Shown piece by piece: positions 1-64,000 of a stretch of DNA of 64,000 nt. The DNA lies in assembly GCA_002712285.1 (NCBI GenBank), contig PATC01000023.1, forward strand, positions 809 through 64,808. Reading direction: 5' to 3'. The translations under genes and the position numbers were made by a program. The notes below the pieces were generated by a model that had not been told where the DNA came from, searched no databases, and was given only the letters and a program-made list of their open reading frames with translations. The number at the start of each line of letters is the position of its first letter. Positions within the stretch are counted from its first letter, which is position 1. Source of the stretch: Methanobacteriota archaeon (GTDB lineage Archaea; Thermoplasmatota; Poseidoniia; Poseidoniales; Thalassarchaeaceae).

Positions 1-1
1 C

Positions 2-535
2 GCTTCATCTTACACAGCAGCAATGTCCGCAGCAAATGCAACACCTGTCAAAATTTTCAGATCTCTTGCAAAGAACGGTGACATCTATGGTGACATCGCC
101 TACGATTCTTCGATGATTTACCGTGACATGACCTTGTTCGGATATGATATCATCACTGCTGTCAAGCTCGCTGTTGATCGAGCCGCCTCTACTTGGGTGA
201 CTGAGTTTTTCCAAGGCATGGTAGGTACCTTGTCCTCTGGAGGAAATCTCAAGCTATACTTCCTCAACCGCGCAGAACATTACATGCGAGAGAATCGGAT
301 ACGATTAACACAGTTCCTAGAGACTCTTGCAATGTTTGCTGAAACATACATTGTTGTTGCAGTCGCAATGCCTCTTTTCCTCATCGTCATGCTCGTAATT
401 ATGTTCTGGGTCTCTGGCGCAGGCTCTCAGATTTCAGAGAATATGGTTTATGGCATTGTAATGGGACTTCTACCAATGATCCATATCGCATATTCCCTCT
501 TCGTGTGGCTGATGTCACAAGAACAGGAGATGTGA
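2..535 (+). CDS. T2SSF-domain membrane protein (TadB/TadC/FlaJ-like), 5' end truncated by the window edge
   Basis: The reading frame is open back to base 2. A helical cytoplasmic segment (VDRAASTWVTEFFQGMVGTLSSGGNLKLYFLNRAEHYMRE) is followed by two hydrophobic helices, as in type II secretion F / TadB-TadC platform proteins. The call is by pattern recognition only. Confidence 0.4.
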   Translation, partial: ASSYTAAMSAANATPVKIFRSLAKNGDIYGDIAYDSSMIYRDMTLFGYDIITAVKLAVDRAASTWVTEFFQGMVGTLSSGGNLKLYFLNRAEHYMRENRIRLTQFLETLAMFAETYIVVAVAMPLFLIVMLVIMFWVSGAGSQISENMVYGIVMGLLPMIHIAYSLFVWLMSQEQEM

Positions 536-551
536 ATAGGAGGGGTATGCG

Positions 552-2087
552 GTGGCGAAGAAGAACCGTAAGAAGAAAATCAAGGTAAGGTTGGAACTCC
601 CGAAGGACGACCGTACCCAGACCAACTTCACCATTATCCTCTCTGTCTGTATGATGATTGGCGTAGGTTGTATGGGATTCTGGATTACTAATGCTGATCT
701 TGTATTCAAACCAATAAATCAGATGCCGATGTTCCTTAACATGGCGTGTCCGGATTCCTTTGACCCCAGTAGTCCTGTTCCACCAACTTACTCGGATAAC
801 GAATCTTGCTTCCTAACTCAGGAATCCGCCACCATCGAAACTTGGACTGAAGAATGGTCAAAGGTAGGATCTCCTGGTGGAGCCGGATTCTTTGAAGTTC
901 CAGGTATTGACAAACAACGACTCGGAACTATGCCACATCCCCAACAATATGCTGACATCGAATGTACATCAGAAGCAGACAACAATGGCGTATTTACACT
1001 CTCTATCGTTGAACGGTATTACGATATGACAACTAGTGTACAAGATAGTGTGCAGGTAGTTGCAAATTCAAATGATTGTGGCCTTCAAAACGTCCCAGTA
1101 GAAGCAAACAAGCGATACGAGGTGTGGGTGGAGATTGAACCAGGACAACCCACTCTCCGAACCTTCGAATTCACCGTATCAGTGGATGCATATGATGGGA
1201 TTCCAGACAATATGAACAACAAATCACTATGGATTGGACCAGAAGTCGAACTTGGACCATTCAAGACTCATCCGACTATCTTCGTAAACTTCTTCGGAAT
1301 CGGACTTCTGATTGCTGTCTTTCCTCCTTCAATCTACAGAGATGCACAAGCACGGAAGATCAAAGCTATCGAGGACAAATTTCCCGACTTCCTACGCGAC
1401 CTTGCAGAATACTGGAAAGGTGGACTCTCAATGGTGGTCTCTGTTCGTACATTGGCCCGTTCTGAGTATGGGGCACTGAACGATGACATCCAAAAGATGT
1501 CAGATCAATTATCTTGGGGTATCCCCTTTGGTGATGTAATGAAATTGTTCGCTGGGCGAGTGAACACGCCTCTTGTCCATAGAGCTGTTTCCCTAGTTGA
1601 TGAGGCAAACAAAGCTGGCGGAAAGATCTCCGATATTCTAGTCACTGCGGCCAACGATTCTCGAGAAATTAAATTCCTTGAAGGAGAGCGTGTACGTGCA
1701 ATCGCATCGTATATTTCCGTTATATGGGTGTCTTATCTAGTATTCATGGGTGTTATCGTCGTTCTGTCGAAGGTGTTCATCCCTGCAATTGCCTCATCCA
1801 ACAGTGGAGGAGAATCGGAAAGTATTGGAAACATGCAAATTAACGCCGTAGATCCACTGTTCTTCCTCGTTGTGTTCTTCTATGGAGTTTCGGCACAAGC
1901 CGTAGGTAATGGGGCAATGGCGGGCCTAATGGCAACTGGTCGGCTATCGAACGGGATGAAACATTCTGGATTCATGCTGATCCTTGCCCTATTAGCATTC
2001 AACTTCGTAGCCTTTACACCTGATCTTATTGGAGTACCGATGGCGGAAGGGCTTGTACACTCGATTGGTAGGACTGCCCCAGGGTGA
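552..2087 (+). CDS. T2SSF-domain pilus-assembly platform protein (TadC/FlaJ-like) with a ~190-aa insertion after TM1
   Basis: GTG start with a Lys-rich N-terminus, then TM1. The C-terminal half carries a T2SSF signature (FPDFLRDLAEYWKGGLSMVVSVRTLA...GIPFGDVMKLFAGRVNTPLVHRAVSLVDEANKAGGKISDILVTAANDSRE) followed by TM helices. An AGGAGG-like stretch precedes the start. Confidence 0.5.
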   Translation: MAKKNRKKKIKVRLELPKDDRTQTNFTIILSVCMMIGVGCMGFWITNADLVFKPINQMPMFLNMACPDSFDPSSPVPPTYSDNESCFLTQESATIETWTEEWSKVGSPGGAGFFEVPGIDKQRLGTMPHPQQYADIECTSEADNNGVFTLSIVERYYDMTTSVQDSVQVVANSNDCGLQNVPVEANKRYEVWVEIEPGQPTLRTFEFTVSVDAYDGIPDNMNNKSLWIGPEVELGPFKTHPTIFVNFFGIGLLIAVFPPSIYRDAQARKIKAIEDKFPDFLRDLAEYWKGGLSMVVSVRTLARSEYGALNDDIQKMSDQLSWGIPFGDVMKLFAGRVNTPLVHRAVSLVDEANKAGGKISDILVTAANDSREIKFLEGERVRAIASYISVIWVSYLVFMGVIVVLSKVFIPAIASSNSGGESESIGNMQINAVDPLFFLVVFFYGVSAQAVGNGAMAGLMATGRLSNGMKHSGFMLILALLAFNFVAFTPDLIGVPMAEGLVHSIGRTAPG

Positions 2088-2091
2088 TTGG

Positions 2092-2538
2092 ATGAAACAT
2101 ATGTTTCGGGAAGATTCCGCTCAAGTCCACATGATTGAGATGATTACGCTGTTTTGGTTATTTTTCCTCGCCGCAGCCTTCGTCATTCAACTTCAGGTAC
2201 CTGATACTAATGCAATTGCATCTGATGCATCTTTACGACTTGCTGCAGAAGACGCGCACCTACTTTCTTCAGCGATAGTCGATGATGATGGAGTATCCAT
2301 CCTAGAAAGTCACCTCGAAGCAGATCGACGTGATGAGGCCTGTACTCTGATACTCGAACAGTTACCTGAAACCGTAACTGGAAACTGTTGGTTAGCGGCA
2401 GACTCTGGGACTATGACGCGGGCAGGGGCTGCCGAAATCCCTCCAACTCAAACTTTGTCAGTAATGCACCTGAAACACGTAGATGGTCATCTATGGACCA
2501 TAGGTGTACAGGTTTGGCACATTGGGGGTGGAGCATGA
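2092..2538 (+). CDS. small protein with a single N-terminal hydrophobic helix (pilin/pseudopilin-like candidate)
   Basis: The internal Met (MKHMF...) lies immediately after the previous stop. The N-terminus MIEMITLFWLFFLAAAFVIQLQ is a class-III-signal-like helix followed by a soluble ~120-aa domain. It overlaps the next gene by ATGA. Confidence 0.35.
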   Translation: MKHMFREDSAQVHMIEMITLFWLFFLAAAFVIQLQVPDTNAIASDASLRLAAEDAHLLSSAIVDDDGVSILESHLEADRRDEACTLILEQLPETVTGNCWLAADSGTMTRAGAAEIPPTQTLSVMHLKHVDGHLWTIGVQVWHIGGGA

Positions 2539-2966
2539 TGAGAAGAGATACTTCCAACGATGAGGCACAGATGCTCCTTGCCACGGGTGTAGTTCTCCTT
2601 CTTGCACTGTTATCGATGGCAATCTATAGTGTGAAAGTTGTAGGCATGGGAGAACCCTACGACGCTTCCGACGATGCAGTACTCCAAACAGCTGAGGAGG
2701 TTCGTGAGGTCTGGGAAACTTCGATTCAACACCGATTCGATGAATTGAACGGAACTGGAGATGGTGAAGAAAAATGCCTAGATGCCGCGAATAGTGTAAA
2801 GGCTGACCTGATGAGGCATGGTGAGCATAGAGGAGTAGAAATCATACTTGTCAACCTTAATTCAACAATCGAATCTGACATCTGTACCGTAGTCGCAGAA
2901 GCAGGAATTGCCGACCGCAATGGACGACTCCTCATTGATTTACATGCTGAAATTAATGTCTCCTAA
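2535..2966 (+). CDS. small protein with a single N-terminal hydrophobic helix (pilin-like candidate)
   Basis: Starts at MMRRDTS with an ATGA overlap onto the upstream gene. The N-terminal helix LLATGVVLLLALLSMAIYSV sits after a charged lead, and the protein is ~143 aa. It lies directly downstream of the T2SSF genes. Confidence 0.35.
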   Translation: MMRRDTSNDEAQMLLATGVVLLLALLSMAIYSVKVVGMGEPYDASDDAVLQTAEEVREVWETSIQHRFDELNGTGDGEEKCLDAANSVKADLMRHGEHRGVEIILVNLNSTIESDICTVVAEAGIADRNGRLLIDLHAEINVS

Positions 2967-3575
2967 TTACATCAAATTCTGGCGGACACGAATTAACGGA
3001 TCTTCGTGAAGGAGAGGGTCGATACGGACCCATTCAGCCAGACGTCCTCGCTCCATCATAGCACGTTGAATTGCCCGAATCCGTTCAAAGGCCATGATAT
3101 ACCTCTCAGAACCGCGATAACTAGTAGATTCACGTTCAAGGATAAATCCACGATGTTGGGCCTCCGTATCCGCTGTAACATAAATTCCGACTGCACGACC
3201 TCCACTTTCACGCCAATCTCTAATCCAATTGGACTGAGGGACTAGATGTACTCCCTCAAGGACAAGGTCAACCCCTTGGGAACGAGCTCTATCAATGACT
3301 GCTGATATACCTGGCAGAATAGGATCACAAGCATCTAACCAATCGTTTACTGGATCTCCCGTTGAACCGTGAGAATAACTCGAACGGTGGAGATCATGAG
3401 AATCATTGGGTGAACGACCAACTCGAAGGACCTCTCGAATAGTGTCAGTAGACACACATCGACTGAATCCCATTTCGTGTGCAACCATATGTGCCAGTCG
3501 TGATTTGCCAGTGCCAGTCGCGCCGGTAATGAGAACAAGCCTCGGCGTTCGAATCACATTCGGCTCATCCGCCAT
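2967..3575 (-). CDS. P-loop kinase, 2-phosphoglycerate-kinase-like
   Basis: Walker A LITGATGTGKS followed by STDTIREVLR, a motif reminiscent of the archaeal 2-PGK family. Confidence 0.45.
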   Translation of the reverse strand: MADEPNVIRTPRLVLITGATGTGKSRLAHMVAHEMGFSRCVSTDTIREVLRVGRSPNDSHDLHRSSYSHGSTGDPVNDWLDACDPILPGISAVIDRARSQGVDLVLEGVHLVPQSNWIRDWRESGGRAVGIYVTADTEAQHRGFILERESTSYRGSERYIMAFERIRAIQRAMMERGRLAEWVRIDPLLHEDPLIRVRQNLM

Positions 3576-3626
3576 GATGAGAATTCATGCTTCGACCTCA
3601 TGTTTCCTTCGGTTAAGAAGAACCAG

Positions 3627-4061
3627 TCAATACTGTTCCAGAACAAGTTCTGTGATAGTCGAAGCAATCTGATCTGACGAAGATTCCCAAATACGATCAA
3701 GTAGGCTGCGGAGGGATATCGTATCAGAGACATGAACAAGGGCGATAAGATCGGCCTCACCCGCTATTTCGAATACAGTATCTACACCTGACCATGTACA
3801 TATCTCAGCACCTAAAGCACCAATCTCCTTAGCTCCGGGACTAACCTTGATTCGGATTAATGCAGACAATCCGGCTCCACTCTCACGAATCGTGTATTGA
3901 CGGATGACTCCGCTTTGCTCCAACTGGGCAATCCGTGAACTTACGGTACGTTCATTCAAACCAACAGATTCGGCAATTGCACGAGCCGTAGCCCTACTAT
4001 TCCGCCGTAGGGCATCAAGAATGAGATGATCGTTTTCTGTCAAATGAAACATAGATATCAC
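3627..4061 (-). CDS. lrp: Lrp/AsnC family transcriptional regulator
   Basis: N-terminal HTH (LDALRRNSRATARAIAESVGLNERTVSSRIAQLEQSGVI) followed by a RAM/AsnC C-terminal domain. Confidence 0.8.
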   Translation of the reverse strand: MISMFHLTENDHLILDALRRNSRATARAIAESVGLNERTVSSRIAQLEQSGVIRQYTIRESGAGLSALIRIKVSPGAKEIGALGAEICTWSGVDTVFEIAGEADLIALVHVSDTISLRSLLDRIWESSSDQIASTITELVLEQY

Positions 4062-4103
4062 GCAGTAAGATTCAGTAACTAATTTCTGTATAGTATAGAG
4101 GTA

Positions 4104-4577
4104 TCAAATTAGATGATTTACAAGACCGTTGATATCTTGGATTTTACCGCAGTAGGCGCATCGAAGTTCCAGTGGGTCCGCCTTATGAACAAGGATTCGG
4201 TTTGGGAGTGGTTCACGTGGATTATTTGTTATACAGTTAGAATATGAACATCGAACAACATTGACTAATTCGGTTCCTAATTCTACGGAGCGTTTCTCCG
4301 CAACACGGAAATCACGAATGATGGCAACCGATGCTTTTGAAGCAATAATTGCAAGACGGTCTAACTCCTCCTGAGTCAGTTCACGGTCCTCGACCTTGAG
4401 AACATCTTTTCTTCCAAGCTTCTTGCTGGGAGCGTTCATGACCAAGGAAATCGGTGTACTTTTTGAGTCGAGTAAACCAAGCATCCCAAGGACACTCAAT
4501 GATGAACCAGCAGGGATGTGATCGATAACAGTCCCATTCTGAATTGCTGTTACGCGCCTCATTGCTTGTTCACTCAT
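4104..4577 (-). CDS. pyrI: aspartate carbamoyltransferase regulatory chain
   Basis: KNGTVIDHIPAG motif and the C-terminal zinc domain Cys pairs (CSYSNC...CAYCGK). The start is taken at the Met whose ATG overlaps the pyrB stop (ATGA). Confidence 0.85.
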   Translation of the reverse strand: MSEQAMRRVTAIQNGTVIDHIPAGSSLSVLGMLGLLDSKSTPISLVMNAPSKKLGRKDVLKVEDRELTQEELDRLAIIASKASVAIIRDFRVAEKRSVELGTELVNVVRCSYSNCITNNPREPLPNRILVHKADPLELRCAYCGKIQDINGLVNHLI

Positions 4578-5506
4578 CCAATCACCTCCTGAACATCGAC
4601 CTCTAGAAGACGACAAAGTAAGGCCATTCTGGCAACGACACCATAGAATGCTTGTTCGAAATACTTAGCATGAGGAGTTGAATCAACGTCTGGAGCAATC
4701 TCATTAACTCGTGGAAGTGGATGCATGATGATCATATCTTTCTTCGCATTGGCAAGGTCTTTACCGGTCAGGCAAAAGACCCCTGCAACTTTCCTATACT
4801 CTTCCTCATCAGGAAACCGCTCTTTCTGGATACGAGTCATGTAGATGACATCCAAATTATCAATCGACCCTACCAAATCGTCTGTCTCTACTATGCTGAC
4901 ACCCGAATCCCGTAAATCTTGTACGATCTCTTGAGGCATCGAGAGAGAAGATGGAGAAATGAATGTGAGTGAACAGCCGAAACGAGCAAGTGCTCCAGAA
5001 AGACTGTGCACAGTTCGGCCGTAACGTAAATCCCCTACAAGAGCAACTTTGAGGCCCTCTAGTGTCCCATGACATGCACGAATTGTGAATAAATCCAACA
5101 ATGTCTGAGTAGGATGATGGCCTGCACCATCTCCTGCATTAATCACCGGAATATCGACTGCATCTGACGAATACTTTGCGGCACCTTGACGAGGGTGTCT
5201 AATGATGGCAATGTCAGCATATCCATCCATCATCTGCATTGTGTCAAACAAGGTTTCACCCTTTACAACCGATGTGGTCGAAACATCTCCAAGATTCAGA
5301 ACTGAGCCCCCCAGGCGCTTCATAGCAGCCTCAAATGACATCCTAGTTCGAGTTGAAGGTTCGAAAAAGAGATTTGCTAATACCTTGCCTGCAAGAATTG
5401 GTAAATGTACCTCTCCACGTGCGATTGGTAGCATCTTTTCTGCTGTATCGAGAATCGAAATAATCTCTTCGTTCGTCAAGTCATCCATCGTAATGAGACT
5501 GGCCAT
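4574..5506 (-). CDS. pyrB: aspartate carbamoyltransferase catalytic chain
   Basis: STRTR carbamoyl-phosphate binding motif, HPTQ and HPLPR motifs. The start is probably the second Met (MASLITMDDL...); the ORF remains open to 5545. Confidence 0.9.
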   Translation of the reverse strand: MASLITMDDLTNEEIISILDTAEKMLPIARGEVHLPILAGKVLANLFFEPSTRTRMSFEAAMKRLGGSVLNLGDVSTTSVVKGETLFDTMQMMDGYADIAIIRHPRQGAAKYSSDAVDIPVINAGDGAGHHPTQTLLDLFTIRACHGTLEGLKVALVGDLRYGRTVHSLSGALARFGCSLTFISPSSLSMPQEIVQDLRDSGVSIVETDDLVGSIDNLDVIYMTRIQKERFPDEEEYRKVAGVFCLTGKDLANAKKDMIIMHPLPRVNEIAPDVDSTPHAKYFEQAFYGVVARMALLCRLLEVDVQEVIG

Positions 5507-5621
5507 GGCTCTCTCCCCTTTCCCTACCGGGATGAAACCGACCATATTCCTTCCCGTAGTATCAACCCCCTGATAGGCACGCTTCCGTGGACTTCATGAG
5601 AAGGGGTTACGTCGGAGAATC

Positions 5622-6617
5622 ATGCTCATCAGCCGAACCCCGGTAAGAGCGTCGTTCTGCGGGGGAGGAACAGATCTTGCCGTATTCTACGAACAAAGTC
5701 CCCACGGAGGGGCCGTCACCTCGATGGCAATGGCACGCTATCTCTATGTGACTGTTAATCCAAGATTCGATGAACAGATACGTGTTTCATACTCAAAAAT
5801 GGAACTTGTAGATTCGTTAGATAACGTCCAGCATGACCTTGTTCGCGAAGCAATGAAATCTACTGGAGTGACTCATGGGGTAGAGATTACTACCATCGCA
5901 GACATCCCCTCTCGTGGGACTGGACTAGGGTCCTCCTCGGCCGTTACAGTCGGCCTTCTCAATGCTCTCTCCACTCTCGTGAATCGACCAATGAATCCAA
6001 TCCAGCTAGCCGAAGAGGCCTGTCGAATCGAAATCGAAATACTTGGGCAGCCGATTGGTAAACAAGACCAGTTCGCTGCCGCAGTAGGGGGTGCAAATAC
6101 AATTGGCTTCCTACCAGATGGAAGCGTTAGTATTGACCCATTGGAATTGTCTCAATCGATTGTTAACCGTATTGAATCTGAATTCACCCTTATTTTCACT
6201 GGTATGACCCGAAGCGCATCATCTGTTCTTTCCGCACAGAAGGAAAGGACTGGCGATCGAATGAGAGAACTAGAACGTCTTCGAGAACAAGCATTTGAGG
6301 TTAGAGGAGCTATCGAGGGGGGCGATTTGGAAGCTGTTGGCGGGCTTCTCGAAGCATCATGGCAAATTAAGCGAACACTCGTCGATGGAATTACGGGGGA
6401 CCATCTGGATACTCTACATGATCGAATCATTAGTTGTGGAGCCTCCGGAGCCAAACTACTGGGGGCAGGAGGAGGAGGTTTCTTCCTCGCCCATGGAGAT
6501 TCCAAAGTTCGTGAAACGCTGCGACAGGAACTTGATGCTGAACACCGTATCCTTCCCTTGGTTCTTGATAGGCATGGTAGCGTTATCATCCATGATGATG
6601 GAAAACGATGGGGGTGA
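5622..6617 (+). CDS. GHMP-family sugar kinase (HddA/heptose-7-phosphate-kinase-like)
   Basis: N-terminal RTPVRASFCGGGTDL matches the R-x-S-F-x-GGGTD start of HddA/glucuronokinase-type GHMP kinases. PSRGTGLGSSSA is the GHMP ATP-binding motif. Confidence 0.6.
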   Translation: MLISRTPVRASFCGGGTDLAVFYEQSPHGGAVTSMAMARYLYVTVNPRFDEQIRVSYSKMELVDSLDNVQHDLVREAMKSTGVTHGVEITTIADIPSRGTGLGSSSAVTVGLLNALSTLVNRPMNPIQLAEEACRIEIEILGQPIGKQDQFAAAVGGANTIGFLPDGSVSIDPLELSQSIVNRIESEFTLIFTGMTRSASSVLSAQKERTGDRMRELERLREQAFEVRGAIEGGDLEAVGGLLEASWQIKRTLVDGITGDHLDTLHDRIISCGASGAKLLGAGGGGFFLAHGDSKVRETLRQELDAEHRILPLVLDRHGSVIIHDDGKRWG

Positions 6618-9402
6618 TCCCTTACGTCTACGTATTTTCATCGTCATATCTGTATTGATTCTCTCAAGTACCTCCCTCAATGGAGCAGAGGTTCCTGAAT
6701 CCTCAGGAATTGAATTCAGATTTTTCAATTCCTCCGGAGACACTTACCTCGTACAAGACGTAACGATTGAACTGATAGATCCATGGTCTGGCCGAATTAT
6801 TTCATCAGCTACAGGTGTACAGGGCATGACATATTCGATGGATTGGGATTCATCCGAATCCTTTCGCCCGGAGATATATACCAGCAACACATACATCGAA
6901 CGATCTGAGGTGTTCCACCCCAATGGAACGGACACCATCATCGTAGATGTCAATATTCTCACTGAAGAACAAGTAAACCTCACTGGGAACACGCAAGCTA
7001 CGACGATTCAAACCCTTTCAAATCGAACTATTCAGTGGCAATCTAATTTGATAACAGATAATTCAATTCAGCTTCCGAATGCTTCGAAAAGTTGGATCGA
7101 AATTCGTGAGGAGGAACAGATTCGTCTAATCGAATGGACCGGAGAAAGCGAGATTGGTGCTATGTCAATAGGAAATCTCCGCTTGATGGCTAGCGATTCA
7201 CAATGGAATGGTTCCATCCTGATTAGACACTCACCTAGTGGTTGGTCTGAAATTATCGAAATGAATGCAACTATTGACCATCCTTTACCAAGAATCAGTA
7301 ATGGTGAATGGCACCTATGGCGACTCAATAATGGTGAAATCGAAGCTCAAGCCCATATCATTGACGATGCACTCTTTGAAGACATTAAATCCTGGTTAGA
7401 TTCACCCCTTGAATCACGAAATCTACCCTCTGGATCTGCATCAATCAATTTCGTCGACCCATCACTTAGTCCGAATGCACCGATAGAAGCTGACTTCTCT
7501 GCAAATCATCGGTTTGATTCACTCATTGGCCATGGATCTCTCCCGGCAGCCACTTCAGGAATCGGCATCCAAATTGATCGATTTCACGGAAATTGGGATG
7601 GAATAATTCAGGAGGCTGAATTCATCTCGTTTAGCGTAATGCTCCAAGATTTGCAATGGTGGAATGGAAGTCATGTGGGTTGCTGTATTCTCGATGGAAA
7701 TACGATGTTTGCATATCCCCCCATCTCCCCTACAGACACCTGGATTGAACCATCTTCACCAGGAGTTCTTGATGATGGAGTCACCTGGGGATGGACTGAA
7801 ACTGGCCAAATAGGAGCCGAAAGTGATGGCGATGTAACTCGGAAATTAGTAGTTCCATTCCGAGGCGATTCACGCGATGGTATCGATCTAAGTATTACAC
7901 TACCCAATGAATGGGAAATGCGACAAAGCCCACAATCTGATCAAATTCTAGCAAATGCAAATCAGATTACAGTGCAACGTTCTTCGATGGATGTAACAGG
8001 AGAAATTCTCATAATTATTGCAGAAAATGATGCACCTGAAGTTTCAATCGATGGTATAGGATTATCCGACCACTACGCACGTCTTGGAGGACTTATTGAG
8101 CAGACAATGACTTGTATCGATTCTAGCCCAGGTGACATTCAGATGCAATGGCAGATTATCGGAGAAGATCTGATGGGCGCACATAACGGAGCGAACTTCT
8201 CAATTACCTTTGATTCTCAAAAGCAATCAGAAGGAGATGAAATTCTAATTCAAGCCACATGTATCGATTCCCATGGAAATCGTACTATACTCACTCATAA
8301 CCTCATCCTTGATTCCACTCCCCCTAACTGGGAAATTGTAATGCTTGAAGACCATCCCTCTTACTGGGCACAAATTCTACACGAAATAGAATCTATGAAC
8401 ACATTTTCAATTAATGCAACAAGTACCATCATAGTAGACATCTATGCTAACGATACCAATGGTGAATCGACACAAATCATCCTAACATCAAACAGAAGTG
8501 AAGGATGGAACAGAATAGCTGAAAATCGTCTTTACTTTGCTGAAATGTGGCCTCAGGGAGATCATATCAATGGAATGCATATGACGATTGAAGAACGTCA
8601 TAAAGAGAGGAATCCTGCTATCAGATGGCTTAAACTTACAGTCATCGACTCTGTAGGTAATTCTATCGAAAAGGATTGGTCTGTTACATCGCTTGACCTC
8701 TTTGGCCCGGTTCCAAGACCTGCGATTCTTGTTGAGGGGTTGCCAATTGGCTTGACGAATATTGCCAAAATAGATTCCAACATAGAGATTGATTTGGCTG
8801 AATCCTTCGATGATCTGGACCCTATTGATGCAATAATCTGGTCCGCTTCAATAAACGGCATTTCTCTCTTTGAAAACGCTTCTTGGGAAGATGCTCAGAG
8901 ATTTCCAATAGATGGGCTTGAACGAGGAAGACACACTCTTGTTGTGACAGGAATAGATGATGCAGGTAACATCGGAAGTCATTCTTCCATCGTAGAAATC
9001 CACCCATCTAACTCATTTCAACCAAGAATTGAGGATGTTATGATTGTGGATGGGGGAGTGAGTGGACAATCCGCTACGATTAGAGTTGTTATTGCAAATA
9101 TGGGTTCAAAATCCAATGAAATAACCGCATGTATGGGAGATTCATGTGAGAACGGTACTCTACCTTCTGCAACAATCGATTCAGAAGGTATACTCACACT
9201 TACCCTTGAATTCGATGAACTGCCTAGCGGGTCACAGAGCATCATAATTGAATGGACAAAAGATGGACAAATCGAAAAAATCACTGGCACAGGGCCTATA
9301 GTAGAACCAGCTTGGCGAGATACGGCTAAAATGGTCATCTGGATTGTGCTAATTGCGTATACGGCTGGTGTACTCTTTGATCGGCGTTTTGGACGCCCAT
9401 GA
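6592..9402 (+). CDS. large secreted surface protein with a C-terminal membrane anchor
   Basis: The likely start MMMENDGGD overlaps the GHMP kinase end; the ORF is open from 6295. An N-terminal hydrophobic signal (IFIVISVLILSSTSLNG) leads a ~900-aa Ser/Thr/Asn/Asp-rich ectodomain. A C-terminal TM (MVIWIVLIAYTAGVLF) is followed by a basic tail. Confidence 0.5.
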   Translation: MMMENDGGDPLRLRIFIVISVLILSSTSLNGAEVPESSGIEFRFFNSSGDTYLVQDVTIELIDPWSGRIISSATGVQGMTYSMDWDSSESFRPEIYTSNTYIERSEVFHPNGTDTIIVDVNILTEEQVNLTGNTQATTIQTLSNRTIQWQSNLITDNSIQLPNASKSWIEIREEEQIRLIEWTGESEIGAMSIGNLRLMASDSQWNGSILIRHSPSGWSEIIEMNATIDHPLPRISNGEWHLWRLNNGEIEAQAHIIDDALFEDIKSWLDSPLESRNLPSGSASINFVDPSLSPNAPIEADFSANHRFDSLIGHGSLPAATSGIGIQIDRFHGNWDGIIQEAEFISFSVMLQDLQWWNGSHVGCCILDGNTMFAYPPISPTDTWIEPSSPGVLDDGVTWGWTETGQIGAESDGDVTRKLVVPFRGDSRDGIDLSITLPNEWEMRQSPQSDQILANANQITVQRSSMDVTGEILIIIAENDAPEVSIDGIGLSDHYARLGGLIEQTMTCIDSSPGDIQMQWQIIGEDLMGAHNGANFSITFDSQKQSEGDEILIQATCIDSHGNRTILTHNLILDSTPPNWEIVMLEDHPSYWAQILHEIESMNTFSINATSTIIVDIYANDTNGESTQIILTSNRSEGWNRIAENRLYFAEMWPQGDHINGMHMTIEERHKERNPAIRWLKLTVIDSVGNSIEKDWSVTSLDLFGPVPRPAILVEGLPIGLTNIAKIDSNIEIDLAESFDDLDPIDAIIWSASINGISLFENASWEDAQRFPIDGLERGRHTLVVTGIDDAGNIGSHSSIVEIHPSNSFQPRIEDVMIVDGGVSGQSATIRVVIANMGSKSNEITACMGDSCENGTLPSATIDSEGILTLTLEFDELPSGSQSIIIEWTKDGQIEKITGTGPIVEPAWRDTAKMVIWIVLIAYTAGVLFDRRFGRP

Positions 9403-9441
9403 ATCCGGTCGATTCATGGGGGATAACACATCCCTGAATTC

Positions 9442-11190
9442 ATGGAGGAGCACATGGATCCCAAGGAACTGCGTATCCAGCAAGCTATCTCTGCTTGGCG
9501 TCGTCCTGTCGATGGAATCGGTTTGATTACTACGCTGGCATTAGTGGCCCTAGGTGCGTATATCGCCTTCCCTGCACTATCTGGAGATTCTTTGTCCAAT
9601 GGCTTTGTGCCACTTTTTGCCCTTCTCGGATGCTCACTACTGGTTGCAGATCTCGTAGATTTTGGACCTAACCAAAGAACTCGAATCGGGACTCTGAGTG
9701 GGATGGTTAGCCCTGTTCTCGTGGTTGCTGGATTGTTTTATGCAACTGAGGCTGTTCTTCGAGAACACCAATTTGCTGGTATAGGGTGGATGTTTTCAGG
9801 AGTTATCTTGATGGCTACAAACACGATTATCTTCGGACAAGAAGAACGTAGTGAAGTTATTCAATATCGAGCAATGATAAGGCTACTCGGACTCACTATC
9901 GCGGCAGCATGGTGTATCGCAGAGATCTCAGAGGATCTGGTCGTGATGTACCTGGTCGCTCTTTTACTCGCTGGCATCGTATTCGGTTTCGATCTTCGAC
10001 TAGGTAAAGATGACCGAATACAAAGACGCATTTTCAGAGAGCGATATGAAACTCTGGAACTTCAGCTTCTCGAAGTACGCGCATCTGGCATAGTCATAGA
10101 TCAAGCCATATCTCTTCTATCTAAAGCAAATGAAGTTGGTTGGACAGATTATGACGAAGGAATGCATCTTCTTCGACAAGCAGAAGATGATCTTGAACGC
10201 ATTTTGAGCTTCTCTGAAGATATTACCGTCATTGAAGAAGACGCGGCATCGTTCGTCGAAGAAGCAACAAAAATTGCACCTCTCGCTGAACGTCCCTTCA
10301 AGGCACTAGAACAGGGGCGGAGAGAAGTCGAGCTAGGAAGTTTACGTGAAGGTGAGATGTTGTATCGACGTGCAAAAGCAAGAGCGCAGGATATTATCGC
10401 AAACTGGGCTGAGGCAGAATCAGCGGTCAATGAAGCAAAGAAAGTCATGGAAGGTTTGACTGGAAATGACTTAGACCGGATGAAAGTGCTACTAAAGGCA
10501 GCACAAGATGCAATGGATGCTGAAGAACCTGGAGATGCAATCACCATTGCATCAGCAATTCCTGCGCATGTAAACAATCTAGGCGAAGCCATGGAAGCAG
10601 CCTCTGAGGCTGTCAAAGATGCAAAGGACCTGATTGCACGAACAGATGGTCTTGACACTACACTCTGGAATGAAATGCTTGAACGGGCTGAAAAAGCACT
10701 TGGGGAGGGAGACGGATCTCTGGCTCGGGGTTTAGCAGATTCTATTCGAAGAGAGATTGAGGCTACAGAGGAAGCAAAAGCAAGTGTTCAACGGTCACTG
10801 AGACAACGAAAGACTCTACGTAAGCGATGGATAGGATGGTCTGATGAAAGTGAGTGGGAGAGTAAATTAGGACAAATCCTTGATGATACGAAGAAAGGAT
10901 CTTGGAGAACTGCATCTGAGATTATGAATGAATTAACGACGGAACTTGATGCACGGACCGCGGCTCTAGAAGATGCCACAGAACTACTTGAATTCCTACT
11001 CGATGAATGGAAGAATCTCAGAAACCAACTACAGAAGGTTGCAATTGGTCCCGATGATAATGAGCGATTGGAGTGTGAAGCAGCAGTCGCCAGTGCTAAA
11101 CAAGCCCACGAAGTTGCGGATGTCCCTAGATGTCTAGATGCTCTCGGAGATGCTGACGGGCGAATGGAAAAACTACGACGTCGAGTTTGA
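9442..11190 (+). CDS. membrane-anchored coiled-coil protein of unknown function
   Basis: Roughly 4-5 N-terminal TM helices (aa 25-190) then ~390 aa of highly charged, heptad-like Ala/Glu/Arg/Leu-rich sequence. Confidence 0.5.
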   Translation: MEEHMDPKELRIQQAISAWRRPVDGIGLITTLALVALGAYIAFPALSGDSLSNGFVPLFALLGCSLLVADLVDFGPNQRTRIGTLSGMVSPVLVVAGLFYATEAVLREHQFAGIGWMFSGVILMATNTIIFGQEERSEVIQYRAMIRLLGLTIAAAWCIAEISEDLVVMYLVALLLAGIVFGFDLRLGKDDRIQRRIFRERYETLELQLLEVRASGIVIDQAISLLSKANEVGWTDYDEGMHLLRQAEDDLERILSFSEDITVIEEDAASFVEEATKIAPLAERPFKALEQGRREVELGSLREGEMLYRRAKARAQDIIANWAEAESAVNEAKKVMEGLTGNDLDRMKVLLKAAQDAMDAEEPGDAITIASAIPAHVNNLGEAMEAASEAVKDAKDLIARTDGLDTTLWNEMLERAEKALGEGDGSLARGLADSIRREIEATEEAKASVQRSLRQRKTLRKRWIGWSDESEWESKLGQILDDTKKGSWRTASEIMNELTTELDARTAALEDATELLEFLLDEWKNLRNQLQKVAIGPDDNERLECEAAVASAKQAHEVADVPRCLDALGDADGRMEKLRRRV

Positions 11191-11970
11191 TTACATGTCG
11201 AAATCTACGACTACAGGTGCATGGTCTGAGACCTCAAGACCGCCTGCTCTCACGATACGTGCGTCCTTGAATAGCGTCTTTGCAGCATTGTTCCCCAATA
11301 TATAATCGATACGCCAACCCTTGTTATCCTCCCGTGCTCGCCCTCGATTTGACCACCAAGAATAGGGGCCTTGGACTGACCCCCAATGTTCGCGGCAAAG
11401 ATCGTGCCAACCACTTGCGAGAAGATGACTGAACCAAGCTCGCTCATGGGGAAGAAATCCTGATGACATCATGTTACCGCGAGCATTCCAGATGTCAATC
11501 TCCTCATGAGCGATATTCAAGTCACCTGCGACAATTACAGGGTTCTCACTTGCAAATTGAGGTTTCAACCATTCTGCCCAGTTCTCCATCCACCTCTCCT
11601 TGTACAATTGTCGGTCAATTTTCGATGAACCACTCGGAAGATATGTATTGATGCATCGGAAACTACCATGCTGTGTTACGAGAATTCTTCCCTCAAGATC
11701 CTCTGGGTCATCTCCTCGACCCATCCCAGTACTCACGGTTGTGAATTCTTCTCTGCCCCATGTTGCTACCCCGGAATATCCCTTCTTTTCAGCCGGATGC
11801 CATTCCACTTGCATGTCAGAAGGCGGAGACCAATCCTTAGGAAGCTGTTCAGGAAGAGCACGAACTTCCTGAAAAAGCCAGATATCGGCATCCAGTTCTT
11901 GAATGAAGAGGTCTAGACCTTTTCGGATTGCAGCACGGATCCCATTCAAATTCCACGATACGATGCGCAT
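11191..11970 (-). CDS. xth: exodeoxyribonuclease III / AP endonuclease
   Basis: MRIVSWNLNGIRA...FQEV and the C-terminal SDHAPV motif are typical of the ExoIII/EEP family. Confidence 0.85.
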   Translation of the reverse strand: MRIVSWNLNGIRAAIRKGLDLFIQELDADIWLFQEVRALPEQLPKDWSPPSDMQVEWHPAEKKGYSGVATWGREEFTTVSTGMGRGDDPEDLEGRILVTQHGSFRCINTYLPSGSSKIDRQLYKERWMENWAEWLKPQFASENPVIVAGDLNIAHEEIDIWNARGNMMSSGFLPHERAWFSHLLASGWHDLCREHWGSVQGPYSWWSNRGRAREDNKGWRIDYILGNNAAKTLFKDARIVRAGGLEVSDHAPVVVDFDM

Positions 11971-11976
11971 GAGCGC

Positions 11977-12990
11977 TCAAACCTCAAGATTAGTGGACCA
12001 AGTGCCAGAACGTGCTAGATGCGCCATTTCACATCTATGCGCGAATACCTTGTGTGCTACACTAACATCGTCTTGATTCTTAGCCCATGTCTTGAGTGTG
12101 GTAGCTTGGAGAGCACGCCCATAGGAATAAGACAGTTGGAAAGGATGAGGGCCCATGTTGTTCATCATGTTGAGATGTGCTGTTGCTTCAACCTCGGTTT
12201 GTCCACCTGAAAGAAAGACAATTCCCGGAATTTCATGGGGGACGTTTTCATGCAGTAAATCTACAGTCAAACGAGCACAAGTCTCAACATCGCTCCGCAC
12301 TGAATGACCCTTTCCGGGAAGTACCATGTTTGGCTTAAGCAAGGCGCCGGGCAGATGCACTCCTTGAACCTTGCATTCGTCCCATGTGGCGGACAAAACA
12401 TCAACGGTTACAGCGTAGCAGCGCGCAGCATCGTGGTCCCCCTCCATCAGGACCTCTGGCTCAATGATCGGAACTAAACCCTGCTCCTGACAAATTGCTG
12501 CATAACGTGCAAGGGCATGGGCATTCGTAGAAATACAGGACTTAGATGGCATCCCATCACTGATACGGAAGACTGCGCGCCACTTTGCGAAGCGAGCACC
12601 CATCTCAAAGTATTCTGCACAGCGCTCCCGGAGGCCATCCAGCCCCTCAGTTACGGTTTCACCTTCATGACCTGCGAGCGGCTTAGCACCAGTATCTACC
12701 TTGATTCCGGGCATTATGTTGAGAGCATGCAGATAGTCCGGAATAGAAGTGCCGTCCACCGCATTCTGCCGGATAGTCTCGTCATAGAGAATTACGCCAC
12801 TGATTGCCTGCGCAATCGTTGGCATCGCGAAGAGACTAGCACGGTACTGTCGTCGTGTTTCTGGTGTCGATTCTACTCCAACTGATTCAAGTCTTTTCGT
12901 CATGGTACCATTAGATTCGTCTGCTGCAAGGATGCCTCGTCCTGGTCCAACAAGGAAATTCGCTGTCGATTCAAGAAGCGCCGTGTCCAT
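11977..12990 (-). CDS. fba: fructose-bisphosphate aldolase, class I (eukaryotic type)
   Basis: GILAADESNGT, GIKVDTG and the Schiff-base Lys context GALLKPNMV are near-identical to animal/plant class I aldolases. The start is probably the internal Met (MDTALLEST); the ORF is open to 13029. Confidence 0.85.
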   Translation of the reverse strand: MDTALLESTANFLVGPGRGILAADESNGTMTKRLESVGVESTPETRRQYRASLFAMPTIAQAISGVILYDETIRQNAVDGTSIPDYLHALNIMPGIKVDTGAKPLAGHEGETVTEGLDGLRERCAEYFEMGARFAKWRAVFRISDGMPSKSCISTNAHALARYAAICQEQGLVPIIEPEVLMEGDHDAARCYAVTVDVLSATWDECKVQGVHLPGALLKPNMVLPGKGHSVRSDVETCARLTVDLLHENVPHEIPGIVFLSGGQTEVEATAHLNMMNNMGPHPFQLSYSYGRALQATTLKTWAKNQDDVSVAHKVFAHRCEMAHLARSGTWSTNLEV

Positions 12991-13038
12991 GACCCAAACT
13001 ATGCCCAGCAGTCCTTGAAGAGTTCGCACGGATTATTC

Positions 13039-13992
13039 TCAACGAGTGTACTCACTGCTCACAAATCTACGAGTTCCCTGCAAGACATCGATAATCTCAC
13101 TATGAACCGCAGTACGATCAGGAAGGAACTCTACACCTGGAAGATAACCTGTACAGACACCGCTAGCAACGAAAATTGCATCATCCGACTTGCAAAGATC
13201 ATCCCGCTTCCAAATACGCTCGATATCATCATCAATCATACTCTCAGCACGTTCTCGATGACCATCATTCTTGAACACGAGTTGGCCTTCAAAGTGAGCA
13301 CCTAGGCCCCGTAAAGCCGTGGCGGTAATCACACCCTCTGGAGCTGCTCCAATACCAATCAGCATGTCAACCTCAGAATCAGGATTCGCTGCATCAAGAG
13401 CCGCAGATACATCCCCATCACCAATCAATCGAATCTTCACATCCAAATCTCGCAACTCTCGAATCAGTTCCTTGTGACGAGGACGTTCCATTACCACTGC
13501 TAAGATATCACGAGGGAGTTTATCCAACGCATGCGACGCAGCCTCAATGTTGTAAGCTACATCACCTTCAAGAGAAATCTCTCCCGCAAGTTCAGCAGGT
13601 CCTGCAAGCTTGTCCATGTAGCAGTCAGGAGCATGGAGGAGAGTACCGCGAGGAGCGGCAGCGAGAACGGCGATTGCATTGGGTGAGTCATTTGCACAAT
13701 GATTAGTACACTCAAGTGGATCGACCGCAATGTCGATGGTTAAGGCATCAGGGTCATTCTGTCGATTACCGAGGGGTTCGCCAATCCAGAGCATAGGTGC
13801 ATCATCGCGTTCACCCTCACCGATAGCAACACGTCCATCGAATGGAACACTATCAAACACAGCACGCATAGCTTCTACAGCAGCACCATCGGCCATCTTT
13901 CGCTCACCTCTACCACGCCAATCAGCAGCAGCGATTGCAGCAGCTTCAGTTGCTTTCAGGAAGGACTCAGCCAGATCGGCGGTGCGCTCCAT
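13039..13992 (-). CDS. glpX: fructose-1,6-bisphosphatase class II
   Basis: TEAAAIAAADWRGRGERKMADGAAVEAMR and VAIGEGERDDAPMLWIGE match GlpX signatures. The start is taken at MERTADL; the ORF extends to 14106. Confidence 0.8.
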   Translation of the reverse strand: MERTADLAESFLKATEAAAIAAADWRGRGERKMADGAAVEAMRAVFDSVPFDGRVAIGEGERDDAPMLWIGEPLGNRQNDPDALTIDIAVDPLECTNHCANDSPNAIAVLAAAPRGTLLHAPDCYMDKLAGPAELAGEISLEGDVAYNIEAASHALDKLPRDILAVVMERPRHKELIRELRDLDVKIRLIGDGDVSAALDAANPDSEVDMLIGIGAAPEGVITATALRGLGAHFEGQLVFKNDGHRERAESMIDDDIERIWKRDDLCKSDDAIFVASGVCTGYLPGVEFLPDRTAVHSEIIDVLQGTRRFVSSEYTR

Positions 13993-14017
13993 AGTGGCTC
14001 GTGGGTGGATTAGGTGT

Positions 14018-14476
14018 CTAAACCTCACCATCGGATTTCCGCTTCTCCAAAACTCGAATTCCATGAATTTGAGTAGATGGATACTGGCCATCTTCATCCT
14101 TCTCAAAGGATTTCACCATGTCAAGAGCACAGAGTAAGCCTGTAGCTACTGCACAAAGGGCCTCCATCTCGACACCAGTCTTCCAATGGGCAGATACACT
14201 AACCCGACAGATTAGATCCGATTCATCCCAATCCCACTCAACTCGACAACTCTCTAATGGGATGGGATGGCAATGGGGAATCATGCGTGGTGTCTCTTTT
14301 GCAGCTTGAATGGCAGCAATTGTACTGGCTTCAAATACATCGCCTTTCGACACTGACCCTTCCTGAATAGCTGTGATACTATTCAAACCAAGGCGGAGAC
14401 GACCTTCTGCCTGTGCATAGCGCTCAATGATGGGTTTGTGCCCTACTGGGACTATACCGTCGATGCCTTCATTCAT
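14018..14476 (-). CDS. moaC: cyclic pyranopterin monophosphate synthase accessory protein
   Basis: KGDVFEASTIAAIQAAKETPRMIPHCHPIPL matches the MoaC core. The start Met ATG overlaps the moaE stop (ATGA). Confidence 0.8.
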   Translation of the reverse strand: MNEGIDGIVPVGHKPIIERYAQAEGRLRLGLNSITAIQEGSVSKGDVFEASTIAAIQAAKETPRMIPHCHPIPLESCRVEWDWDESDLICRVSVSAHWKTGVEMEALCAVATGLLCALDMVKSFEKDEDGQYPSTQIHGIRVLEKRKSDGEV

Positions 14477-14898
14477 CCTAAGCCCTCTTTCCAGTGAGTC
14501 CCATCCTCGCGAATCTCCTTCTTCCATAATGGGGCCTGTTTCTTGAGGGAATCGATTAGCCATGAACAGGCCTCAAATGCCTCTTTACGATGGGCAGAAC
14601 CGACATGTATCGACACAATCGGTTCACCTGCCCCCACACGACCTACGCGGTGCGACATAGCTACTGCAAGCACACCGAAACGATCTATTGACTCAAGAAC
14701 AAGATTATTCAAAACCTCAGGAAGACGCTCTTCCCACGCGTCAAATTCGAGAGCGTGAACCTTAACTCCATGTTCTACACCTCGTGTGATTCCAAGAAAA
14801 GATACAATGCCACCACAACCGGATAAATCGAGTTTGGAAAGGAGAACTTCTGAATCAAGGAATTCGGACTCAACATGGATTACCACACGCTCGGCCAT
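14473..14898 (-). CDS. moaE: molybdopterin synthase catalytic subunit
   Basis: GGIVSFLGITR, SHRVGRVGAGEPIVSIHVGSAHRKEAFEACSWLIDSLKKQAPLWKKE match MoaE. Confidence 0.75.
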   Translation of the reverse strand: MAERVVIHVESEFLDSEVLLSKLDLSGCGGIVSFLGITRGVEHGVKVHALEFDAWEERLPEVLNNLVLESIDRFGVLAVAMSHRVGRVGAGEPIVSIHVGSAHRKEAFEACSWLIDSLKKQAPLWKKEIREDGTHWKEGLG

Positions 14899-14979
14899 AA
14901 CTCATGGATGGCATCGAACGCAAAGGTGCTTCGGAGCATTCTTGGTCACATTGATTCATGGCTATTCAGGGGCGGAACC

Positions 14980-16218
14980 ATGTCGGATGAGGTTATCCAT
15001 ATCCTCGGTGCAGGACTGTCTGGCCTTGCGGCGGCGACAATTCTTGCTAAAGCGGGCAGAAATGTCGTTGTTCACGAGATCCGCAAAGATTCTGGAGCTC
15101 GTTTCGATGGTGATTTCCAAGGTCTTGAAAATTGGACGCAAAGCCGTGACTTCTTTGATGAGATGAAAGAATGGGGATTAGATCCCAGTACTTTCCGTTC
15201 AACAGACTTCAAACAAATGGACCTCGCGCATCCAGATGACACAATTACTGTCCCTAGCAGTCCAAGATTAGCATTCAGGATTGTCGAACGAGGTACTGAC
15301 GAACATTGCATCGATCAAGGATTCAAACGCATGGCAATCCAGGCAGGAGCCGAAATTAGATATGGTTCAAAGGTTAATCCATCGACTTGTACCATCATTG
15401 CTGCAGGGCCGAAGAAGACTAGTGCAGTCGCATTTGGAGAAGTATTCCGAACTTCACATCCAGATCATGTGACCTTTCAACTCAATGATAAGTTGGCCCC
15501 GGGCGCTTATTCGTATCTTATTGTCATCCAAGGCGTAGGCCTCATTTGCACCTGCTTGTGGCGTAAGCAGAAGCAAACAAAACGATATCTCAATGAAACC
15601 ATTGCTTGGTACGAACGGATGTATCCAGAGTTAGATCGTGAGCCAATCAAACGCGTCGGAGGAAAAGGTGATTTCTCCATTCCCGCATCTTACTTTAATG
15701 ATGGAAAATATTACGTCGGTGAAGCCGGCGGACTTCAAGACTTCATGTGGGGTTTTGGAATGCGATATGCTATCACAAGTGGTGTTTACGCAGCGCAAAC
15801 TATCCTCAATGAAGGAGGGCACGGATACGATGCGCGTATCCGTTCTACGTTACTCCCATCGATACGTATCAGTGCAACTAATCGTATGCTTATGGATCGA
15901 ATTGGTGACCGAGGATTCAAACGAATTGCCACTTATTGGATGAAAAATCAAGAAAAAACTGGAGACGGATTGTTGTTCATGGAACGTCTATACAAACCAG
16001 GATTTTTTCGCCGAATGCTTTGGCCAATAACAAAACGATTGTTACTAAGAAAAATTCGATTGGCAGATGGGCGAACCGCTAGAAGGATGCCCTTTCGAAA
16101 GGCCTTGAAGCGCGACCAATGGGAGATGGGGGCAAGAGCACACGAAATTGCAGAGGAGTGGAAAGGTATTCGATCAGCAGGTGGACGGGTGTCCTTTGAC
16201 GAGAATGACACAGTCTAA
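14980..16218 (+). CDS. FAD-dependent oxidoreductase (geranylgeranyl-reductase-family fold)
   Basis: A Rossmann GxGxxG (ILGAGLSGLAAAT) sits at the chosen Met, MSDEVIH. Upstream in-frame sequence overlaps moaE, so the later start is preferred. Confidence 0.6.
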   Translation: MSDEVIHILGAGLSGLAAATILAKAGRNVVVHEIRKDSGARFDGDFQGLENWTQSRDFFDEMKEWGLDPSTFRSTDFKQMDLAHPDDTITVPSSPRLAFRIVERGTDEHCIDQGFKRMAIQAGAEIRYGSKVNPSTCTIIAAGPKKTSAVAFGEVFRTSHPDHVTFQLNDKLAPGAYSYLIVIQGVGLICTCLWRKQKQTKRYLNETIAWYERMYPELDREPIKRVGGKGDFSIPASYFNDGKYYVGEAGGLQDFMWGFGMRYAITSGVYAAQTILNEGGHGYDARIRSTLLPSIRISATNRMLMDRIGDRGFKRIATYWMKNQEKTGDGLLFMERLYKPGFFRRMLWPITKRLLLRKIRLADGRTARRMPFRKALKRDQWEMGARAHEIAEEWKGIRSAGGRVSFDENDTV

Positions 16219-16261
16219 TACTCGACCTCAACTTCTTATGCCCGGTTCCATTGGGCGATGT

Positions 16262-17122
16262 ATGTCCGAGTGGCCCGAACTGAAGCCAATGAAGAACCGA
16301 CTTGTGAACTACGGTGTGAGCGACAATGGGGTCGCTATCATCGAACTAATCTCTGATTCCGATGGCGAACCACTTGAAGGCGATAAGACATCGGTTAACA
16401 CCTACACTCGCGAAATGTGGCACGATATCGATGATGCGATCCTCGCAGCACGCTTCGACGATAATGTCTCCGTAATCCTCGTTACAGGACATGGTGAAAA
16501 GTTCTTTTCCGCCGGAGCGAGCATCAAGTATCTCAACAAACTCAGTCCACGCTACAAGTATTTCTTCTGCCTGCATGCAAATGAGACTCTCTCACGTCTC
16601 GAACAGACGCCAAAACTCGTCATTGCTGCTCTGAACGGCCATACTGTCGGTGGTGGACTTGAAATTGCCATGGCTGCCGATATTCGAATTGGGCGCAAGG
16701 GTAACTTCCAGGTTGGCCTCCCCGAGGTCTCGCTCGGCGTCCTCGCAGGCACAGGTGGAACTGCTCGGCTTTCTCGTCTAGTCGGTAAGGCAAAAGCCAT
16801 GGAGATTATGGTCACTGGCCGAAAATTCTCCTTTGAAGAATCAAAAGAAATGGATTTAGTTCACGATATATACGACAGTCTGTCACTTGATGAATACCGT
16901 CAGGATGTCTTAGATTACGCTAGTCGATTCACTCTCCCCTTCGCTGCAGCAAAGGCAATTGGAAACATCAAGCGCAGCGTACAGAGTGGATTGGAAATTC
17001 CACTCGAGTACCATCTTGCACTTGAGCGTGAACTACAATCCGATCTCTTCCAATCCGATGATGCAAAAGCCGGAATCAAAGCTTATGTCGAAAAGCAAAC
17101 TCCGCGCTTCACCGGAAATTGA
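16262..17122 (+). CDS. enoyl-CoA hydratase/isomerase (crotonase fold)
   Basis: FFSAGASIKYL and LNGHTVGGGLEIAMAADIRIG oxyanion-hole motifs. The start is set after the upstream gene ends (MSEWPELKPM). Confidence 0.75.
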   Translation: MSEWPELKPMKNRLVNYGVSDNGVAIIELISDSDGEPLEGDKTSVNTYTREMWHDIDDAILAARFDDNVSVILVTGHGEKFFSAGASIKYLNKLSPRYKYFFCLHANETLSRLEQTPKLVIAALNGHTVGGGLEIAMAADIRIGRKGNFQVGLPEVSLGVLAGTGGTARLSRLVGKAKAMEIMVTGRKFSFEESKEMDLVHDIYDSLSLDEYRQDVLDYASRFTLPFAAAKAIGNIKRSVQSGLEIPLEYHLALERELQSDLFQSDDAKAGIKAYVEKQTPRFTGN

Positions 17123-17203
17123 GATTCAAGACACCTGCTTGCACGATAGCCTTCCACGGGCTTTGGCTGATGTTGAAATACCACCATCTACCCCCCCCTA
17201 AAC

Positions 17204-18349
17204 ATGAGCACCACAGAGATTGTAGAGAAATACCATCCCAACTTTGAGGGATGGGTGCAGGAATTCCAAGACTGGCAGACTCGTATCGGCTTTGATCCTG
17301 CTTGGCTAGGCGACTATCGCTTCGAAATTCGATTTGACTGGGACTCCGCTGGAGATACGATTGAATTTGGTGATTTTGAGGGTATGCCCAAGTGGAAACG
17401 CAGGATGCAAATCCCTCAGCAGAATATTATCGATGCCATTCTAACGATGGTTAGCGTCCAAGGGGATACAGAATTCGCCTCAGTTGAACAGCAAAATCAT
17501 CTGCTCGCAACAGCTCCGACAGAGTATGATCGAAAGTCTGCACTTCGAATCATGTGCGAAGAGCAGCGACATGGATGGCAGATGGCTTACCTACTCTGTA
17601 CCTACTTCGGCGAACAAGGTGTCCGAGAAGCCGCAAAACTCCTCGAAAGGAACGCCCAGGATGGGACTCGTCTACTGGGTTCATTCAATGCTCCAATTGA
17701 CCACTGGCTCGACTTCTTCTGCTTCACTCAGTTCATCGATAGAGATGGCAAGTATCAACTGAAAATGCTCTCAACCAGTTCATTCCAGCCCCTAGCTGCT
17801 TCTATGGGTCCTATGCTGAAAGAGGAATCCTTTCACTTGGGGACAGGCGCTAATGGTATTCGAAGAATCGTCAAAGCAGGCGTTATTCCCATTGCGTTCC
17901 TTCAAAAATACATCAATAAATGGGTCAGCACCGGTCTAGACTTGTTTGGAACAGATGAATCGACCTCTGCAGAATGGGCTTACGTCTATGGAGTTAAGGG
18001 CCGATATGACGAACGAGAATCAGCGGAAAAGGCAGATCGGGAACACTTGAACGAAGCCAGCCGTATGCTCTACTTCGATGAAATTCGAGCAGATATGAAA
18101 CGAACTAGTAAGGCTAGAAAAGAAGGTGAACCAGAGTTGTTCTGCCCTTCAGACAAGTTCAATCGAGGTATTGGGAATTATGCTGACAAGCGTTTTACTA
18201 TTACCGGTGAGCCATTCGAAGGAAGCGATTCAGAATGGGAAAAATACCTCGAGGATAACCTCCCTACAGAGGCTGACGAAAAGAAACTCATGGAAGAATA
18301 CATGGCACCAGGTGTTGAATGGATTCAATACCGTGAATGGAAGCAGTAA
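17204..18349 (+). CDS. BoxB-like diiron oxygenase (benzoyl-CoA 2,3-epoxidase subunit B family)
   Basis: HPNFEGWVQEF, VQGDTEFASVEQQNHL, EEQRHGWQMAYLL, WLDFFCFTQFIDRDGKYQL and PMLKEESFHLGTG parallel the BoxB motifs as I recall them, including the EExxH diiron ligands. This is called from memory without a search. Confidence 0.5.
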   Translation: MSTTEIVEKYHPNFEGWVQEFQDWQTRIGFDPAWLGDYRFEIRFDWDSAGDTIEFGDFEGMPKWKRRMQIPQQNIIDAILTMVSVQGDTEFASVEQQNHLLATAPTEYDRKSALRIMCEEQRHGWQMAYLLCTYFGEQGVREAAKLLERNAQDGTRLLGSFNAPIDHWLDFFCFTQFIDRDGKYQLKMLSTSSFQPLAASMGPMLKEESFHLGTGANGIRRIVKAGVIPIAFLQKYINKWVSTGLDLFGTDESTSAEWAYVYGVKGRYDERESAEKADREHLNEASRMLYFDEIRADMKRTSKARKEGEPELFCPSDKFNRGIGNYADKRFTITGEPFEGSDSEWEKYLEDNLPTEADEKKLMEEYMAPGVEWIQYREWKQ

Positions 18350-18375
18350 TTCTAGTCCTTCGGAGCGTGTAATAA

Positions 18376-18936
18376 ATGCAAACCCTGTCATTACTTGCTG
18401 TTAACCGTGAACGACTACGTCCTTTCTTTGAAAGAGTCCCTGAACTCTTTGAAATGCATCATCACCAAATCGATGAAGACCCCGAAGGATACGAAGAATT
18501 ACTCTACAAGGTGTATCGTCCATATCCTACTCACATGTTCGGTCTTATCGACGAATGGCTGGGAATGGAACAGCTAAGAATATCCAGTGAACAAGAGACA
18601 ATGCTACGTCTATTCCTCCTTGCGATTCGCTACCCAGATACTCTACTATTCGAAAGCCTAGACGAGGTACTAACCGCAGATTTACGCAGAATGTCTGCTT
18701 ACCTACACTTCACTAGCCATACCTATGCAATTTGGGATGATGACACCCGTAAAGGACTGGGGAAACTAGGATTTGAGATTCCTGCAACTAACAATGCAGA
18801 CCCGTTCATCTATGGTGCCTATGTAGGTACGATCGAGTTGCTAAAGGACCTCGCTCCCTTCACGTGTTTCTTGGAACATGACGTACCTAGGCAACGCCTT
18901 TTCCAAGCAGCTCTAGCTGCATATGGACGCGAATAA
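18376..18936 (+). CDS. hypothetical protein
   Basis: 186-aa ORF immediately downstream of the BoxB-like gene. No recognisable motif. Confidence 0.4.
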   Translation: MQTLSLLAVNRERLRPFFERVPELFEMHHHQIDEDPEGYEELLYKVYRPYPTHMFGLIDEWLGMEQLRISSEQETMLRLFLLAIRYPDTLLFESLDEVLTADLRRMSAYLHFTSHTYAIWDDDTRKGLGKLGFEIPATNNADPFIYGAYVGTIELLKDLAPFTCFLEHDVPRQRLFQAALAAYGRE

Positions 18937-18967
18937 TTGATTCAACGCGGGCAAGTGCTCGAAATTA

Positions 18968-19894
18968 GTGCAACATCTCACCGTCCATCTTAGGCTGGCC
19001 ACCGTCGCTGTAATATGGGGCGTTGGTTGGGTGGCAGGACGTGTTCTTGCTCAAGAGATTCCAACTTTCACTGCGGCTTGGCTCAGATATCTTACTGCAG
19101 TCCTTGCTTTCGTTGCTTGGCTGGCATGGACTGGTCGTTTTACATTACCAAATAGGAGAGAATGGAGAATAGTATCCTTTGTCGGCTTCTTCTCAACCTT
19201 CCTCTACCAAGTATTCTTCATGCTTGGTATGGAACGAACTGCAGCTGGTGATGCATCCTTGATGATCACTTTCAATCCACTATTCACTGCAATACTCGCC
19301 ATATTCTTCCTTAACGAAAAAATGACCAGTCGACTTGGAGCAGGAAGCATTCTTGCAATTGCTGGTGTTGCTATTCTATTCCTACGATCACCGAATATCG
19401 ATATCCCGGCAGGTACTAGAATGTTAGGTGATTTTTTCATAATGTTATCAGCACTCTCATGGTCGGCATCGGCCATTGCAATGAAGCGAGGGATGACCGC
19501 TGCACCAGAAGGTGAAACCCCAATGTCACCCCTACGTATCACCGTTTGGTCATCAATAACTGGTCTTGCTTTTCTGACACCTGGATTCATCTGGGAAGTT
19601 GCATCTAGCCAATGGGTTACACCCTCTACAGAAGCAATATCAGCAATTCTTTTCTTGGCCATTCTATCTACAGTTGTGTCTTATGTCTGGTACGCTGAAG
19701 GTATCCGAACAATCGGAGCTGGACCTGCCGCTCTCTATGTCTATCTAGTTCCTTTATTTGGAATTCTGAGTGGTTGGATTCTCTTGGATGAGAAGTTAGG
19801 ATGGAGCCTTCTACTCGCCTTTGTTCTAATTGTAGGTGGTATTGCCTTCGCTCAGAGCGCGAAGGGTGATGAACGGGCAAGTGCAGTCGAATGA
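18968..19894 (+). CDS. DMT-superfamily (EamA-like) transporter
   Basis: Ten predicted TM helices in a two-repeat EamA-like arrangement. GTG start. Confidence 0.7.
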   Translation: MQHLTVHLRLATVAVIWGVGWVAGRVLAQEIPTFTAAWLRYLTAVLAFVAWLAWTGRFTLPNRREWRIVSFVGFFSTFLYQVFFMLGMERTAAGDASLMITFNPLFTAILAIFFLNEKMTSRLGAGSILAIAGVAILFLRSPNIDIPAGTRMLGDFFIMLSALSWSASAIAMKRGMTAAPEGETPMSPLRITVWSSITGLAFLTPGFIWEVASSQWVTPSTEAISAILFLAILSTVVSYVWYAEGIRTIGAGPAALYVYLVPLFGILSGWILLDEKLGWSLLLAFVLIVGGIAFAQSAKGDERASAVE

Positions 19895-19895
19895 C

Positions 19896-20783
19896 ATGGA
19901 CATACGAACCGTCGCCGTGATTGGAGCCGGTACAATGGGAGCTGGTATAGCCCAAATCTGTGCACAAGTCGGATGGAAAACACTCCTCTATGATGCGTTT
20001 CCTGAAGGACTTGAACGAGGGATGGAACAAATAAATTCGTTTTGGGACAAAGGTATTGCTAGAGGGAAAACCACAGAGGAACAGAAGTCTGAGTGGGGTA
20101 CAAACCTACATCCCACAGATTCTCTCAATGAAGCAGTATCAGAAGCAGATCTCGTGATTGAAGCAGTCCCGGAGATTATGAAGTTGAAACAAGATATCTT
20201 TCAACAAATTGATTCAACGGCACCTGCACATGCAATCCTTGGTAGCAACACTTCTGGGCTCCCAATTGGTGAAATTGCTCAGGTAACCTCAAGACCGCAA
20301 AATGTCATTGGTATGCATTTCTTCAATCCAGTTCCATTGATGGCACTCTTGGAACTTATTCGTCATGATGGCACAAGCGAGGAAACTATCGAAGCCGCAC
20401 AAAACATCGCTGAACATCTAGGTAAGACTTCCATCCTAGTCCGAGATGTACCTGGATTCGCCACTAGTCGACTTGGTGTAGTTCTTGGAAACGAGGCAAT
20501 TCGTATGCTAGCTGATGGCGTAGCTTCAGCCAGCGATATTGATACCGCGATGAGATTAGGATACCGACATCCAATGGGTCCATTGGAACTTACCGATCTT
20601 GTAGGTCTTGATGTTCGAAGAGATATCCTAAACAACCTCGCGAAAGCCTTCGATGATTCTCGATACCTCCCACACCCATTACTCAACAAACTGGTCGAAG
20701 ATGGTGAACTAGGAAAAAAGACTGGACGAGGTATCTATGATTGGTCCAATGGTGAGAAAAATAATCGTGATCACAACATCTGA
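19896..20783 (+). CDS. 3-hydroxyacyl-CoA / 3-hydroxybutyryl-CoA dehydrogenase
   Basis: VAVIGAGTMGAGIAQ Rossmann motif plus NTSGLPI, MHFFNPVPLM and the C-terminal GKKTGRGIYDW. The start MDIRT lies right after the upstream stop. Confidence 0.85.
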   Translation: MDIRTVAVIGAGTMGAGIAQICAQVGWKTLLYDAFPEGLERGMEQINSFWDKGIARGKTTEEQKSEWGTNLHPTDSLNEAVSEADLVIEAVPEIMKLKQDIFQQIDSTAPAHAILGSNTSGLPIGEIAQVTSRPQNVIGMHFFNPVPLMALLELIRHDGTSEETIEAAQNIAEHLGKTSILVRDVPGFATSRLGVVLGNEAIRMLADGVASASDIDTAMRLGYRHPMGPLELTDLVGLDVRRDILNNLAKAFDDSRYLPHPLLNKLVEDGELGKKTGRGIYDWSNGEKNNRDHNI

Positions 20784-20792
20784 GGTGACATT

Positions 20793-21077
20793 TTGCTCTC
20801 AGATGTCATAATCGAAGTAATCGGTGCTATGGCTGGCTTGCTTGGCGTAATCGCTTGGCTTCCACAACTCCACCGTGTAATGATTCAACGACTCCACCAA
20901 GGGATCTCGATGCCAACATTATTGACAATATGTCTCGCCTTAGTCTTATGGATAATCTACGGGTTCCTAATCGATTCCATGGCTATTATTGGGTCGAATA
21001 TTGCTGCTGGTACATGTGTATCTCTGGTTGCAGCACGAGTCACACAGCTTAGACGTCTTGAGCATAAATCAAAGTAA
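20793..21077 (+). CDS. SemiSWEET / PQ-loop family small sugar transporter
   Basis: ~94 aa with 3 TMs and a WLPQL motif at the end of TM1. TTG start. Confidence 0.6.
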   Translation: MLSDVIIEVIGAMAGLLGVIAWLPQLHRVMIQRLHQGISMPTLLTICLALVLWIIYGFLIDSMAIIGSNIAAGTCVSLVAARVTQLRRLEHKSK

Positions 21078-21542
21078 ATTACTAGGCAGAATCAATTCAA
21101 CTAGAGACCAAGTGCCTTTCTCGTGCCATAATGTTTCATCTACTGTTCGTTCAAGTAGCGCTACCGACCCAGATGGTAAAGAAATTGAGGAACCTGAGAG
21201 CCAATCAACCATCATCTCCCATCCAGGATTATGACCTAGAAGCATAGGGCATTCCCCCTCCAGTGAATCACCCAAAGCAGAGACAACATCCATCAAATTG
21301 GCATGATACAACTCTGAGAGAATGTATTCCTTCGCATCATCTAGATGAATTCGCATCCTCTGCATAGTTTCACGCGTTCTCTCTGAATCGGAGAGATAGA
21401 CTACATCGGGTATCCAGTTACGGGTTTCGAGAGTTTTCGCAATCAAAAGCGCATCTCTTCGGCCTTTTTCATTGAGTGTGCGCGCATGATCAGATCGCAC
21501 GGGATTCGCCCAACTACTCTTGGCATGCCGCATCACGATCAT
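21069..21542 (-). CDS. histidine phosphatase (SixA / phosphoglycerate-mutase superfamily)
   Basis: MIVMRHAKS...RTLNEKGRRDA contains the RHG catalytic motif and GHNP follows later. The start is taken at the internal Met. Confidence 0.6.
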   Translation of the reverse strand: MIVMRHAKSSWANPVRSDHARTLNEKGRRDALLIAKTLETRNWIPDVVYLSDSERTRETMQRMRIHLDDAKEYILSELYHANLMDVVSALGDSLEGECPMLLGHNPGWEMMVDWLSGSSISLPSGSVALLERTVDETLWHEKGTWSLVELILPSNLL

Positions 21543-21602
21543 TCGGCGATGTGAGGCCATAATGCAATATGAGAAGATGGTCGGCTTGAATTCTATGCTG
21601 AA

Positions 21603-22400
21603 TTATTCTGATTCATCTAAAGTGTGGAATATTGGATCTCGCTTCTCAAGGAAAGACGCGACACCTTCAGCAAAGTCAGGTAAACGGCTTGATTCTGTAA
21701 TTAGCATGCGTTCAAATTCTAATTGAGTCTCAAAAAATGTCGACGATTGAGAATCTAACAATTGCTTCGTAGATCGCTTAGACTGGTCCGACCAACGTCC
21801 CCATTCCATCGCAATCCGAATCGCACGAGGGACGAGTTCTTCAGGCTCCACCACCTCATCGACTGCACCCAAATCCATTGCTTCCTGCGCACTCCATGTT
21901 TGATCCTCAAAGAGAAAACGACGCGCATTTTGGAGACCTACGAGACGTGGAAGTAGCCACGTGGTTCCACCATCCGGTGAAAGGCCAAGACGGAAGAATG
22001 CAGATGCCAAACGAGCCTTCGTAGAAGCAATCCGAACATCACAAGCAAGCGCAAGGCCAAGGCCGCCTCCAGCAGCCGCTCCATTCATTGCAGCCACAAT
22101 GACAGTAGGATCGGCACGCATACGAACGAGAAGCGGATGGAGGATACCGGTTAGGGTAGCAACTAAATCAGCAGCAGTACCATCTTCGATTGCAGACTTA
22201 AATGACTGAATGTCAGCACCAGCACAAAACACACGGCCAGACCCTGTAATCACGATTGAACGGATCTCTGAATCATCCATCAAACGGGTAAGTTCAGCCG
22301 ATATAGCAGCCATAGAAACCGCATCGAATGCATTACTAGATGCCTCTTCTGATAAAGTCACAACTGCAGTTTGACCTTGTGTCACCACGCCGACAGTCAT
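21603..22400 (-). CDS. enoyl-CoA hydratase/isomerase (crotonase fold)
   Basis: FCAGADI...NGAAAGGGLGLALACDVRIAS crotonase motifs. Confidence 0.8.
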   Translation of the reverse strand: MTVGVVTQGQTAVVTLSEEASSNAFDAVSMAAISAELTRLMDDSEIRSIVITGSGRVFCAGADIQSFKSAIEDGTAADLVATLTGILHPLLVRMRADPTVIVAAMNGAAAGGGLGLALACDVRIASTKARLASAFFRLGLSPDGGTTWLLPRLVGLQNARRFLFEDQTWSAQEAMDLGAVDEVVEPEELVPRAIRIAMEWGRWSDQSKRSTKQLLDSQSSTFFETQLEFERMLITESSRLPDFAEGVASFLEKRDPIFHTLDESE

Positions 22401-22470
22401 ACTTCGCGGTAGAGGTCTACGTTATTGAAGTCCATGAAGGTCATAAGATGTGTATCCCTCAGGAAGACCG

Positions 22471-23895
22471 ATGCAACGCAAAGAACTGTACATCGATGGA
22501 GCATGGATTGCCCCTCAGGGCGATGGAACGATTGAGGTAGTCAACCCTACGACTGAGCAGGTCATCGGTTCCGTACCCGCGGGGTCTTCTGATGATGTGA
22601 ATCTCGCTGTTGCTGCAGCGAAACGCGCCTTTCCGGAGTGGGCTAACAGTAGTATCGAAACTCGCATGGCGGCTCTCAACGATCTCTCATTAGCTCTCAA
22701 GGAACTCACTGAAGAGTTGGCACAAACAATCACAGCAGAAGTAGGTACGCCGATTGGTTACAGCCGTATGGCAATGGTTGGAACCCCTCGTGTTGTTGCA
22801 AGATCTTATGCGAAAATGCTCGAGTCTTACGAATGGGAGCACGAAATTAGAAATTCAGTTATCGTGAAGGAACCCGTGGGAGTATGTGCCTTCATCACAC
22901 CGTGGAATTTCCCTCTGCACCAGATTGTGGGCAAGGTTGCTCCAGCACTTGCTGCTGGCTGCACCATGGTTCTCAAACCATCGAAGGAAGCTCCTCTAAA
23001 CGCATTTTTACTCGCTGATATTCTTCATGATATTGGCCTCCCACCTGGAGTTTTCAATCTCGTTAGCGGACACGGTAGCGAAGTGGGAGAGTTCCTCTCA
23101 GGTCACCCAGATGTCGACATGGTTTCATTCACCGGATCCACAGGAGCGGGAATCCGCGTATCTCAAGCAGCCGCACCAACTGTAAAGCGAGTAACCCTTG
23201 AACTAGGAGGCAAATCTGCGAACGTGATTCTCGATGATGCGGATATAATTCGAGCTGCAAAATCATCGATTGGCGCCTGCTATCAAAACTCAGGTCAGAC
23301 CTGTTCCGCACTAACACGACTCATTATCCCAGTAGCGCACAAAGAAGAGATTCTAGAGTTGGTCAAACAACGCGTAGATGGCTATACACCTGGAAATCCA
23401 CTAGACGAAAATACCCGCTGCGGGCCAATGGTTTCATCTAAACAACAGGCTAGTGTCCATAATTACATACAATCAGCAATCGATGAAGGTGCAACGCTCA
23501 TTGCCGGAGGTACCGAGATGCCAGATGGTATCGAAACCGGTTTCTTCGTTCGACCTACTGCCTTCGCCGATGTTACACCTGATATGACAATCTGGAAAGA
23601 GGAAGTATTCGGCCCTGTATTGACAATCACTACATACCAATCTGAGGAAGAGGCACTCTCTCTAGCAAACGATTCAATCTACGGACTTTCTGGCGGTGTC
23701 TGGTCTGGAGATACTGAACGTGCGATGGAATTCGCAAAGGGCATGCGCACCGGTCAAGTAAGCATAAACGGTGGACCATTCAATGTCAGTGCACCATTTG
23801 GTGGCTACAAGCAATCGGGGAATGGACGGGAACTTGGTGTGGAAGGACTAGATGAATTCCTTGAAATAAAGGCAATACAGCGCCCCATTGAATGA
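22471..23895 (+). CDS. NAD(P)-dependent aldehyde dehydrogenase
   Basis: FTGSTGAG, the catalytic Cys context GQTCSA, ELGGKSA and EEVFGPV. Confidence 0.85.
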   Translation: MQRKELYIDGAWIAPQGDGTIEVVNPTTEQVIGSVPAGSSDDVNLAVAAAKRAFPEWANSSIETRMAALNDLSLALKELTEELAQTITAEVGTPIGYSRMAMVGTPRVVARSYAKMLESYEWEHEIRNSVIVKEPVGVCAFITPWNFPLHQIVGKVAPALAAGCTMVLKPSKEAPLNAFLLADILHDIGLPPGVFNLVSGHGSEVGEFLSGHPDVDMVSFTGSTGAGIRVSQAAAPTVKRVTLELGGKSANVILDDADIIRAAKSSIGACYQNSGQTCSALTRLIIPVAHKEEILELVKQRVDGYTPGNPLDENTRCGPMVSSKQQASVHNYIQSAIDEGATLIAGGTEMPDGIETGFFVRPTAFADVTPDMTIWKEEVFGPVLTITTYQSEEEALSLANDSIYGLSGGVWSGDTERAMEFAKGMRTGQVSINGGPFNVSAPFGGYKQSGNGRELGVEGLDEFLEIKAIQRPIE

Positions 23896-23904
23896 TTTAT
23901 AGAA

Positions 23905-24201
23905 GTGGGAAAAATGACAGGAGTCCCATATTGGAGAATATTTTTTGTCATTCTTGGCATCATTATCTCTTTTCTAGGCCTAATTCTTTGGAATATTCCA
24001 TTGAATGAATCTGATGGATCGGTGAACATCTATTCCGCAGATTCCGGATTGAACCTTGGAGAAGGATTCCTTGCCTTAACCGGGGGGGGACTCCTCATGT
24101 GTTTTGCACTCGGTCCGTACATCATTCTCTCAGGACTAATCGGGCGACCTTTTCCTATCTCAGAAGAGGCATGGAATCAGAAGGCTCCTGATTTGGAATG
24201 A
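23905..24201 (+). CDS. small membrane protein
   Basis: Three hydrophobic helices in 98 aa. Confidence 0.3.
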   Translation: MGKMTGVPYWRIFFVILGIIISFLGLILWNIPLNESDGSVNIYSADSGLNLGEGFLALTGGGLLMCFALGPYIILSGLIGRPFPISEEAWNQKAPDLE

Positions 24202-24221
24202 AGTATTTTCTACAGGTATAC

Positions 24222-25238
24222 TCAATCCATGAACCATTCTCGCATAGTACAAGCTTGACAAATTGGGCGATTAGTGGGTTGGCCACAATTGTCACAGGAA
24301 CGGATTGATTCCTTGTTTGAAACGTTGGAATCTTGAGCGAGTTCCTTGATTCTATCCATGGATTGTAATAACCCATGACGGCTACCTGGAACATCTCGTT
24401 CAATTTCAGCAACTATCAAACGACTCCTCTGTCGAAGTGCTCCACCTGCATGAGGACAGGTTCCATGATGAATAGGTAATCCAAGTTGAATTGCAGCAGC
24501 ATGTACCTCTTGTTCTGGAATCCAACGTAGAGGTACAATTCTTGGTGTCAATCCATCGATTTTCTGCTTAGTGTGCGGAGCAAGTCGAATTGTCCTATCG
24601 ACTTCACCCTTCTGTAAATTCATGAGAATGGATTGAGCAACATCATCCAGGTTGTGCCCCAAAGCCATAACATCTGCACCCACTCTTTCAGCGAGTGCAT
24701 TCAGACCTTGGCGACGAAATACTCCACAGAAACTGCATGGCATCATACCATTCACCTCGTCATTCGATTCACCAACTTGGGGAAGTGAAGAAACAAGATC
24801 ATCCATCATGGGGAAAGAAAGATCGGGGTAAGATACTCTCTCAAGTCGAACATTCAAATCATCGCAAATGGATTGTGCACAATCTACCGACGGTGCACGG
24901 TACCCCTCGATACCTTCGTCAACTACTCCTGCAATTATCTCGACATCGCGACGCTTACCCAAAATCCGATGAAGTAAATGCAACATAAGGGCAGAGTCTT
25001 TTCCCCCGCTTACCGCTACAAGTACACGATATGGGCGTCCAAGAGTTTCTAACGAATTTTTTGGAAGTGGAAGTTGGCGCCGTAACGTCTTCGAAACACG
25101 CTTGTGAATCGATTCAACAAGGTGATTGCCACAAAGATGCTGGCCGCTGTAGACCTGATGTACGATAGAATCACGAGCACAACGAGAACAGGTAGTGACT
25201 TCGAAGGCACTGGCCACGAATCTTGGTATCGACTTCAT
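24222..25238 (-). CDS. tRNA thiolase, Ncs6/TtuA/NcsA family (PP-loop ATPase with zinc ribbons)
   Basis: PP-loop VAVSGGKDSALM. N-terminal CSRC...C..H and C-terminal CDNCGQ...CQAC zinc-finger pairs. Confidence 0.75.
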   Translation of the reverse strand: MKSIPRFVASAFEVTTCSRCARDSIVHQVYSGQHLCGNHLVESIHKRVSKTLRRQLPLPKNSLETLGRPYRVLVAVSGGKDSALMLHLLHRILGKRRDVEIIAGVVDEGIEGYRAPSVDCAQSICDDLNVRLERVSYPDLSFPMMDDLVSSLPQVGESNDEVNGMMPCSFCGVFRRQGLNALAERVGADVMALGHNLDDVAQSILMNLQKGEVDRTIRLAPHTKQKIDGLTPRIVPLRWIPEQEVHAAAIQLGLPIHHGTCPHAGGALRQRSRLIVAEIERDVPGSRHGLLQSMDRIKELAQDSNVSNKESIRSCDNCGQPTNRPICQACTMREWFMD

Positions 25239-25256
25239 GGCTTCAACGAATCGTTT

Positions 25257-25332
25257 AATTTCTCAATTAGAAATTAGATTTCTCAATTGAAAAATACATA
25301 TTTTGAAAGTACAGGAATCCACGATGGATTCC
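25257..25332. promoter_or_regulatory. cluster of operator-like palindromes in a 210-bp AT-rich divergent intergenic region
   Basis: AATTTCTcaattAGAAATT (25257-25275), a second TTTCTCAATTGAAAA copy (25276-25295), and GGAATCCacgatGGATTCC (25314-25332). A tataatatat TATA-like tract and a GCCCC/GGGGC hairpin lie at 25401-25416. Confidence 0.3.
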
Positions 25333-25449
25333 TCCAATTGAATAATGATTTCAATTCAGATTCTCGGCGTTGTATAATATATCCTCGAAACACTATCTGT
25401 GGCCCCTTTTAGGGGCAAGTTCTTGAAGTCGAATACAACCTGAACCTAT

Positions 25450-25785
25450 TTGGATAGTATGATTGAGAACGTCGTTCGCGCTTACACTCACCTTCCAGGT
25501 GTGGTTGAATCGTGGATGGAGAAATTAGACGGTACGATGATCGCCCCCTCCAAAGATGGTGTAAATGGAATCCGCTCTTGGACCACAGCTGAACGTCTAG
25601 CACGGGAATCAGGATTAGGGCAACTGCAAGAGTGGTGGATTGAATCTGATCAAGGTGCAGTCATCGCTTCAAAAACAGGAGATGATTCGTTACTCTGGCT
25701 AAAAACTGATTCTCCGAGACGATTGGGACGTTGTGCCCATGAAGTCAGGAGGACTCGATCCGACCTTGCCAATTTACTGAGGTGA
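25450..25785 (+). CDS. Roadblock/LC7 (MglB-like) domain protein
   Basis: 111 aa whose length and alpha-beta pattern (GVNGIRSWTTAE...QGAVIASKTGDDSL) fit Roadblock/LC7. Called by pattern. Confidence 0.5.
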   Translation: MDSMIENVVRAYTHLPGVVESWMEKLDGTMIAPSKDGVNGIRSWTTAERLARESGLGQLQEWWIESDQGAVIASKTGDDSLLWLKTDSPRRLGRCAHEVRRTRSDLANLLR

Positions 25786-25789
25786 TGAA

Positions 25790-28700
25790 ATGTTTGACCT
25801 ACCCCATGGAGACCCTATCGACAGCCTGTTCGACGGTAGTGCGTTGAATGAAGTAGTTGAGTTTGAATGCGGGATAATCTCGAGTTACAAACCAAAGTCA
25901 CGAAGTCCTTGTGCACATCGAATTGTAGCAGGCGGACACATAGTTGGTTGGCTGGCCGATGCTGAAGAGAACAAACACTACGTTGGAGGTCATGCGGCAA
26001 AGGCACGGCTAGTGGAGTTAGAAGATGCCCATGAATTAAGACACAAGGCATATGCTCTGCTGTTAGAAGAAGTCCGAAGTCTGATTGATGGTGTTCCCGA
26101 ATGCCTTGCCGACCCTGCATTGATGGGCACATTAGGCCTTGCTGGACGTCGTCTTCCTGCGGCTACACATGATTGGCCTCTCGTTGTCGATGTGCTTGAA
26201 TCAGAAACTGGAGTTATTGCTGCTCTAGCATTTGAGGATGGAGTCCTCATACATTCTTCAGGGGAAACACCAGCAGACCCAGATGCACTTTCTGCTGACC
26301 TTGATGCGCAATTGAGAGGTATGGATGCCTTAACTCAACTCATGGGCGCATCACCTGCACCTTGGTATCGACAGGCTTTCGACGAGCACGAGATGACTGT
26401 CGCAAGAGATGGTTCTGCTGGATTAGCACTTTGGACGACCGGTGGGGCTGATCCAATGACACTCTTGATGAATGCTGCAGGCATGATTGAACCATCCGAG
26501 AACGAGGCAGATTCAGAGGTTGTAGCACCAGCAAACGGGTTCATTGTTCGGGAAGGAAAGGGCGGTGTTGATTCATTAATCTCAATGCTTTCTACTGCAA
26601 AGACTGAGGAAATTACAGGACATCTGAGATCTGAAGGAAAAGGTGAATCAGTATCTATTCTCCTAATTGATGGGCTCCCTTCGGGAATCTATTCTACAGC
26701 TGATGGGTTAGAAACTTCAATTCGTGATATTTCCTCACCAAGTGCCGACCTCCAACTTCATCGCTTGGAACGGGCTGCAAGACTAACGCTTGGCCGTGGA
26801 AATATCGATGGATTTACCCTTGAATCAATGTGTCATTCAATAGCCACAGTTCGTACACGTTCAGAGAGTAGACGTGACCTACTAATCGACCGACTAGACA
26901 GATTATATCGATTTGAGATGGGGATGGACATGGTTGATTCAGCAAAGGGCCAATGGAGATTATTGGATACAGGGGGACGTGCTACAGCGAAGATATTGCC
27001 ATCTTCTGCAGCAGGTAAGGTGCTACAGCCCGAAGAACGACAGATTCTCGATCGAATACGTCGCCTAGAGGAAGATAAAATTGGATTGGAACGAGATCGT
27101 GGCCGTTTGGAACGGATGCTCGAAGAAGAGCAAACTCAACGTACCCAATCTGATGAGACTCTTGCTCAAAAGGCAGCGCTTCTTGAAGAGTCCACTAACA
27201 AGGTCAGAAGTCTGAATGAAGAATTAGATCAAGCACGGCTTATTGTTCAAAGCGCCGGCGAATCTAGTGAATCAGATAGGATAAGAGCGGATTCCCTTGC
27301 AAAGCGTGTAGCTGAACTAGAACATCTCGTAGAGCGTAAGGCTATTGAGATTGCATCAGCCATCGGCGAGAGCAAGAAGCGGGAAGAGTTGAGTGTTGAA
27401 CTTGAGGAGATTATGAAGAAAGAAGTAGAGACTCGTGCAACACTCAATGATGCTGAATCTCGACTTGACGAAGTTCGTACTGCACTCAATGAAGATGAAC
27501 GAGTTCAACGTGTACTCTCTGAACAGGTCTCTTCTCTGCGTGATCGACACCGTCTCGCTGATGCAGAAACAAAGGAAGCCGAAGTTCGAATGAGAAATCA
27601 CCGTGCTGAAGTCGCTGCCCTGGAAGGTGATCTCCATACTCTAAGAAGGCAAATCGATGAAGATCGAGGTCGGACTAATGACCTTGAACGTAGGCAGGCT
27701 CTTCTTCAAACAGAATTGAAAGAACTCATGGCTGAACGACGTACACTGATGAGAGAATTAGGCGACCTCGATGCTCGTAAGGCACAGGCAGAAGCGGAAC
27801 TCCGAGAGATGATCACAGATGCTGAAGAACTCACTGAGGCTCATGAGCAGGCTCTAGTTGACATTGCTGAAGCAGATCGAATTCGCTCCCGCCTACAAGA
27901 AGAACCTCTTGCCCGCGCTCTTCTTGATGACGACGGACTGCGGGCTCTCGAACCTGTGCTTGAACGTATGGAGAGTGCTCGTAACCGAGGTCTTTCTATG
28001 GTCCTCCTGGATCGCGCTGTCGAACGAGGGTTAGCGGTTATCCAACATACCGTTGATGAAGTTGCAGCAACACCACGACACCTACTATCGACTGAAGTCA
28101 TGGATCTGCTTGAACAACAGGCTCCAGAAACTGCTTCCGCAGTCCGTGGCCTAACACGTTGGTCAGTACAACAACGCCTACATCACATGCTTGGACAGAT
28201 TGTGAACGACGTAGTACTAGATCTGGAAGATATTCTACGTGGTTACGAGGAGGCTGCCACTACTATTGGCCAGATGAGTGATGTCCTGCGCAGCCTCAAT
28301 GATCTAGGGATGCCTGCGAGACAGATTGAAGCAATTGAGCGAATGCTCACACGACCTGAGACACTACCCCGGATTGCCGCTGAAACACAGGCACTCATCA
28401 ACTCAGCACTCGATGACATCTACATCGATGCAGATCAGAGGGATGCTGGTCAATCAGTTGATTTAGCTTCAACTATTGAAGCATTAGAACGAATGGCAAA
28501 ACGTCTTGAGGTATTATCAGGTGAAGAAGGTGGGTTCCAAGGATCTATTTGGCGCTTCCAAAGATCAGGTATGTTGCCTTTTGAAACCGGTCGACTAGTA
28601 GGAGTTCAACGCCCAGATATTGATAATCGAGCCCTCTTAGAAATGGACCCAGAAAGGACGGATAATTTCGACAATGAGGAAACAAATGGTGGCGAGGTTC

Positions 28701-28969
28701 GCTCCACTTGGGAACCACTACCTGAACCTTCAGAGACACATGGTGTCAGTATATCGAACAGATCAGATTTAGGCTTAGTACCGACCTCAGCCATTCTCGG
28801 TTCGAAGGAGATTCAAGACCTCCATGAGACAGAACGACGGCTTCGTGAAGTAGATTCTATGACAGAACATCGTCAATCTATCCGAAATGGTGTACCTATG
28901 CCAACTGATCCAACCCAACGTGATGCATTGTCCTCTCTTGAGGATGATTTGGCAGATCTCGATATTTGA
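25790..28969 (+). CDS. giant coiled-coil protein with N-terminal Roadblock-like globular region
   Basis: The N-terminal ~400 aa contain Roadblock-like segments (VIAALAFEDGVLIHSSGETPADPDALSADLDAQLRGMDALTQLMG; AGLALWTTGGADPMTLLMNAAGMIE). About 450 aa of uninterrupted heptad-like E/R/L/A-rich coiled coil follows, then a ~300-aa acidic C-terminal domain. Confidence 0.55.
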   Translation: MFDLPHGDPIDSLFDGSALNEVVEFECGIISSYKPKSRSPCAHRIVAGGHIVGWLADAEENKHYVGGHAAKARLVELEDAHELRHKAYALLLEEVRSLIDGVPECLADPALMGTLGLAGRRLPAATHDWPLVVDVLESETGVIAALAFEDGVLIHSSGETPADPDALSADLDAQLRGMDALTQLMGASPAPWYRQAFDEHEMTVARDGSAGLALWTTGGADPMTLLMNAAGMIEPSENEADSEVVAPANGFIVREGKGGVDSLISMLSTAKTEEITGHLRSEGKGESVSILLIDGLPSGIYSTADGLETSIRDISSPSADLQLHRLERAARLTLGRGNIDGFTLESMCHSIATVRTRSESRRDLLIDRLDRLYRFEMGMDMVDSAKGQWRLLDTGGRATAKILPSSAAGKVLQPEERQILDRIRRLEEDKIGLERDRGRLERMLEEEQTQRTQSDETLAQKAALLEESTNKVRSLNEELDQARLIVQSAGESSESDRIRADSLAKRVAELEHLVERKAIEIASAIGESKKREELSVELEEIMKKEVETRATLNDAESRLDEVRTALNEDERVQRVLSEQVSSLRDRHRLADAETKEAEVRMRNHRAEVAALEGDLHTLRRQIDEDRGRTNDLERRQALLQTELKELMAERRTLMRELGDLDARKAQAEAELREMITDAEELTEAHEQALVDIAEADRIRSRLQEEPLARALLDDDGLRALEPVLERMESARNRGLSMVLLDRAVERGLAVIQHTVDEVAATPRHLLSTEVMDLLEQQAPETASAVRGLTRWSVQQRLHHMLGQIVNDVVLDLEDILRGYEEAATTIGQMSDVLRSLNDLGMPARQIEAIERMLTRPETLPRIAAETQALINSALDDIYIDADQRDAGQSVDLASTIEALERMAKRLEVLSGEEGGFQGSIWRFQRSGMLPFETGRLVGVQRPDIDNRALLEMDPERTDNFDNEETNGGEVRSTWEPLPEPSETHGVSISNRSDLGLVPTSAILGSKEIQDLHETERRLREVDSMTEHRQSIRNGVPMPTDPTQRDALSSLEDDLADLDI

Positions 28970-28980
28970 GAGGGGACCCA

Positions 28981-29235
28981 ATGTCGGACGCTGATTCTCC
29001 TCTAACCCTTCTTGGGCGCGAAGAGAATATTGCTCCAATCCGATATCGCAGACCTTTCGATATTTTCGCGCTATTATTTGGCCTCATAATTACAATAATA
29101 GTTGGATGGTTTGGTTGGAAAGCAGGCGGTGTTGGCCCAATTAGTGCCGAGATGGTAGTGGCTCTTTCTTGCTTCCCAGGAGTGATTATCGGACTACTGA
29201 TTTCGGAAATCCTATCACGGTTCTTCGATCGTTGA
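28981..29235 (+). CDS. small two-TM membrane protein
   Basis: An ATG 15 nt inside the TTG-started ORF. Two hydrophobic helices, 84 aa. Confidence 0.4.
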   Translation: MSDADSPLTLLGREENIAPIRYRRPFDIFALLFGLIITIIVGWFGWKAGGVGPISAEMVVALSCFPGVIIGLLISEILSRFFDR

Positions 29236-30456
29236 ATCGTTAGTTGTCCTTACTGTTCCATTGACTTGATTCAAACCCTTCTCGATTAATCCACTAATTC
29301 GTGGCCATGGAATGATATAACGCATTCCTGCAACAAAGATGACGAAAATTAGGGCTGAAATTACAGTCCCATAAGTGAGTTGAAGCTCAAGGGATTCCTC
29401 AACTTGACCACTCCACTGCGTTCCCTCGAAGAAGGACATTAGGTCGACAATCAAGTCATCAAACTTGAGAGCAAGAGCAGTAACAAGTCCCACAAAGAAG
29501 ACCATTCCTCCCGTATGCTTCAGATGTGTATTCAAGATATTATCGAACTGACGGACATATTCAGGATCTTTCTTGCAGGATTCAGGTAGTTTGAACGCAT
29601 ACTGCATGTACCTGATTGTAGCAGAACCTGATTCTAAGAAAATCATCAGTAGTAGGCCAATGGTCAGTAATGGAATAATTTCTGGTGCTATGAGTCCCCC
29701 CCATTCTGTAGCTTCACCAATCTGTACTGGTAAAGCTTGGAGATTTACCTCAACCGAGGAACGAACACCCTCGTAAGAAAGCAATGAATGGAGACCAAGA
29801 TAGACAATGGTAGAACCGACAGACCAAGTTATCTGCTGATTAGACAAACGCCAAATTCCCATTAGCCCAGTAAATACGGGAAGGAAGTAAATCAAGAGAA
29901 GAAATAGTTCGATGTAAAGTAACAAAGGGCTAACGAGGTATTCTACATGGTTCTTGTTGATTTCATCCTGTCCAAAAGGCAAGTAGAAACTGAATGAACC
30001 AATCATCCCGAATAGCCAAGTGATTAGGAAAAGACCTGCAAGATACAACAATGCAACTGACAGGATACCTAAGTTGACACGACGTCGAATCTTCATTGAC
30101 TGGTATCCAAGGAATGTCCAGCCAGCAACAATTGCACCGATAATCAATAGAGGCATCCAATATCGCCCATCTCCCTCGTTACCCATGCCGATCATCCAAT
30201 CTGGGAGAGGCCATGACTTATCGAGAGCGACAACGTACTGGTCGAGGACGCCTAGGGTAAGCGTGTGATCTACTGCTGGACACCAGGTCGCATCAATGGG
30301 GTCACATAATCCGTAAGTGCGCGTAATCATGATGTACATCCAGACAAGAGAAATTGTTGCGGTAATCTGGAGGGCTAATACCTGCCACTTACGACGAAGT
30401 GAACGTAGATGGAGAGATGTATGCCCTTCACCCTGTAGATTCACATCTTCCGCCAT
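29215..30456 (-). CDS. polytopic membrane protein (last gene of the CDC48-DUF58 operon)
   Basis: About 8 predicted TM helices. Its start is 4 nt from the DUF58 gene stop. Confidence 0.5.
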   Translation of the reverse strand: MAEDVNLQGEGHTSLHLRSLRRKWQVLALQITATISLVWMYIMITRTYGLCDPIDATWCPAVDHTLTLGVLDQYVVALDKSWPLPDWMIGMGNEGDGRYWMPLLIIGAIVAGWTFLGYQSMKIRRRVNLGILSVALLYLAGLFLITWLFGMIGSFSFYLPFGQDEINKNHVEYLVSPLLLYIELFLLLIYFLPVFTGLMGIWRLSNQQITWSVGSTIVYLGLHSLLSYEGVRSSVEVNLQALPVQIGEATEWGGLIAPEIIPLLTIGLLLMIFLESGSATIRYMQYAFKLPESCKKDPEYVRQFDNILNTHLKHTGGMVFFVGLVTALALKFDDLIVDLMSFFEGTQWSGQVEESLELQLTYGTVISALIFVIFVAGMRYIIPWPRISGLIEKGLNQVNGTVRTTNDSTIEEP

Positions 30457-30460
30457 TTAA

Positions 30461-31714
30461 TCACCCCATCTTGACCTGTAACAGAGCTTGGGACAACTCC
30501 ACATCCGGCATCCAATCAATCACACGTGCTCCAAAACCTGCAAGAGCAGTCAATCGATTCTGACGCTCAAGCTTGAGAACCTCATAAGAAGTCCTAGGAA
30601 TTCGGCTAACGAGTCGTTCGAAATCGACACTGCTAGGACTGAGAATGATGACTTCATGACCTCTTCCAGCAAGATCGCGAACAGCAGGAATCGTTGTACC
30701 ATCGCCCTCAGCTGCACTAATGATGAAGACTGGGGATCCTCTGCTAAAACGTGATGAAAGTGCATTTGTCACAGCTTGCAGGGGCATTGCACCCTTAGGA
30801 GCAACTCCAGCTAGACTACTCAAGATTTTGAAATACTGCTTATCACCAGTATCAGGAGGTAGGAAAGAAAGGTGATCATCGTAAACAGCAAGAGCTACAC
30901 TATCTCGACGTTTGATGAAGTATGAAGCAAGAGATGCTGCGGCTACTGTGCCCACTTCAAGTGGATTCTTGAGAACTGTACCAATACGACTGATGTCACG
31001 ACTATCAAGGAGAATAAAGACATCTGTAACCGCATCCCTACACTTCTCATTAACAATTAGAGTCCCGGTTCGAGCAAATGCCTTCCAATTGATTATCTTG
31101 AATGGGTCACCAGGAACATATTCTCGTAAACTAAAGAATTCAGTCCCAGGACCCGGTGTTCTAAGAGTCGTTGCACCAGTATACATCTTTGGGGTGCGAC
31201 TACGAACCATCGCCTCCTCAATTTCACGTACCTGTGGAAATACGATGAGATCCGAACGGTGATCAACATACATTTCTTGTGCAAATAAGTTGAATGAATC
31301 ACGATAGCGAATCGATATTGGACCTAGAGAATAATGACCTCTCAAGGGGCATCGAAGAACGTAACGAATGCGAGTTGTCTCGCCTGGGCCAAGATTAACA
31401 CGCATGTAATTCAGACCACTTCGTAGTTTCATTTCATGTGGGATATTGTCGTAGATTTCGAGTTGTTGAGTCCTACGCCAAGAGGAATTAGTAACCTCTA
31501 GATCAACGTATAAATCGTCACCTTTGTACAGATTATCTGCACTAAGTGTGCGGACTACTTCGATATCACCGTGACCTGTTATCCATGAGGCAACGGAGAT
31601 AAAAGAGACAAATGCAACACCAAATACCATCATCTGGAAGTTGGACATCATCATCCCAATGAGCACTAGAGATACACCAGATGCACCTAGAATCGAAGCT
31701 TTGCGAGTCCACAT
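30461..31714 (-). CDS. DUF58-family protein (vWA-like fold, normally a MoxR partner)
   Basis: Two N-terminal TMs. The signature LREYVPGDPFKIINWKAFARTGTLIVNE is followed by a vWA-like DVFILLDSRD segment. Confidence 0.65.
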   Translation of the reverse strand: MWTRKASILGASGVSLVLIGMMMSNFQMMVFGVAFVSFISVASWITGHGDIEVVRTLSADNLYKGDDLYVDLEVTNSSWRRTQQLEIYDNIPHEMKLRSGLNYMRVNLGPGETTRIRYVLRCPLRGHYSLGPISIRYRDSFNLFAQEMYVDHRSDLIVFPQVREIEEAMVRSRTPKMYTGATTLRTPGPGTEFFSLREYVPGDPFKIINWKAFARTGTLIVNEKCRDAVTDVFILLDSRDISRIGTVLKNPLEVGTVAAASLASYFIKRRDSVALAVYDDHLSFLPPDTGDKQYFKILSSLAGVAPKGAMPLQAVTNALSSRFSRGSPVFIISAAEGDGTTIPAVRDLAGRGHEVIILSPSSVDFERLVSRIPRTSYEVLKLERQNRLTALAGFGARVIDWMPDVELSQALLQVKMG

Positions 31715-31718
31715 ATCC

Positions 31719-33374
31719 TCAGCGCCTCCCCCATATTTTAATCCGCTTAATTACCGCGATTACTTCTTCCATTGAATATCGCCGATCTTCAAAGATGAAT
31801 TTGACGAGCACGGGATCATTCACCATCTTCTGCAATTCACGTGCTGGCAAGGCATCAAATTCCTCACGACTCAATGAATTGACGTTTCTTACTCTAGTTA
31901 GTAGGATTTGCTTAATCTTCTTTGGATTAGCATAGTACTCGTATCTAGCTGCATCTCCATACCCATAGTAAATAATGCTGAAAACATGACGCCACGGCTC
32001 GGGATCCATCTTCTTGATAATGATAAACTCAAACAAAACAAACAAGCTGAGGAACATAAACAACATGGCCATCCAATCGTTCGTGAAATAGATCAGGATG
32101 TAGTAGAGAAGATTGTAGGTGTCCCCCATGAAACTAGGTTGTTGATGACGACTCTCATCGAAAATCACTTGCGCTTCAGCAGATATTTGCCCATCCTCAG
32201 ACATGAGGGCTTCTGCAAGCGCATCCAACGCCCATCGACGATTGTCATTATCTGGAACCGTTTTATTCAGGTCCCCATATGCACCCTCTGCAAAACCCGC
32301 AGTATCGTAAAGCGCATTGATTAGTAAACTACCATCAGTTACAAAGTAAGCTCGACCAGCATCAGCACTGTCACAATTTCTTGACCTGCAGTACTTGATG
32401 TAGGTGGCAAATGGCCCTTGCTCATCAGCACCAACTTCTGAACCACTAAAACCAACAGTAAGTTGGCCATCATCATTGGTGTCAAGATATGCATCTTGAG
32501 AGGAGTACCCTATCGCGTAGAGATTTTGATTTTCGTCTCCAGAGAGGTCTTTGTCGAATGCACTTGGTTGGTTGAGCAGAAGATCGTAACCAGGATTCGT
32601 GTCATACTGTTGTGTTATCGAATCCCATCGATGTGCGCATAGACCTAGATCGGTTGAAGTCGGTAGACGTTCAAATCCGACACTAGGGTTACTAGACTCA
32701 ACATCAAGGAAATCTGGAACACCGTCAGTGTCTCCATCAGCAGTACATGGGTTTGTCTCCGTCTTCGGTCCCGAAGTGCTGGTGTAATTGAAGCCATTCG
32801 TAATGTTGGACCAAACGAAATTGTAATCCAGACTTGGATCCCAAGTTTGAGTATCATACAATTGATGGCCGCTGAATCCTAGACCGAAGTCCTCGGCTAA
32901 GCCTTGTGAATAGCCAAAATCATCTAGCATAATTAGCGTCCCTCCACGCTCAACAAAAGTCCGGATAGCATCAATCTCGGAGTTTGAATAACCAAGGCCT
33001 TCGACTAGATTGATTACTGATGAATCACCGCTAAAACTTGGCAATGAAATTGTATCTCGTTCCACTCCAGAGATAACGAACACTGTATCGCTAGGCGATT
33101 GAATCTCCTCTAAAAGTAAAGGACTACTGACTATACTAGTGGTAGTAAGATTCTGTGACTTGATGTCCTCACGGAATGAACTCATATCATTCCAATCAGT
33201 TCCGTATGCGCTCTGATGAACTTCTGAACGTTCAATGTAGGTACCTGCTACCGTCATTAGAAGGGTGCCGAGTGTAAGATAAAACAGGACTATAGCAACC
33301 GAACGGCGACCATTCGCTGACCGTAACCAATCAGTCACAGTAGCAACGTTCAATGAAGCCAATCCTATCACCAT
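31719..33374 (-). CDS. membrane-anchored protein, DUF4350-like
   Basis: N-terminal TM, an extracytoplasmic domain containing IRTFVERGGTLIMLDDFGYSQGLAEDFGL (DUF4350/GldG-like motif), and a C-terminal TM. Tentative. Confidence 0.4.
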   Translation of the reverse strand: MVIGLASLNVATVTDWLRSANGRRSVAIVLFYLTLGTLLMTVAGTYIERSEVHQSAYGTDWNDMSSFREDIKSQNLTTTSIVSSPLLLEEIQSPSDTVFVISGVERDTISLPSFSGDSSVINLVEGLGYSNSEIDAIRTFVERGGTLIMLDDFGYSQGLAEDFGLGFSGHQLYDTQTWDPSLDYNFVWSNITNGFNYTSTSGPKTETNPCTADGDTDGVPDFLDVESSNPSVGFERLPTSTDLGLCAHRWDSITQQYDTNPGYDLLLNQPSAFDKDLSGDENQNLYAIGYSSQDAYLDTNDDGQLTVGFSGSEVGADEQGPFATYIKYCRSRNCDSADAGRAYFVTDGSLLINALYDTAGFAEGAYGDLNKTVPDNDNRRWALDALAEALMSEDGQISAEAQVIFDESRHQQPSFMGDTYNLLYYILIYFTNDWMAMLFMFLSLFVLFEFIIIKKMDPEPWRHVFSIIYYGYGDAARYEYYANPKKIKQILLTRVRNVNSLSREEFDALPARELQKMVNDPVLVKFIFEDRRYSMEEVIAVIKRIKIWGRR

Positions 33375-33444
33375 CCAGCAAGTGGAGCAAGATTCAGACG
33401 CTCATGCGAGCCTTAAGACGGTTGTGCGGTCCCGCGCAGGTAAA

Positions 33445-33690
33445 TCAGCGATGCAGGTGCACGATTGCACCTATTTCTCTAACTTCATCTACTGGAAGGG
33501 AAATCATACCCGCCTCGGAGGGCCAAGGTAACTGAGCTGGATCAAGTTCCTGCGCAATTTTCACGAGAATGTATGTCACAGAACCTGTTCGTGAGTCGAC
33601 AACAAGATCTGCTACATGACCAAGCACATCGCCACTCCTATCTCGAACCTCCCTTGCGAGAAGTTCTCGCGTGAAGGTCGCTGGCAACAA
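33445..33690 (-). CDS. PRC-barrel domain protein
   Basis: 81 aa containing LLAREVRDRSGDVLGHVADLVVDSRTGSVTYILVK, a PRC-barrel-like beta pattern. Confidence 0.5.
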   Translation of the reverse strand: MLPATFTRELLAREVRDRSGDVLGHVADLVVDSRTGSVTYILVKIAQELDPAQLPWPSEAGMISLPVDEVREIGAIVHLHR

Positions 33691-33696
33691 AACACC

Positions 33697-35919
33697 TCAT
33701 ACCGATTCTATACCACGTAGACCGTCATTGTTCCGACGAATGGAGTCCAATCCACTGGTAAGCATTGATTGGAGTTTTTCGTAATACTCCATCATCTGGG
33801 GCGTAACAGTAGGCCGGACGCGATCAATCGCTTCCTCGAAGTGTTTGCGAGTAATTGTCTTCCTCTTCGCTCTCATAGCAATAAGAGCGGCTTCCCGACA
33901 AACTGCTTCAACATCTGCGCCCGTATATCCAGACAGAGGTTTTGCCATATCATCCAGAGAGAACTTCCCGATTGGCATGTCCTCGGTATGAATTTTCAGA
34001 ATCTCACGAATAGAATCCTCATCAGGAGGAGGAACGTGAAGCACCCGTTCAAAACGTCCAGACCGAAGAAGAGCCGGATCTATCATTTCAGGACGGTTTG
34101 TAGCAGCAATGACAATGACACCATCCAAAGCTTCGACACCATCCATTGAAGATAAAAGCTGATTGACGACGCGATTCATCACATCACTGCCTTCGCCTCT
34201 GTTTTCAACACGAGCACCTGCGATAGATTCGAATTCGTCAAGGAAAATGATACTCGGAGCGGCCTGCTTCGCTTTCTTGAACACCTCTCGAATGCCTCGC
34301 TCGGATTCACCAACCCATTTGGAAATCATCTCAGGACCCTTTACAGAGATGAAATTAGCCTTTGCTTCGTTCGCAATCGCCTTCGCAATGAGGGTCTTTC
34401 CAGTACCAGGAGCGCCGAAGAGAATGACACCCCGTGGAGGCTTAACACCAAAATGCTCGAACAACTCAGGTTGAGTCAAAGGCCACTCAATGCTCTCCTT
34501 CAGTCGATCCTTGATTTCATGTAGACCACCTACTTGGTCCCAGGAGACCTCTGGAATCTCAACATAAATTTCCCGTAATGCACTGGGTTCGATGTCCTTT
34601 ATGGCCTCCTTGAAATCAGCCATCTGGACCTCCATCTTCTCAAGGACCTCTGGTGCAATCTCTTCCTCATCAAGATCAATTTCTGGAAGATATCGCCGAA
34701 GAGCCTTCATCGCTGCCTCTCTGACGAGTGCATTGATGTCAGCACCAACGAAACCATAGGTATTTTCGAGAACCCATTCAATCTCAAAATCATCACTAAT
34801 CGGCATTCCACGCGTATGTATGTCAACTATCTCACGCCGACCTTCCTTGTCAGGGACACCAATTTCGAGTTCACGATCGAACCGACCAGGGCGTCGAAGA
34901 GCCTGATCTATTGCATCACGACGATTCGTTGCTCCGATTACTATGACGTTGTCACGTCCATGCATACCATCCATCAACGTGAGAAGTTGTGCTACAACGC
35001 GGCGCTCAACTTCTCCTGTAACGTCTTCACGCTTGGGTGCGATACTATCTAATTCGTCAATGAAGATAATTGCTGGAGCATTTTGAGTGGCATCATCGAA
35101 AATCTCTCTGAGTTGCTTCTCTGATTCACCATAATATTTTGAGATGATTTCGGGACCATTTATGGAAGTAAAATGAGCATTTGTCTCAGAAGCTACCGCT
35201 TTGGCAATCATTGTCTTACCTGTTCCAGGTGGCCCATGAAGGAGGACTCCCTTTGGCGGGTCAATACCTAGCCTTCGGAATAGAATAGGATGCTTAAGTG
35301 GAAGTTCAATCATTTCCCGAACTTTTTGGAGTTGGTTGCCCAAGCCGCCGATGTCTTCGTATGCGATTTGGTGGCCTGCTGCATCTTCCTCCTCATCTAG
35401 GATCTCCTCTTTGATGACAATTTCTGTCTCTGGTGCGACCTGTACGATGCCTTTAGGCCGCGTGCTAACTATTGCGAAAGGGAGGGCCTCAGCGAAAAGC
35501 GTCATTCCAGGTATGAAAATACGATCCCCAGCAACAACAGGTCTCTTGTTCAAACCTCGACGAGCAAACCCTTCAATGCCTGGTCCAAAGCGAACCTTCT
35601 GTTGCTTAGCCATCACTGGAGAAAGAACAAGTCGTTCACATTTCTTGACCTCAACCTTACGGACATCAACACGATCTCCCAGACTAACACCTGCATTCTT
35701 ACGGATGATTCCATCGATTCGAATTACACCTAGATTCGCATCCTCTGGCCGACAGCGCCACACAACAGCAGCAGTCTTGTTCTCGCCCGATATCTCGATG
35801 ATATCACCTGGCTTCAAATCGAGATCGTTATTGAATGGGACTCGAGCTCGGCCATGTCCAACATCACTGGGAATCGCTTTCGCAACACGGAGAGTCACTG
35901 ATTCGTCTGCTCCTGCCAT
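33697..35919 (-). CDS. cdc48: CDC48/VCP/VAT-type AAA+ ATPase (double-psi-barrel N domain + D1 + D2)
   Basis: Two complete AAA modules, each with GPPGTGKT / GAPGTGKT Walker A and DELDSIA / DEFESIA Walker B. The N-domain is [13 protein letters not shown]...[20 protein letters not shown]. Confidence 0.9.
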
Positions 35920-36039
35920 TCTCGCACCTCGGGTGATAGGGACTGTTCGTCGGGGGCTATTAAACCCGAACCGAAACCTATGCTCTACGTCCTCAAGAGA
36001 CGTTCGTCACATTGATGAGACGAGGTTCAATGGCGGCCT

Positions 36040-37674
36040 ATGGCACACATCCTTGAGGCCGGCTTTGAATACATGGAAGCATCTTCTCAAAATCCGAATG
36101 GTTCCCCTAAAGTTCGAGGATACAACATCATTGGAGGACAACTGAAATTAGCATCGGATGGAAGGACTTTCGTTTCTACAAACCCCGCTTGGCTTGGAGA
36201 TGAATTAGGAGAGTTTCCGCTTTCTACAAAGGAGGATGTAAGAGAGGCATTGGCTGCAGCCCACGCCGCATTCCCATCATGGGCTGCGACACCCGCACCT
36301 ACTCGTGGTCAAATTATCGGCAACATGGGTCGTCTCCTAATGGAACACAAAGATGAAATTGTCAGACTCCAAAGTCGTGAGATCGGAAAGACACTGAAAG
36401 AAAGTTCTGGAGAAGTCCAAGAGGCAATTGACACATGCCTATTCTTTCAATCCGAAGGGCGACGACTATACGGCCAGACTGTTAACAGTGAACTCCCAGA
36501 CAAGGAACTCTTTACTTATCGCAGACCTTTAGGTGTCTGTGGCATCATTAACGCTTGCAATTTCCCTTCTGCAGTTCCTTTCTGGAAAATGATCCCCGCG
36601 ATTATGTGTGGAAATACCTGTGTGTGGAAGTCTCCTCAAGACGCCCCGCTTCTTTCATTTGCGCTTGCACGAATTATGCACCAATCCGGAATCCCGGATG
36701 GTGTAATCAACCTCGTGCACGGTAAGGGTAGCGGCGCAGGTCAACATCTCGTTGATGCAGTAGATGATGGTCTAGTCAACAAAATCTCATTCACTGGATC
36801 AACAGGTGTAGGCAAAATGATCGGTGAAATATGTGGCCGGAATCTCGTTTCCTGCTCTTTAGAACTTGGAGGGAAAAACCCACTCGTCATCATGCCATCC
36901 GCTAATCTTGAAAACGCTGTTTTGGGCGCTTATTGGGCAGGATTCGGAACGGCAGGACAACGCTGTACAAGCCTTGGTAACCTAATTGTTCACGAGAGTA
37001 TCTACGATGAATTCCTTGAAATGTACATGAACAAAGTCCGAACGACGCGAATTGGTGACTCAATGCGTCATGAGGATGTGTTGTATGGGTCTATGCTATC
37101 AGAAAAGTACGCGAAGGACTTCTTGAAAGGTCTTGAAATGTGTGATGCATCAGGTGCAAAGCGCATTCATGGCGAAGGACGAATCACTGAAGAGAGTGCT
37201 CCAGAAAACTTCCTTGGTTCCGCAAACGAAGGGGTCTACATGTGGCCTCATGTTTATGTTGATGTAACTGAAGAAATGGAGTGCTTCCATGAAGAGATAT
37301 TCGGACCTCTCGTTACAATAGTGAAAGCAAAAGACTTCAACCATGCATTACATCTAGCCAACGCTTCCCCCTATGGCCTTTCATCAGCAATCTACACCAA
37401 CGATCGTCTCGAAGCCTACCGCTTCAAAACGGGAATTAAAGCCGGAATGACTGGCATTAACAACTCAACCACAGGCGCAGAAGCACACCTTCCATTTGGC
37501 GGTGTAAAGGGGTCTGGTAATGGAACACGAGAGTCTGGAATTTGGGTCATTGAGGCATACTCCTACTGGCACGCCGTGAATGATGAATTGAGTGGTAAGT
37601 TACAACTCGCACAAATGGATGTGGATGAAATCGAGATTGAAGAAGCAGAAGTGGACTATGGCAGCCTTGCTTGA
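36040..37674 (+). CDS. aldehyde dehydrogenase, ALDH7/antiquitin-like (aminoadipate-semialdehyde dehydrogenase family)
   Basis: AFPSWAATPAPTRGQII, CGNTCVWK, FTGSTGVGK, GTAGQRCTS and the C-terminal GVKGSGNGTRESG parallel ALDH7A1 block by block. Confidence 0.75.
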   Translation: MAHILEAGFEYMEASSQNPNGSPKVRGYNIIGGQLKLASDGRTFVSTNPAWLGDELGEFPLSTKEDVREALAAAHAAFPSWAATPAPTRGQIIGNMGRLLMEHKDEIVRLQSREIGKTLKESSGEVQEAIDTCLFFQSEGRRLYGQTVNSELPDKELFTYRRPLGVCGIINACNFPSAVPFWKMIPAIMCGNTCVWKSPQDAPLLSFALARIMHQSGIPDGVINLVHGKGSGAGQHLVDAVDDGLVNKISFTGSTGVGKMIGEICGRNLVSCSLELGGKNPLVIMPSANLENAVLGAYWAGFGTAGQRCTSLGNLIVHESIYDEFLEMYMNKVRTTRIGDSMRHEDVLYGSMLSEKYAKDFLKGLEMCDASGAKRIHGEGRITEESAPENFLGSANEGVYMWPHVYVDVTEEMECFHEEIFGPLVTIVKAKDFNHALHLANASPYGLSSAIYTNDRLEAYRFKTGIKAGMTGINNSTTGAEAHLPFGGVKGSGNGTRESGIWVIEAYSYWHAVNDELSGKLQLAQMDVDEIEIEEAEVDYGSLA

Positions 37675-37727
37675 ATGTAAAATGAGTTCAAGCAATACCT
37701 AAAGAAGGAGGTTATCAAACGGACATT

Positions 37728-37955
37728 ATGGCCAAATCTATTCTGGCCGCGATGGTTTTTGGAATCATGATTAGCAGCCTCAACAAGATACAAACCAGTG
37801 AGATGATTTTGAATTATATCAGCTCATTTCTTCTCGTAATTTCAACAGCGGCTTGGTCAATAATTTCAGTTGTTTTAGTTCTAGCAATTTACAGGATTAT
37901 TAAGCAAGATCGAAGAAGCGACGGGACGCATGCATCCACAAAATGTAATGCTTGA
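37728..37955 (+). CDS. small two-TM membrane protein
   Basis: 75 aa, two hydrophobic helices. Overlaps the next gene by ATGA. Confidence 0.3.
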   Translation: MAKSILAAMVFGIMISSLNKIQTSEMILNYISSFLLVISTAAWSIISVVLVLAIYRIIKQDRRSDGTHASTKCNA

Positions 37956-38809
37956 TGGGATTCCACGAAACAATAGAGATAAAGACCGTTGAAACAGGGA
38001 AAAGGTGCTTCAGTATGGGAACTACAGTCAAGCTCCCAATGTCCAGTGGTTTTGGAGATACAGATAGGATTGATCGTTGGTGGACACAACCACTGTGGAT
38101 GGGGGTTGCACTTACTGCAGCTTTAATTTACACAGTGCTGAGGCTGGTTTACTTTGATTCTCAAATCCACTATGAAAATCACAGGGTCACAAGTCCAATT
38201 TTCTCCCCGGATATTATCCATCTCTGGAATCTAGATGTCCCAAATTGGGCAAATTCTGCGATGTTGATTCTATGGATTCCATTTGGTTTTCGCGGGACTT
38301 GCTATTACATGCGGAGAGTATACTACAGGACCTTTTTTGCTAGTCCAAGTGCCTGTATGGTTGCGGAGCCGAAAATTTCCAAGAAAATTGGATACCGTGG
38401 TGAAAGAGGACTTTTCTTCTTTAATCATCTACACAGATACATGCTATACCTAGCATTGATTATTCTGACAATGAAGTATTTTGATATCCTTCACACAATG
38501 CAATTCTATTCACCTAATGGACAAACTAGCATTGGGCTATCCATTGGAACAATAGTACTAACAATCGAAGCCTTCCTTCTAACCATGTACGTTACATCAT
38601 GCCATGCATTTAGGCATTTGATCGGAGGAGGAGCAAATAGATGGAGAGGTATCCTTGGGAAATTTCAAGGAAGAATATACGAAATTGTAAGTGGTTTCAA
38701 TATTCACCATGGATTTTGGTTTTGGACCAGTTTAGCAATGGTTTTTCTTGGGGACCTATTTGTGTGGGGTGTCGCAGAGGGGGTCCTAAGCGACCCTAGG
38801 ATATTCTGA
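37952..38809 (+). CDS. putative succinate dehydrogenase/fumarate reductase membrane anchor (5-TM, His-rich, type-B-like)
   Basis: Five predicted TM helices with several conserved-looking His residues. It lies directly upstream of sdhA and sdhB in the same orientation. Confidence 0.45.
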   Translation: MMGFHETIEIKTVETGKRCFSMGTTVKLPMSSGFGDTDRIDRWWTQPLWMGVALTAALIYTVLRLVYFDSQIHYENHRVTSPIFSPDIIHLWNLDVPNWANSAMLILWIPFGFRGTCYYMRRVYYRTFFASPSACMVAEPKISKKIGYRGERGLFFFNHLHRYMLYLALIILTMKYFDILHTMQFYSPNGQTSIGLSIGTIVLTIEAFLLTMYVTSCHAFRHLIGGGANRWRGILGKFQGRIYEIVSGFNIHHGFWFWTSLAMVFLGDLFVWGVAEGVLSDPRIF

Positions 38810-38819
38810 GGTTTGACCT

Positions 38820-40652
38820 ATGGATGAAGGATACACTACTCACCATTATGATGTGGTAGTGATTGGAGCTGGTGGGGCAGGCCTAAGAGCTGCAATCGAA
38901 GCAAGTTCTCATGATGTTTCAGTTGCTATTATTTCTAAATCAATGCTAGGAAAAGCTCACACAGTTATGGCTGAAGGAGGAGCTGCTGCAGCTCTTTCAA
39001 ACAAAGATCATCGTGATTCATGGCAAACACACTTTCGTGATACAATGAAAGGAGGAAAATATCTTGGAGATTGGAGGATGGCCCAAATTCATGCTCAACA
39101 AGCACCTGACCGTATCCGAGAATTGGAACAATGGGGGGCTGTTTTCGATCGAACGCCAAAAGGGCTAACCAATCAGAGAAACTTTGGAGGCCATACCTTC
39201 CCAAGGCTTGCCCATATCGGTGATGCAACAGGTCTCGAAATAATACGAACATTGCAGCAAAAAGGAATTCACACAGGTATGGAGGTATTCATGGAATATA
39301 CCGTTCGAACGCTATTCAAGACCGATGGCCATATTAGTGGATTTTTTTGTTACAACCGTCAAGATGGTAGTTTGCATCTTTTCAAAGCAAAAAAAATCGT
39401 TCTAGCAACTGGGGGCATAACTCGATGCTGGGAAGTTTGCTCTGGGTCTTGGGAATATACTGGAGAGGGACATGCGCTTGCATACTGGGCTGGAGCAGAT
39501 ATGGGTGACATGGAATTCGTGCAGTTCCATCCTACTGGAATGATTTGGCCACCGTCAGTAAAGGGAATCTTAGTCACTGAAGGAGTTCGAGGCGAAGGTG
39601 GAATGCTGCGTAATTCCGAAGGGAAGCGATTCATGTTTGATTATGTTCCAGAAATGTATAGAGAGGAATTTGCAGATACAGAGCAAGAGGCTCTGGAATG
39701 GGTAGAAGAAGTGATTGCCGGCAAACTCGCAACAAAAAGACGGCCACCTGAACTGCTAACACGAGATGTTGTTGCAAAAGCGATAAACAGTGAACGGGAA
39801 GCAGGTCGAGCATCTGAACATGGTGGAGCCTATCTTGATATTTCATGGAGAGACGAAGAGGAAGTTAGAAAGAAACTCCCGGGTATGTATCACCAATTCA
39901 TGGAACTTGCCGCAGTTGACATTACCAAGCAAGCTATGGAAGTTGGGCCAACCGCGCATTATGTTATGGGGGGAGTCAAAGTTGATCCGTTTACTCAAGA
40001 AACAACAGTCTCAGGGTTATATGCCGCTGGAGAAGCGGCGACAGGACTCCACGGAGCTAATCGGCTTGGAGGAAATTCTCTCTCAGACCTGATTGTGTTT
40101 GGGAAGATTGCAGGAGAAGCCGCAGCTATTGCTGCAAAATCCACTAAAGATTACCTTGATATCAATCAAAAAGAAATCGATCATGCAATCAAAACTACCC
40201 TAGCCCCACTCAAGCGCTCAGAAGGTGAGAACCCCGCAACTGTTGTAGAGGATTTGCGCCACATGATGCAAAACAAAGTAGGGATTATCCGCACGGGAAA
40301 ACTACTCAAAGAAGCCTTGAAAGATTTGGATGAGTTAGAAAGTAGAGCGAAGTATACATCATCTCCAGGCGGTAGGATATACAACCCAGGCTGGCATCAA
40401 TCGTTGGAAATACAGGCGATGATAGATGTTAGCCGTATGTGTGCTCTTGCTGCATTACATCGTGAAGAAAGTCGAGGTGGCCACACGAGAGAGGATTTTC
40501 CGACCCCAGACCATCAGAAATGGGGAAAAATCAACAGTCGTATCAAACAAGACGAAAGTGGAAATATGGTAATTGATTATACCAGGTATCCTCCAATACC
40601 CGAGGAATTGAAAGTACACCTTGACAAGGATGACCTGCACGAGGAGGAATAG
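38820..40652 (+). CDS. sdhA: succinate dehydrogenase / fumarate reductase flavoprotein subunit
   Basis: YDVVVIGAGGAGLRAA FAD motif, RSHTVMAEGG with the FAD-linking His, HPTGM, HYVMGG and the C-terminal RGGHTRED. Confidence 0.9.
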   Translation: MDEGYTTHHYDVVVIGAGGAGLRAAIEASSHDVSVAIISKSMLGKAHTVMAEGGAAAALSNKDHRDSWQTHFRDTMKGGKYLGDWRMAQIHAQQAPDRIRELEQWGAVFDRTPKGLTNQRNFGGHTFPRLAHIGDATGLEIIRTLQQKGIHTGMEVFMEYTVRTLFKTDGHISGFFCYNRQDGSLHLFKAKKIVLATGGITRCWEVCSGSWEYTGEGHALAYWAGADMGDMEFVQFHPTGMIWPPSVKGILVTEGVRGEGGMLRNSEGKRFMFDYVPEMYREEFADTEQEALEWVEEVIAGKLATKRRPPELLTRDVVAKAINSEREAGRASEHGGAYLDISWRDEEEVRKKLPGMYHQFMELAAVDITKQAMEVGPTAHYVMGGVKVDPFTQETTVSGLYAAGEAATGLHGANRLGGNSLSDLIVFGKIAGEAAAIAAKSTKDYLDINQKEIDHAIKTTLAPLKRSEGENPATVVEDLRHMMQNKVGIIRTGKLLKEALKDLDELESRAKYTSSPGGRIYNPGWHQSLEIQAMIDVSRMCALAALHREESRGGHTREDFPTPDHQKWGKINSRIKQDESGNMVIDYTRYPPIPEELKVHLDKDDLHEEE

Positions 40653-40654
40653 AA

Positions 40655-41422
40655 TTGGCAGACGAAGTTACCTTCAGTGTCTTCAGAGGCGCTCCTGATG
40701 ATTCAGGGGTCGCTCAAGGGGAAATGACAGATTACACTGTCAAATTAGACGAAGGTATGGTTGTTCTCGATGTGATTCATAGAATACAATCAACTGACGC
40801 ACCTGATTTAGCATGCAGGTGGAATTGTAAGGCTGGTAAATGTGGATCTTGCAGCGCGGAAATTAATGGAAAGTCACAACTAATGTGCATGACTAGAATG
40901 GACGAAGTGTTTCATGATATGCCCGACCCATCTGCTCCAATTACAATAAAGCCCATGCAATCATTTCCACTACTTCGCGATCTAGTCACAGACACATCAT
41001 GGGCCTACAAAACAGATAAGCGAATATCGCCAATCTCAGGCCCAGATGAGAAAGATTGGGTTTTCCATCAAAACGAGGCAAATCGGATTCAAGAATTCAG
41101 AAGTTGCATTGAGTGCATGTTATGTGTAAATACATGCCATGTAATGCGTGAACACCAAATGTTCGAAGAATTTGTTGGTCCAAGGTTCTTTGTCCGACTT
41201 GCAGATTTAGAGATGCATCCGCTTGACAAGATAGAACGATTGAAAGAGATAAAGGATGATTTTGGCATCAATTACTGTAATATTACTCGTTGCTGCACAG
41301 AAGTATGCCCTGCTGGAATTAACATTACTGACAACGCAATTATTCCGCTAAAAGAACGTGTAGTCACCGAATTCTACGATCCACTCGCGATACTTGCAAA
41401 GAAACTTGGTCTTCGAAAATAA
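40655..41422 (+). CDS. sdhB: succinate dehydrogenase / fumarate reductase iron-sulfur subunit
   Basis: 2Fe-2S Cys cluster (CRWNCKAGKCGSC), then CIECMLCVNTC and CTEVCP 4Fe/3Fe ligands. Confidence 0.85.
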   Translation: MADEVTFSVFRGAPDDSGVAQGEMTDYTVKLDEGMVVLDVIHRIQSTDAPDLACRWNCKAGKCGSCSAEINGKSQLMCMTRMDEVFHDMPDPSAPITIKPMQSFPLLRDLVTDTSWAYKTDKRISPISGPDEKDWVFHQNEANRIQEFRSCIECMLCVNTCHVMREHQMFEEFVGPRFFVRLADLEMHPLDKIERLKEIKDDFGINYCNITRCCTEVCPAGINITDNAIIPLKERVVTEFYDPLAILAKKLGLRK

Positions 41423-41524
41423 GCAAGCTGTATCCGATTAGGGTGTGGAAGTGATTACTAATTCATCTGTCATCTGAAAACAATGAACATCAATGACCCT
41501 AATTCAGTGGGCTGTATCATAAAT

Positions 41525-41540
41525 TCAGGAAAAAAGGGGT
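41525..41540 (-). terminator. oligo-T tract (T6 on minus strand) preceded by a GC-rich structured ~110-nt segment downstream of the MC1 gene
   Basis: On the minus strand ...GCGAACCCCTTTTTT. The preceding segment (41536-41644) is locally GC-rich with short hairpins (GACC..GGTC, GCCC-taa-GGGC). Confidence 0.25.
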
Positions 41541-41644
41541 TCGCCTAAGACCGAAGGGGTCGCCAACGGTCTCAGGCGGGGGATCTTCAGGGCCCTAAGG
41601 GCGGTTCATGGGAATTGTATCCTAAAGGGGGTTAGCAGAGCTGC

Positions 41645-41911
41645 TCAAAGGCGCTCGATGCCGACCTTGCTGACGTTGGCCTTCCAGACCGTGTCACCCT
41701 TTAGCCACGCAGGTGCACTAGCAGGCTTTGGCACCTGCTTGCGCTCGCCAGTGAACACATGCACTTTGTCAGTTCCGCGTTCGCGCAACTTAATGCTCGT
41801 GTGTCCCTTGTTGGCGGCCTTTAGGGCCGCCTGGCGGGGCTGCTTGTTGTGGTACACCGTGGAGGTGTCCTTCCCGTTTTCCATTAGTACGAAGTACTTC
41901 TTTTCACTCAT
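41645..41911 (-). CDS. chromatin protein MC1
   Basis: NKQPRQAALKAANKGHTSIKLRERGTDKVHVFTGERK aligns with the conserved MC1 core (GKQPRQAALKAANRG...IRLRERGTKKVHVF) from Methanosarcina, as I recall it. Confidence 0.75.
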   Translation of the reverse strand: MSEKKYFVLMENGKDTSTVYHNKQPRQAALKAANKGHTSIKLRERGTDKVHVFTGERKQVPKPASAPAWLKGDTVWKANVSKVGIERL

Positions 41912-41939
41912 CTGGCTTCACCAGTGAACAAACCTGCTT

Positions 41940-41968
41940 CATTTCTCGCGTATAAACTTTAACCCGAA
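41940..41968 (-). promoter_or_regulatory. archaeal BRE/TATA promoter for the MC1 gene
   Basis: On the minus strand CGGGTTAAAG-TTTATA-CGCGAG, with the TATA centred ~42 nt upstream of the MC1 ATG. Confidence 0.35.
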
Positions 41969-42041
41969 AATCGCGATACGTCTCCTAAATCGGCCTATTT
42001 TCCCTGATTCCAAGGGGGTTCCTTGCAGTGTATCGAAGTAC

Positions 42042-42293
42042 TCAAATCTCGGCGCCTGCGAGAGTTTTAGTGTTCAAAACACCCTCAACCTGACGTACTT
42101 TCTCTACAACAAATGCTGCAATAGAAGACATATCTTCAGAGATCACCTTGATGATAATGTCATAGTCACCGAAAAGAAGTGTTGCATCTGCAACTTTATC
42201 CAATTCTTTGACCGTTTCAAAGACGGAAAACTCCAACCCAGGTTCGACATTTACAAGCACGTATCCAGTAGCCATAGAAGTTAATGAAGGCAT
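42042..42293 (-). CDS. stand-alone RAM / AsnC-C-terminal ligand-binding domain protein
   Basis: 83 aa with the beta-alpha-beta-beta-alpha-beta pattern of the Lrp/AsnC C-domain (YVLVNVEPGLE...DYDIIIKVISEDM...). No HTH. Confidence 0.6.
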   Translation of the reverse strand: MPSLTSMATGYVLVNVEPGLEFSVFETVKELDKVADATLLFGDYDIIIKVISEDMSSIAAFVVEKVRQVEGVLNTKTLAGAEI

Positions 42294-42325
42294 TAGCCAA
42301 TCAATCCTTTGCTATGATGCTCAAC

Positions 42326-45300
42326 TCAACATATATTGTCGTCATCATTCTCATCTGCCAGTACATCCGATTCATCTTCGTCAATCGGAAGACCATCAAG
42401 CTCCACCAATAAGGCATCTGATTCTGCAACAATCCAAGGAGTTCCAGATTCATCTTTCGTAGAATTAGAACGGAGGTTACGCAAAACTAGAGTAAGCAAC
42501 GACAGCAATATGAGGACTGAAAGTACAACACCGGGTAAAATAAATCCAATTCCATCAGCCTGTTCCTCAGTTTCTTCAAATGACTCTTCTTTCGGTAATT
42601 CTACCTCTCCTGTTACATTCAATCCTGTGATGTTGGAATCGTCCATACGGCCTAGCCCATCACGACACAGGATACTCGCGCTTACATTCTCCATAGGACG
42701 ACCAGGTTTCCATTCAACAAGCACCTCTCCATCCTGATTGGGAGACGCTTCCACCGATAGAATACTGATATTCTCTTGGACGATAGCGATGTTACAGAGA
42801 ACACTAGATAGATCATCGAGATCGGTCACGTTAAATTCGATTGTACTGAGTGCACCTACTTCAGCCCCGACTGGCCAATGTATGTCGTGAATTACAGGTG
42901 AAGGGAATATTATCTCAATTGATTCAGTCCATCCAGAGGCTAAACCATCCTGATCTACTGCGATCAATACTAGCGATGCTTCTCCCTCAGTAAAGTCGTC
43001 AGGAACATTCACTGTGTAGACGATAGTATCCATCTCACCGCATGTTGAAGAAGAATCTAGGGAGACATCAAGCGTCTCACTCCAACCAGCCTGTCGAATC
43101 GATGCTGTCGTCTGCAAAACCTTGCGATGAACATCAAGATGCACTACCATGTGATTATTTTCACCTCTGTTCAAGATTGAGCCATTCACAAGTGGAGATA
43201 TCTCTCCACCTCTACAGATGTTAATCTCTGAGAACGATGGAGGACGAGTCTCCACAGATAGAGAGGTGGATTTGACTACCTGACCAGCATCGCGATCGAC
43301 GACCGATACCTCGAGTAAGAGTGTACCTGATGTCAATCCAGGTCCAGGTGATGGAATTGGAACTATAGTTTCGGTCCCATTAGTCATTACTGTGAAAGGT
43401 ACCTTCATCTCTCCTTGCTCTGGCCATTGTAAGGATAGTTGACCATTCGCTACCCCTGGAACAGCATCTAAATCCAAGACGGAAATTCTTACTGATTCAT
43501 TGCCTACCCCAAAAGCGAAATCTTCAGATTGACCATCTCTCTCAAATGTGAATGATACTGTTGGATTTTCATTCTCAACAAGTATCGATCGAGTAGAACG
43601 AAGATTACCATCTGAATCAATAAGACGTCCAAGGAAAGGGGTTAACGGTTGATCCAAAGGAAGTAGCAAATTACTTGCATAGCAATGAAAACTGGATGTA
43701 GGATCTTTCGGCAGAGCGATAATCGGCCCAGTGATACCGGATTCAAAAGAAAACGTTGGCGCCTCTTCAATGGAATCATGATCTACGTCCTCAACACAAG
43801 CACGAATAATCGATTCGCGTCCGCGGATCATCCCTTCTGGTGTACTCGAAGGGAGATTCGTGTCACCATTCCAACCATTCTCGTCCGCTCCTTGAATGTG
43901 AATACCATACCAAATTGAAGGAGAATCAATGAATTCTAGAGCATCAGCAAGAGTCGATGTCGTATTGATACCATCGATATCAGAAATAACGAATTGAACA
44001 TCATAAAAATCGAGAGCCGCATCACCAGGAACATCGAAGAAGGCTGTCCATCGCTCGGAACCACTCGATAGAGCATTCATCGAAATCAGGACTGATCCCT
44101 CCTGATCGGAAATTATCATCTGTGCGGCGTCCATGCCGAAATCATCTGTCGCATCCACCCAGCAAGCAACAGTTGCGCCACGTGGGACAACATTAGAGGA
44201 GCAAGCGATACTTGTGATAACTGGTGGCCCGTTAATCTGCGTATTCACCGTCTGGACGTTGTTGTGTACTATTCTCTCAGAAAGAATCCTCGACTGCACG
44301 AACTGAGAACTGTTCAGGATTGGTCCATCGTCGGCAATATATCGAATCTGGAAATCAACGTAACCAGTAGTTGAAGTCATTACCGGAATAAGGAGCGTTG
44401 CTACAGAACCTGGTTCATTGCCAGCTGGCAAAGTAATCGATTGATTCGTCAACAAATAATTGCCAATTCTTTCCCTTACCTCAATCCACCCAGATGCTGG
44501 AGCCGCTCCAAGATTAGCGACATCTACATGCATATCAAAAATCTCGTCAGCAGATGCCCTAACCGGTACAGAAGCATTTCTGATCTCAACATCGTGCAAT
44601 TGATTAGCGAATGGGGCCATCTTAGGATCACCTACAATCACACCCATCCAAGAAAGATGGCCATTTGAGACAGTGTAAGCCTCACCAAGATTGTAACCAG
44701 ATGCATAATACGTGGTCAACAAATCTGGCTTAGAGACCGCTGTTAGGTAAGGTTCGTACACATATCCCTTGACCCCAGATACACCATCTTCGAGAAGATC
44801 TGCAATGAGACTTTGTCCATATTCAGTGCCCCAGTTGAAAGAACGCCCTCCAGTCGAAACTGCTGTCTCAGCGATAGAACCTGGGACCCAATCCATGTGT
44901 GGACGGATAATTTGGAGATTCGTCGTATCGAAGTGTAAAGCACCTTGACGACTAATATTCAGAATCTCTGCCTTGTAGGATATCTGCAATGTAGTTGCAT
45001 TTTCATGAGGGCGGAATCGAATATTCTGTTGGACCCAAGAGGGCGTCATACTAGTCGGATTTGTAGAATTGACTGAAAGAAGAGTACCGTTACTATCGTA
45101 AGACTCTACATTCAATATCCAATCTGCATTAATCTCCCCTGAAGATTGTCCATTTCCAGAAAGTATCCATGCATGCCCCATTTGTTCAACATCCAATGTG
45201 AGGTTTGTTGATATCCAACTTGACCCTTGACCAACCGTTGTAAACGCAGGACAATCAAGAGCTACTTCCCCATTTACTAGAGTAATATCAGATGCATTCA

Positions 45301-47470
45301 GAGCCTCGGTCCAAACCTGAACCTCATCAATCAATCCAGCCCAATGGGTATTCCCCGCACGATTAACACCAAACTTGTAGAGATCGATTTCATCGATTGC
45401 GCCATTTGGTAATGTGATATTATTGACAAGTACTCCATCCATGTACTGCATTAGTTGATTGCCGTCCTTTGCAACCACAAAATGAACCCACTCACTAGCA
45501 GATACTGGGCCAAAATCATACCGTGAGTTATGATATAGTTGCCATACCCCCGGTGTCGAACCGCTAGTCATTATTTGGAAAGAATCAAAATCTCCACCCA
45601 CATCATTTACTGCCACAACAGAAGCATAACCAGGTTGCCCAGTATGATTCGCCTTTGCCCATAAGGATACTGTGAAATTACCCAAACGGTCGTCAACATC
45701 CACTCGGAGTTCATCATCGACGCCATCTAAGTGGATACAGTTCCCAAGTAGACATGATTGCCACGTCGGAGATCCAGTCATAGAGAGATTCGCGTCGCCA
45801 ACCAGATCTTCTACAACTGTACCATTTCCTGCTTCAAAGTCCCAATGATGTATGAGAATGTCCGAACGTACTGGATTACTCATCGCACGAGTAAACGCAG
45901 AAGGAGGAATCACCTGTTTAGTTCGATTAGGACCTTCCCATGAAACAATATGCCCTGCCCAACCACCATGCTCAAAGAATTCAGCTCGAAATCGGTGCTC
46001 TCCTTCAGTAAGGTTGACCGTAGCACTTACCTCTCGCATACTATGTACACCTGAATTATTGATTACTAAGGCATCATCAATCCAAATCATAACACCATCA
46101 TCAGCATTAGAATAGATTGTCCAGTCCCCGGTTTCCGGAATCGTAAGAACACCTGTATGACGTGCAGAGAAATAGTCAACGAATCTTGAATCAAGACCTA
46201 CCCAATGTGTGTTAACTTGAGTTTGATCAATGTTAGCCTCAGAACGAAAGTGATTCGGAATACGATCCGTAAGATCTGGCATAAAGGAGGAATTGTAAGA
46301 CAAGCCTTGATTATCAAAATACTCAGCCAGAAGCCCGGAAGTAATCTCGCCATTTGTTGCTGTGCATGGCGCAGAAGAAATACTGAGAGATGCGGCTCCA
46401 TTTCCATTTTTCTTAACGGAATCGTCCCAGTACCAATCACTCGTCTCCCCTACCGATACTGTAGGAGTAGATGCATGCCATGAACGGATGCCTGAACTGG
46501 TAGAACCATCAGGTGCATCCAACCCACTATCTGGTAGTTGGTTATCTCCCCAAGAACCGTCGTTACTCCCCCAAGCAGCATATTGGATAACCTCATCGAT
46601 ATTTGTCAAATAAGTTGAGTTCTGATTAAACTCGGTAGGAAGCCCGAGTGTGCCATTTACAATTTCATCCGTACGATATAGTGCATCATTCCAAAACTGA
46701 TATCCAGAAGAATTACGATTCGTTGCCAGATCAAGGACTGTCGTTCCCCTAGAACCAAAGGATTGGTTGGCAAGCTCGATGAGATTCAAAGCAGTATTGA
46801 CATCATATCCTGTCAATCGGGTAACGATGTAGAATCCCTGATCTATTCGGTTGAAAATTGGGACCGGTGTTTCACTGTAACTGGAATAATCTTCACCCCC
46901 TGAGTTAGACCATGGTCCATACGCATGCTCAGTCCAGTAATTCGCATGGATTGCTGGGGAATATTGTGCTGAATCAATTAGGGCTAATTCTGAATCAAAA
47001 GATGCGCGTGCATTTGTACCTCCATTTACACGAAGTGGAATCCCCTTAGTGGTAACGATGTAACTTATTTCTCCACCAAGCGATCGATTTAGCATCATCT
47101 CTCGAATAGGGTCTGCAAAGAACTCGTCAAACTGGCCTGCATTGATTGTCTCGCCTGTCGGTGTGCTCTCATTTGTCAATCGAAAAATTCGTTCTTCTGG
47201 AATTCCACGGGCTGCGGCAAAGGCTTCACCAATTGTAACACTATCCTGACTTCTGTTATTGATGAGTACAGCAACATCGGAGTAATTAGCCCAAGTCGTA
47301 TGATGAAAACCCTCAGGAATCGCAATTGTAGATGGATTCGATGTGCCTTGAATATATTCAACTTCAGTAGAAGGATTCACAGAATCTATTGGTTGGGTAC
47401 AAAGTGTCCAAGGATGAATAATGACGAGGGCCAGAATCAGTAGACTCGTTACCCTCATCATGGCTTGCAA
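42326..47470 (-). CDS. giant secreted surface protein (1714 aa) with PA14 and LamG-like domains, C-terminal TM anchor and acidic tail
   Basis: Signal peptide MQAMMRVTSLLILALVIIHPWTLC. PA14 core GLLAEYFDNQG...FSARHTGVLTIPETGDWTIYSNADDGVMIWIDDALV and a ConA/LamG-like block (LWAKANHTGQPGYASVVAV). The C-terminus is LPGVVLSVLILLSLLTLVL plus a D/E-rich tail. Confidence 0.7.
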   Translation of the reverse strand: MQAMMRVTSLLILALVIIHPWTLCTQPIDSVNPSTEVEYIQGTSNPSTIAIPEGFHHTTWANYSDVAVLINNRSQDSVTIGEAFAAARGIPEERIFRLTNESTPTGETINAGQFDEFFADPIREMMLNRSLGGEISYIVTTKGIPLRVNGGTNARASFDSELALIDSAQYSPAIHANYWTEHAYGPWSNSGGEDYSSYSETPVPIFNRIDQGFYIVTRLTGYDVNTALNLIELANQSFGSRGTTVLDLATNRNSSGYQFWNDALYRTDEIVNGTLGLPTEFNQNSTYLTNIDEVIQYAAWGSNDGSWGDNQLPDSGLDAPDGSTSSGIRSWHASTPTVSVGETSDWYWDDSVKKNGNGAASLSISSAPCTATNGEITSGLLAEYFDNQGLSYNSSFMPDLTDRIPNHFRSEANIDQTQVNTHWVGLDSRFVDYFSARHTGVLTIPETGDWTIYSNADDGVMIWIDDALVINNSGVHSMREVSATVNLTEGEHRFRAEFFEHGGWAGHIVSWEGPNRTKQVIPPSAFTRAMSNPVRSDILIHHWDFEAGNGTVVEDLVGDANLSMTGSPTWQSCLLGNCIHLDGVDDELRVDVDDRLGNFTVSLWAKANHTGQPGYASVVAVNDVGGDFDSFQIMTSGSTPGVWQLYHNSRYDFGPVSASEWVHFVVAKDGNQLMQYMDGVLVNNITLPNGAIDEIDLYKFGVNRAGNTHWAGLIDEVQVWTEALNASDITLVNGEVALDCPAFTTVGQGSSWISTNLTLDVEQMGHAWILSGNGQSSGEINADWILNVESYDSNGTLLSVNSTNPTSMTPSWVQQNIRFRPHENATTLQISYKAEILNISRQGALHFDTTNLQIIRPHMDWVPGSIAETAVSTGGRSFNWGTEYGQSLIADLLEDGVSGVKGYVYEPYLTAVSKPDLLTTYYASGYNLGEAYTVSNGHLSWMGVIVGDPKMAPFANQLHDVEIRNASVPVRASADEIFDMHVDVANLGAAPASGWIEVRERIGNYLLTNQSITLPAGNEPGSVATLLIPVMTSTTGYVDFQIRYIADDGPILNSSQFVQSRILSERIVHNNVQTVNTQINGPPVITSIACSSNVVPRGATVACWVDATDDFGMDAAQMIISDQEGSVLISMNALSSGSERWTAFFDVPGDAALDFYDVQFVISDIDGINTTSTLADALEFIDSPSIWYGIHIQGADENGWNGDTNLPSSTPEGMIRGRESIIRACVEDVDHDSIEEAPTFSFESGITGPIIALPKDPTSSFHCYASNLLLPLDQPLTPFLGRLIDSDGNLRSTRSILVENENPTVSFTFERDGQSEDFAFGVGNESVRISVLDLDAVPGVANGQLSLQWPEQGEMKVPFTVMTNGTETIVPIPSPGPGLTSGTLLLEVSVVDRDAGQVVKSTSLSVETRPPSFSEINICRGGEISPLVNGSILNRGENNHMVVHLDVHRKVLQTTASIRQAGWSETLDVSLDSSSTCGEMDTIVYTVNVPDDFTEGEASLVLIAVDQDGLASGWTESIEIIFPSPVIHDIHWPVGAEVGALSTIEFNVTDLDDLSSVLCNIAIVQENISILSVEASPNQDGEVLVEWKPGRPMENVSASILCRDGLGRMDDSNITGLNVTGEVELPKEESFEETEEQADGIGFILPGVVLSVLILLSLLTLVLRNLRSNSTKDESGTPWIVAESDALLVELDGLPIDEDESDVLADENDDDNIC

Positions 47471-47565
47471 CTCGAATCATGAATTGAACCAATCGGGTGA
47501 TGGTTTCGCTTAAACGAAATTTTCGTGAAAGGATATATAACAAAATTCCTATTCGCTGGCACATC

Positions 47566-48204
47566 ATGGATACGCTCATCGTTCGAGATTGTCGCCACGG
47601 CCAACTCCGGATTCTGATTGGAGATGTCCTCCGAGTAGAATGTGACATTCTAGTCACTGGAGCAAATAATCGACTCTCAGGACGTGAAGGTATCGACGCT
47701 AAGATCCATCAAGCTGCAGGTGAAGACCTACGAGAAGCTTGCACACAAATCGCTCGAACTCAGCGCGCTCAGAATCTTCAGCCATGCTCAGTCGGTTCTG
47801 CAGTTACAACGGCACCATTCAACCTCCCTGTCCAACACTTGATTCACGTAGTTGGACCTGACTGTCGTCGTCCGAATCAGGATCAGAATCGCCGTGATCT
47901 CCTTGAAAGTGCCTACGAATCATTGTTTTCAGAGATTGCCGCCACTGGAATCAAGGGAACTGTAGCACTCGCCCCATTATCCATGGGTGTGTTCTCATAT
48001 CCTCACCGTGAAGGTGCTCGCAAAACAATGGAAATTATTCTATCTATGCTCGATGGTGAAGAAGACCCAGGAATCGAACGGATGCTTCTTGTTACTGACG
48101 ACAACAATTTCGTAAACAATATGAAGACAGTTTATCGCGAAACAGAAGATCAGTTCCCAGGTACAGATATGACTCGCCAATTCCGTCGCGGACTTATCCA
48201 GTGA
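47566..48204 (+). CDS. Macro domain protein (ADP-ribose binding / deacylase, MacroD-like)
   Basis: CDILVTGANNRLSGREGIDAKIHQAAGEDL...AVTTAPFNLPVQHLIHVVGPDCR matches the Macro-domain core. The start is MDTLIV, with an ATATATAA box ~30 nt upstream. Confidence 0.75.
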   Translation: MDTLIVRDCRHGQLRILIGDVLRVECDILVTGANNRLSGREGIDAKIHQAAGEDLREACTQIARTQRAQNLQPCSVGSAVTTAPFNLPVQHLIHVVGPDCRRPNQDQNRRDLLESAYESLFSEIAATGIKGTVALAPLSMGVFSYPHREGARKTMEIILSMLDGEEDPGIERMLLVTDDNNFVNNMKTVYRETEDQFPGTDMTRQFRRGLIQ

Positions 48205-48210
48205 CTGACC

Positions 48211-48282
48211 TGCACACGCCGAGAGTCGAACTCGGGTAACGAGGTTGGGAACCTCGTATCATAACCACTAGATCACGTGTGC
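48211..48282 (-). tRNA. tRNA-Gly (anticodon CCC)
   Basis: Hand-folded cloverleaf of 72 nt. Acceptor stem GCACACG/CGTGTGC, D-loop with GG, anticodon stem CGAGG/CCTCG with loop TTCCCAA, T-arm CCGAG-TTCGACT-CTCGG, discriminator A, no encoded CCA. Confidence 0.85.
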
Positions 48283-48316
48283 GGGATTTTTCGTCAGGTA
48301 TTGTTCACACTTGACC

Positions 48317-49096
48317 TCATCGCTCAACAAAAAATGGAGATGATGTAGATCCATCACCAATATGATCACGGATGGCATCGTGAATAGTAAGGCGACCCAT
48401 TGCTACAGCTCGTGCAAGTTCAGAAGGAATAGTAGCTCGACCGCCTGAAACTTTGCGTGAACGACGTTGAATGTCGCGAATTTCGCCATTAGTTGGTCGA
48501 ACTCTCTGCTTTTCTTTTACAGCATTGCCAGGAAGATGTGCAATCCGAAGTGCAGCAGAAGAATGAGCATGTCTTGGCACGCCTACAGAGGTTCGAGTCT
48601 CGTCTACTCTTTCGACATTCAAAGAGCGTGCCATACAAGTGTTGATGATCCGATTGGCAATCGTCTTTGAACCATTACCTACACGAATTACTAAATTTTC
48701 ATAGTCGATAGTTTCAGCAATATCAATCACTCGATCTACAACTCCATCTACCTCTTCGAACTGTTTCTTACCAAGAAAGATACCATCCCCAACCCATGCG
48801 ACACCTGGACGAGGCCCTGGATCAATTCCAAACATGAGTGAACGAATGGGACCCTGATGGGTCATTCGAAGGACTGCACGCTCAACCGCAAGATGAAAAG
48901 TATCGATGGTTGCAGGAATCCCTGCGGCATCATTACTCATCACCACCTCTGCAGGAGCGGCTAACCAAGCAGAGACACCTGGAGGAAGAGGATCAGAAGG
49001 TAAGAGTTGGATACAACGAACACCGCGTCTTTTGAGTTCTGCAAGAACGCGATACGCTAGCCTGAAATCGCCCGTTCGTACGGCAATCGGACCCAC
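48317..49096 (-). CDS. RNase-H-fold nuclease, YqgF/RuvX-like (Holliday-junction-resolvase-like) with N- and C-terminal extensions
   Basis: FGIDPGPRPGVAWV...VIRVGNGSKTIANRII...NVERVDETRTSV follows the YqgF pattern (D-x-G-x-K/R-x-G-V-A ... DER-TT). Confidence 0.5.
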   Translation of the reverse strand: MGPIAVRTGDFRLAYRVLAELKRRGVRCIQLLPSDPLPPGVSAWLAAPAEVVMSNDAAGIPATIDTFHLAVERAVLRMTHQGPIRSLMFGIDPGPRPGVAWVGDGIFLGKKQFEEVDGVVDRVIDIAETIDYENLVIRVGNGSKTIANRIINTCMARSLNVERVDETRTSVGVPRHAHSSAALRIAHLPGNAVKEKQRVRPTNGEIRDIQRRSRKVSGGRATIPSELARAVAMGRLTIHDAIRDHIGDGSTSSPFFVER

Positions 49097-49225
49097 GTGG
49101 AGGGAAATTATGTGAGGAGGGATTTGAAGAATCGGGCTTCTCGACCCTCTCGGCGAGTGTTCTTAGAGATTAGAAACATGATAGAAAATGGAAATATACA
49201 CCGAAGGGATTAGGTTAGTAAGTCG

Positions 49226-49882
49226 ATGCGCAGAAGGATGGGAGCAGGGTCACAATACGAACGAGAGCTCCGAAAGGTCCTAGCTGGGTCCCCTGATGGT
49301 GTTCGAGCAGTTATTCGCTCCTGTACTGAAGAGGAAAGAGCGTTAGCTCGTCTTGTTATAGAACGTCCATTCCTCGTAGTCAGAGCCGCTGGAAGTGGAA
49401 TTGAAGGTAGTGGAGACTTGTTGGCTCTTCGAGGAGACATATGTTTCCCAATTGAAGTTAAGACCAGTAAACACTCGACTCTTTACCTGAATGGAAGGCT
49501 CCGATCTCAGTATGAGGCATTAGAGCAAATCGGACAACGCTGCGGTCTCATGCCACTCTATGCTTTCAGGCTAAAGGGCACCCGTGGAGATTCTTGGCGT
49601 ATCTTCAGAATCGATACTGGACGATTAGAAGGGCGATTATCCATCCTCGCACGTCGAATCCCGGCCTGTCCACTTACCTCAAATGGAAGACCTCATTTGA
49701 TTTGGGAAGAAGGACTCCCTTTGCATCGTTTTCTCGCTCTTGTTTGCCGACAGAGAGATTCCAAAAAGAACGGTCTAGCGGGATTACAGGATCGTAATTC
49801 ACAGGAAGAAATGCAAATACCAATGCAGGATGAACAAATTTCTGAACCGATGAAAGAATGGGTTCGTGGATTTATTCATTGA
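49226..49882 (+). CDS. hjc: Holliday junction resolvase Hjc with a ~75-aa C-terminal extension
   Basis: GSQYERELRKVL...VVRAAGSG...DLLAL...FPIEVKTSK...LYL matches the Hjc catalytic core (E..D..E-V-K). An AAATATACA box lies ~25 nt upstream. Confidence 0.75.
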   Translation: MRRRMGAGSQYERELRKVLAGSPDGVRAVIRSCTEEERALARLVIERPFLVVRAAGSGIEGSGDLLALRGDICFPIEVKTSKHSTLYLNGRLRSQYEALEQIGQRCGLMPLYAFRLKGTRGDSWRIFRIDTGRLEGRLSILARRIPACPLTSNGRPHLIWEEGLPLHRFLALVCRQRDSKKNGLAGLQDRNSQEEMQIPMQDEQISEPMKEWVRGFIH

Positions 49883-50128
49883 GATTTTTCGCTGGTGCTT
49901 CCAATTGCATTTCAATTGAATCTAACCGATTACGCACAATCTTGATTTCATCTCGAACTGAATCCGTAGATGCCTGCTCAAGAAGACGAGCAATAGAATC
50001 CAGATCTCGAATAATTGATTGGAGTCTCCGCTGATGTGTAGCCCGACTCAGATTATCTTCGTCCATGAGACGGGGAAACCTACATCCTGCATGAAGAGTA
50101 TGGTTCATGGAATCAATGGAGGATTGAA

Positions 50129-51637
50129 ATGGAGCCGCGGAGACCACCACATGTGGATGATGAGACGCCTCTTCTATCAGGAAGAGAATGGGTGATTATT
50201 GCTCTAAGTGTGCTCATGGTACTCAATGGATGGTATATTCTGGGAATTATCACAGTCAATATCTTAATCCTTGCAATTCTTGAGAAAAAGGGGATTCTCG
50301 ATAGATGGAATGCAACACGTGTTCTAGGATTCATACTCATGATTCGGACTAAACGTGGCCAGATAACATTGGAGAAAATATCCAGACCAAGACGGCTATG
50401 GCGATGGTTTGGAGAGTTCTCTCTTTGGTTATGTGCATTTATTCTGTTGATTCTCACCTCTGGAATCATCCTGTCTGTACTCGCATTCATCAGTCAACCA
50501 ACATCGCAACCACTGGATTCTTCCGATATTTTACTGATTCCAGGTGTATCGAATGGAATTCCCCTAGTGTGGCCGCTTCTTGCTCTAATCCCTGCCCTCG
50601 TAATACACGAATATGGACATGGCATCCAAATGCGAGCTCATGGAATGAGGGTTCGGAGTTTTGGTCTCTTAATCGCTTCAATGATACCTATTGGAGCCTT
50701 TGCTGAACCTGAAATGAAAGAAATTTCTCAGGCACCAATTCGAGAACGAATGAGAACTTACGCTGCTGGACCAGCAGTGAATATTGTCTTTGCTACATTG
50801 CTCACAGTAGCTCTAGCTTCGACAATGATGAGTATCGAACCTCAGAACCAGGGCGCATATAGTCCAGCAATTGTCGTTGAAGGCCCGGCTGAAACTGCTG
50901 GTCTTCGGCCATATGATATCATCGTAAACGTAGAAAATACATCGATTGAAAGTGCATCGGACCTTCAAAATGCACTCTCTCTAGCAAACGCCAATGATGT
51001 GTGGTTAATGACTGTCTTACCATATGATAATGAATCAAAAACATGGGGTGAACCGATCGAGATAGAGATTATTCTCGCTGACAAATATGCACACTATCTC
51101 GCAATGAATAGCACACCAGAATTGCTTGAAGCATTTGATATTCATCCTGGTGATCCATTTATGGGTGTCGCGGGAGATGGCATTGGCCAGGCTATCCAAT
51201 CCACAACAGGAGGCAGAGACCGACTAATCGGTCCCTTCGCGACTGACTTATCTACGACAGAACGAGTGCTCTATGGATTGACCTATCCAGTGCAAATCTT
51301 CTCAATTCCAATCACCTTCGATGGTGAGATAATGGCATCTGCAGAAGCAGATATGCTTGATATTGGCCCTATCCATCAGGAAATCATCAATGGCATCTTC
51401 TGGTTAGTTTGGATTAATTTCATTCTAGGTTTTGCGAACTTGGTTCCTCTAGTCCCATTTGATGGAGGGCATCTGATGCGAGATGCAATTAGAGGTAGTA
51501 TCCGAGGGGTATCAAATCGGATTTCAGTCTTGCATCCACAACGGGTGGAAATTTTTGCAACTAAAACTGCTAATTTAGCTTCACTCCTCTTCGTGGGACT
51601 CTTCGTCGTGCCAATCCTCTTCCGATTGGTTATCTGA
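50129..51637 (+). CDS. site-2 protease (M50 family) with PDZ domain
   Basis: HEYGHGIQMRAHG HExxH motif in a TM helix, a PDZ-like segment (AIVVEGPAETAGLRPYDIIVNVEN), and the distal LVPFDGGH (LDG) motif. Confidence 0.8.
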   Translation: MEPRRPPHVDDETPLLSGREWVIIALSVLMVLNGWYILGIITVNILILAILEKKGILDRWNATRVLGFILMIRTKRGQITLEKISRPRRLWRWFGEFSLWLCAFILLILTSGIILSVLAFISQPTSQPLDSSDILLIPGVSNGIPLVWPLLALIPALVIHEYGHGIQMRAHGMRVRSFGLLIASMIPIGAFAEPEMKEISQAPIRERMRTYAAGPAVNIVFATLLTVALASTMMSIEPQNQGAYSPAIVVEGPAETAGLRPYDIIVNVENTSIESASDLQNALSLANANDVWLMTVLPYDNESKTWGEPIEIEIILADKYAHYLAMNSTPELLEAFDIHPGDPFMGVAGDGIGQAIQSTTGGRDRLIGPFATDLSTTERVLYGLTYPVQIFSIPITFDGEIMASAEADMLDIGPIHQEIINGIFWLVWINFILGFANLVPLVPFDGGHLMRDAIRGSIRGVSNRISVLHPQRVEIFATKTANLASLLFVGLFVVPILFRLVI

Positions 51638-52549
51638 ATGTGTATATTCAGGAGCACTTTGCAAAATACGTGCGACTAGTTGTTCTCCAATGAGAACTGC
51701 GAGAATCAAAATAACCACAGCTGTGGCAAGATCCATCCAAGCATCTGACGTTACTTCAGATGCGTTTGAAGAAGCAGCAAGTTTGACGATTCCAAACCAA
51801 GGTATCTCTGGACCTGCTATTCCTGATACCCAAATTTGTCGGACAGCAGTAACTGGAATTCCGTTCTCATCTCTTAGTCCTGAAAAGTGTGAATCATCCC
51901 CTGTTGCGATATATTGGTCTAATGTACATCCATTTGAACGTAGATTATCCCCTGTCGTAAGATATCCTTCATGATCTGGAATCCAATTCGAGACCACTAA
52001 ATGTCCATGGGAATGACAAGAATAACCAGGCAATGCGAGATTGATACTCGTAACATTTCTAACCGTAGAGCCAGGAACATCCCAAGTTAGAATACAGGCT
52101 CCAAAAAGGCCACTTGGACCTTGCAGAAGTTCATCCAACACTCCCTCCTCACAAGCTCCATTCAACGAATCAACAGTTAGATTTGCTTCTGCAAAAAGAA
52201 TTGCTCGATGTATGACAGGGGTATCTGAACCCCCATTCTTGCTGTAGATGATGACATCTCCAGGTAATCCATGGGCTGAATGACCTTCGACTGGACTCCC
52301 TTCTTCAATTGCTTCAACATAAGTCACAATACTTCGCCTATCTGGTGCTGTAACTAGGATAATATCGCCTGGATCAATCACTCCAATCTGAGATTCATCC
52401 GAGGTCATCATCGACTGAGATTCTACAACAACCATAGGTGGAGTTGAACCAGTCATTAGCACCAGAGACCCGAACAGGACTGCTATCATCCCGAATGCGA
52501 GAAATACCTCGCGGAGCCAACCGAACCCGTCGTTCACGAAGGAGCTCAC
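51581..52549 (-). CDS. signal peptidase I (S26, archaeal Sec11-type) with long C-terminal extension, TM anchor and acidic tail
   Basis: N-terminal TM then VVVESQSMMTS...GDIILV (catalytic Ser box) and a His box in GDVIIY...VIHRAI. C-terminal TM then an acidic SEEDWHDEESHEEE tail. Its 3' end overlaps the S2P gene by 57 nt on the opposite strand. Confidence 0.55.
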   Translation of the reverse strand: MSSFVNDGFGWLREVFLAFGMIAVLFGSLVLMTGSTPPMVVVESQSMMTSDESQIGVIDPGDIILVTAPDRRSIVTYVEAIEEGSPVEGHSAHGLPGDVIIYSKNGGSDTPVIHRAILFAEANLTVDSLNGACEEGVLDELLQGPSGLFGACILTWDVPGSTVRNVTSINLALPGYSCHSHGHLVVSNWIPDHEGYLTTGDNLRSNGCTLDQYIATGDDSHFSGLRDENGIPVTAVRQIWVSGIAGPEIPWFGIVKLAASSNASEVTSDAWMDLATAVVILILAVLIGEQLVARILQSAPEYTHSDNQSEEDWHDEESHEEE

Positions 52550-53364
52550 TCCTCTTCTGATGATGCCTGAGTTTCATTAGACGGACGGGTCGAGTAGAAG
52601 ACACCTATGAGAAATACAAGAATTAGAAGACTCATCAAATCAAAACCCGGTGTGTCACGAGTAACGGATGAAACGTCTCCTCCAAGGTTAAGGTTCATCC
52701 AAGCACCAAGATCTAAAGCGCGGTCACGTGAACCATTAGCTTCCATTCTTACAAGTCCGAATAATCCATTCCAGATTAAGAGAACAATTGCGGTTAATGT
52801 CGATACAATCACAGTACGATGAACAGATGGATTAGATAGCCCTTCCATACCCAACTTAGCAGAAAGAATAGACCTGTCTGCATTCCACCACTCGGAAATT
52901 ACCGAATCCTCAGATACATGAGCATGAACTGTTGGCGCAAAAGCGCGACCTGCACGAATGTTGAATTTCTCATAATGAGCGAGAAGGCGCCCCTGATGTA
53001 TAGTACCAAGCAATGTAGCTGCTTCCTCGGCTTCTTTCCTTCGCTTGGTAATGGTAGCTCTCGATTCAAGATCGAGAACTTCTTGGAGAATCATCAATTG
53101 ATTTCGATATCGAAAGAGTTCTGGGGCTGCAATTGATAAAGCAATTGAACCGACAAGAAGTATTCCCCAGGTAACTCCAATCAAATCTGCATACTCATTT
53201 ACACCATCGAGGAATAAGAAGAAACTCAAGCCCCAAAGCAATCCTCCGAGGCCAAGGGTCGTTACACCATAGAGAATATTCAGATGATTGTCTCTCTGAG
53301 ATTCCCACCATCTAATCATAGGATTTCCACTCTTCTGACGTTGTCGGCGCGCCATGCTAATCAC
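52546..53364 (-). CDS. membrane protein of unknown function with acidic C-terminal tail
   Basis: Four hydrophobic helices. Ends ...STRPSNETQASSEEE. ATGA-type overlap with the downstream signal-peptidase-like gene. Confidence 0.4.
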   Translation of the reverse strand: MISMARRQRQKSGNPMIRWWESQRDNHLNILYGVTTLGLGGLLWGLSFFLFLDGVNEYADLIGVTWGILLVGSIALSIAAPELFRYRNQLMILQEVLDLESRATITKRRKEAEEAATLLGTIHQGRLLAHYEKFNIRAGRAFAPTVHAHVSEDSVISEWWNADRSILSAKLGMEGLSNPSVHRTVIVSTLTAIVLLIWNGLFGLVRMEANGSRDRALDLGAWMNLNLGGDVSSVTRDTPGFDLMSLLILVFLIGVFYSTRPSNETQASSEEE

Positions 53365-53500
53365 CCCTGCGAGAGGACTTCAGGGTATTCCATTTTCGGA
53401 TTCTAGAGTAATGAGGACCTCTGAAAAAAAAACTGACGGTACTGCGCCATGTTCATATGTCGGGCTGAAGGGTATTCTGGGTGTCACCGTAGGTGTTGGA

Positions 53501-56500
53501 ATGAAGCGTTGCGCCATGTTCATGCTTGTCCTTCTAATTGGGATTAGCCTATCTCCAATCGCTTCTGCTGCGACGAATGAGACACAATTTGCCGATGGTA
53601 CTACAACATTCAGTCACAGTTTCACCGCTGGAAATGGCGGGGATGCTCAAACACCGGGGGTTACTCTACCCTATGGAGCAGCCGTCACTGATGCTCGATT
53701 CATAGTCGAAGGAACTGCTCAAAATACCCAATGGGAAAACCGTACGACGAATGCGGATTTCGGCGGGGTTGGGGAAGGAAGTACTTCATTCACTGGATCT
53801 TACTTTTCAAGTTGGTATCGTAACGGTCTCAACGTCAACAATGACGAAATGACATTGCGGACGCAAGAGACCACTAATACAAACAATTTAGCAGGTAGTA
53901 GTTCATGGGATTCTTCATCTTCATCATACCATAATCAAACTGGACGCTTCGCAGCTAATGGCGATCGAGGATATGTGAGTCCAACAATCCATGGAACTGA
54001 ATTTAGCCTTCCATCTACAATGGGTTGGTCAACAACTTCTGGCGCTAATGGCGCTGTTGTTCTTGTTGGAGATACTCTGTTTACTACTAGGTACACATCA
54101 AATTCAATTTACAGCACACCAAACATCAATTCCTACAACACTTCTACCACGAATACAAACAGCGTGACATTATCCTTTGGTACATGCAGCAGCAATTCTC
54201 TCTACACACTGTATGACCTAACCGCTGATGGTGACGACATAGTATGGGCGGTATCTTACAACTATCGTTATGTTACCAAATGGTCAGTTACTGATAACTC
54301 GTGGACATGCACCGGTACTTGGACAATGCAAAGCCTGTACTATCCAATTGGAATTGATGTCGATGAATCTACGGATGAACTCAAACTCCTAGTCCGTTCG
54401 AGTAGTGGAAGTACAACTTACAACCTCTGGACTGTATCAAGAAGTACTCCAACAACTGCATCTGCAACAACATACCTAGGGACAAGTTCTACCCTAAGTG
54501 GAACTTTGTCTGGCTTGATAGTTGAGCATCCACGTATCCTAATCAACTCCTACCGAAGTTCTTCTTCTAGCCACTTTGTGCTCCATAGCGCAGGTGCATG
54601 GGTCGATATGCAAGGTACTATTACACTCAATCAAAAAGGGCATTACGGTATCTCAAATGGAGAGGATGGGACAGCGATTTATGCCTGTTTTTATGCAGCA
54701 ATTAGCAGTTACTGTCCTACCACAACACACCGCAAGGTGTTCAATTCAGGTATTGGATCCACCTTTGAAGAACGAACAAGCACTAGTACGCAAACAATCG
54801 CAATTGGCTCGACTGTAACAATTGGATCAGCAATCAATGATATCGATTTAACCGGCCTAATTTCCTACGAACCAACCGGTACATCTGTCGAAGTGGAAGT
54901 TAGTAACGATGGAGGAGTCACTTGGAAGGTAGCCACACTCGGCTCAACCGTCTCCTTTACCAACGCTGGCAACCAAATCAAGTGGCGAGCCTATCTCAAC
55001 GGAACAAATACCACTGTAAGTCCAGTTGTTGATAGGATCCAACTTACCTATGTAGCCAGTTATACCTCAAGTGGGTACATTCGAGGCTACAAGTACCTAG
55101 GTTCTACAACTGGAAGTGCACCAGTGGCTGCAAAAGTATGGTGGAATAGTTCGGAGCCTGGAAATTCACGTCTCAATATGTATTTCCAAATGGGGCAACA
55201 ATACAGTGTCCAAACTCCCGGTCAAACTATCTCTTTCTCGGGAACAAGCACTTACATCTACTTCTACATCTATTTCTACTCTGGAACAAATAACGCATAT
55301 ACTCCAACATTAGAGGACTTGAATGTCCAACTCTTTACTCAAGCCCCAAGTAACATCAAAATTGACATAGGAAACGACGGAAGTGACGAATGGACGTATC
55401 AGAACACCTTGCTAGGAACAACTACTGCAACGGGAGGTAATCTCCTAAGCGCTATCAATAACGAAATTCCGGGCACAGGAAGTGGATCTGTCACAATTCC
55501 AATCAGTATTTCCTCAACTGCACCCGGTATGGTCCGAATCAATTCCTTCTCAATGACTTACACTATGCAGACTGTAAATCTAGATATTGTCTGGCAAGAA
55601 GGAATTATCCTCCATGAGAGAACGGAGGTTTACGAAGTCGTTACACGTCATGTAATTGGCGAAGGTGCTACCGATATCGCATCTGCAACCCTAGATTTCG
55701 TAGCCTACCCTAGTTCGGATGCTCCGTCTCTATCATGGTCACAAACCGGTTCAGTACTAGATGACGACCCAGCTGATTGGATTATCCCAATTCAACCTGG
55801 ACAAGAAGGTGGGACATATACCACTAGTTCTAATGGCATATTCGAAATACACTGGCGATTCAGAGTTACTAGTGAATTCCCCGAGCAAGAAAATGTTGGA
55901 TTCAGAGTATCCTGTACTGATGACCAGAATCTAACTCCCTCTGTCCTCGCTGAAACACAAAACACTGGAATTCGGGTAAACCAATCCTATGGACTAGGAT
56001 GGCTGGGCGTGCGTGATACGGAGGGTTCAGTCACAAGTCAGAATCTCACTGATGGTGATTGGATTTCCGCGGGTGAAACTATATTCTTCCAAGGAGCAAT
56101 GTGGTTCGTAGACAGTGAAGATGCCCCGCTAAACTCAGTCTTCGACGTACAAGTAGCTCAGAAAGGACCTCAAGGTGACTTCGTTCAGACCTCTTGGAAA
56201 GACCAAAATAACCCTGAAGGTTCTTTCTTCATCAGCCTTACAGTTCCTGAGATTGATATGCCGGATGGCATAACATATGAAATTCAGACGTACAACGAAC
56301 GTGATTCGGCACATGTAATGCCTCCAACTGAAGATTCACGACGTACATTCTACATCGATGCAACCTCGCCATCTATCGTTTACCACTACCCTGCCGAAGA
56401 GGATTATGTTGCGGCTCGCTTTGATCAAACAATCATTTTCGATGTAGATGACGATGTTGGCGACCCTACTGAACTTACACTTCACTATTGGGTTGAAGCC

Positions 56501-58555
56501 GATCACGATCTGAACAGGAACGGAATCGCAGATATGGATGAATACGTGAATCGAACCATCGTAAACGAGTCGAGTGCTCCAAACAAGCGTTTCCAGACAA
56601 CGATTGATGATAGTCGAAATCCAAACCTCGCATCAGTATCCTATTTCGTTACCGGGAATGACCCCGCAGGTAACCCTCTTGATTCATCTGAGGGACCTGG
56701 ATTTGAATCAGATTTAGCAACCTACAGAACTCGCAAGGATATGGAATCAGTATTTACAGGGTTACATTGGGCAGGACATAGTGATGGAGGAGCCATCTAC
56801 TCAGGCACTGATCAGACAATTAGTATCGGCCTTGTGGATGCTAATGGTTTGATTGATTTCGAGGAAATGAATCTCATCTTCGACTTTGAAGGTCCTGATC
56901 CAATTCGTGACAAGCAAGTAATCTCGTACTCAGGAAGAAACGATTCATTCTGGACAAATTCACCTTACATTGATCTCCTTGACTCTAGTAAAGCAACTGT
57001 AATCAGTAATGATACGGGTCTACCATGGGTTCTAGTTGACTTTGATTTCCAGATGACATGGGATTGGCCCGATGAAGATGTGAGCGACTTAGCATTTGAG
57101 TACAAGCAATTAGGAGCGGCAATGCGTACTGTCGAGTTTGTGGACCAAACGTTCCATGTTGAAAATGATCTCGTTCTTGAAGCCTCATCCTATGGAGTGC
57201 ATGATGTGATGGAACCAAGAACCGGACCTATTGATACCTCGACTGCAATTCGGGCAGATGATCGTATTCAATGGACTGGACGCGTAGTCTATGAGGGGTC
57301 CTCTACAGCTCCACCAAACAACCTCGGTATCTCAGTCGAGGTCTTCGATGGAGTACAAATGTGGTCAGATGGTTCACTCACTGAGAATGGTGAATACATG
57401 GTAGAAGTGCCACTAAATGCTGCACCAACATTAGCATCAGCTGACACTCGAACCTTCCTTTCAAGCATCGCTGGAATCCCTGGCCGAGGGGAAGATATGA
57501 CTCGAGACTCAGTAGCTACAACTCTTCAGTTATCCGTTGACCATACTCCCCCTAGAATCATCCATCGAATGAGCCCCATCGATGTAATCGATATTGGGCC
57601 AGAATCTGATTTGACCGAAGTTAATGTGGCATTTATTGGAACTGAAGAATGTGTGAATGATCTCTCCGATCAGCGTTGCTCTGATCTGGCTATGGCTCCT
57701 CAGCAAGTACATTGGATAATGCGAGATGGAACGAGAACAATCGCTGCAGGATATTCGACGCTATCTATGGAATTACAGGACGATCTAATCCTCTGGACCG
57801 GAACGGTTGATCTAACGAGCGATGGACTTGTGACACCACGATCAGGTTACATTGTCGGCTTCCATGTCACAGGACAGGATGCTGCAGGTAACACATTCCC
57901 TCAAACCAGTAATACCGAAAGTGACCCAATTCGTGAACCTGAAAGCCTCGATGAGGACCTTGACCTCGCTTGGGTCACCCTTGGTGCTGATCTAAGCCCA
58001 GAACTACGTATTCTTAGCATCAATGCTGAAGAAAACCGTGTCAGTGTAGGTAAAGAAATCGAAATTCAAGCTTATGTTACCAATCTTGGAGGGGATCTAA
58101 ACCGCTCTTTCACCGTCGGATTCTACTCTGGCGAACAAACAGAACCATTCTACGAGGAGGTGATTGACAGTCTTGATTCAGAAACGACAATCACGATAAT
58201 CACTACTTGGAAGGCAGAGAAAAATGTAGATCGAGTACGGGTCATCGTTGATTCGGAGAACGAGATAATTGAGATTGACGAAGAGGATAACACCATGTCT
58301 GTTGGTATCGAAGTCGCTTACGGTTGGGGCATGGGATGGGTAGAGCAGGCACGTCAGAACCCTCTGACTCTGATTCTCGTAATTATTGCTCTAATTGTGG
58401 TACCAGTTGTCACATTCGTCTCTGTTCGCCAAATGAATAACTCGGAGTATGACGAAGATATGACTGACATGCTTTTCAATGAAGAAGAGTATGAAGACGA
58501 GGAATACGACGATTACGATGATGATGAGGACGAAGACGACGACGGGTGGGAATGA
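53501..58555 (+). CDS. giant secreted surface protein (~1680 aa) with C-terminal TM anchor and poly-acidic tail
   Basis: Start chosen at MKRCAMFMLVLLIGISLSPIASAATNE (a textbook signal peptide); the ORF is open from 53354. A Thr/Ser/Asn-rich ectodomain is followed by a C-terminal TM (LTLILVIIALIVVPVVTFV) and an EEEYEDEEYDDYDDDEDEDDDGWE tail. Confidence 0.65.
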   Translation: MKRCAMFMLVLLIGISLSPIASAATNETQFADGTTTFSHSFTAGNGGDAQTPGVTLPYGAAVTDARFIVEGTAQNTQWENRTTNADFGGVGEGSTSFTGSYFSSWYRNGLNVNNDEMTLRTQETTNTNNLAGSSSWDSSSSSYHNQTGRFAANGDRGYVSPTIHGTEFSLPSTMGWSTTSGANGAVVLVGDTLFTTRYTSNSIYSTPNINSYNTSTTNTNSVTLSFGTCSSNSLYTLYDLTADGDDIVWAVSYNYRYVTKWSVTDNSWTCTGTWTMQSLYYPIGIDVDESTDELKLLVRSSSGSTTYNLWTVSRSTPTTASATTYLGTSSTLSGTLSGLIVEHPRILINSYRSSSSSHFVLHSAGAWVDMQGTITLNQKGHYGISNGEDGTAIYACFYAAISSYCPTTTHRKVFNSGIGSTFEERTSTSTQTIAIGSTVTIGSAINDIDLTGLISYEPTGTSVEVEVSNDGGVTWKVATLGSTVSFTNAGNQIKWRAYLNGTNTTVSPVVDRIQLTYVASYTSSGYIRGYKYLGSTTGSAPVAAKVWWNSSEPGNSRLNMYFQMGQQYSVQTPGQTISFSGTSTYIYFYIYFYSGTNNAYTPTLEDLNVQLFTQAPSNIKIDIGNDGSDEWTYQNTLLGTTTATGGNLLSAINNEIPGTGSGSVTIPISISSTAPGMVRINSFSMTYTMQTVNLDIVWQEGIILHERTEVYEVVTRHVIGEGATDIASATLDFVAYPSSDAPSLSWSQTGSVLDDDPADWIIPIQPGQEGGTYTTSSNGIFEIHWRFRVTSEFPEQENVGFRVSCTDDQNLTPSVLAETQNTGIRVNQSYGLGWLGVRDTEGSVTSQNLTDGDWISAGETIFFQGAMWFVDSEDAPLNSVFDVQVAQKGPQGDFVQTSWKDQNNPEGSFFISLTVPEIDMPDGITYEIQTYNERDSAHVMPPTEDSRRTFYIDATSPSIVYHYPAEEDYVAARFDQTIIFDVDDDVGDPTELTLHYWVEADHDLNRNGIADMDEYVNRTIVNESSAPNKRFQTTIDDSRNPNLASVSYFVTGNDPAGNPLDSSEGPGFESDLATYRTRKDMESVFTGLHWAGHSDGGAIYSGTDQTISIGLVDANGLIDFEEMNLIFDFEGPDPIRDKQVISYSGRNDSFWTNSPYIDLLDSSKATVISNDTGLPWVLVDFDFQMTWDWPDEDVSDLAFEYKQLGAAMRTVEFVDQTFHVENDLVLEASSYGVHDVMEPRTGPIDTSTAIRADDRIQWTGRVVYEGSSTAPPNNLGISVEVFDGVQMWSDGSLTENGEYMVEVPLNAAPTLASADTRTFLSSIAGIPGRGEDMTRDSVATTLQLSVDHTPPRIIHRMSPIDVIDIGPESDLTEVNVAFIGTEECVNDLSDQRCSDLAMAPQQVHWIMRDGTRTIAAGYSTLSMELQDDLILWTGTVDLTSDGLVTPRSGYIVGFHVTGQDAAGNTFPQTSNTESDPIREPESLDEDLDLAWVTLGADLSPELRILSINAEENRVSVGKEIEIQAYVTNLGGDLNRSFTVGFYSGEQTEPFYEEVIDSLDSETTITIITTWKAEKNVDRVRVIVDSENEIIEIDEEDNTMSVGIEVAYGWGMGWVEQARQNPLTLILVIIALIVVPVVTFVSVRQMNNSEYDEDMTDMLFNEEEYEDEEYDDYDDDEDEDDDGWE

Positions 58556-58610
58556 CTGCCTTTCAATGGGTTCTTGAGTCACGGAGAATCGACCCCAGAG
58601 GGGATCAGAC

Positions 58611-61600
58611 ATGTCTACATCCGGATGGGAATCTCTTCATCCCGATGTACAGAGAATCGTGATAGATAGAAAATGGACACCTACGCCTATCCAAACAGCA
58701 GCGATGAATGCTTTACTCAACAACGAAGATGCCCTTCTCGTAGCACCCACTGGTTCAGGAAAAACGGAATCTGCAATTCTTCCCGTTGTCTCTAATACTC
58801 TCAATCAAGAGAGTCCACTAAGTTCTATACTCTACATTACTCCGCTACGTGCCTTGAATCGAGATGTTGAAAGACGTCTCCCTGAAATCTGTGAACCACT
58901 AGGACTTACAGTCGGTCTACGACATGGCGATACTCCACAAAACGAAAGACAAAAGCAATCAAGGAAACCACCTCATCTGTGGATTACTACTCCTGAGACA
59001 TTGCAAATCATGCTTCTTGGATCCCGATTACGTGAACATCTGAAATCTGTTCGAACAGTAATTATCGATGAGGTTCACGATCTTGCGGCCTCAGAACGTG
59101 GATCACAACTCCTCCTTGGCCTTGAGCGCCTTGATGCACTTTCTAAAAATCGATTACAACGGATTGGATTGTCAGCCACTGTCGGTAATCCAAAAGAGAT
59201 TGCTAGGTGGTTATCAGATACTGCTTCTGTAATCCATGGATATGCACCTCGTGAAACTGATATCAGAGTACATGCACCTGAACCGAGTTCAGAAGATAGG
59301 ATTCTTTCGAAGGACTGGGGTACTAGTGCAGAGGCTGTGGCATCATTTCGTCATGTTGCTCAACTAGTGAAAGATGAACGTCCGTCTCTGATCTTTGTAA
59401 ATAGTAGGAATGCGGCAGAAACAGTAGCTCTCCGGATGCAAGCAATCGCTCCAGAGCTTGAAATTGGTGTCCATCACGGTAGCCTCGCACGAGAAACGAG
59501 AACTGAGATGGAGAAACGTCTTCAGCAAGGTGAAATCGATGCACTAATCTGTACAAGTAGTATGGAACTCGGAATCGATGTAGGTAGTATCAAGCGTGTT
59601 CATCAGATTGAAAGTCCACGTGCGGTAGATCGTATGCTCCAACGTGTAGGAAGAGCCGAACACGTACTCGGAGGGGTTGGCCGTGGAGATCTTATTGCAT
59701 GGAAATCCGATGATATCGCTGAAGGCGTAGTAATAGGTCGAAGGGCAGTTGTCGGAGATATTGAACCAATAGGATGGCGGGAACATCCTCGTAATGTTGC
59801 AACTAATCAACTGGTTCTCCTAACACTGCAGGAAGGATGGGTGAGATGCGATCAAGCAACATTGCTCCTAGAGAAATGTCATCTCTTTGATGGCTGGACA
59901 CATCATGATACGATGGAACTCCTGAGATTACTTGACGATCGACGAATGATTCGACTTGTAGAGAATATCGAGAATAGTGACCCATTCAGATGGCCTCCAG
60001 TTCTATGGAGGATGATTGCTGCAGGATTGAAAGGTGTTCCCGAAGAACGACCTCGTTTGGAATCGTTAGAAAAAGAAAATGAAGCGAATTTAGAACATGT
60101 TAGACGAACGATGAGGAAAGCAGTTCCAAAGGAACTGAAAGAACATGGTTGGTTTGGTCCTGGAGCTAAAACTGCAGACGTTCGAAACCGTGGAGTATCA
60201 ATGATTCCAGATTCAGAACGTTATCTTGTCAGAGATGCAGTGACAAGAGCGGCCATCGGTTCTCTGGATGAAGCCTTTGTCATGGGTATTCGTGACGAAG
60301 AAGACGGACCTACCATGTTTGTGATGGCTGGACGAACTTGGATAATCATTGATGCTGATCCTGAAGCGTCTGAACTTACAGTCGCGCCGGCAGCATTGCG
60401 AGGAGAAGCACCCGTATGGTTCGGTGAACTACCTCCTGTACCTGCTAAAGTGGCGAGAGAAGTTGGTCGATTGAGGCTCATGGTAGCGAATGAAATAGGA
60501 GGGCAAGAGATGTCATCTTCTGGAGAAGTTCCACACCTCATCGGTGGCCATATTGATACTAATCTCGAAGATTATCAATGGAGTAACGAAGCGAAGAATC
60601 GATTCGTGACTTCAGTTGTCGATCACCTAGATTCTACAGGAAGTATTCCTCACGCTGGACTTTGGACTATTGAACAAAGACAGGACGCAATTGTGTTGAA
60701 TACTTGTCAAGGGACACGAATCAATCAGACATTATCGGATCTTACGCAGGCAATGGCCTCGATGATAGACGGAAAAATTGGAATTACAATTGTAGATCCA
60801 TATCGGATCCACCTCAAAATCCCCGGATTGACAATACCTCATCTGGAAAGAATACTCCTTGAAACACGACCTGATACAATAGAGAGTATACTTCGGATGA
60901 CTACACCGAACTCTAGAGCATTACGTTCTCGTGTCGTCGAAATTGCGAAAATCATGGGTGTTATTCAACGAGGTATCGACCCTCGTTCTGTAAATGTTCA
61001 AGGTATAATCAGACGTTATCAGAATGGACCACTCGTTAACGAGGCTTTGGACAAACTATTCCATGAACGATTAGACTTGGATGGAGCTCAAGATGTTCTT
61101 CAAGCCCTTCAAGAAGGTCACATAGGGCTCAATATGACTGCTGCGGGAACTCTCGGCCGATCTGAAAGAGCAGAACGTGATTTACTACTTCCAACCTATA
61201 GTGACAAAGAAATTCGTAAACAGGTCGAAGAACGCTTACTCAACGAGCGAATCGTCCAGATCTGCTTGAATTGTGGAGACATTTCACGACGTCGAGTCGC
61301 AAGATTTCCTGAGAGGAGTGATGCATGTGTCTGTGGTGGACGTCTGAGAGCGACTGCAGCCGAATCACTAGAAGCACGTCTTCGAGACTGGGTTTCCGAT
61401 GAGACGCCCAAGACTCGACAAAGAATGATGAAAAATGCTGAGATTGTTGCTGATCGAGGATTAGATGCTGTACTATGTCTTGTAGCTCGTGGCATAGGCG
61501 AACAAACAGCGATTCGTATCCTATCAAGAGTAGGGCAAGGTGAACGGCTATTACTTCTACGAGCTATTCACGATGCTGAAATCAATTATGCTCGAACTAG

Positions 61601-61616
61601 TCGATACTGGTCATAA
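58611..61616 (+). CDS. lhr: Lhr-type ATP-dependent DNA helicase (superfamily 2) with C-terminal zinc ribbon
   Basis: Q-motif/Walker A (PTPIQTAAM...VAPTGSGKTESA), DEVHD, SATVGN and HHGSLARETR helicase motifs. C-terminal CLNCGD...CVCGG zinc ribbon. Confidence 0.8.
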   Translation: MSTSGWESLHPDVQRIVIDRKWTPTPIQTAAMNALLNNEDALLVAPTGSGKTESAILPVVSNTLNQESPLSSILYITPLRALNRDVERRLPEICEPLGLTVGLRHGDTPQNERQKQSRKPPHLWITTPETLQIMLLGSRLREHLKSVRTVIIDEVHDLAASERGSQLLLGLERLDALSKNRLQRIGLSATVGNPKEIARWLSDTASVIHGYAPRETDIRVHAPEPSSEDRILSKDWGTSAEAVASFRHVAQLVKDERPSLIFVNSRNAAETVALRMQAIAPELEIGVHHGSLARETRTEMEKRLQQGEIDALICTSSMELGIDVGSIKRVHQIESPRAVDRMLQRVGRAEHVLGGVGRGDLIAWKSDDIAEGVVIGRRAVVGDIEPIGWREHPRNVATNQLVLLTLQEGWVRCDQATLLLEKCHLFDGWTHHDTMELLRLLDDRRMIRLVENIENSDPFRWPPVLWRMIAAGLKGVPEERPRLESLEKENEANLEHVRRTMRKAVPKELKEHGWFGPGAKTADVRNRGVSMIPDSERYLVRDAVTRAAIGSLDEAFVMGIRDEEDGPTMFVMAGRTWIIIDADPEASELTVAPAALRGEAPVWFGELPPVPAKVAREVGRLRLMVANEIGGQEMSSSGEVPHLIGGHIDTNLEDYQWSNEAKNRFVTSVVDHLDSTGSIPHAGLWTIEQRQDAIVLNTCQGTRINQTLSDLTQAMASMIDGKIGITIVDPYRIHLKIPGLTIPHLERILLETRPDTIESILRMTTPNSRALRSRVVEIAKIMGVIQRGIDPRSVNVQGIIRRYQNGPLVNEALDKLFHERLDLDGAQDVLQALQEGHIGLNMTAAGTLGRSERAERDLLLPTYSDKEIRKQVEERLLNERIVQICLNCGDISRRRVARFPERSDACVCGGRLRATAAESLEARLRDWVSDETPKTRQRMMKNAEIVADRGLDAVLCLVARGIGEQTAIRILSRVGQGERLLLLRAIHDAEINYARTSRYWS

Positions 61617-61652
61617 CGGAAGCATAATCGAGGCGAAAAGGATGCGACTGGT

Positions 61653-62204
61653 ATGCTCTTAGGAATAACCGGACGGAACGCGGCTGGAAAGACAACGATT
61701 GTCGAAATCCTTGTGGAACGTGGTTGGACAGGGTGTTCTTGCTCGGATGCTATTCGATCTTGGTTACGCGATAATGGTCAAGAGATTAATCGAGAAAACC
61801 TGACTCAAGGTGGACGAACACTCCGTTCTGAAGGTGGACCTGGCATTCTCGCAGAACGTCTTCTAGACCAAATCGACCCTATGATACCCACAGTGATTGA
61901 CTCGATTCGTACTCCCGACGAGGTCAAAGCCCTCAGGTCACGAGACAGTTTTCGATTAATCGAAGTCGTCGCATCCACGGACTTACGGTGGAAACGAATG
62001 CAGATTCGAGGCCGTTCAGGCGACCCTACAAATTACACCTCTTTCCTTGCACAGGAAGATGCTGAAGCAGTCGCAGAAAATTCTGCTGGCCAAGCATTGG
62101 ACGCTACTGCTGCTCTGGCAGATATTCTAATTGTAAATGATTCAGGAATGGATAATCTCAACAATGCAATAGATGAGATAATCGAATCACTCGGTCTCAT
62201 CTGA
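61653..62204 (+). CDS. P-loop nucleotide kinase (dephospho-CoA-kinase/adenylate-kinase-like, UPF0200-type)
   Basis: Walker A GITGRNAAGKTT at the N-terminus, ~183 aa. Confidence 0.45.
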   Translation: MLLGITGRNAAGKTTIVEILVERGWTGCSCSDAIRSWLRDNGQEINRENLTQGGRTLRSEGGPGILAERLLDQIDPMIPTVIDSIRTPDEVKALRSRDSFRLIEVVASTDLRWKRMQIRGRSGDPTNYTSFLAQEDAEAVAENSAGQALDATAALADILIVNDSGMDNLNNAIDEIIESLGLI

Positions 62205-62696
62205 AGAAACAGACCGAACCTCTAGACCTGCTTCTTTCATCATAGACATAGACATGTCAAAGTCAGCAACCCATCGCTCTGGTACATCGATATTTTCTGG
62301 GAATACAACTTCTACGACACCGGCTTGAATCAGTGAACGAGCACAGCGCGTACATGGTGGCCACGTAACATATGCGACACATCCTTTGAGAGATACTCCA
62401 ACACGTGCAGCATGCATAATCGCATTCTCTTCAGCATGACAGATTAGAGGATACTTCTGATTTCGATCATCGAGCCTTTCTGAAGAATCCTCAATACCTC
62501 TCGGAAATCCATTGAATCCAGTAGACCGAATCTCACGATCGGAACCTACGACAACACAACCAACCTTAGTTGATGGATCTTTACTCCAATCAGAAATATG
62601 GCCCGCAAGGTGGAGGAAGCGCTGATCCCACTTGTTACTCACAGACTCACCGAATCGTCGGGGAAGGTTACAACCTATGGTTGCTTTGTTAGTCAT
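62187..62696 (-). CDS. dCMP deaminase (cytidine/deoxycytidylate deaminase family)
   Basis: HAEENAI...PCTRCA zinc-binding motifs (H-A-E ... PC..C). The true start may be an internal GTG (VSNKWDQRF). Its start overlaps the folC-like stop (ATGA). Confidence 0.8.
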   Translation of the reverse strand: MTNKATIGCNLPRRFGESVSNKWDQRFLHLAGHISDWSKDPSTKVGCVVVGSDREIRSTGFNGFPRGIEDSSERLDDRNQKYPLICHAEENAIMHAARVGVSLKGCVAYVTWPPCTRCARSLIQAGVVEVVFPENIDVPERWVADFDMSMSMMKEAGLEVRSVSSDETE

Positions 62697-64000
62697 TCAT
62701 CAAGAAAAGGAGATGAAGTTAGACTTTGAAGATCTTCGAAACTATCCTTGTCAAGAAGTTGAAGGAGGTCCCCAATTAGGTACAAGCTACCGAATGCCCA
62801 TACGGTTCCGGTGACACCGTCGAGGACACTATTCGATGCGCCTGCCCTCGCCTCCTCCATCGCTACATCGAGTGCTACCCTTACATTCGGCCGCACCTGT
62901 ACTCGGGCACCTGGATGATGCTGCCTGACACAATCAAGTAGATTGTCAGCGGATATTGGAGGCGTTCGTCCACTAGTTGGTTCAGTAAGGACAAGCATTG
63001 GGTCATCCATCGCAACCATGAGTTCTACTAATGGATGAAGGAAAGCATCGATATCATCTTGCTGAGTAGCACCGAAGACAATGGCATCCGGGCAAAAGTA
63101 TCGACCTGCATCTTCTTCTCTTCCGCGACGGACAATCAGTTCCTCTGTTAGTCGAGTCAAGCCACTCGGATTATGAGCACAGTCGAGTAAGAAGCCGATA
63201 TCGTGAGGTCCGTCAAACTCCTGCATCCTTCCAGGCCACGTTGTACACTCTACGACTGTTGAAGCCAATGGGGGATTTTCACCCAACAGAAGTGCTGCAT
63301 ATTGAGCAAGCATGGCATTATCATATAGCATCGGCATATGTCCATCAAAGAAACCTAGAGGAATGAGAATGCCGTCTCCGTCACTTAATCCACGAACTGC
63401 TTCATTTGAATCCTCAAACGAATAAAGTTCCATACGATCACCCCTAAACCAGTAACCTTTGGAGTTATTACATGCCTTCTCGATTTCTTTTCTAACACCC
63501 TTATCATAGGGCCATCGTGCAAGCATCTTAGATCCAGGTCTAGCAATCGCTGCCTTTTCTCTTGCAATTTTCTTCAAACTATCTCCAAGAATTGAACGAT
63601 GCTCACGAGATATATCTGTTAGGATTGTAAGGTCTGCGATACATGTACGCGTTGCATCTAATCGGCCCCCTAAACCTGTCTCAATCACTGCACGATCTAC
63701 ACCTGTTGCACGGAATATAATCATCGAAGCAAGGAACAATGTCTCGAAATATGATAATTCAATTGCTGGAGCATCTGCTGCAAGTGTTCGGATGGCATGA
63801 AGAGCCCGATCTAACTGCTTTGGATCGATAAGTTTGCCATCGATTCGAATCCGTTCCTCGACATGACATAGATGAGGTGAAGAAAATAATCCGACCATAT
63901 TCCCACATAAAGTCAAGGAATTAGCAAGATGGGCAGCAGTAGTTCCCTTTCCGTTCGAACCAGCAATGTGCACACAAGGGAAATGCATGTGCGGCATATC
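62693..64000 (-). CDS. folC: folylpolyglutamate synthase / dihydrofolate synthase (Mur ligase family), N-terminus beyond window
   Basis: HIAGSNGKGTTA P-loop of FolC. In complete FolC proteins this motif sits ~40 aa from the N-terminus, so the gene probably continues past position 64000. Confidence 0.7.
   Translation of the reverse strand, partial: DMPHMHFPCVHIAGSNGKGTTAAHLANSLTLCGNMVGLFSSPHLCHVEERIRIDGKLIDPKQLDRALHAIRTLAADAPAIELSYFETLFLASMIIFRATGVDRAVIETGLGGRLDATRTCIADLTILTDISREHRSILGDSLKKIAREKAAIARPGSKMLARWPYDKGVRKEIEKACNNSKGYWFRGDRMELYSFEDSNEAVRGLSDGDGILIPLGFFDGHMPMLYDNAMLAQYAALLLGENPPLASTVVECTTWPGRMQEFDGPHDIGFLLDCAHNPSGLTRLTEELIVRRGREEDAGRYFCPDAIVFGATQQDDIDAFLHPLVELMVAMDDPMLVLTEPTSGRTPPISADNLLDCVRQHHPGARVQVRPNVRVALDVAMEEARAGASNSVLDGVTGTVWAFGSLYLIGDLLQLLDKDSFEDLQSLTSSPFLDE

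Follow-up and report, generated by a model that had tools for sequence, protein, structure and literature searches.

The nearest characterised relatives of the oxygenase described here are BoxB and, after it, PaaA, which are aryl-CoA epoxidases. BoxB, the benzoyl-CoA 2,3-epoxidase of the BoxABCD system of Azoarcus evansii (structures 3PER and 3PM5; NCBIfam family TIGR03225), works as a single catalytic chain and has as partners a crotonase-family enzyme (BoxC, ~555 aa) and an aldehyde dehydrogenase. Its iron ligands are Glu120, Glu150, His153, Asp211, Glu240, and His243 (PMC5489048). The phenylacetyl-CoA 1,2-epoxidase PaaABC(D)E is a multisubunit complex, and its lower pathway comprises PaaG, PaaZ (a MaoC-ALDH fusion), PaaF, PaaH, and PaaJ. 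In a Red Sea metatranscriptome, a boxB of Marine Group II (MGII) was reported to rank with the highly expressed genes of euryarchaeal (MG-II) contigs (PMC5069720).

The stretch of DNA that we analysed (64 kb in total, hereafter the window) comes from a marine archaeon of Marine Group IIb (MGIIb; Thalassarchaeaceae) that is abundant and has not been cultured, and its closest genomic matches are Euryarchaeota UBA40 and UBA251 (97% identity). The initial annotation had placed a BoxB-like diiron epoxidase among CoA-ester catabolic genes of a marine archaeon. All the genes that it listed were found where it had put them, and the host assignment agrees with the comparison set, since the 80 retained loci (MGIIb loci) all come from Poseidoniales/Thalassarchaeaceae MAGs. 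The features are as follows:

14980..16218, + strand: FAD-binding oxidoreductase, weakly GGR-like (NAD_binding_8, 26 bits)
16262..17122, + strand: ECH1, crotonase (ECH_1, 150 bits)
17204..18349, + strand: predicted short-form BoxB-like diiron acyl/aryl-CoA oxygenase, 381 aa
18376..18936, + strand: orphan all-alpha protein, 186 aa
18968..19894, + strand: EamA-family transporter (EamA, 158 bits)
19836..20783, + strand: 3-hydroxyacyl-CoA dehydrogenase (HCDH), predicted PaaH-like role (3HCDH_N, 210 bits; 3HCDH, 109 bits); translation probably begins close to 19890
20793..21077, + strand: SemiSWEET-like small transporter (SemiSWEET_2, 49 bits; cutoff, 80)
21069..21560, - strand: SixA-like histidine phosphatase (His_Phos_1, 32 bits; SixA, 49 bits, under cutoff)
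21603..22400, - strand: ECH2, crotonase (ECH_1, 171 bits)
22450..23895, + strand: NAD(P)-dependent aldehyde dehydrogenase (ALDH; Aldedh, 532 bits)

A short-form relative of BoxB

The similarity of the oxygenase to BoxB is, by sequence comparison, far beyond chance. The ORF matched TIGR03225 with an E value of 8.7e-65 (219 bits), and its top PDB structure was A. evansii BoxB (3PER, E = 3.2e-49), with which it shares the fold and a colinear alignment of 35% identity over nearly its whole length. Like BoxB, it is a single catalytic polypeptide and not a PaaABC-type complex. It falls in the Pfam family of the Paa epoxidase (PaaA_PaaC, 41.8 bits), but the NCBIfam PaaA model gave just 34 bits and neither PaaB, PaaC, PaaD, and PaaE subunits nor a PaaZ fusion accompany it. 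The four-helix diiron core is also common to PDB entry 4MUD ([quoted passage not shown] 235 aa; E = 2.7e-20, residues 60 to 222), which is far shorter, with no counterpart of the C-terminal domain.

Alignment with BoxB revealed that all six iron ligands are retained (E90, E120, H123, D179, E208, and H211; codons spanning nt 17471 to 17836), with the motifs EEQRHGWQM and KEESFHLGTG present as annotated. The best matches are thus to BoxB, with identical ligands, and not to another ferritin-like family with different ones, the outcome that would have spoken against the initial annotation. Of the seven BoxB residues that orient the benzoyl group, six are retained (Q116, T119, S123, F193, F203, and F206) and only T210 is changed, to Ile. 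The same pocket residues are kept even in very distant members of the short-form clade, so that the pocket does not by itself prove benzoyl specificity. Degenerate paralogues devoid of the ligands also exist (e.g., P0168). A literature search returned no publication on the short-form clade.

Gene neighbourhood in MGIIb and in bacteria

Both flanking crotonases were confirmed. ECH1 carries the two catalytic glutamates (GGGLE..., LPEV) and adjoins the oxygenase in 75 of the 80 MGIIb loci. Its median identity within MGIIb is 87%, against 81% for the oxygenase and ~65% for the flanking housekeeping genes, a sign of unusually strong constraint on both proteins of this pair. ECH2 lacks the first catalytic glutamate and has GLSPDGG, the PaaG/isomerase-type pattern; its top NCBIfam models were the alternative-type oxepin-CoA hydrolase (186 bits) and PaaG (170 bits), both under cutoff, and it matched PDB PaaG (4FZW_C) with 132 bits. 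HCDH was found in 78 of the MGIIb loci and ALDH within 10 kb of the oxygenase in 46. The initial annotation had likened the latter to BoxD, but it is a generic BADH/StyD-like enzyme of a type other than BoxD/PaaZ, and a candidate semialdehyde dehydrogenase. A third crotonase, 42% identical to a Gemmatimonadota counterpart (ECHc, below), occurs in 32 loci. Synteny is equally high for FBA, GlpX, and MoaC/E, and the MGIIb data by themselves are therefore weak evidence for functional linkage.

The orphan gene, the FAD enzyme, and both transporters are confined to MGII. The phosphatase is present in only 7 of the 80 loci and is probably unrelated to the pathway. The orphan protein lies directly downstream of the oxygenase in 79 loci, confirming the conservation that the initial annotation had asked about. 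Its 167 homologues, of which the named ones come from Thalassarchaeaceae, Thermoplasmatota, or Euryarchaeota MAGs, gave no Pfam match, and in sequence it resembled neither BoxB nor any PDB entry; its AF2 model (pLDDT, 80; pTM, 0.76) had a best Foldseek match against the PDB of only E = 1.8. The FAD enzyme, which scored 35 bits for the geranylgeranyl-reductase family (cutoff, 159) and matched PDB entries weakly, was found in 69 loci and is still beside ECH1 in locus L091. It has no match upstream in loci L028 to L030 or in any bacterial locus, so that the suggestion that it substitutes for BoxA is not supported and its membership in the pathway is uncertain. The transporters had also been listed with the pathway, a view that found no support: SemiSWEET occurs in 61 MGIIb loci and in no bacterial operon, and EamA, in just 3 of the 80 and in L091, is a lineage-specific insertion.

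The short BoxB-like proteins that Gemmatimonadota encode (for instance P0447, at locus L172; 52 to 55% identity, ~370 to 380 aa) are likewise flanked by ECH1-type and PaaG-type crotonases, ALDH, and HCDH. In a closed 3.86-Mb genome, whose group consists of Gemmatimonadota as far as its members are named, the operon order is TetR-ECHa-ALDH-thiolase-ECHb-BoxB-like-GDPD-HCDH-ECHc-amidohydrolase, with overlapping stops and starts between genes. The best matches of its members in the window are ECH1 (ECHa, 59% identity), the oxygenase (52%), HCDH (46%), ALDH (39%), and ECH2 (ECHb, 34%), although the last two correspondences, at 34 to 39%, could be mere family-level similarity. ECHb shares the active-site pattern of ECH2, and the operon ALDH matches ALDH 22450-23895 better than the second ALDH of the window. 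The operon thiolase scored best as a 3-oxoadipyl-CoA thiolase (PcaF/PaaJ, 541 and 535 bits). TetR, thiolase, GDPD, and amidohydrolase are extra relative to the window, whereas the orphan protein, the FAD enzyme, and the transporters are archaeal additions. Among the 25 Gemmatimonadota-type loci with enough flank, 16 carry the full set (ECH1, ALDH, thiolase, ECH2, BoxB-like, and HCDH) in one operon and 4 more retain the ECH1-type crotonase. Linkage of CoA-ester genes to the oxygenase thus extends well beyond this lineage, and the neighbours are not a random set of beta-oxidation genes, as they would be had the initial annotation been refuted.

Sixteen other bacterial loci, and L090, encode a NuoE-like 2Fe-2S protein and a NuoF-like NADH/FMN/4Fe-4S protein after the oxygenase, as expected, since an O2-activating enzyme needs a reductase. 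Several bacterial relatives (46 to 48% identity) are solitary, with no CoA genes near.

Function of the oxygenase and its relation to BoxB

A catalytically intact short-form diiron oxygenase acting with ECH1, ECH2, ALDH, and HCDH in a variant aerobic CoA-epoxide (Box/Paa-type) ring-cleavage pathway is the reading that we favour, and we give it about an even chance of being right. What we observed is the homology, the intact ligands, the position in the tree, and a gene linkage common to Archaea and Bacteria, and with these the initial interpretation is supported. That the reaction is an epoxidation, that the substrate is aromatic (resembling benzoyl-CoA or phenylacetyl-CoA), and which crotonase serves which step are inferred. 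The bacterial operons hold two Glu/Glu crotonases, one PaaG-type crotonase, ALDH, HCDH, and thiolase, with no acyl-CoA dehydrogenase, and the lower part of a Box or Paa pathway needs exactly such an inventory.

The same inventory of hydratase, HCDH, and thiolase would suit a diiron enzyme that uses O2 to desaturate or hydroxylate a non-aromatic acyl-CoA (e.g., dicarboxylyl-, branched, or alicyclic), in place of the acyl-CoA dehydrogenase of a specialised beta-oxidation. ECH1 indeed resembles ordinary short-chain hydratases (best PDB match 2PPY, 200 bits; 3-hydroxypropionyl-CoA dehydratase 5ZAI, 145 bits), ferritin-like diiron enzymes include acyl desaturases, and MGII archaea are generally seen as degraders of fatty acids and proteins. 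Yet this would leave the ALDH and the PaaG-type isomerase, both inside the tight bacterial operon, without a role, the nearest characterised relatives are aryl-CoA epoxidases, and the Phe residues of the aromatic pocket are conserved; we consider it unlikely.

Even more doubtful is a true BoxB orthologue, i.e., a benzoyl-CoA 2,3-epoxidase that serves a canonical Box pathway of the A. evansii type. BoxB is by far the top-scoring family and solved structure, ligands and nearly the entire benzoyl pocket are identical, and JGI names the homologues "benzoyl-CoA 2,3-dioxygenase component B." However, the score of 219 bits is far below the equivalog cutoff of TIGR03225 (499 bits) and the 672 to 909 bits of canonical BoxB representatives, and the protein is ~90 aa shorter: ~46 residues are missing at the N terminus, as are two internal inserts and the C-terminal tail. 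A neighbour-joining tree sets the short-form clade that includes it apart from the canonical-BoxB side (100% bootstrap). As initially noted, no BoxA-type ferredoxin/FNR protein was found among the window's ORFs of 100 aa or more, nor was an aryl-CoA ligase or a thiolase, and a scan for the AMP-binding motif was negative; ligase, thiolase, and reductase are likewise absent within 10 kb in the MGIIb loci. Neither window nor bacterial operons encode BoxA, a BoxD-type ALDH, or a BoxC-type protein of ~555 aa, the crotonase partners having only 260 to 290 aa, in line with the shortness remarked upon for 16262-17122. Because of this score, length, clade, and gene content, the protein is not taken as a BoxB orthologue; the other possibility raised at the outset, a BoxB paralogue in a clade sister to benzoyl-CoA 2,3-epoxidase, fits best.

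A coincidence of generic beta-oxidation genes beside an unrelated or non-catalytic PaaC-like ferritin-fold protein is strongly disfavoured and barely credible: MGIIb synteny reaches clearly unrelated genes, some bacterial homologues are solitary, and some paralogues are degenerate, but another domain of life has the oxygenase together with the same gene families in an operon of overlapping genes, its six ligands are all intact, and its constraint, like that of ECH1, is unusually strong.

A putative ring-cleavage route

In the favoured Box/Paa-type pathway, a ligase encoded elsewhere would convert an aromatic acid to its CoA thioester, and the diiron centre, reduced by a non-BoxA donor, would activate O2 and epoxidise the ring. 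Hydrolytic ring opening by a crotonase would then give a CoA-semialdehyde. For this step the best candidate, as a hydrolase or hydratase, is ECH1, which accompanies the oxygenase more constantly than any other gene. The aldehyde would be oxidised by ALDH, the double bond moved from position 3,4 to 2,3 by the PaaG-type ECH2 and hydrated by a Glu/Glu crotonase, and HCDH would yield 3-oxoadipyl-CoA, from which a thiolase encoded elsewhere would release succinyl-CoA and acetyl-CoA. The PaaG-type and hydratase-type crotonases, ALDH, HCDH, and, in bacteria, the 3-oxoadipyl-CoA-type thiolase mirror the Paa lower pathway.

The short BoxB stands beside helper enzymes that also flank it in soil Gemmatimonadota, which makes an O2-dependent route for an aromatic acid probable. 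As far as gene content can tell, this uncultured MGIIb archaeon probably has an uncharacterised, O2-dependent way of breaking down an aromatic acid.

The oxygenase and the BoxB family

The product of ORF 17204-18349 (+), a protein of 381 aa, matched the ferritin-like diiron family PaaA_PaaC (Pfam PF05138; 41.8 bits, E = 9.3e-11) above its gathering threshold of 28.5. The NCBIfam equivalog model of BoxB (TIGR03225), the benzoyl-CoA 2,3-epoxidase, aligned to it in three stretches with 219.3 bits (E = 8.7e-65), below the curated cutoff of 499.1. With the same model, canonical BoxB proteins reached 908.5 (P0154) and 672.2 bits (P0148) and the shorter BoxB-like proteins, hereafter short forms, 150 to 234 bits. 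The PaaA model (TIGR02156) gave 34.3 bits, short of the 280 bits required, and no gene for the partners PaaB, PaaC, PaaD, or PaaE was found in the window. The nearest solved structure was BoxB of Azoarcus evansii (PDB 3PER; E = 3.2e-49), followed by a ferritin-like protein of 235 aa (4MUD; E = 2.7e-20).

The diiron center of BoxB is held by Glu120, Glu150, His153, Asp211, Glu240, and His243 (PMC5489048), and all six equivalents are intact in the window protein (E90, E120, H123, D179, E208, and H211). The second shell that orients the benzoyl group, composed of Gln116, Thr119, Ser123, Phe193, Phe203/206, and Thr210 (PMC5489048), is also retained except for Thr210, which is changed to isoleucine. 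These second-shell residues persist even in very remote members of the family, so they do not establish a specificity for benzoyl-CoA. Pairwise alignment with canonical BoxB (P0154) was colinear, at 35% identity, and the window protein is without ~46 residues at the N terminus, an insert of 19 aa, another insert region of ~23 aa, and the last ~20 residues. In the library of representative homologues, one BoxB-like protein of 367 aa (P0168) is a PaaC-like paralogue that has degenerated, with all six iron ligands substituted.

Searched exhaustively with HMMER, 1.84 billion cluster representatives yielded 859 relatives at an E value of ≤1e-3. Near-full-length representatives fell into two groups: canonical BoxB, with ~465 to 475 aa and TIGR03225 scores of 672 to 909 bits, and several shorter lineages, with ~350 to 395 aa and 51 to 234 bits. 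In neighbor-joining trees built on 216 to 228 columns without the PaaA outgroup, the canonical BoxB side left out the oxygenase with 100% bootstrap. The oxygenase grouped with short forms of Gemmatimonadota and of a bacterial group linked to NuoE- and NuoF-like proteins, in a clade with 64 to 67% bootstrap. The two length and score groups and the exclusion from the canonical side indicate, at the level of sequence, that the oxygenase is paralogous to BoxB, in a clade sister to it, and not its orthologue. It shows the traits by which we define the short-form clade: a length of 381 aa (range, ~370 to 385), intact ligands, and linkage to an ECH1-type crotonase with two catalytic glutamates. Automated pipelines name such proteins BoxB or PaaI, which overstates present knowledge.

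The gene cluster in Marine Group IIb

The initial annotation had placed the oxygenase among genes of CoA-ester metabolism at 14980-23895, and every gene that it listed was recovered. The region contains:

14980-16218 (+), FADox, an FAD enzyme weakly similar to geranylgeranyl reductases
16262-17122 (+), ECH1, a crotonase of 286 aa
17204-18349 (+), the BoxB-like oxygenase
18376-18936 (+), the orphan, a protein of 186 aa
18968-19894 (+), EamA transporter
19836-20783 (+), HCDH, a 3-hydroxyacyl-CoA dehydrogenase
20793-21077 (+), SemiSWEET transporter
21069-21560 (-), SixA-like phosphatase
21603-22400 (-), ECH2, a crotonase of 265 aa
22450-23895 (+), ALDH, an aldehyde dehydrogenase

Intergenic gaps in the forward-strand run from FADox to SemiSWEET are 10 to 82 bp, and the EamA and HCDH ORFs overlap. 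The source of the window is an archaeon of Marine Group IIb (Thalassarchaeaceae, Poseidoniales). Scanning species-representative genomes with the oxygenase revealed 212 loci with a relative. The best 80 of these 212 were all in Poseidoniales or "Euryarchaeota" MAGs (79 to 97% identity). The order FADox-ECH1-BoxB-like-orphan-HCDH-SemiSWEET-ECH2(-)-ALDH recurs within this group. Among these 80 loci, the most stable pairs joined the oxygenase to the orphan (79/80), HCDH (78/80), and ECH1 (75/80). Median identity within Marine Group IIb (MGIIb) was 81% for the oxygenase and 87% for ECH1, against ~65% for housekeeping neighbors. EamA was found in 3 of the 80 loci and the SixA-like histidine phosphatase in 7; both are lineage-specific insertions into the cluster. 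A third crotonase, of the hydratase type and 42% identical to ECHc of the Gemmatimonadota operon described below, directly follows ALDH in 32/80 loci (e.g., L173 15222-16058 [-]), including the most widespread variant (P0052), and is absent at that position in the window.

Directly upstream of the cluster, the window encodes a class I fructose-bisphosphate aldolase, a GlpX-type FBPase, MoaC, and MoaE (11977-14898 [-]). These unrelated flanks are syntenic across MGIIb to the same degree as the cluster genes, so gene order within MGIIb is by itself weak evidence of a functional link. In a divergent MGII-like contig of 370 kb (L091; 73% identity), FADox-ECH1 is inverted and relocated upstream, the block oxygenase-orphan-EamA-HCDH is intact, and an HTH_10 regulator lies directly upstream of the oxygenase (7362-9201). 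The oxygenase of this contig is split into two ORFs of 306 and 102 aa, probably by a long-read frameshift.

The orphan was seen in MGII-type sequences only. None of its 167 homologues matched Pfam, and those with a named source come from MAGs of Thalassarchaeaceae, Thermoplasmatota, or Euryarchaeota. Structure prediction gave a confident all-alpha model of the orphan (pLDDT 80), with neither a fold nor a sequence match in the PDB. Residues Y109, H111, H115, W120, D121, D123, E167, and H168 are invariant, and the histidines, aspartates, and glutamate among them hint at a metal site. The orphan may thus be a new metal-binding accessory protein. We rejected the idea that it is a split-off piece of BoxB supplying the segments that the short form lacks (hhalign probability of 0.2).

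Elsewhere in the window, five ORFs are very large (42326-47470 [-], 53354-58555 [+], 6295-9402 [+], 25790-28969 [+], and 9442-11190 [+]). Two of the products, of 1714 aa with PA14 and Laminin_G_3 domains and of 1733 aa with CARDB, are probably surface proteins; those of 1035, 1059, and 582 aa had no Pfam match. A second ALDH (544 aa) is followed by an unassigned 285-aa ORF and by genes for the flavoprotein and Fe-S subunits of a succinate dehydrogenase/fumarate reductase (36040-41422 [+]), and the window holds a single tRNA (48211-48282 [-]).

Related operons in Gemmatimonadota

Scanning metagenomes with aligned short forms gave 80 bacterial loci, whose proteins belong to Gemmatimonadota or Gemmatimonadales wherever the source gives a name. 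A closed genome of this group (3.86 Mb) carries the operon TetR-ECHa-ALDH-thiolase-ECHb-BoxB-like-GDPD-HCDH-ECHc-Amidohydro_2, in which stop and start codons overlap. The best matches of the shared operon members within the window are five genes of the cluster.

Identity between products of the window cluster and of the Gemmatimonadota operon
ECH1 and ECHa, 59%
BoxB-like oxygenase and BoxB-like oxygenase, 52%
HCDH and HCDH, 46%
ALDH and ALDH, 39% (second ALDH of the window, 32%)
ECH2 and ECHb, 34%

Of the bacterial loci, 25 had at least 4.8 kb of upstream and at least 3 kb of downstream sequence; in 20 of these 25, an ECH1 orthologue (56 to 62% identity) lies within 6 kb of the oxygenase. The full operon set is present in 16/25, and in 4 others the ECH1-type crotonase occurs alone, with or without ECH2 and TetR. 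The initial annotation had held that its reading would fall if the neighbors had no conserved linkage to the diiron gene in other genomes; since the linkage to CoA-ester genes is kept in these bacterial loci, this objection fails.

In the remaining context (5/25 loci, and also L090), a NuoE-like 2Fe-2S protein and a NuoF-like NADH/FMN/4Fe-4S protein are encoded directly downstream of the oxygenase. The order there is radical-SAM, GAF/PEP-utilising (PtsP-like), short BoxB-like, NuoE-like, and NuoF-like (L099 4377-10736; L093, L098, L101, and L103; L090 9095-10817). The NuoE- and NuoF-like proteins are a possible dedicated reductase pair of the short BoxB-like oxygenase.

The GDPD-family phosphodiesterase and the Amidohydro_2 protein of the operon (L172 11117-11788 and 13403-14263) have no obvious role of the Box or Paa type. 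Other bacterial neighbors (glutamine-amidotransferase-like, Mug-like, M16 peptidase, and other ORFs) were inconsistently linked to the oxygenase and were discarded, as were several "conserved" neighbor clusters that proved to be antisense ORF artefacts of high-GC DNA. The gene contexts of stand-alone bacterial relatives with 46 to 48% identity (L081 to L089) gave no clue to a pathway.

Enzyme complement and putative pathway

ECH1, ECHa, and ECHc carry both catalytic glutamates of crotonases, in the GGGxE and PEV motifs. In ECH2 and ECHb, the first glutamate is missing and GLxPDxG is present, a pattern that we take to be of the PaaG/enoyl-CoA-isomerase type. Among NCBIfam models, ECH2 scored highest, in each case below cutoff, with oxepin-CoA hydrolase of the alternative type (186 bits) and with PaaG (170 bits), and PaaG of Escherichia coli (4FZW_C) was among its best PDB matches. 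BoxC, the crotonase-fold 2,3-epoxybenzoyl-CoA dihydrolase of ~555 aa, was outside the best 25 NCBIfam families for the window crotonases, which best matched ordinary hydratases or PaaG-like proteins. The window ALDH scored best, below cutoff, with BADH, Rv0768, and StyD-type models and could play the functional part of BoxD. In the Gemmatimonadota operon, the thiolase scored highest with models of 3-oxoadipyl-CoA thiolase (541 and 535 bits; cutoffs, 605 and 597), and no acyl-CoA dehydrogenase is encoded.

The oxygenase, two hydratase-type crotonases and one of the isomerase type, ALDH, HCDH, and a 3-oxoadipyl-CoA-type thiolase together fit the needs of the lower Box or Paa pathway, as summarised in PMC4498308, and cannot discriminate between the two. 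BoxB reportedly co-purifies with BoxC and needs it against product inhibition (PMC4498308). ECH1 is invariably linked to the oxygenase and highly conserved, which by analogy makes it the best candidate for a ring-opening partner.

A BoxA reductase, with its two [4Fe-4S] clusters and FAD/NADPH domain, was found neither in the 64-kb window nor in the MGIIb loci nor in the Gemmatimonadota operon, in line with the initial annotation, whose picture of a BoxB-like diiron oxygenase, sister to BoxB, in a CoA-ester catabolic module without BoxA holds. As for BoxA, ORFs of at least 100 aa in the window were searched for an aryl-CoA ligase and a thiolase, with no match, and the AMP-binding signature was absent from the window, the MGIIb loci, and the bacterial operons. 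FADox, which still adjoins ECH1 in L091, is a poor candidate for an electron donor replacing BoxA, since it was found in MGII only (in none of the bacterial loci), had no match upstream in L028 to L030, and carries no Fe-S motif.

Judging from homology and gene content, the likeliest function of the oxygenase, to which we give about an even chance, would be aryl-CoA epoxidation feeding a ring-cleavage route similar to Box or Paa. The main rival, an O2-dependent desaturase or hydroxylase acting on a non-aromatic acyl-CoA, appears unlikely to us. An alpha-oxidation of the phytanoyl-CoA type, prompted by the similarity of FADox to geranylgeranyl reductases, was dropped because no lyase was found and the bacterial operon suggests 3-oxoadipyl-CoA. 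Building on aryl-CoA epoxidation, we tentatively propose, as a possibility we consider somewhat doubtful, that MGIIb archaea run and highly express an O2-dependent CoA-epoxide pathway for an aromatic acid. It would combine a trimmed single-subunit BoxB-like epoxidase, a small crotonase replacing BoxC, and a donor other than BoxA, with the orphan as a new accessory, effector, or electron-transfer component, and the module would be common to Gemmatimonadota via cross-domain gene transfer.

An MGII boxB was reported among the highly expressed euryarchaeal genes of a Red Sea metatranscriptome (PMC5069720). Our literature search, of incomplete coverage, found no other mention of this gene and no characterisation of the short-form clade or of the Gemmatimonadota operon.

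MGIIb count among the most abundant archaea of the plankton. No MGII archaeon is in culture, so that inferences about MGII substrates come from genomes alone, and Gemmatimonadota carrying the operon offer a candidate system in which to test the function. With a conserved aryl-CoA oxygenase module that is apparently highly expressed, the predicted protein and lipid diet of MGII would extend to aromatic acids, perhaps benzoate-like or phenylalanine-derived compounds. From the short-form clade it would follow that BoxB chemistry is possible without BoxA or BoxC. If the proposed pathway is true, it would mean a new subfamily of enzymes and, for aromatic carbon in the sea, an archaeal sink that had gone unrecognised.

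Follow-up and report, generated by a model that had tools for sequence, protein, structure and literature searches.

A Poseidoniales-specific three-gene operon combines Roadblock/LC7 domains with a coiled-coil rod and a small two-TM protein

We herein describe a vertically inherited three-gene unit, specific to Poseidoniales (Marine Group II, MGII), in which a known domain, Roadblock, occurs in a new architecture. The operon encodes a stand-alone Roadblock/LC7 protein, a 1059-aa multidomain protein with a second Roadblock domain and a long coiled coil, and a small protein with two transmembrane (TM) segments; it lies within the window, i.e., the whole 64,000-nt stretch of Thalassarchaeaceae DNA that was analysed. 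This architecture (Roadblock on a long coiled coil, a 2-TM protein and no GTPase near) is compatible with a scaffold, and we give roughly even odds (a probability of about 0.5) to the reading that the operon products build a coiled-coil scaffold that is tethered to the membrane and bears a platform of dimeric Roadblocks.

All three genes lie close together and are conserved jointly throughout the order. In the ORF list with translations, the small Roadblock ORF occupies positions 25450/25459-25785 (forward strand) and is followed, after a gap of 4 nt, by the gene of the large protein (25790-28969, forward strand), whose ATG is preceded by the SD-like sequence GAGGTGA. After a further gap of 11 nt comes the gene of the 2-TM protein (28966/28981-29235, forward strand), recognised from hydropathy, orthologs and position; SD-like sequences accompany this packing. 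The ORF positions and the 4-nt spacing of the first two genes given in the initial annotation both agree with these coordinates. The stand-alone Roadblock gene is translationally coupled to the giant-protein gene; the small gene lies upstream of the large one in 54 of 61 loci, with gaps ranging from -4 to +9 nt. The large protein was found in 291 species-representative genomes, every one of them MGII/Poseidoniales, and its N-terminal profile retrieved only 75 matches from 1.84 billion representative proteins. Judged from such sequence searches, the set of small Roadblock protein, large protein and 2-TM protein is essentially universal in Poseidoniales and exclusive to them. Moreover, a comparison of synteny among MGII loci, as the initial annotation had proposed, showed that the operon order is kept across Poseidoniales. 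The operon products are annotated as 'hypothetical' throughout the databases.

For the stand-alone Roadblock/LC7 protein (25459..25785, forward strand), the ATG at 25459 is favoured over the TTG at 25450, because the database orthologs begin with MIENV. The protein is therefore 108 aa long, as are its orthologs, and not 111 aa as first proposed; its designation as Roadblock stands on deep profiles. The window copy scores 13.5 bits against Pfam Robl_LC7, below the gathering cutoff of 23, and the large protein of the window, whole or in pieces, has no Pfam match; hence, the Pfam search suggested at the outset left the small ORF sub-threshold and the large one without a hit, and the Roadblock call was rescued by deeper profiles and structure prediction. 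Robl_LC7 (PF03259) was matched by 34 of the 57 small-ORF orthologs (best E = 9e-8), and the 57-sequence family profile matched the solved Roadblocks 7f8m (1.6e-9) and 7yh1 (2.6e-7), as well as MglC (9.5e-6) and CvnB5 (1.1e-4). The profile alignment to solved Roadblocks spans approximately 105 of the 108 residues. On these profile matches, the small ORF is a genuine Roadblock/LC7 protein, and its end-to-end alignment to 7f8m suggests an alpha-beta-beta-alpha-beta-beta-beta(-alpha) fold.

The N-terminal part of the large protein, initially described as containing further Roadblock-like segments, resolved into a single Roadblock domain (aa ~123-235) flanked by two domains that do not resemble it. 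The predicted topology of aa 123-235 (26156..26494, forward strand), alpha-beta-beta-alpha-beta-beta-beta-alpha, agrees with the Roadblock fold, and the sequence match to Roadblocks is significant at the profile level only. The best match of the domain profile was CvnB5 (3leq; E = 1.1e-4 and 3.6e-4), LAMTOR2, 3, 4 and 5 were all among the fold and profile matches, and the search of 1.84 billion proteins with the N-terminal profile of the large protein found a stand-alone, Pfam-confirmed Roadblock at E = 1.3e-4. Weak Robl_LC7 matches (E≈0.05) fell at the same position in two members of the large-protein family. Aligned by hhalign, the two Roadblock units of the operon are in register, at a non-significant level (E = 0.004-0.014, probability 3-8%).

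Domain A (aa 1-122; 25790..26155, forward strand) is, judged from its AF2 secondary structure (pLDDT about 70-85), an alpha/beta domain rich in beta strands, an orphan with an invariant N-terminal MFxLPxG; it showed no Pfam match, no PDB match and no similarity to Roadblock. Domain C (aa 245-395; 26522..26974, forward strand) is, according to the model and conservation, an orphan beta-alpha-beta-beta-beta-alpha-beta unit followed by helices, with the near-invariant motifs REGKGG.D..SML, TGH and RTRSExR, and it likewise had no PDB profile match and no similarity to Roadblock. By hhalign, domains A and C aligned to the Roadblock domain at E = 0.24-0.51 and to each other at a non-significant E = 0.08, and the order of strands and helices predicted for both differs from that of Roadblock. 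On topology, a PATAN/DUF4388 or longin identity was considered for domain C; it found no support in the Pfam and PDB profile searches, with neither DUF4388 (PF14332) nor any longin family found by Pfam (E≤10) in 14 divergent domain-C segments. The AF2 models are of moderate confidence (pLDDT 68-71) and were built on shallow alignments.

The coiled-coil rod (aa ~415-705; 27032..27904, forward strand) was delimited by a proline-free span, heptad scoring and a 3.5-residue periodicity; in the family alignment, heptad periodicity over approximately aa 395-700 reached z = 2.5-9.6 relative to shuffles. At about 290 aa, it falls short of the ~450 aa of continuous coiled coil proposed initially. The rod holds an internal conserved motif, KRVxELEHQ...A.GES (aa ~505-528), its C-terminal third is strongly conserved, and its database matches are weak and of coiled-coil type (SMC arms, crescentin rod, ATG16, TNIP2). 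Next comes a conserved all-helical bundle (aa 706-935; 27905..28594, forward strand), the stretch of the protein with the highest conservation (55% identity on average), with motifs that include LLDRAVERGL and VRGLTRWSVQQRL and no specific fold match. The tail (aa 936-1059; 28595..28966, forward strand) is acidic (net charge -16), predicted to be disordered and poorly conserved, and terminates in a conserved amphipathic helix of the pattern L..LE..L.DLD[IMLF]. Thus, of the single 300-aa acidic C-terminal domain suggested by the initial annotation, the acidic tail stands, and the conserved bundle that precedes it has to be set apart.

The third protein comprises 84 aa when read from the ATG at 28981 (the ORF list starts at the TTG at 28966). 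Hydropathy revealed its two TM segments, as first noted, and its N-terminus, predicted to be cytoplasmic, carries a conserved TLLGREE-like motif. In 61 of 66 loci, the stop of the large gene is followed after 8-13 nt by the start of an ORF of 60-100 aa, which in 51 of them has two TM segments. At the other end of the operon, the divergent intergenic/promoter region between ncsA (reverse strand) and the Roadblock operon (25239..25458, delimited by sequence and repeats) has a GC content of 35% over 220 bp, compared with 46% for the window. It contains three to four copies of a CAATTG-centred palindrome (25256-25276, 25278-25295, 25333-25346 and 25349-25360), a 9-bp perfect palindrome, AGGAATCCA-CGA-TGGATTCCT, at about 25313-25333, and a TATA-like TTGTATAATATAT at 25371-25383. 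The conserved palindrome ATTTTTCAATTGAAAAAT marks this promoter region: with at most one mismatch, TTCAATTGAA was present in 50 of 64 species-representative loci (about 0.04 occurrences expected per 400 nt), sharply confined to the divergent upstream region and kept in clades with large proteins 74% and 37% identical. The AT-rich region with operator-like palindromes seen at the first reading is thereby corroborated, and the conserved element, which may serve either of the two divergent genes, offers a handle for finding its regulator.

The absence of a nearby GTPase, already stated in the initial annotation, held over a much wider range. Within the 64-kb window, none of the ORFs of 110 aa or longer contained a GTPase domain, and within ±10 kb of 91 related loci (about 1.5 Mb of flanks) no ORF combined G1 and G4 motifs, except for a single chance match, not conserved, that falls in the large protein of one lineage. 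Moreover, none of the three operon proteins contains NTPase motifs. An MglB is termed 'coupled' when an MglA-family GTPase gene lies within four genes of the Roadblock gene (PMC4316618); no MglA-family gene lies that close here, and a coupled GTPase-GAP module of the MglA/MglB type is ruled out by location. Hence, the operon Roadblock belongs to the 'orphan' MglB/Roadblock class, which in a 2014 survey comprised 328 of 749 prokaryotic MglB homologs, none of them characterised (PMC4316618). Roadblock and longin dimers are platforms for small GTPases (PMC10933270).

We postulate that the operon products form a positional or organisational scaffold of the orphan class; the cytoskeletal, motility or polarity role suggested initially is conceivable for such a module. 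To our knowledge, every Roadblock structure solved so far (MglB, LAMTOR2/3 and 4/5, LC7, Asgard Roadblocks) is an obligate dimer; therefore, the stand-alone protein probably pairs with the fused Roadblock domain, presumably through the beta-sheet edge, which would set a dimeric platform on one tip of a ~40-nm rod. The coiled coil would dimerise the large protein, the 2-TM protein probably fixes the complex to the cytoplasmic membrane, and the helical bundle with the acidic tail probably forms the end that binds effectors. From elsewhere in the genome would come the partner that the platform recruits or regulates, a small GTPase or another NTPase. Since neither a fold nor a function can be assigned to domains A and C or to the highly conserved C-terminal bundle, the key activity may sit in parts of the protein that are at present uninterpretable.

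Alternatively, the operon might encode a GTPase-independent cytoskeleton, an intermediate filament (IF)-like polymer of the crescentin/FilP/Scy type under the membrane, in which the Roadblocks only dimerise or cap and regulate no NTPase. The long heptad rod and the lack of a GTPase in the 64-kb window and within ±10 kb of the 91 loci fit such a polymer, as does the finding that orphan Roadblocks are common (PMC4316618); the crescentin rod was also matched weakly by two family members (E = 0.0025), but these matches are at composition level and far below threshold. IF-like proteins usually consist mainly of rod, whereas here the rod is a minor share of the large protein (about 27%), and the globular domains outside it hold most of the conserved sequence. 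We therefore regard a cytoskeletal polymer as unlikely. Similarly weak coiled-coil matches speak for a chromosome-associated ATPase of the SMC/Rad50/MukB type with missed head motifs: the TIGR02168/TIGR02169 SMC and Rad50 models matched with 22, 19 and 9 bits, and some fragments have been named 'SbcCD ATPase subunit' or 'myosin heavy subunit' by JGI. However, these matches are limited to the coiled coil (aa 394-703) and far under the cutoffs of 567-1087 bits, and the predicted terminal folds, Roadblock/alpha-beta on the N-terminal side and a helical bundle on the C-terminal side, are not those of ABC head halves. An overlooked ATPase head, which the initial annotation had named as the finding that would speak against its reading, was searched for in 14 diverse members: Walker A, an ABC signature and a conserved P-loop were absent, with no [GA]xxxxGK[ST] or LSGGQ-like motif conserved. 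Hence, the probability of this identity is negligible, and we consider it ruled out.

The genomic neighbourhood points to another candidate role. Adjacent to the operon, in convergent orientation, lies an envelope block encoding a 413-aa multi-TM protein (TM413), DUF58 (vWA-like), DUF4350 (arCOG01314), a PRC barrel and Cdc48, which is the counterpart of a predicted archaeal 'secretion or membrane-remodelling complex' (Makarova et al.; PMC5898192). The operon could encode the cytoplasmic partner of this block, its Roadblock platform regulating the AAA+ ATPase (Cdc48 replacing MoxR) or positioning the complex. The block is invariant wherever contigs reach (among 80 loci, TM413 in 75, DUF58 in 74, DUF4350 in 65 and Cdc48 in 58), the convergent 3' ends abut or overlap, the arCOG01314/vWA/AAA+ module is itself a predicted membrane complex (PMC5898192), and the Roadblock superfamily has been predicted to regulate NTPases generally (Koonin and Aravind, 2000, as cited in PMC4316618). 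Nevertheless, the convergent orientation means that operon and block are not one operon, and two further neighbours, ncsA (tRNA thiolation) and an aldehyde dehydrogenase gene, are conserved to the same degree, so the synteny may reflect the collinear, streamlined MGII genome. The two units also evolve at very different rates (DUF58 keeps 75-99% identity in comparisons in which the large protein falls to 37%), and the described arCOG01314 neighbourhoods mention no Roadblock or coiled-coil partner, the word 'Roadblock' occurring 0 times in PMC5898192. A partnership with the envelope block thus appears improbable. Equally speculative is the farthest extension of the scaffold model, in which a membrane-anchored heterodimer of Roadblocks, similar to Ragulator, would sit as a platform on a coiled-coil tether of ~40 nm and, with no dedicated small GTPase, constitute a hitherto unrecognised archaeal cell-organising apparatus that might regulate or position the Cdc48/DUF58/arCOG01314 complex, with domains A, C and the C-terminal domain as Poseidoniales-specific new folds or functions.

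Marine Group II rank with the most abundant archaea of the surface ocean; they are uncultured, and their cell biology is almost unknown. Found in practically the whole order and nowhere else, the operon is a lineage-defining module of Poseidoniales. It also provides a concrete, well-delimited example of an orphan Roadblock/MglB, physically linked to a coiled-coil rod and a probable membrane anchor, and its architecture could show what Roadblock platforms do without an attached cognate GTPase. Its practical value is limited, since there is no cultured host or genetic system.

Among known systems, MglB of Myxococcus xanthus and Thermus thermophilus is a Roadblock-fold GAP of the Ras-like GTPase MglA. 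The Roadblocks described here share only 17-20% identity with it, and the operon differs in having no mglA-like gene (neither within four genes nor elsewhere in the 64-kb window, nor in the ±10 kb around the 91 loci), in the fusion of one Roadblock copy into a 1059-aa coiled-coil protein and in the membrane-protein gene that ends it. In the conservons, CvnB is encoded next to the sensor kinase CvnA, the DUF742 protein CvnC and the GTPase CvnD; of the conservon Roadblocks (Streptomyces CvnB, mycobacterial MfpD), CvnB5 (3leq) is matched by both the fused domain and the small-ORF family. However, no CvnA-, CvnC- or CvnD-type gene occurs at the operon among the ORFs of the 64-kb window. Conservon proteins form a membrane-associated heterocomplex, according to the entry for Komatsu et al. 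(2006) in the reference list of PMC4316618. Unlike the stand-alone Roadblocks of Asgard archaea (Thorarchaeota 7f8m; Prometheoarchaeum 7yh1, 9jue and 9jq8), those of the operon belong to Thermoplasmatota/MGII, have no nearby GTPase and are accompanied by a giant coiled-coil partner. In Ragulator (LAMTOR1-5), the LAMTOR2/3 and 4/5 Roadblock heterodimers are held by the lipid-anchored LAMTOR1. The operon likewise brings together two different Roadblock units and a putative membrane anchor; this likeness is one of analogy, homology being limited to the Roadblock fold, and here the anchor would be a 2-TM protein, the rod has no Ragulator counterpart and the operon lacks Rag-like GTPases with C-terminal Roadblock domains. 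Finally, in comparison with crescentin, FilP/Scy and EzrA, the rod makes up less than half of the large protein, whose Roadblock and orphan domains are its more distinctive and more conserved parts.

The three ORFs called in the initial annotation were all recovered in place on the forward strand, including the gap of 4 nt between the first two. According to ORF calling, the first (hereafter the small ORF) ends at 25785 and starts either with TTG at 25450 or with ATG at 25459; since its orthologs in the databases are 108 aa long and begin with MIENV, the ATG is the likely start. The second gene (25790-28969), with an SD-like GAGGTGA before its start, encodes the 1059-aa large protein, and the third opens with TTG at 28966 or ATG at 28981 and ends at 29235, the ATG being equivalent to the position at which its orthologs start. 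We counted the packing of these genes in 80 fetched species-representative loci. The large gene begins between -4 and +9 nt from the end of an ORF of ~100-120 aa in 54 of the 61 testable loci, and all 54 upstream ORFs match the small-Roadblock HMM; moreover, an ORF of 60-100 aa starts 8-13 nt past the large-gene stop in 61 of 66 loci, with two hydrophobic segments (hence 2-TM protein) in 51 of the 61. The most divergent lineage examined (L009; large protein 33% identical) carries a gene for a 448-aa FG-GAP-repeat protein (13221-14567) in place of the 2-TM gene, a methyltransferase gene inserted between ncsA, the divergent upstream neighbor, and the small ORF, and a small ORF called at 139 aa, versus about 108, with an N-terminal extension.

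The small ORF of the window scores 13.5 bits against Pfam Robl_LC7, below the gathering score of 23. We therefore turned for the assignment to its divergent orthologs, gathered through synteny and from the 80 species-representative loci; 34 of the 57 matched Robl_LC7 individually (best E = 9e-8), and the profile of all 57 sequences matched solved structures, namely the Thorarchaeota Roadblock 7f8m (1.6e-9), the Prometheoarchaeum Roadblock 7yh1 (2.6e-7), MglC (9.5e-6) and CvnB5 (1.1e-4), over essentially its entire length. Hence, membership of the small ORF in the Roadblock/LC7 superfamily, as originally proposed, is established at the level of sequence profiles. The Pfam check suggested for the window proteins returned only this sub-threshold match for the small ORF, and neither Pfam nor NCBIfam gave any match to the large protein, whole or divided into sub-regions; a scan limited to the window proteins would, at face value, wrongly refute the Roadblock finding.

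The N-terminal ~400 residues of the large protein, in which several Roadblock-like segments had been suspected, are likewise devoid of Pfam matches in the window protein and 13 relatives, searched whole or in pieces. In an AF2 model of residues 1-412, built on 11 aligned sequences (mean pLDDT 71), three units are seen: domain A (aa about 25-105), which is beta-rich; domain B (aa 126-231), with the canonical Roadblock order alpha-beta-beta-alpha-beta-beta-beta-alpha; and domain C (aa 251-325), with the order beta-alpha-beta-beta-beta-alpha-beta, followed by helices. The N-terminal profile, run exhaustively with HMMER against 1.84 billion representatives, detected a 116-aa stand-alone protein (E = 1.3e-4) that aligned through profile positions 126-220 and itself matches Pfam Robl_LC7 at 9.6e-14. 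Weak Robl_LC7 matches occur at the position of domain B in two members of the large-protein family, the isolated domain-B profile matches CvnB5 (3leq) whether built from 14 sequences (1.1e-4) or from 61 (3.6e-4), and the Roadblock domain dominates the match lists of fold searches with the whole N-terminal model. Domains A and C, in turn, gave neither Pfam nor PDB profile matches, and their profiles showed no similarity to that of domain B; the large protein therefore has one Roadblock domain rather than several, flanked by two orphan domains. Domain A was considered as a duplicate of domain C, for which hhalign gave a non-significant E of 0.08 over 94 columns, and domain C as a PATAN/DUF4388 or longin domain, suspected from its secondary-structure order and dropped for want of Pfam or PDB support. 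The helices after domain C carry a near-invariant RTRSExR (aa 352-361, window about 26843-26872), which is a basic patch or may be a phospho-site.

A continuous coiled coil of ~450 aa had been proposed to follow. Residues 415-705 are free of proline, and the family-averaged hydrophobicity shows a 3.5-residue periodicity from about aa 395 to 700 (z = 2.5-9.6 versus shuffles), the remainder of the protein being mostly at background, with a few isolated windows at z 3-6. The predicted rod is therefore shorter, about 290 residues, or roughly 40 nm if it forms a single extended coiled coil. An invariant KRVxELEHQ...A.GES (aa 505-528, window about 27302-27373) lies mid-coiled coil, where the heptad register shifts, and may act as a hinge or as a docking site. 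Matches to SMC (22 bits versus a cutoff of 567), Rad50, the crescentin rod, ATG16 and the TNIP2 coiled coil are weak and all confined to the rod. The initial annotation had asked whether ATPase head motifs were overlooked; since neither Walker A, ABC signature nor P-loop is conserved among 14 diverse family members, an SMC/Rad50 identity is rejected, and we give an SMC-like protein practically no weight.

The large-protein family is narrow: a search of 5.8 billion proteins gave 14 clusters, and the exhaustive search of the representatives gave 75 matches, of which about a dozen span the full length (1020-1089 aa) and the others are fragments. Its members are labeled Thalassarchaeaceae, Poseidoniaceae, Poseidoniales or unclassified Euryarchaeota, and these source names put the window in Marine Group II (MGII; Candidatus Thalassarchaeaceae, order Poseidoniales). 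Their annotation is almost always 'hypothetical protein'; exceptions include one JGI record under the name of COG2018 (Roadblock) and some fragments annotated as 'myosin heavy subunit' or 'SbcCD ATPase'. When each GTDB species was represented by a single genome, 291 genomes encoded the large protein, and all of the 80 loci listed belong to MGII except one contig labeled 'Yoonia'. This contig (CAXRJJ010000006.1, 18.8 kb), assigned to a 'Yoonia sp.' (Rhodobacteraceae) MAG, contains the MGII locus in full, with ncsA, the small Roadblock, the large protein, a ~410-aa multi-TM protein, DUF58 and DUF4350; as its neighboring genes are plainly MGII, it is almost certainly a binning contaminant. Apparent stand-alone paralogs of the C-terminal domain (about 250-276 aa) proved to be frameshift-split genes from long-read assemblies in which neighboring genes are split too. 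In two ENA 'pilon' long-read assemblies (L010, L011) frameshifts break many genes, among them those for the large protein, Cdc48, the AI-2E transporter and DUF58, into 2-4 ORFs, and such assemblies yield apparent 'paralogs' of only about 250-280 aa that swell the database. We encountered neither this family nor any Roadblock protein of Poseidoniales in the literature searched.

The 220-bp intergenic region between ncsA and the small ORF is AT-rich (35% GC versus 46% for the window) and holds several palindromes, as had been noticed; only one, centered on CAATTG, is conserved, while the GCCCCT-TTT-AGGGGC hairpin, the 9-bp GGAATCCA palindrome and the others are not conserved in orthologous loci. 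The CAATTG-centered element, whose extended consensus ATTTTTCAATTGAAAAAT is a perfect 18-bp palindrome, is kept across clades whose large proteins share only 37% identity. Allowing up to one mismatch, TTCAATTGAA is present in 50 of 64 species-representative loci in 1-3 copies (often 2-3), against a background of 0.04 per 400 nt elsewhere, and is sharply confined to the intergenic region (window 25256-25360; in loci L012-L091, some 300-700 nt ahead of the large gene). At distances of 18-120 bp from the start of ncsA and 100-200 bp from that of the Roadblock gene, the copies point to neither gene in particular; the element is a candidate transcription-factor operator, with ncsA or the operon as its target. 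One further perfect TTCAATTGAA lies at position 49911 of the window.

The operon has ncsA divergently upstream and, wherever the contig reaches, an invariant convergent block downstream. In the window this block (29215-35919, reverse strand) consists of genes for the multi-TM protein (413 aa), DUF58 (417 aa), DUF4350/arCOG01314 (551 aa), a PRC-barrel protein and Cdc48, and across the loci an aldehyde dehydrogenase also belongs to it; the 3' ends of the 2-TM and 413-aa genes overlap by 21 nt. Further away, about 23 kb from the operon, are two adjacent T2SSF-domain genes (23-2087, forward strand), whose products resemble the ArlJ/PilC platform proteins of archaella or type IV pili, followed by a small DUF7261-like ORF (2388-2966). 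The window also holds several very large ORFs, of 1714 aa with PA14 and Laminin_G_3 (42326-47470, reverse), of 1733 aa with CARDB, likely a surface or adhesin protein (53354-58555, forward), and a Pfam-less pair of 1035 and 582 aa (6295-9402 and 9442-11190, forward); a Pfam-less pair of similar size in L009 (1001 and 581 aa) adjoins a GHMP kinase.

MglA-type GTPases carry Thr at the DxxG position, and a scan requiring DxxG would miss them; hence, we searched the flanks for G1 and G4 only. The view that no GTPase is nearby held: no GTPase domain was found in any window ORF of at least 110 aa and no G1+G4 ORF in flanks totaling about 1.5 Mb, and the pattern matched solely by chance, at a non-conserved site within the large protein of a single lineage. 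Roadblock proteins are obligate homo- or heterodimers, acting as platforms, mostly for small GTPases (PMC10933270, PMC4316618). Drawing on this literature, we suggest that the rod would dimerize the large protein, the 2-TM protein would tether the assembly to the membrane, and the conserved helical bundle (aa 706-935) with the acidic tail would bind an effector; the stand-alone Roadblock would pair with the fused one. We put the probability of this complete membrane-tethered scaffold at about 0.5. It is weakened because the two Roadblock units, although in register, are not significantly similar by hhalign (E = 0.004-0.014, probability 3-8%), and because the most conserved domain, the helical bundle, lends itself to no functional assignment.

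A GTPase-independent filament built from the operon products, which may be set beside the rod and the GTPase-free flanks, appears unlikely to us. Alternatively, the products could work on the cytoplasmic side as a partner of the neighboring DUF4350/DUF58/Cdc48 envelope block, a doubtful proposal that we rank lower; DUF58 is far more conserved than the operon, and its identity across the order is 75-99% where that of the large protein drops to 37%. The block itself resembles a module in which DUF4350 (arCOG01314), vWA and AAA+ proteins form a predicted archaeal secretion or membrane-remodeling complex (PMC5898192), except that Cdc48 takes the place of the usual MoxR ATPase.

Independently of the scaffold reading, the data establish the domain content of the operon, its tight three-gene packing and order-wide co-conservation, and its lack of NTPase motifs and of a nearby GTPase. 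The operon is a good, if not startling, candidate for MGII cell-organization machinery, although not readily testable, since the MGII hosts are uncultured. The Roadblock domain itself is known, and orphan Roadblocks are numerous and uncharacterized (PMC4316618). New here is an architecture that brings together a stand-alone Roadblock and a fused one, a pair of orphan domains, the 290-aa rod, the conserved helical bundle and the 2-TM protein, and that, among the 80 loci listed of 291 genomes, is universal in and exclusive to Poseidoniales.
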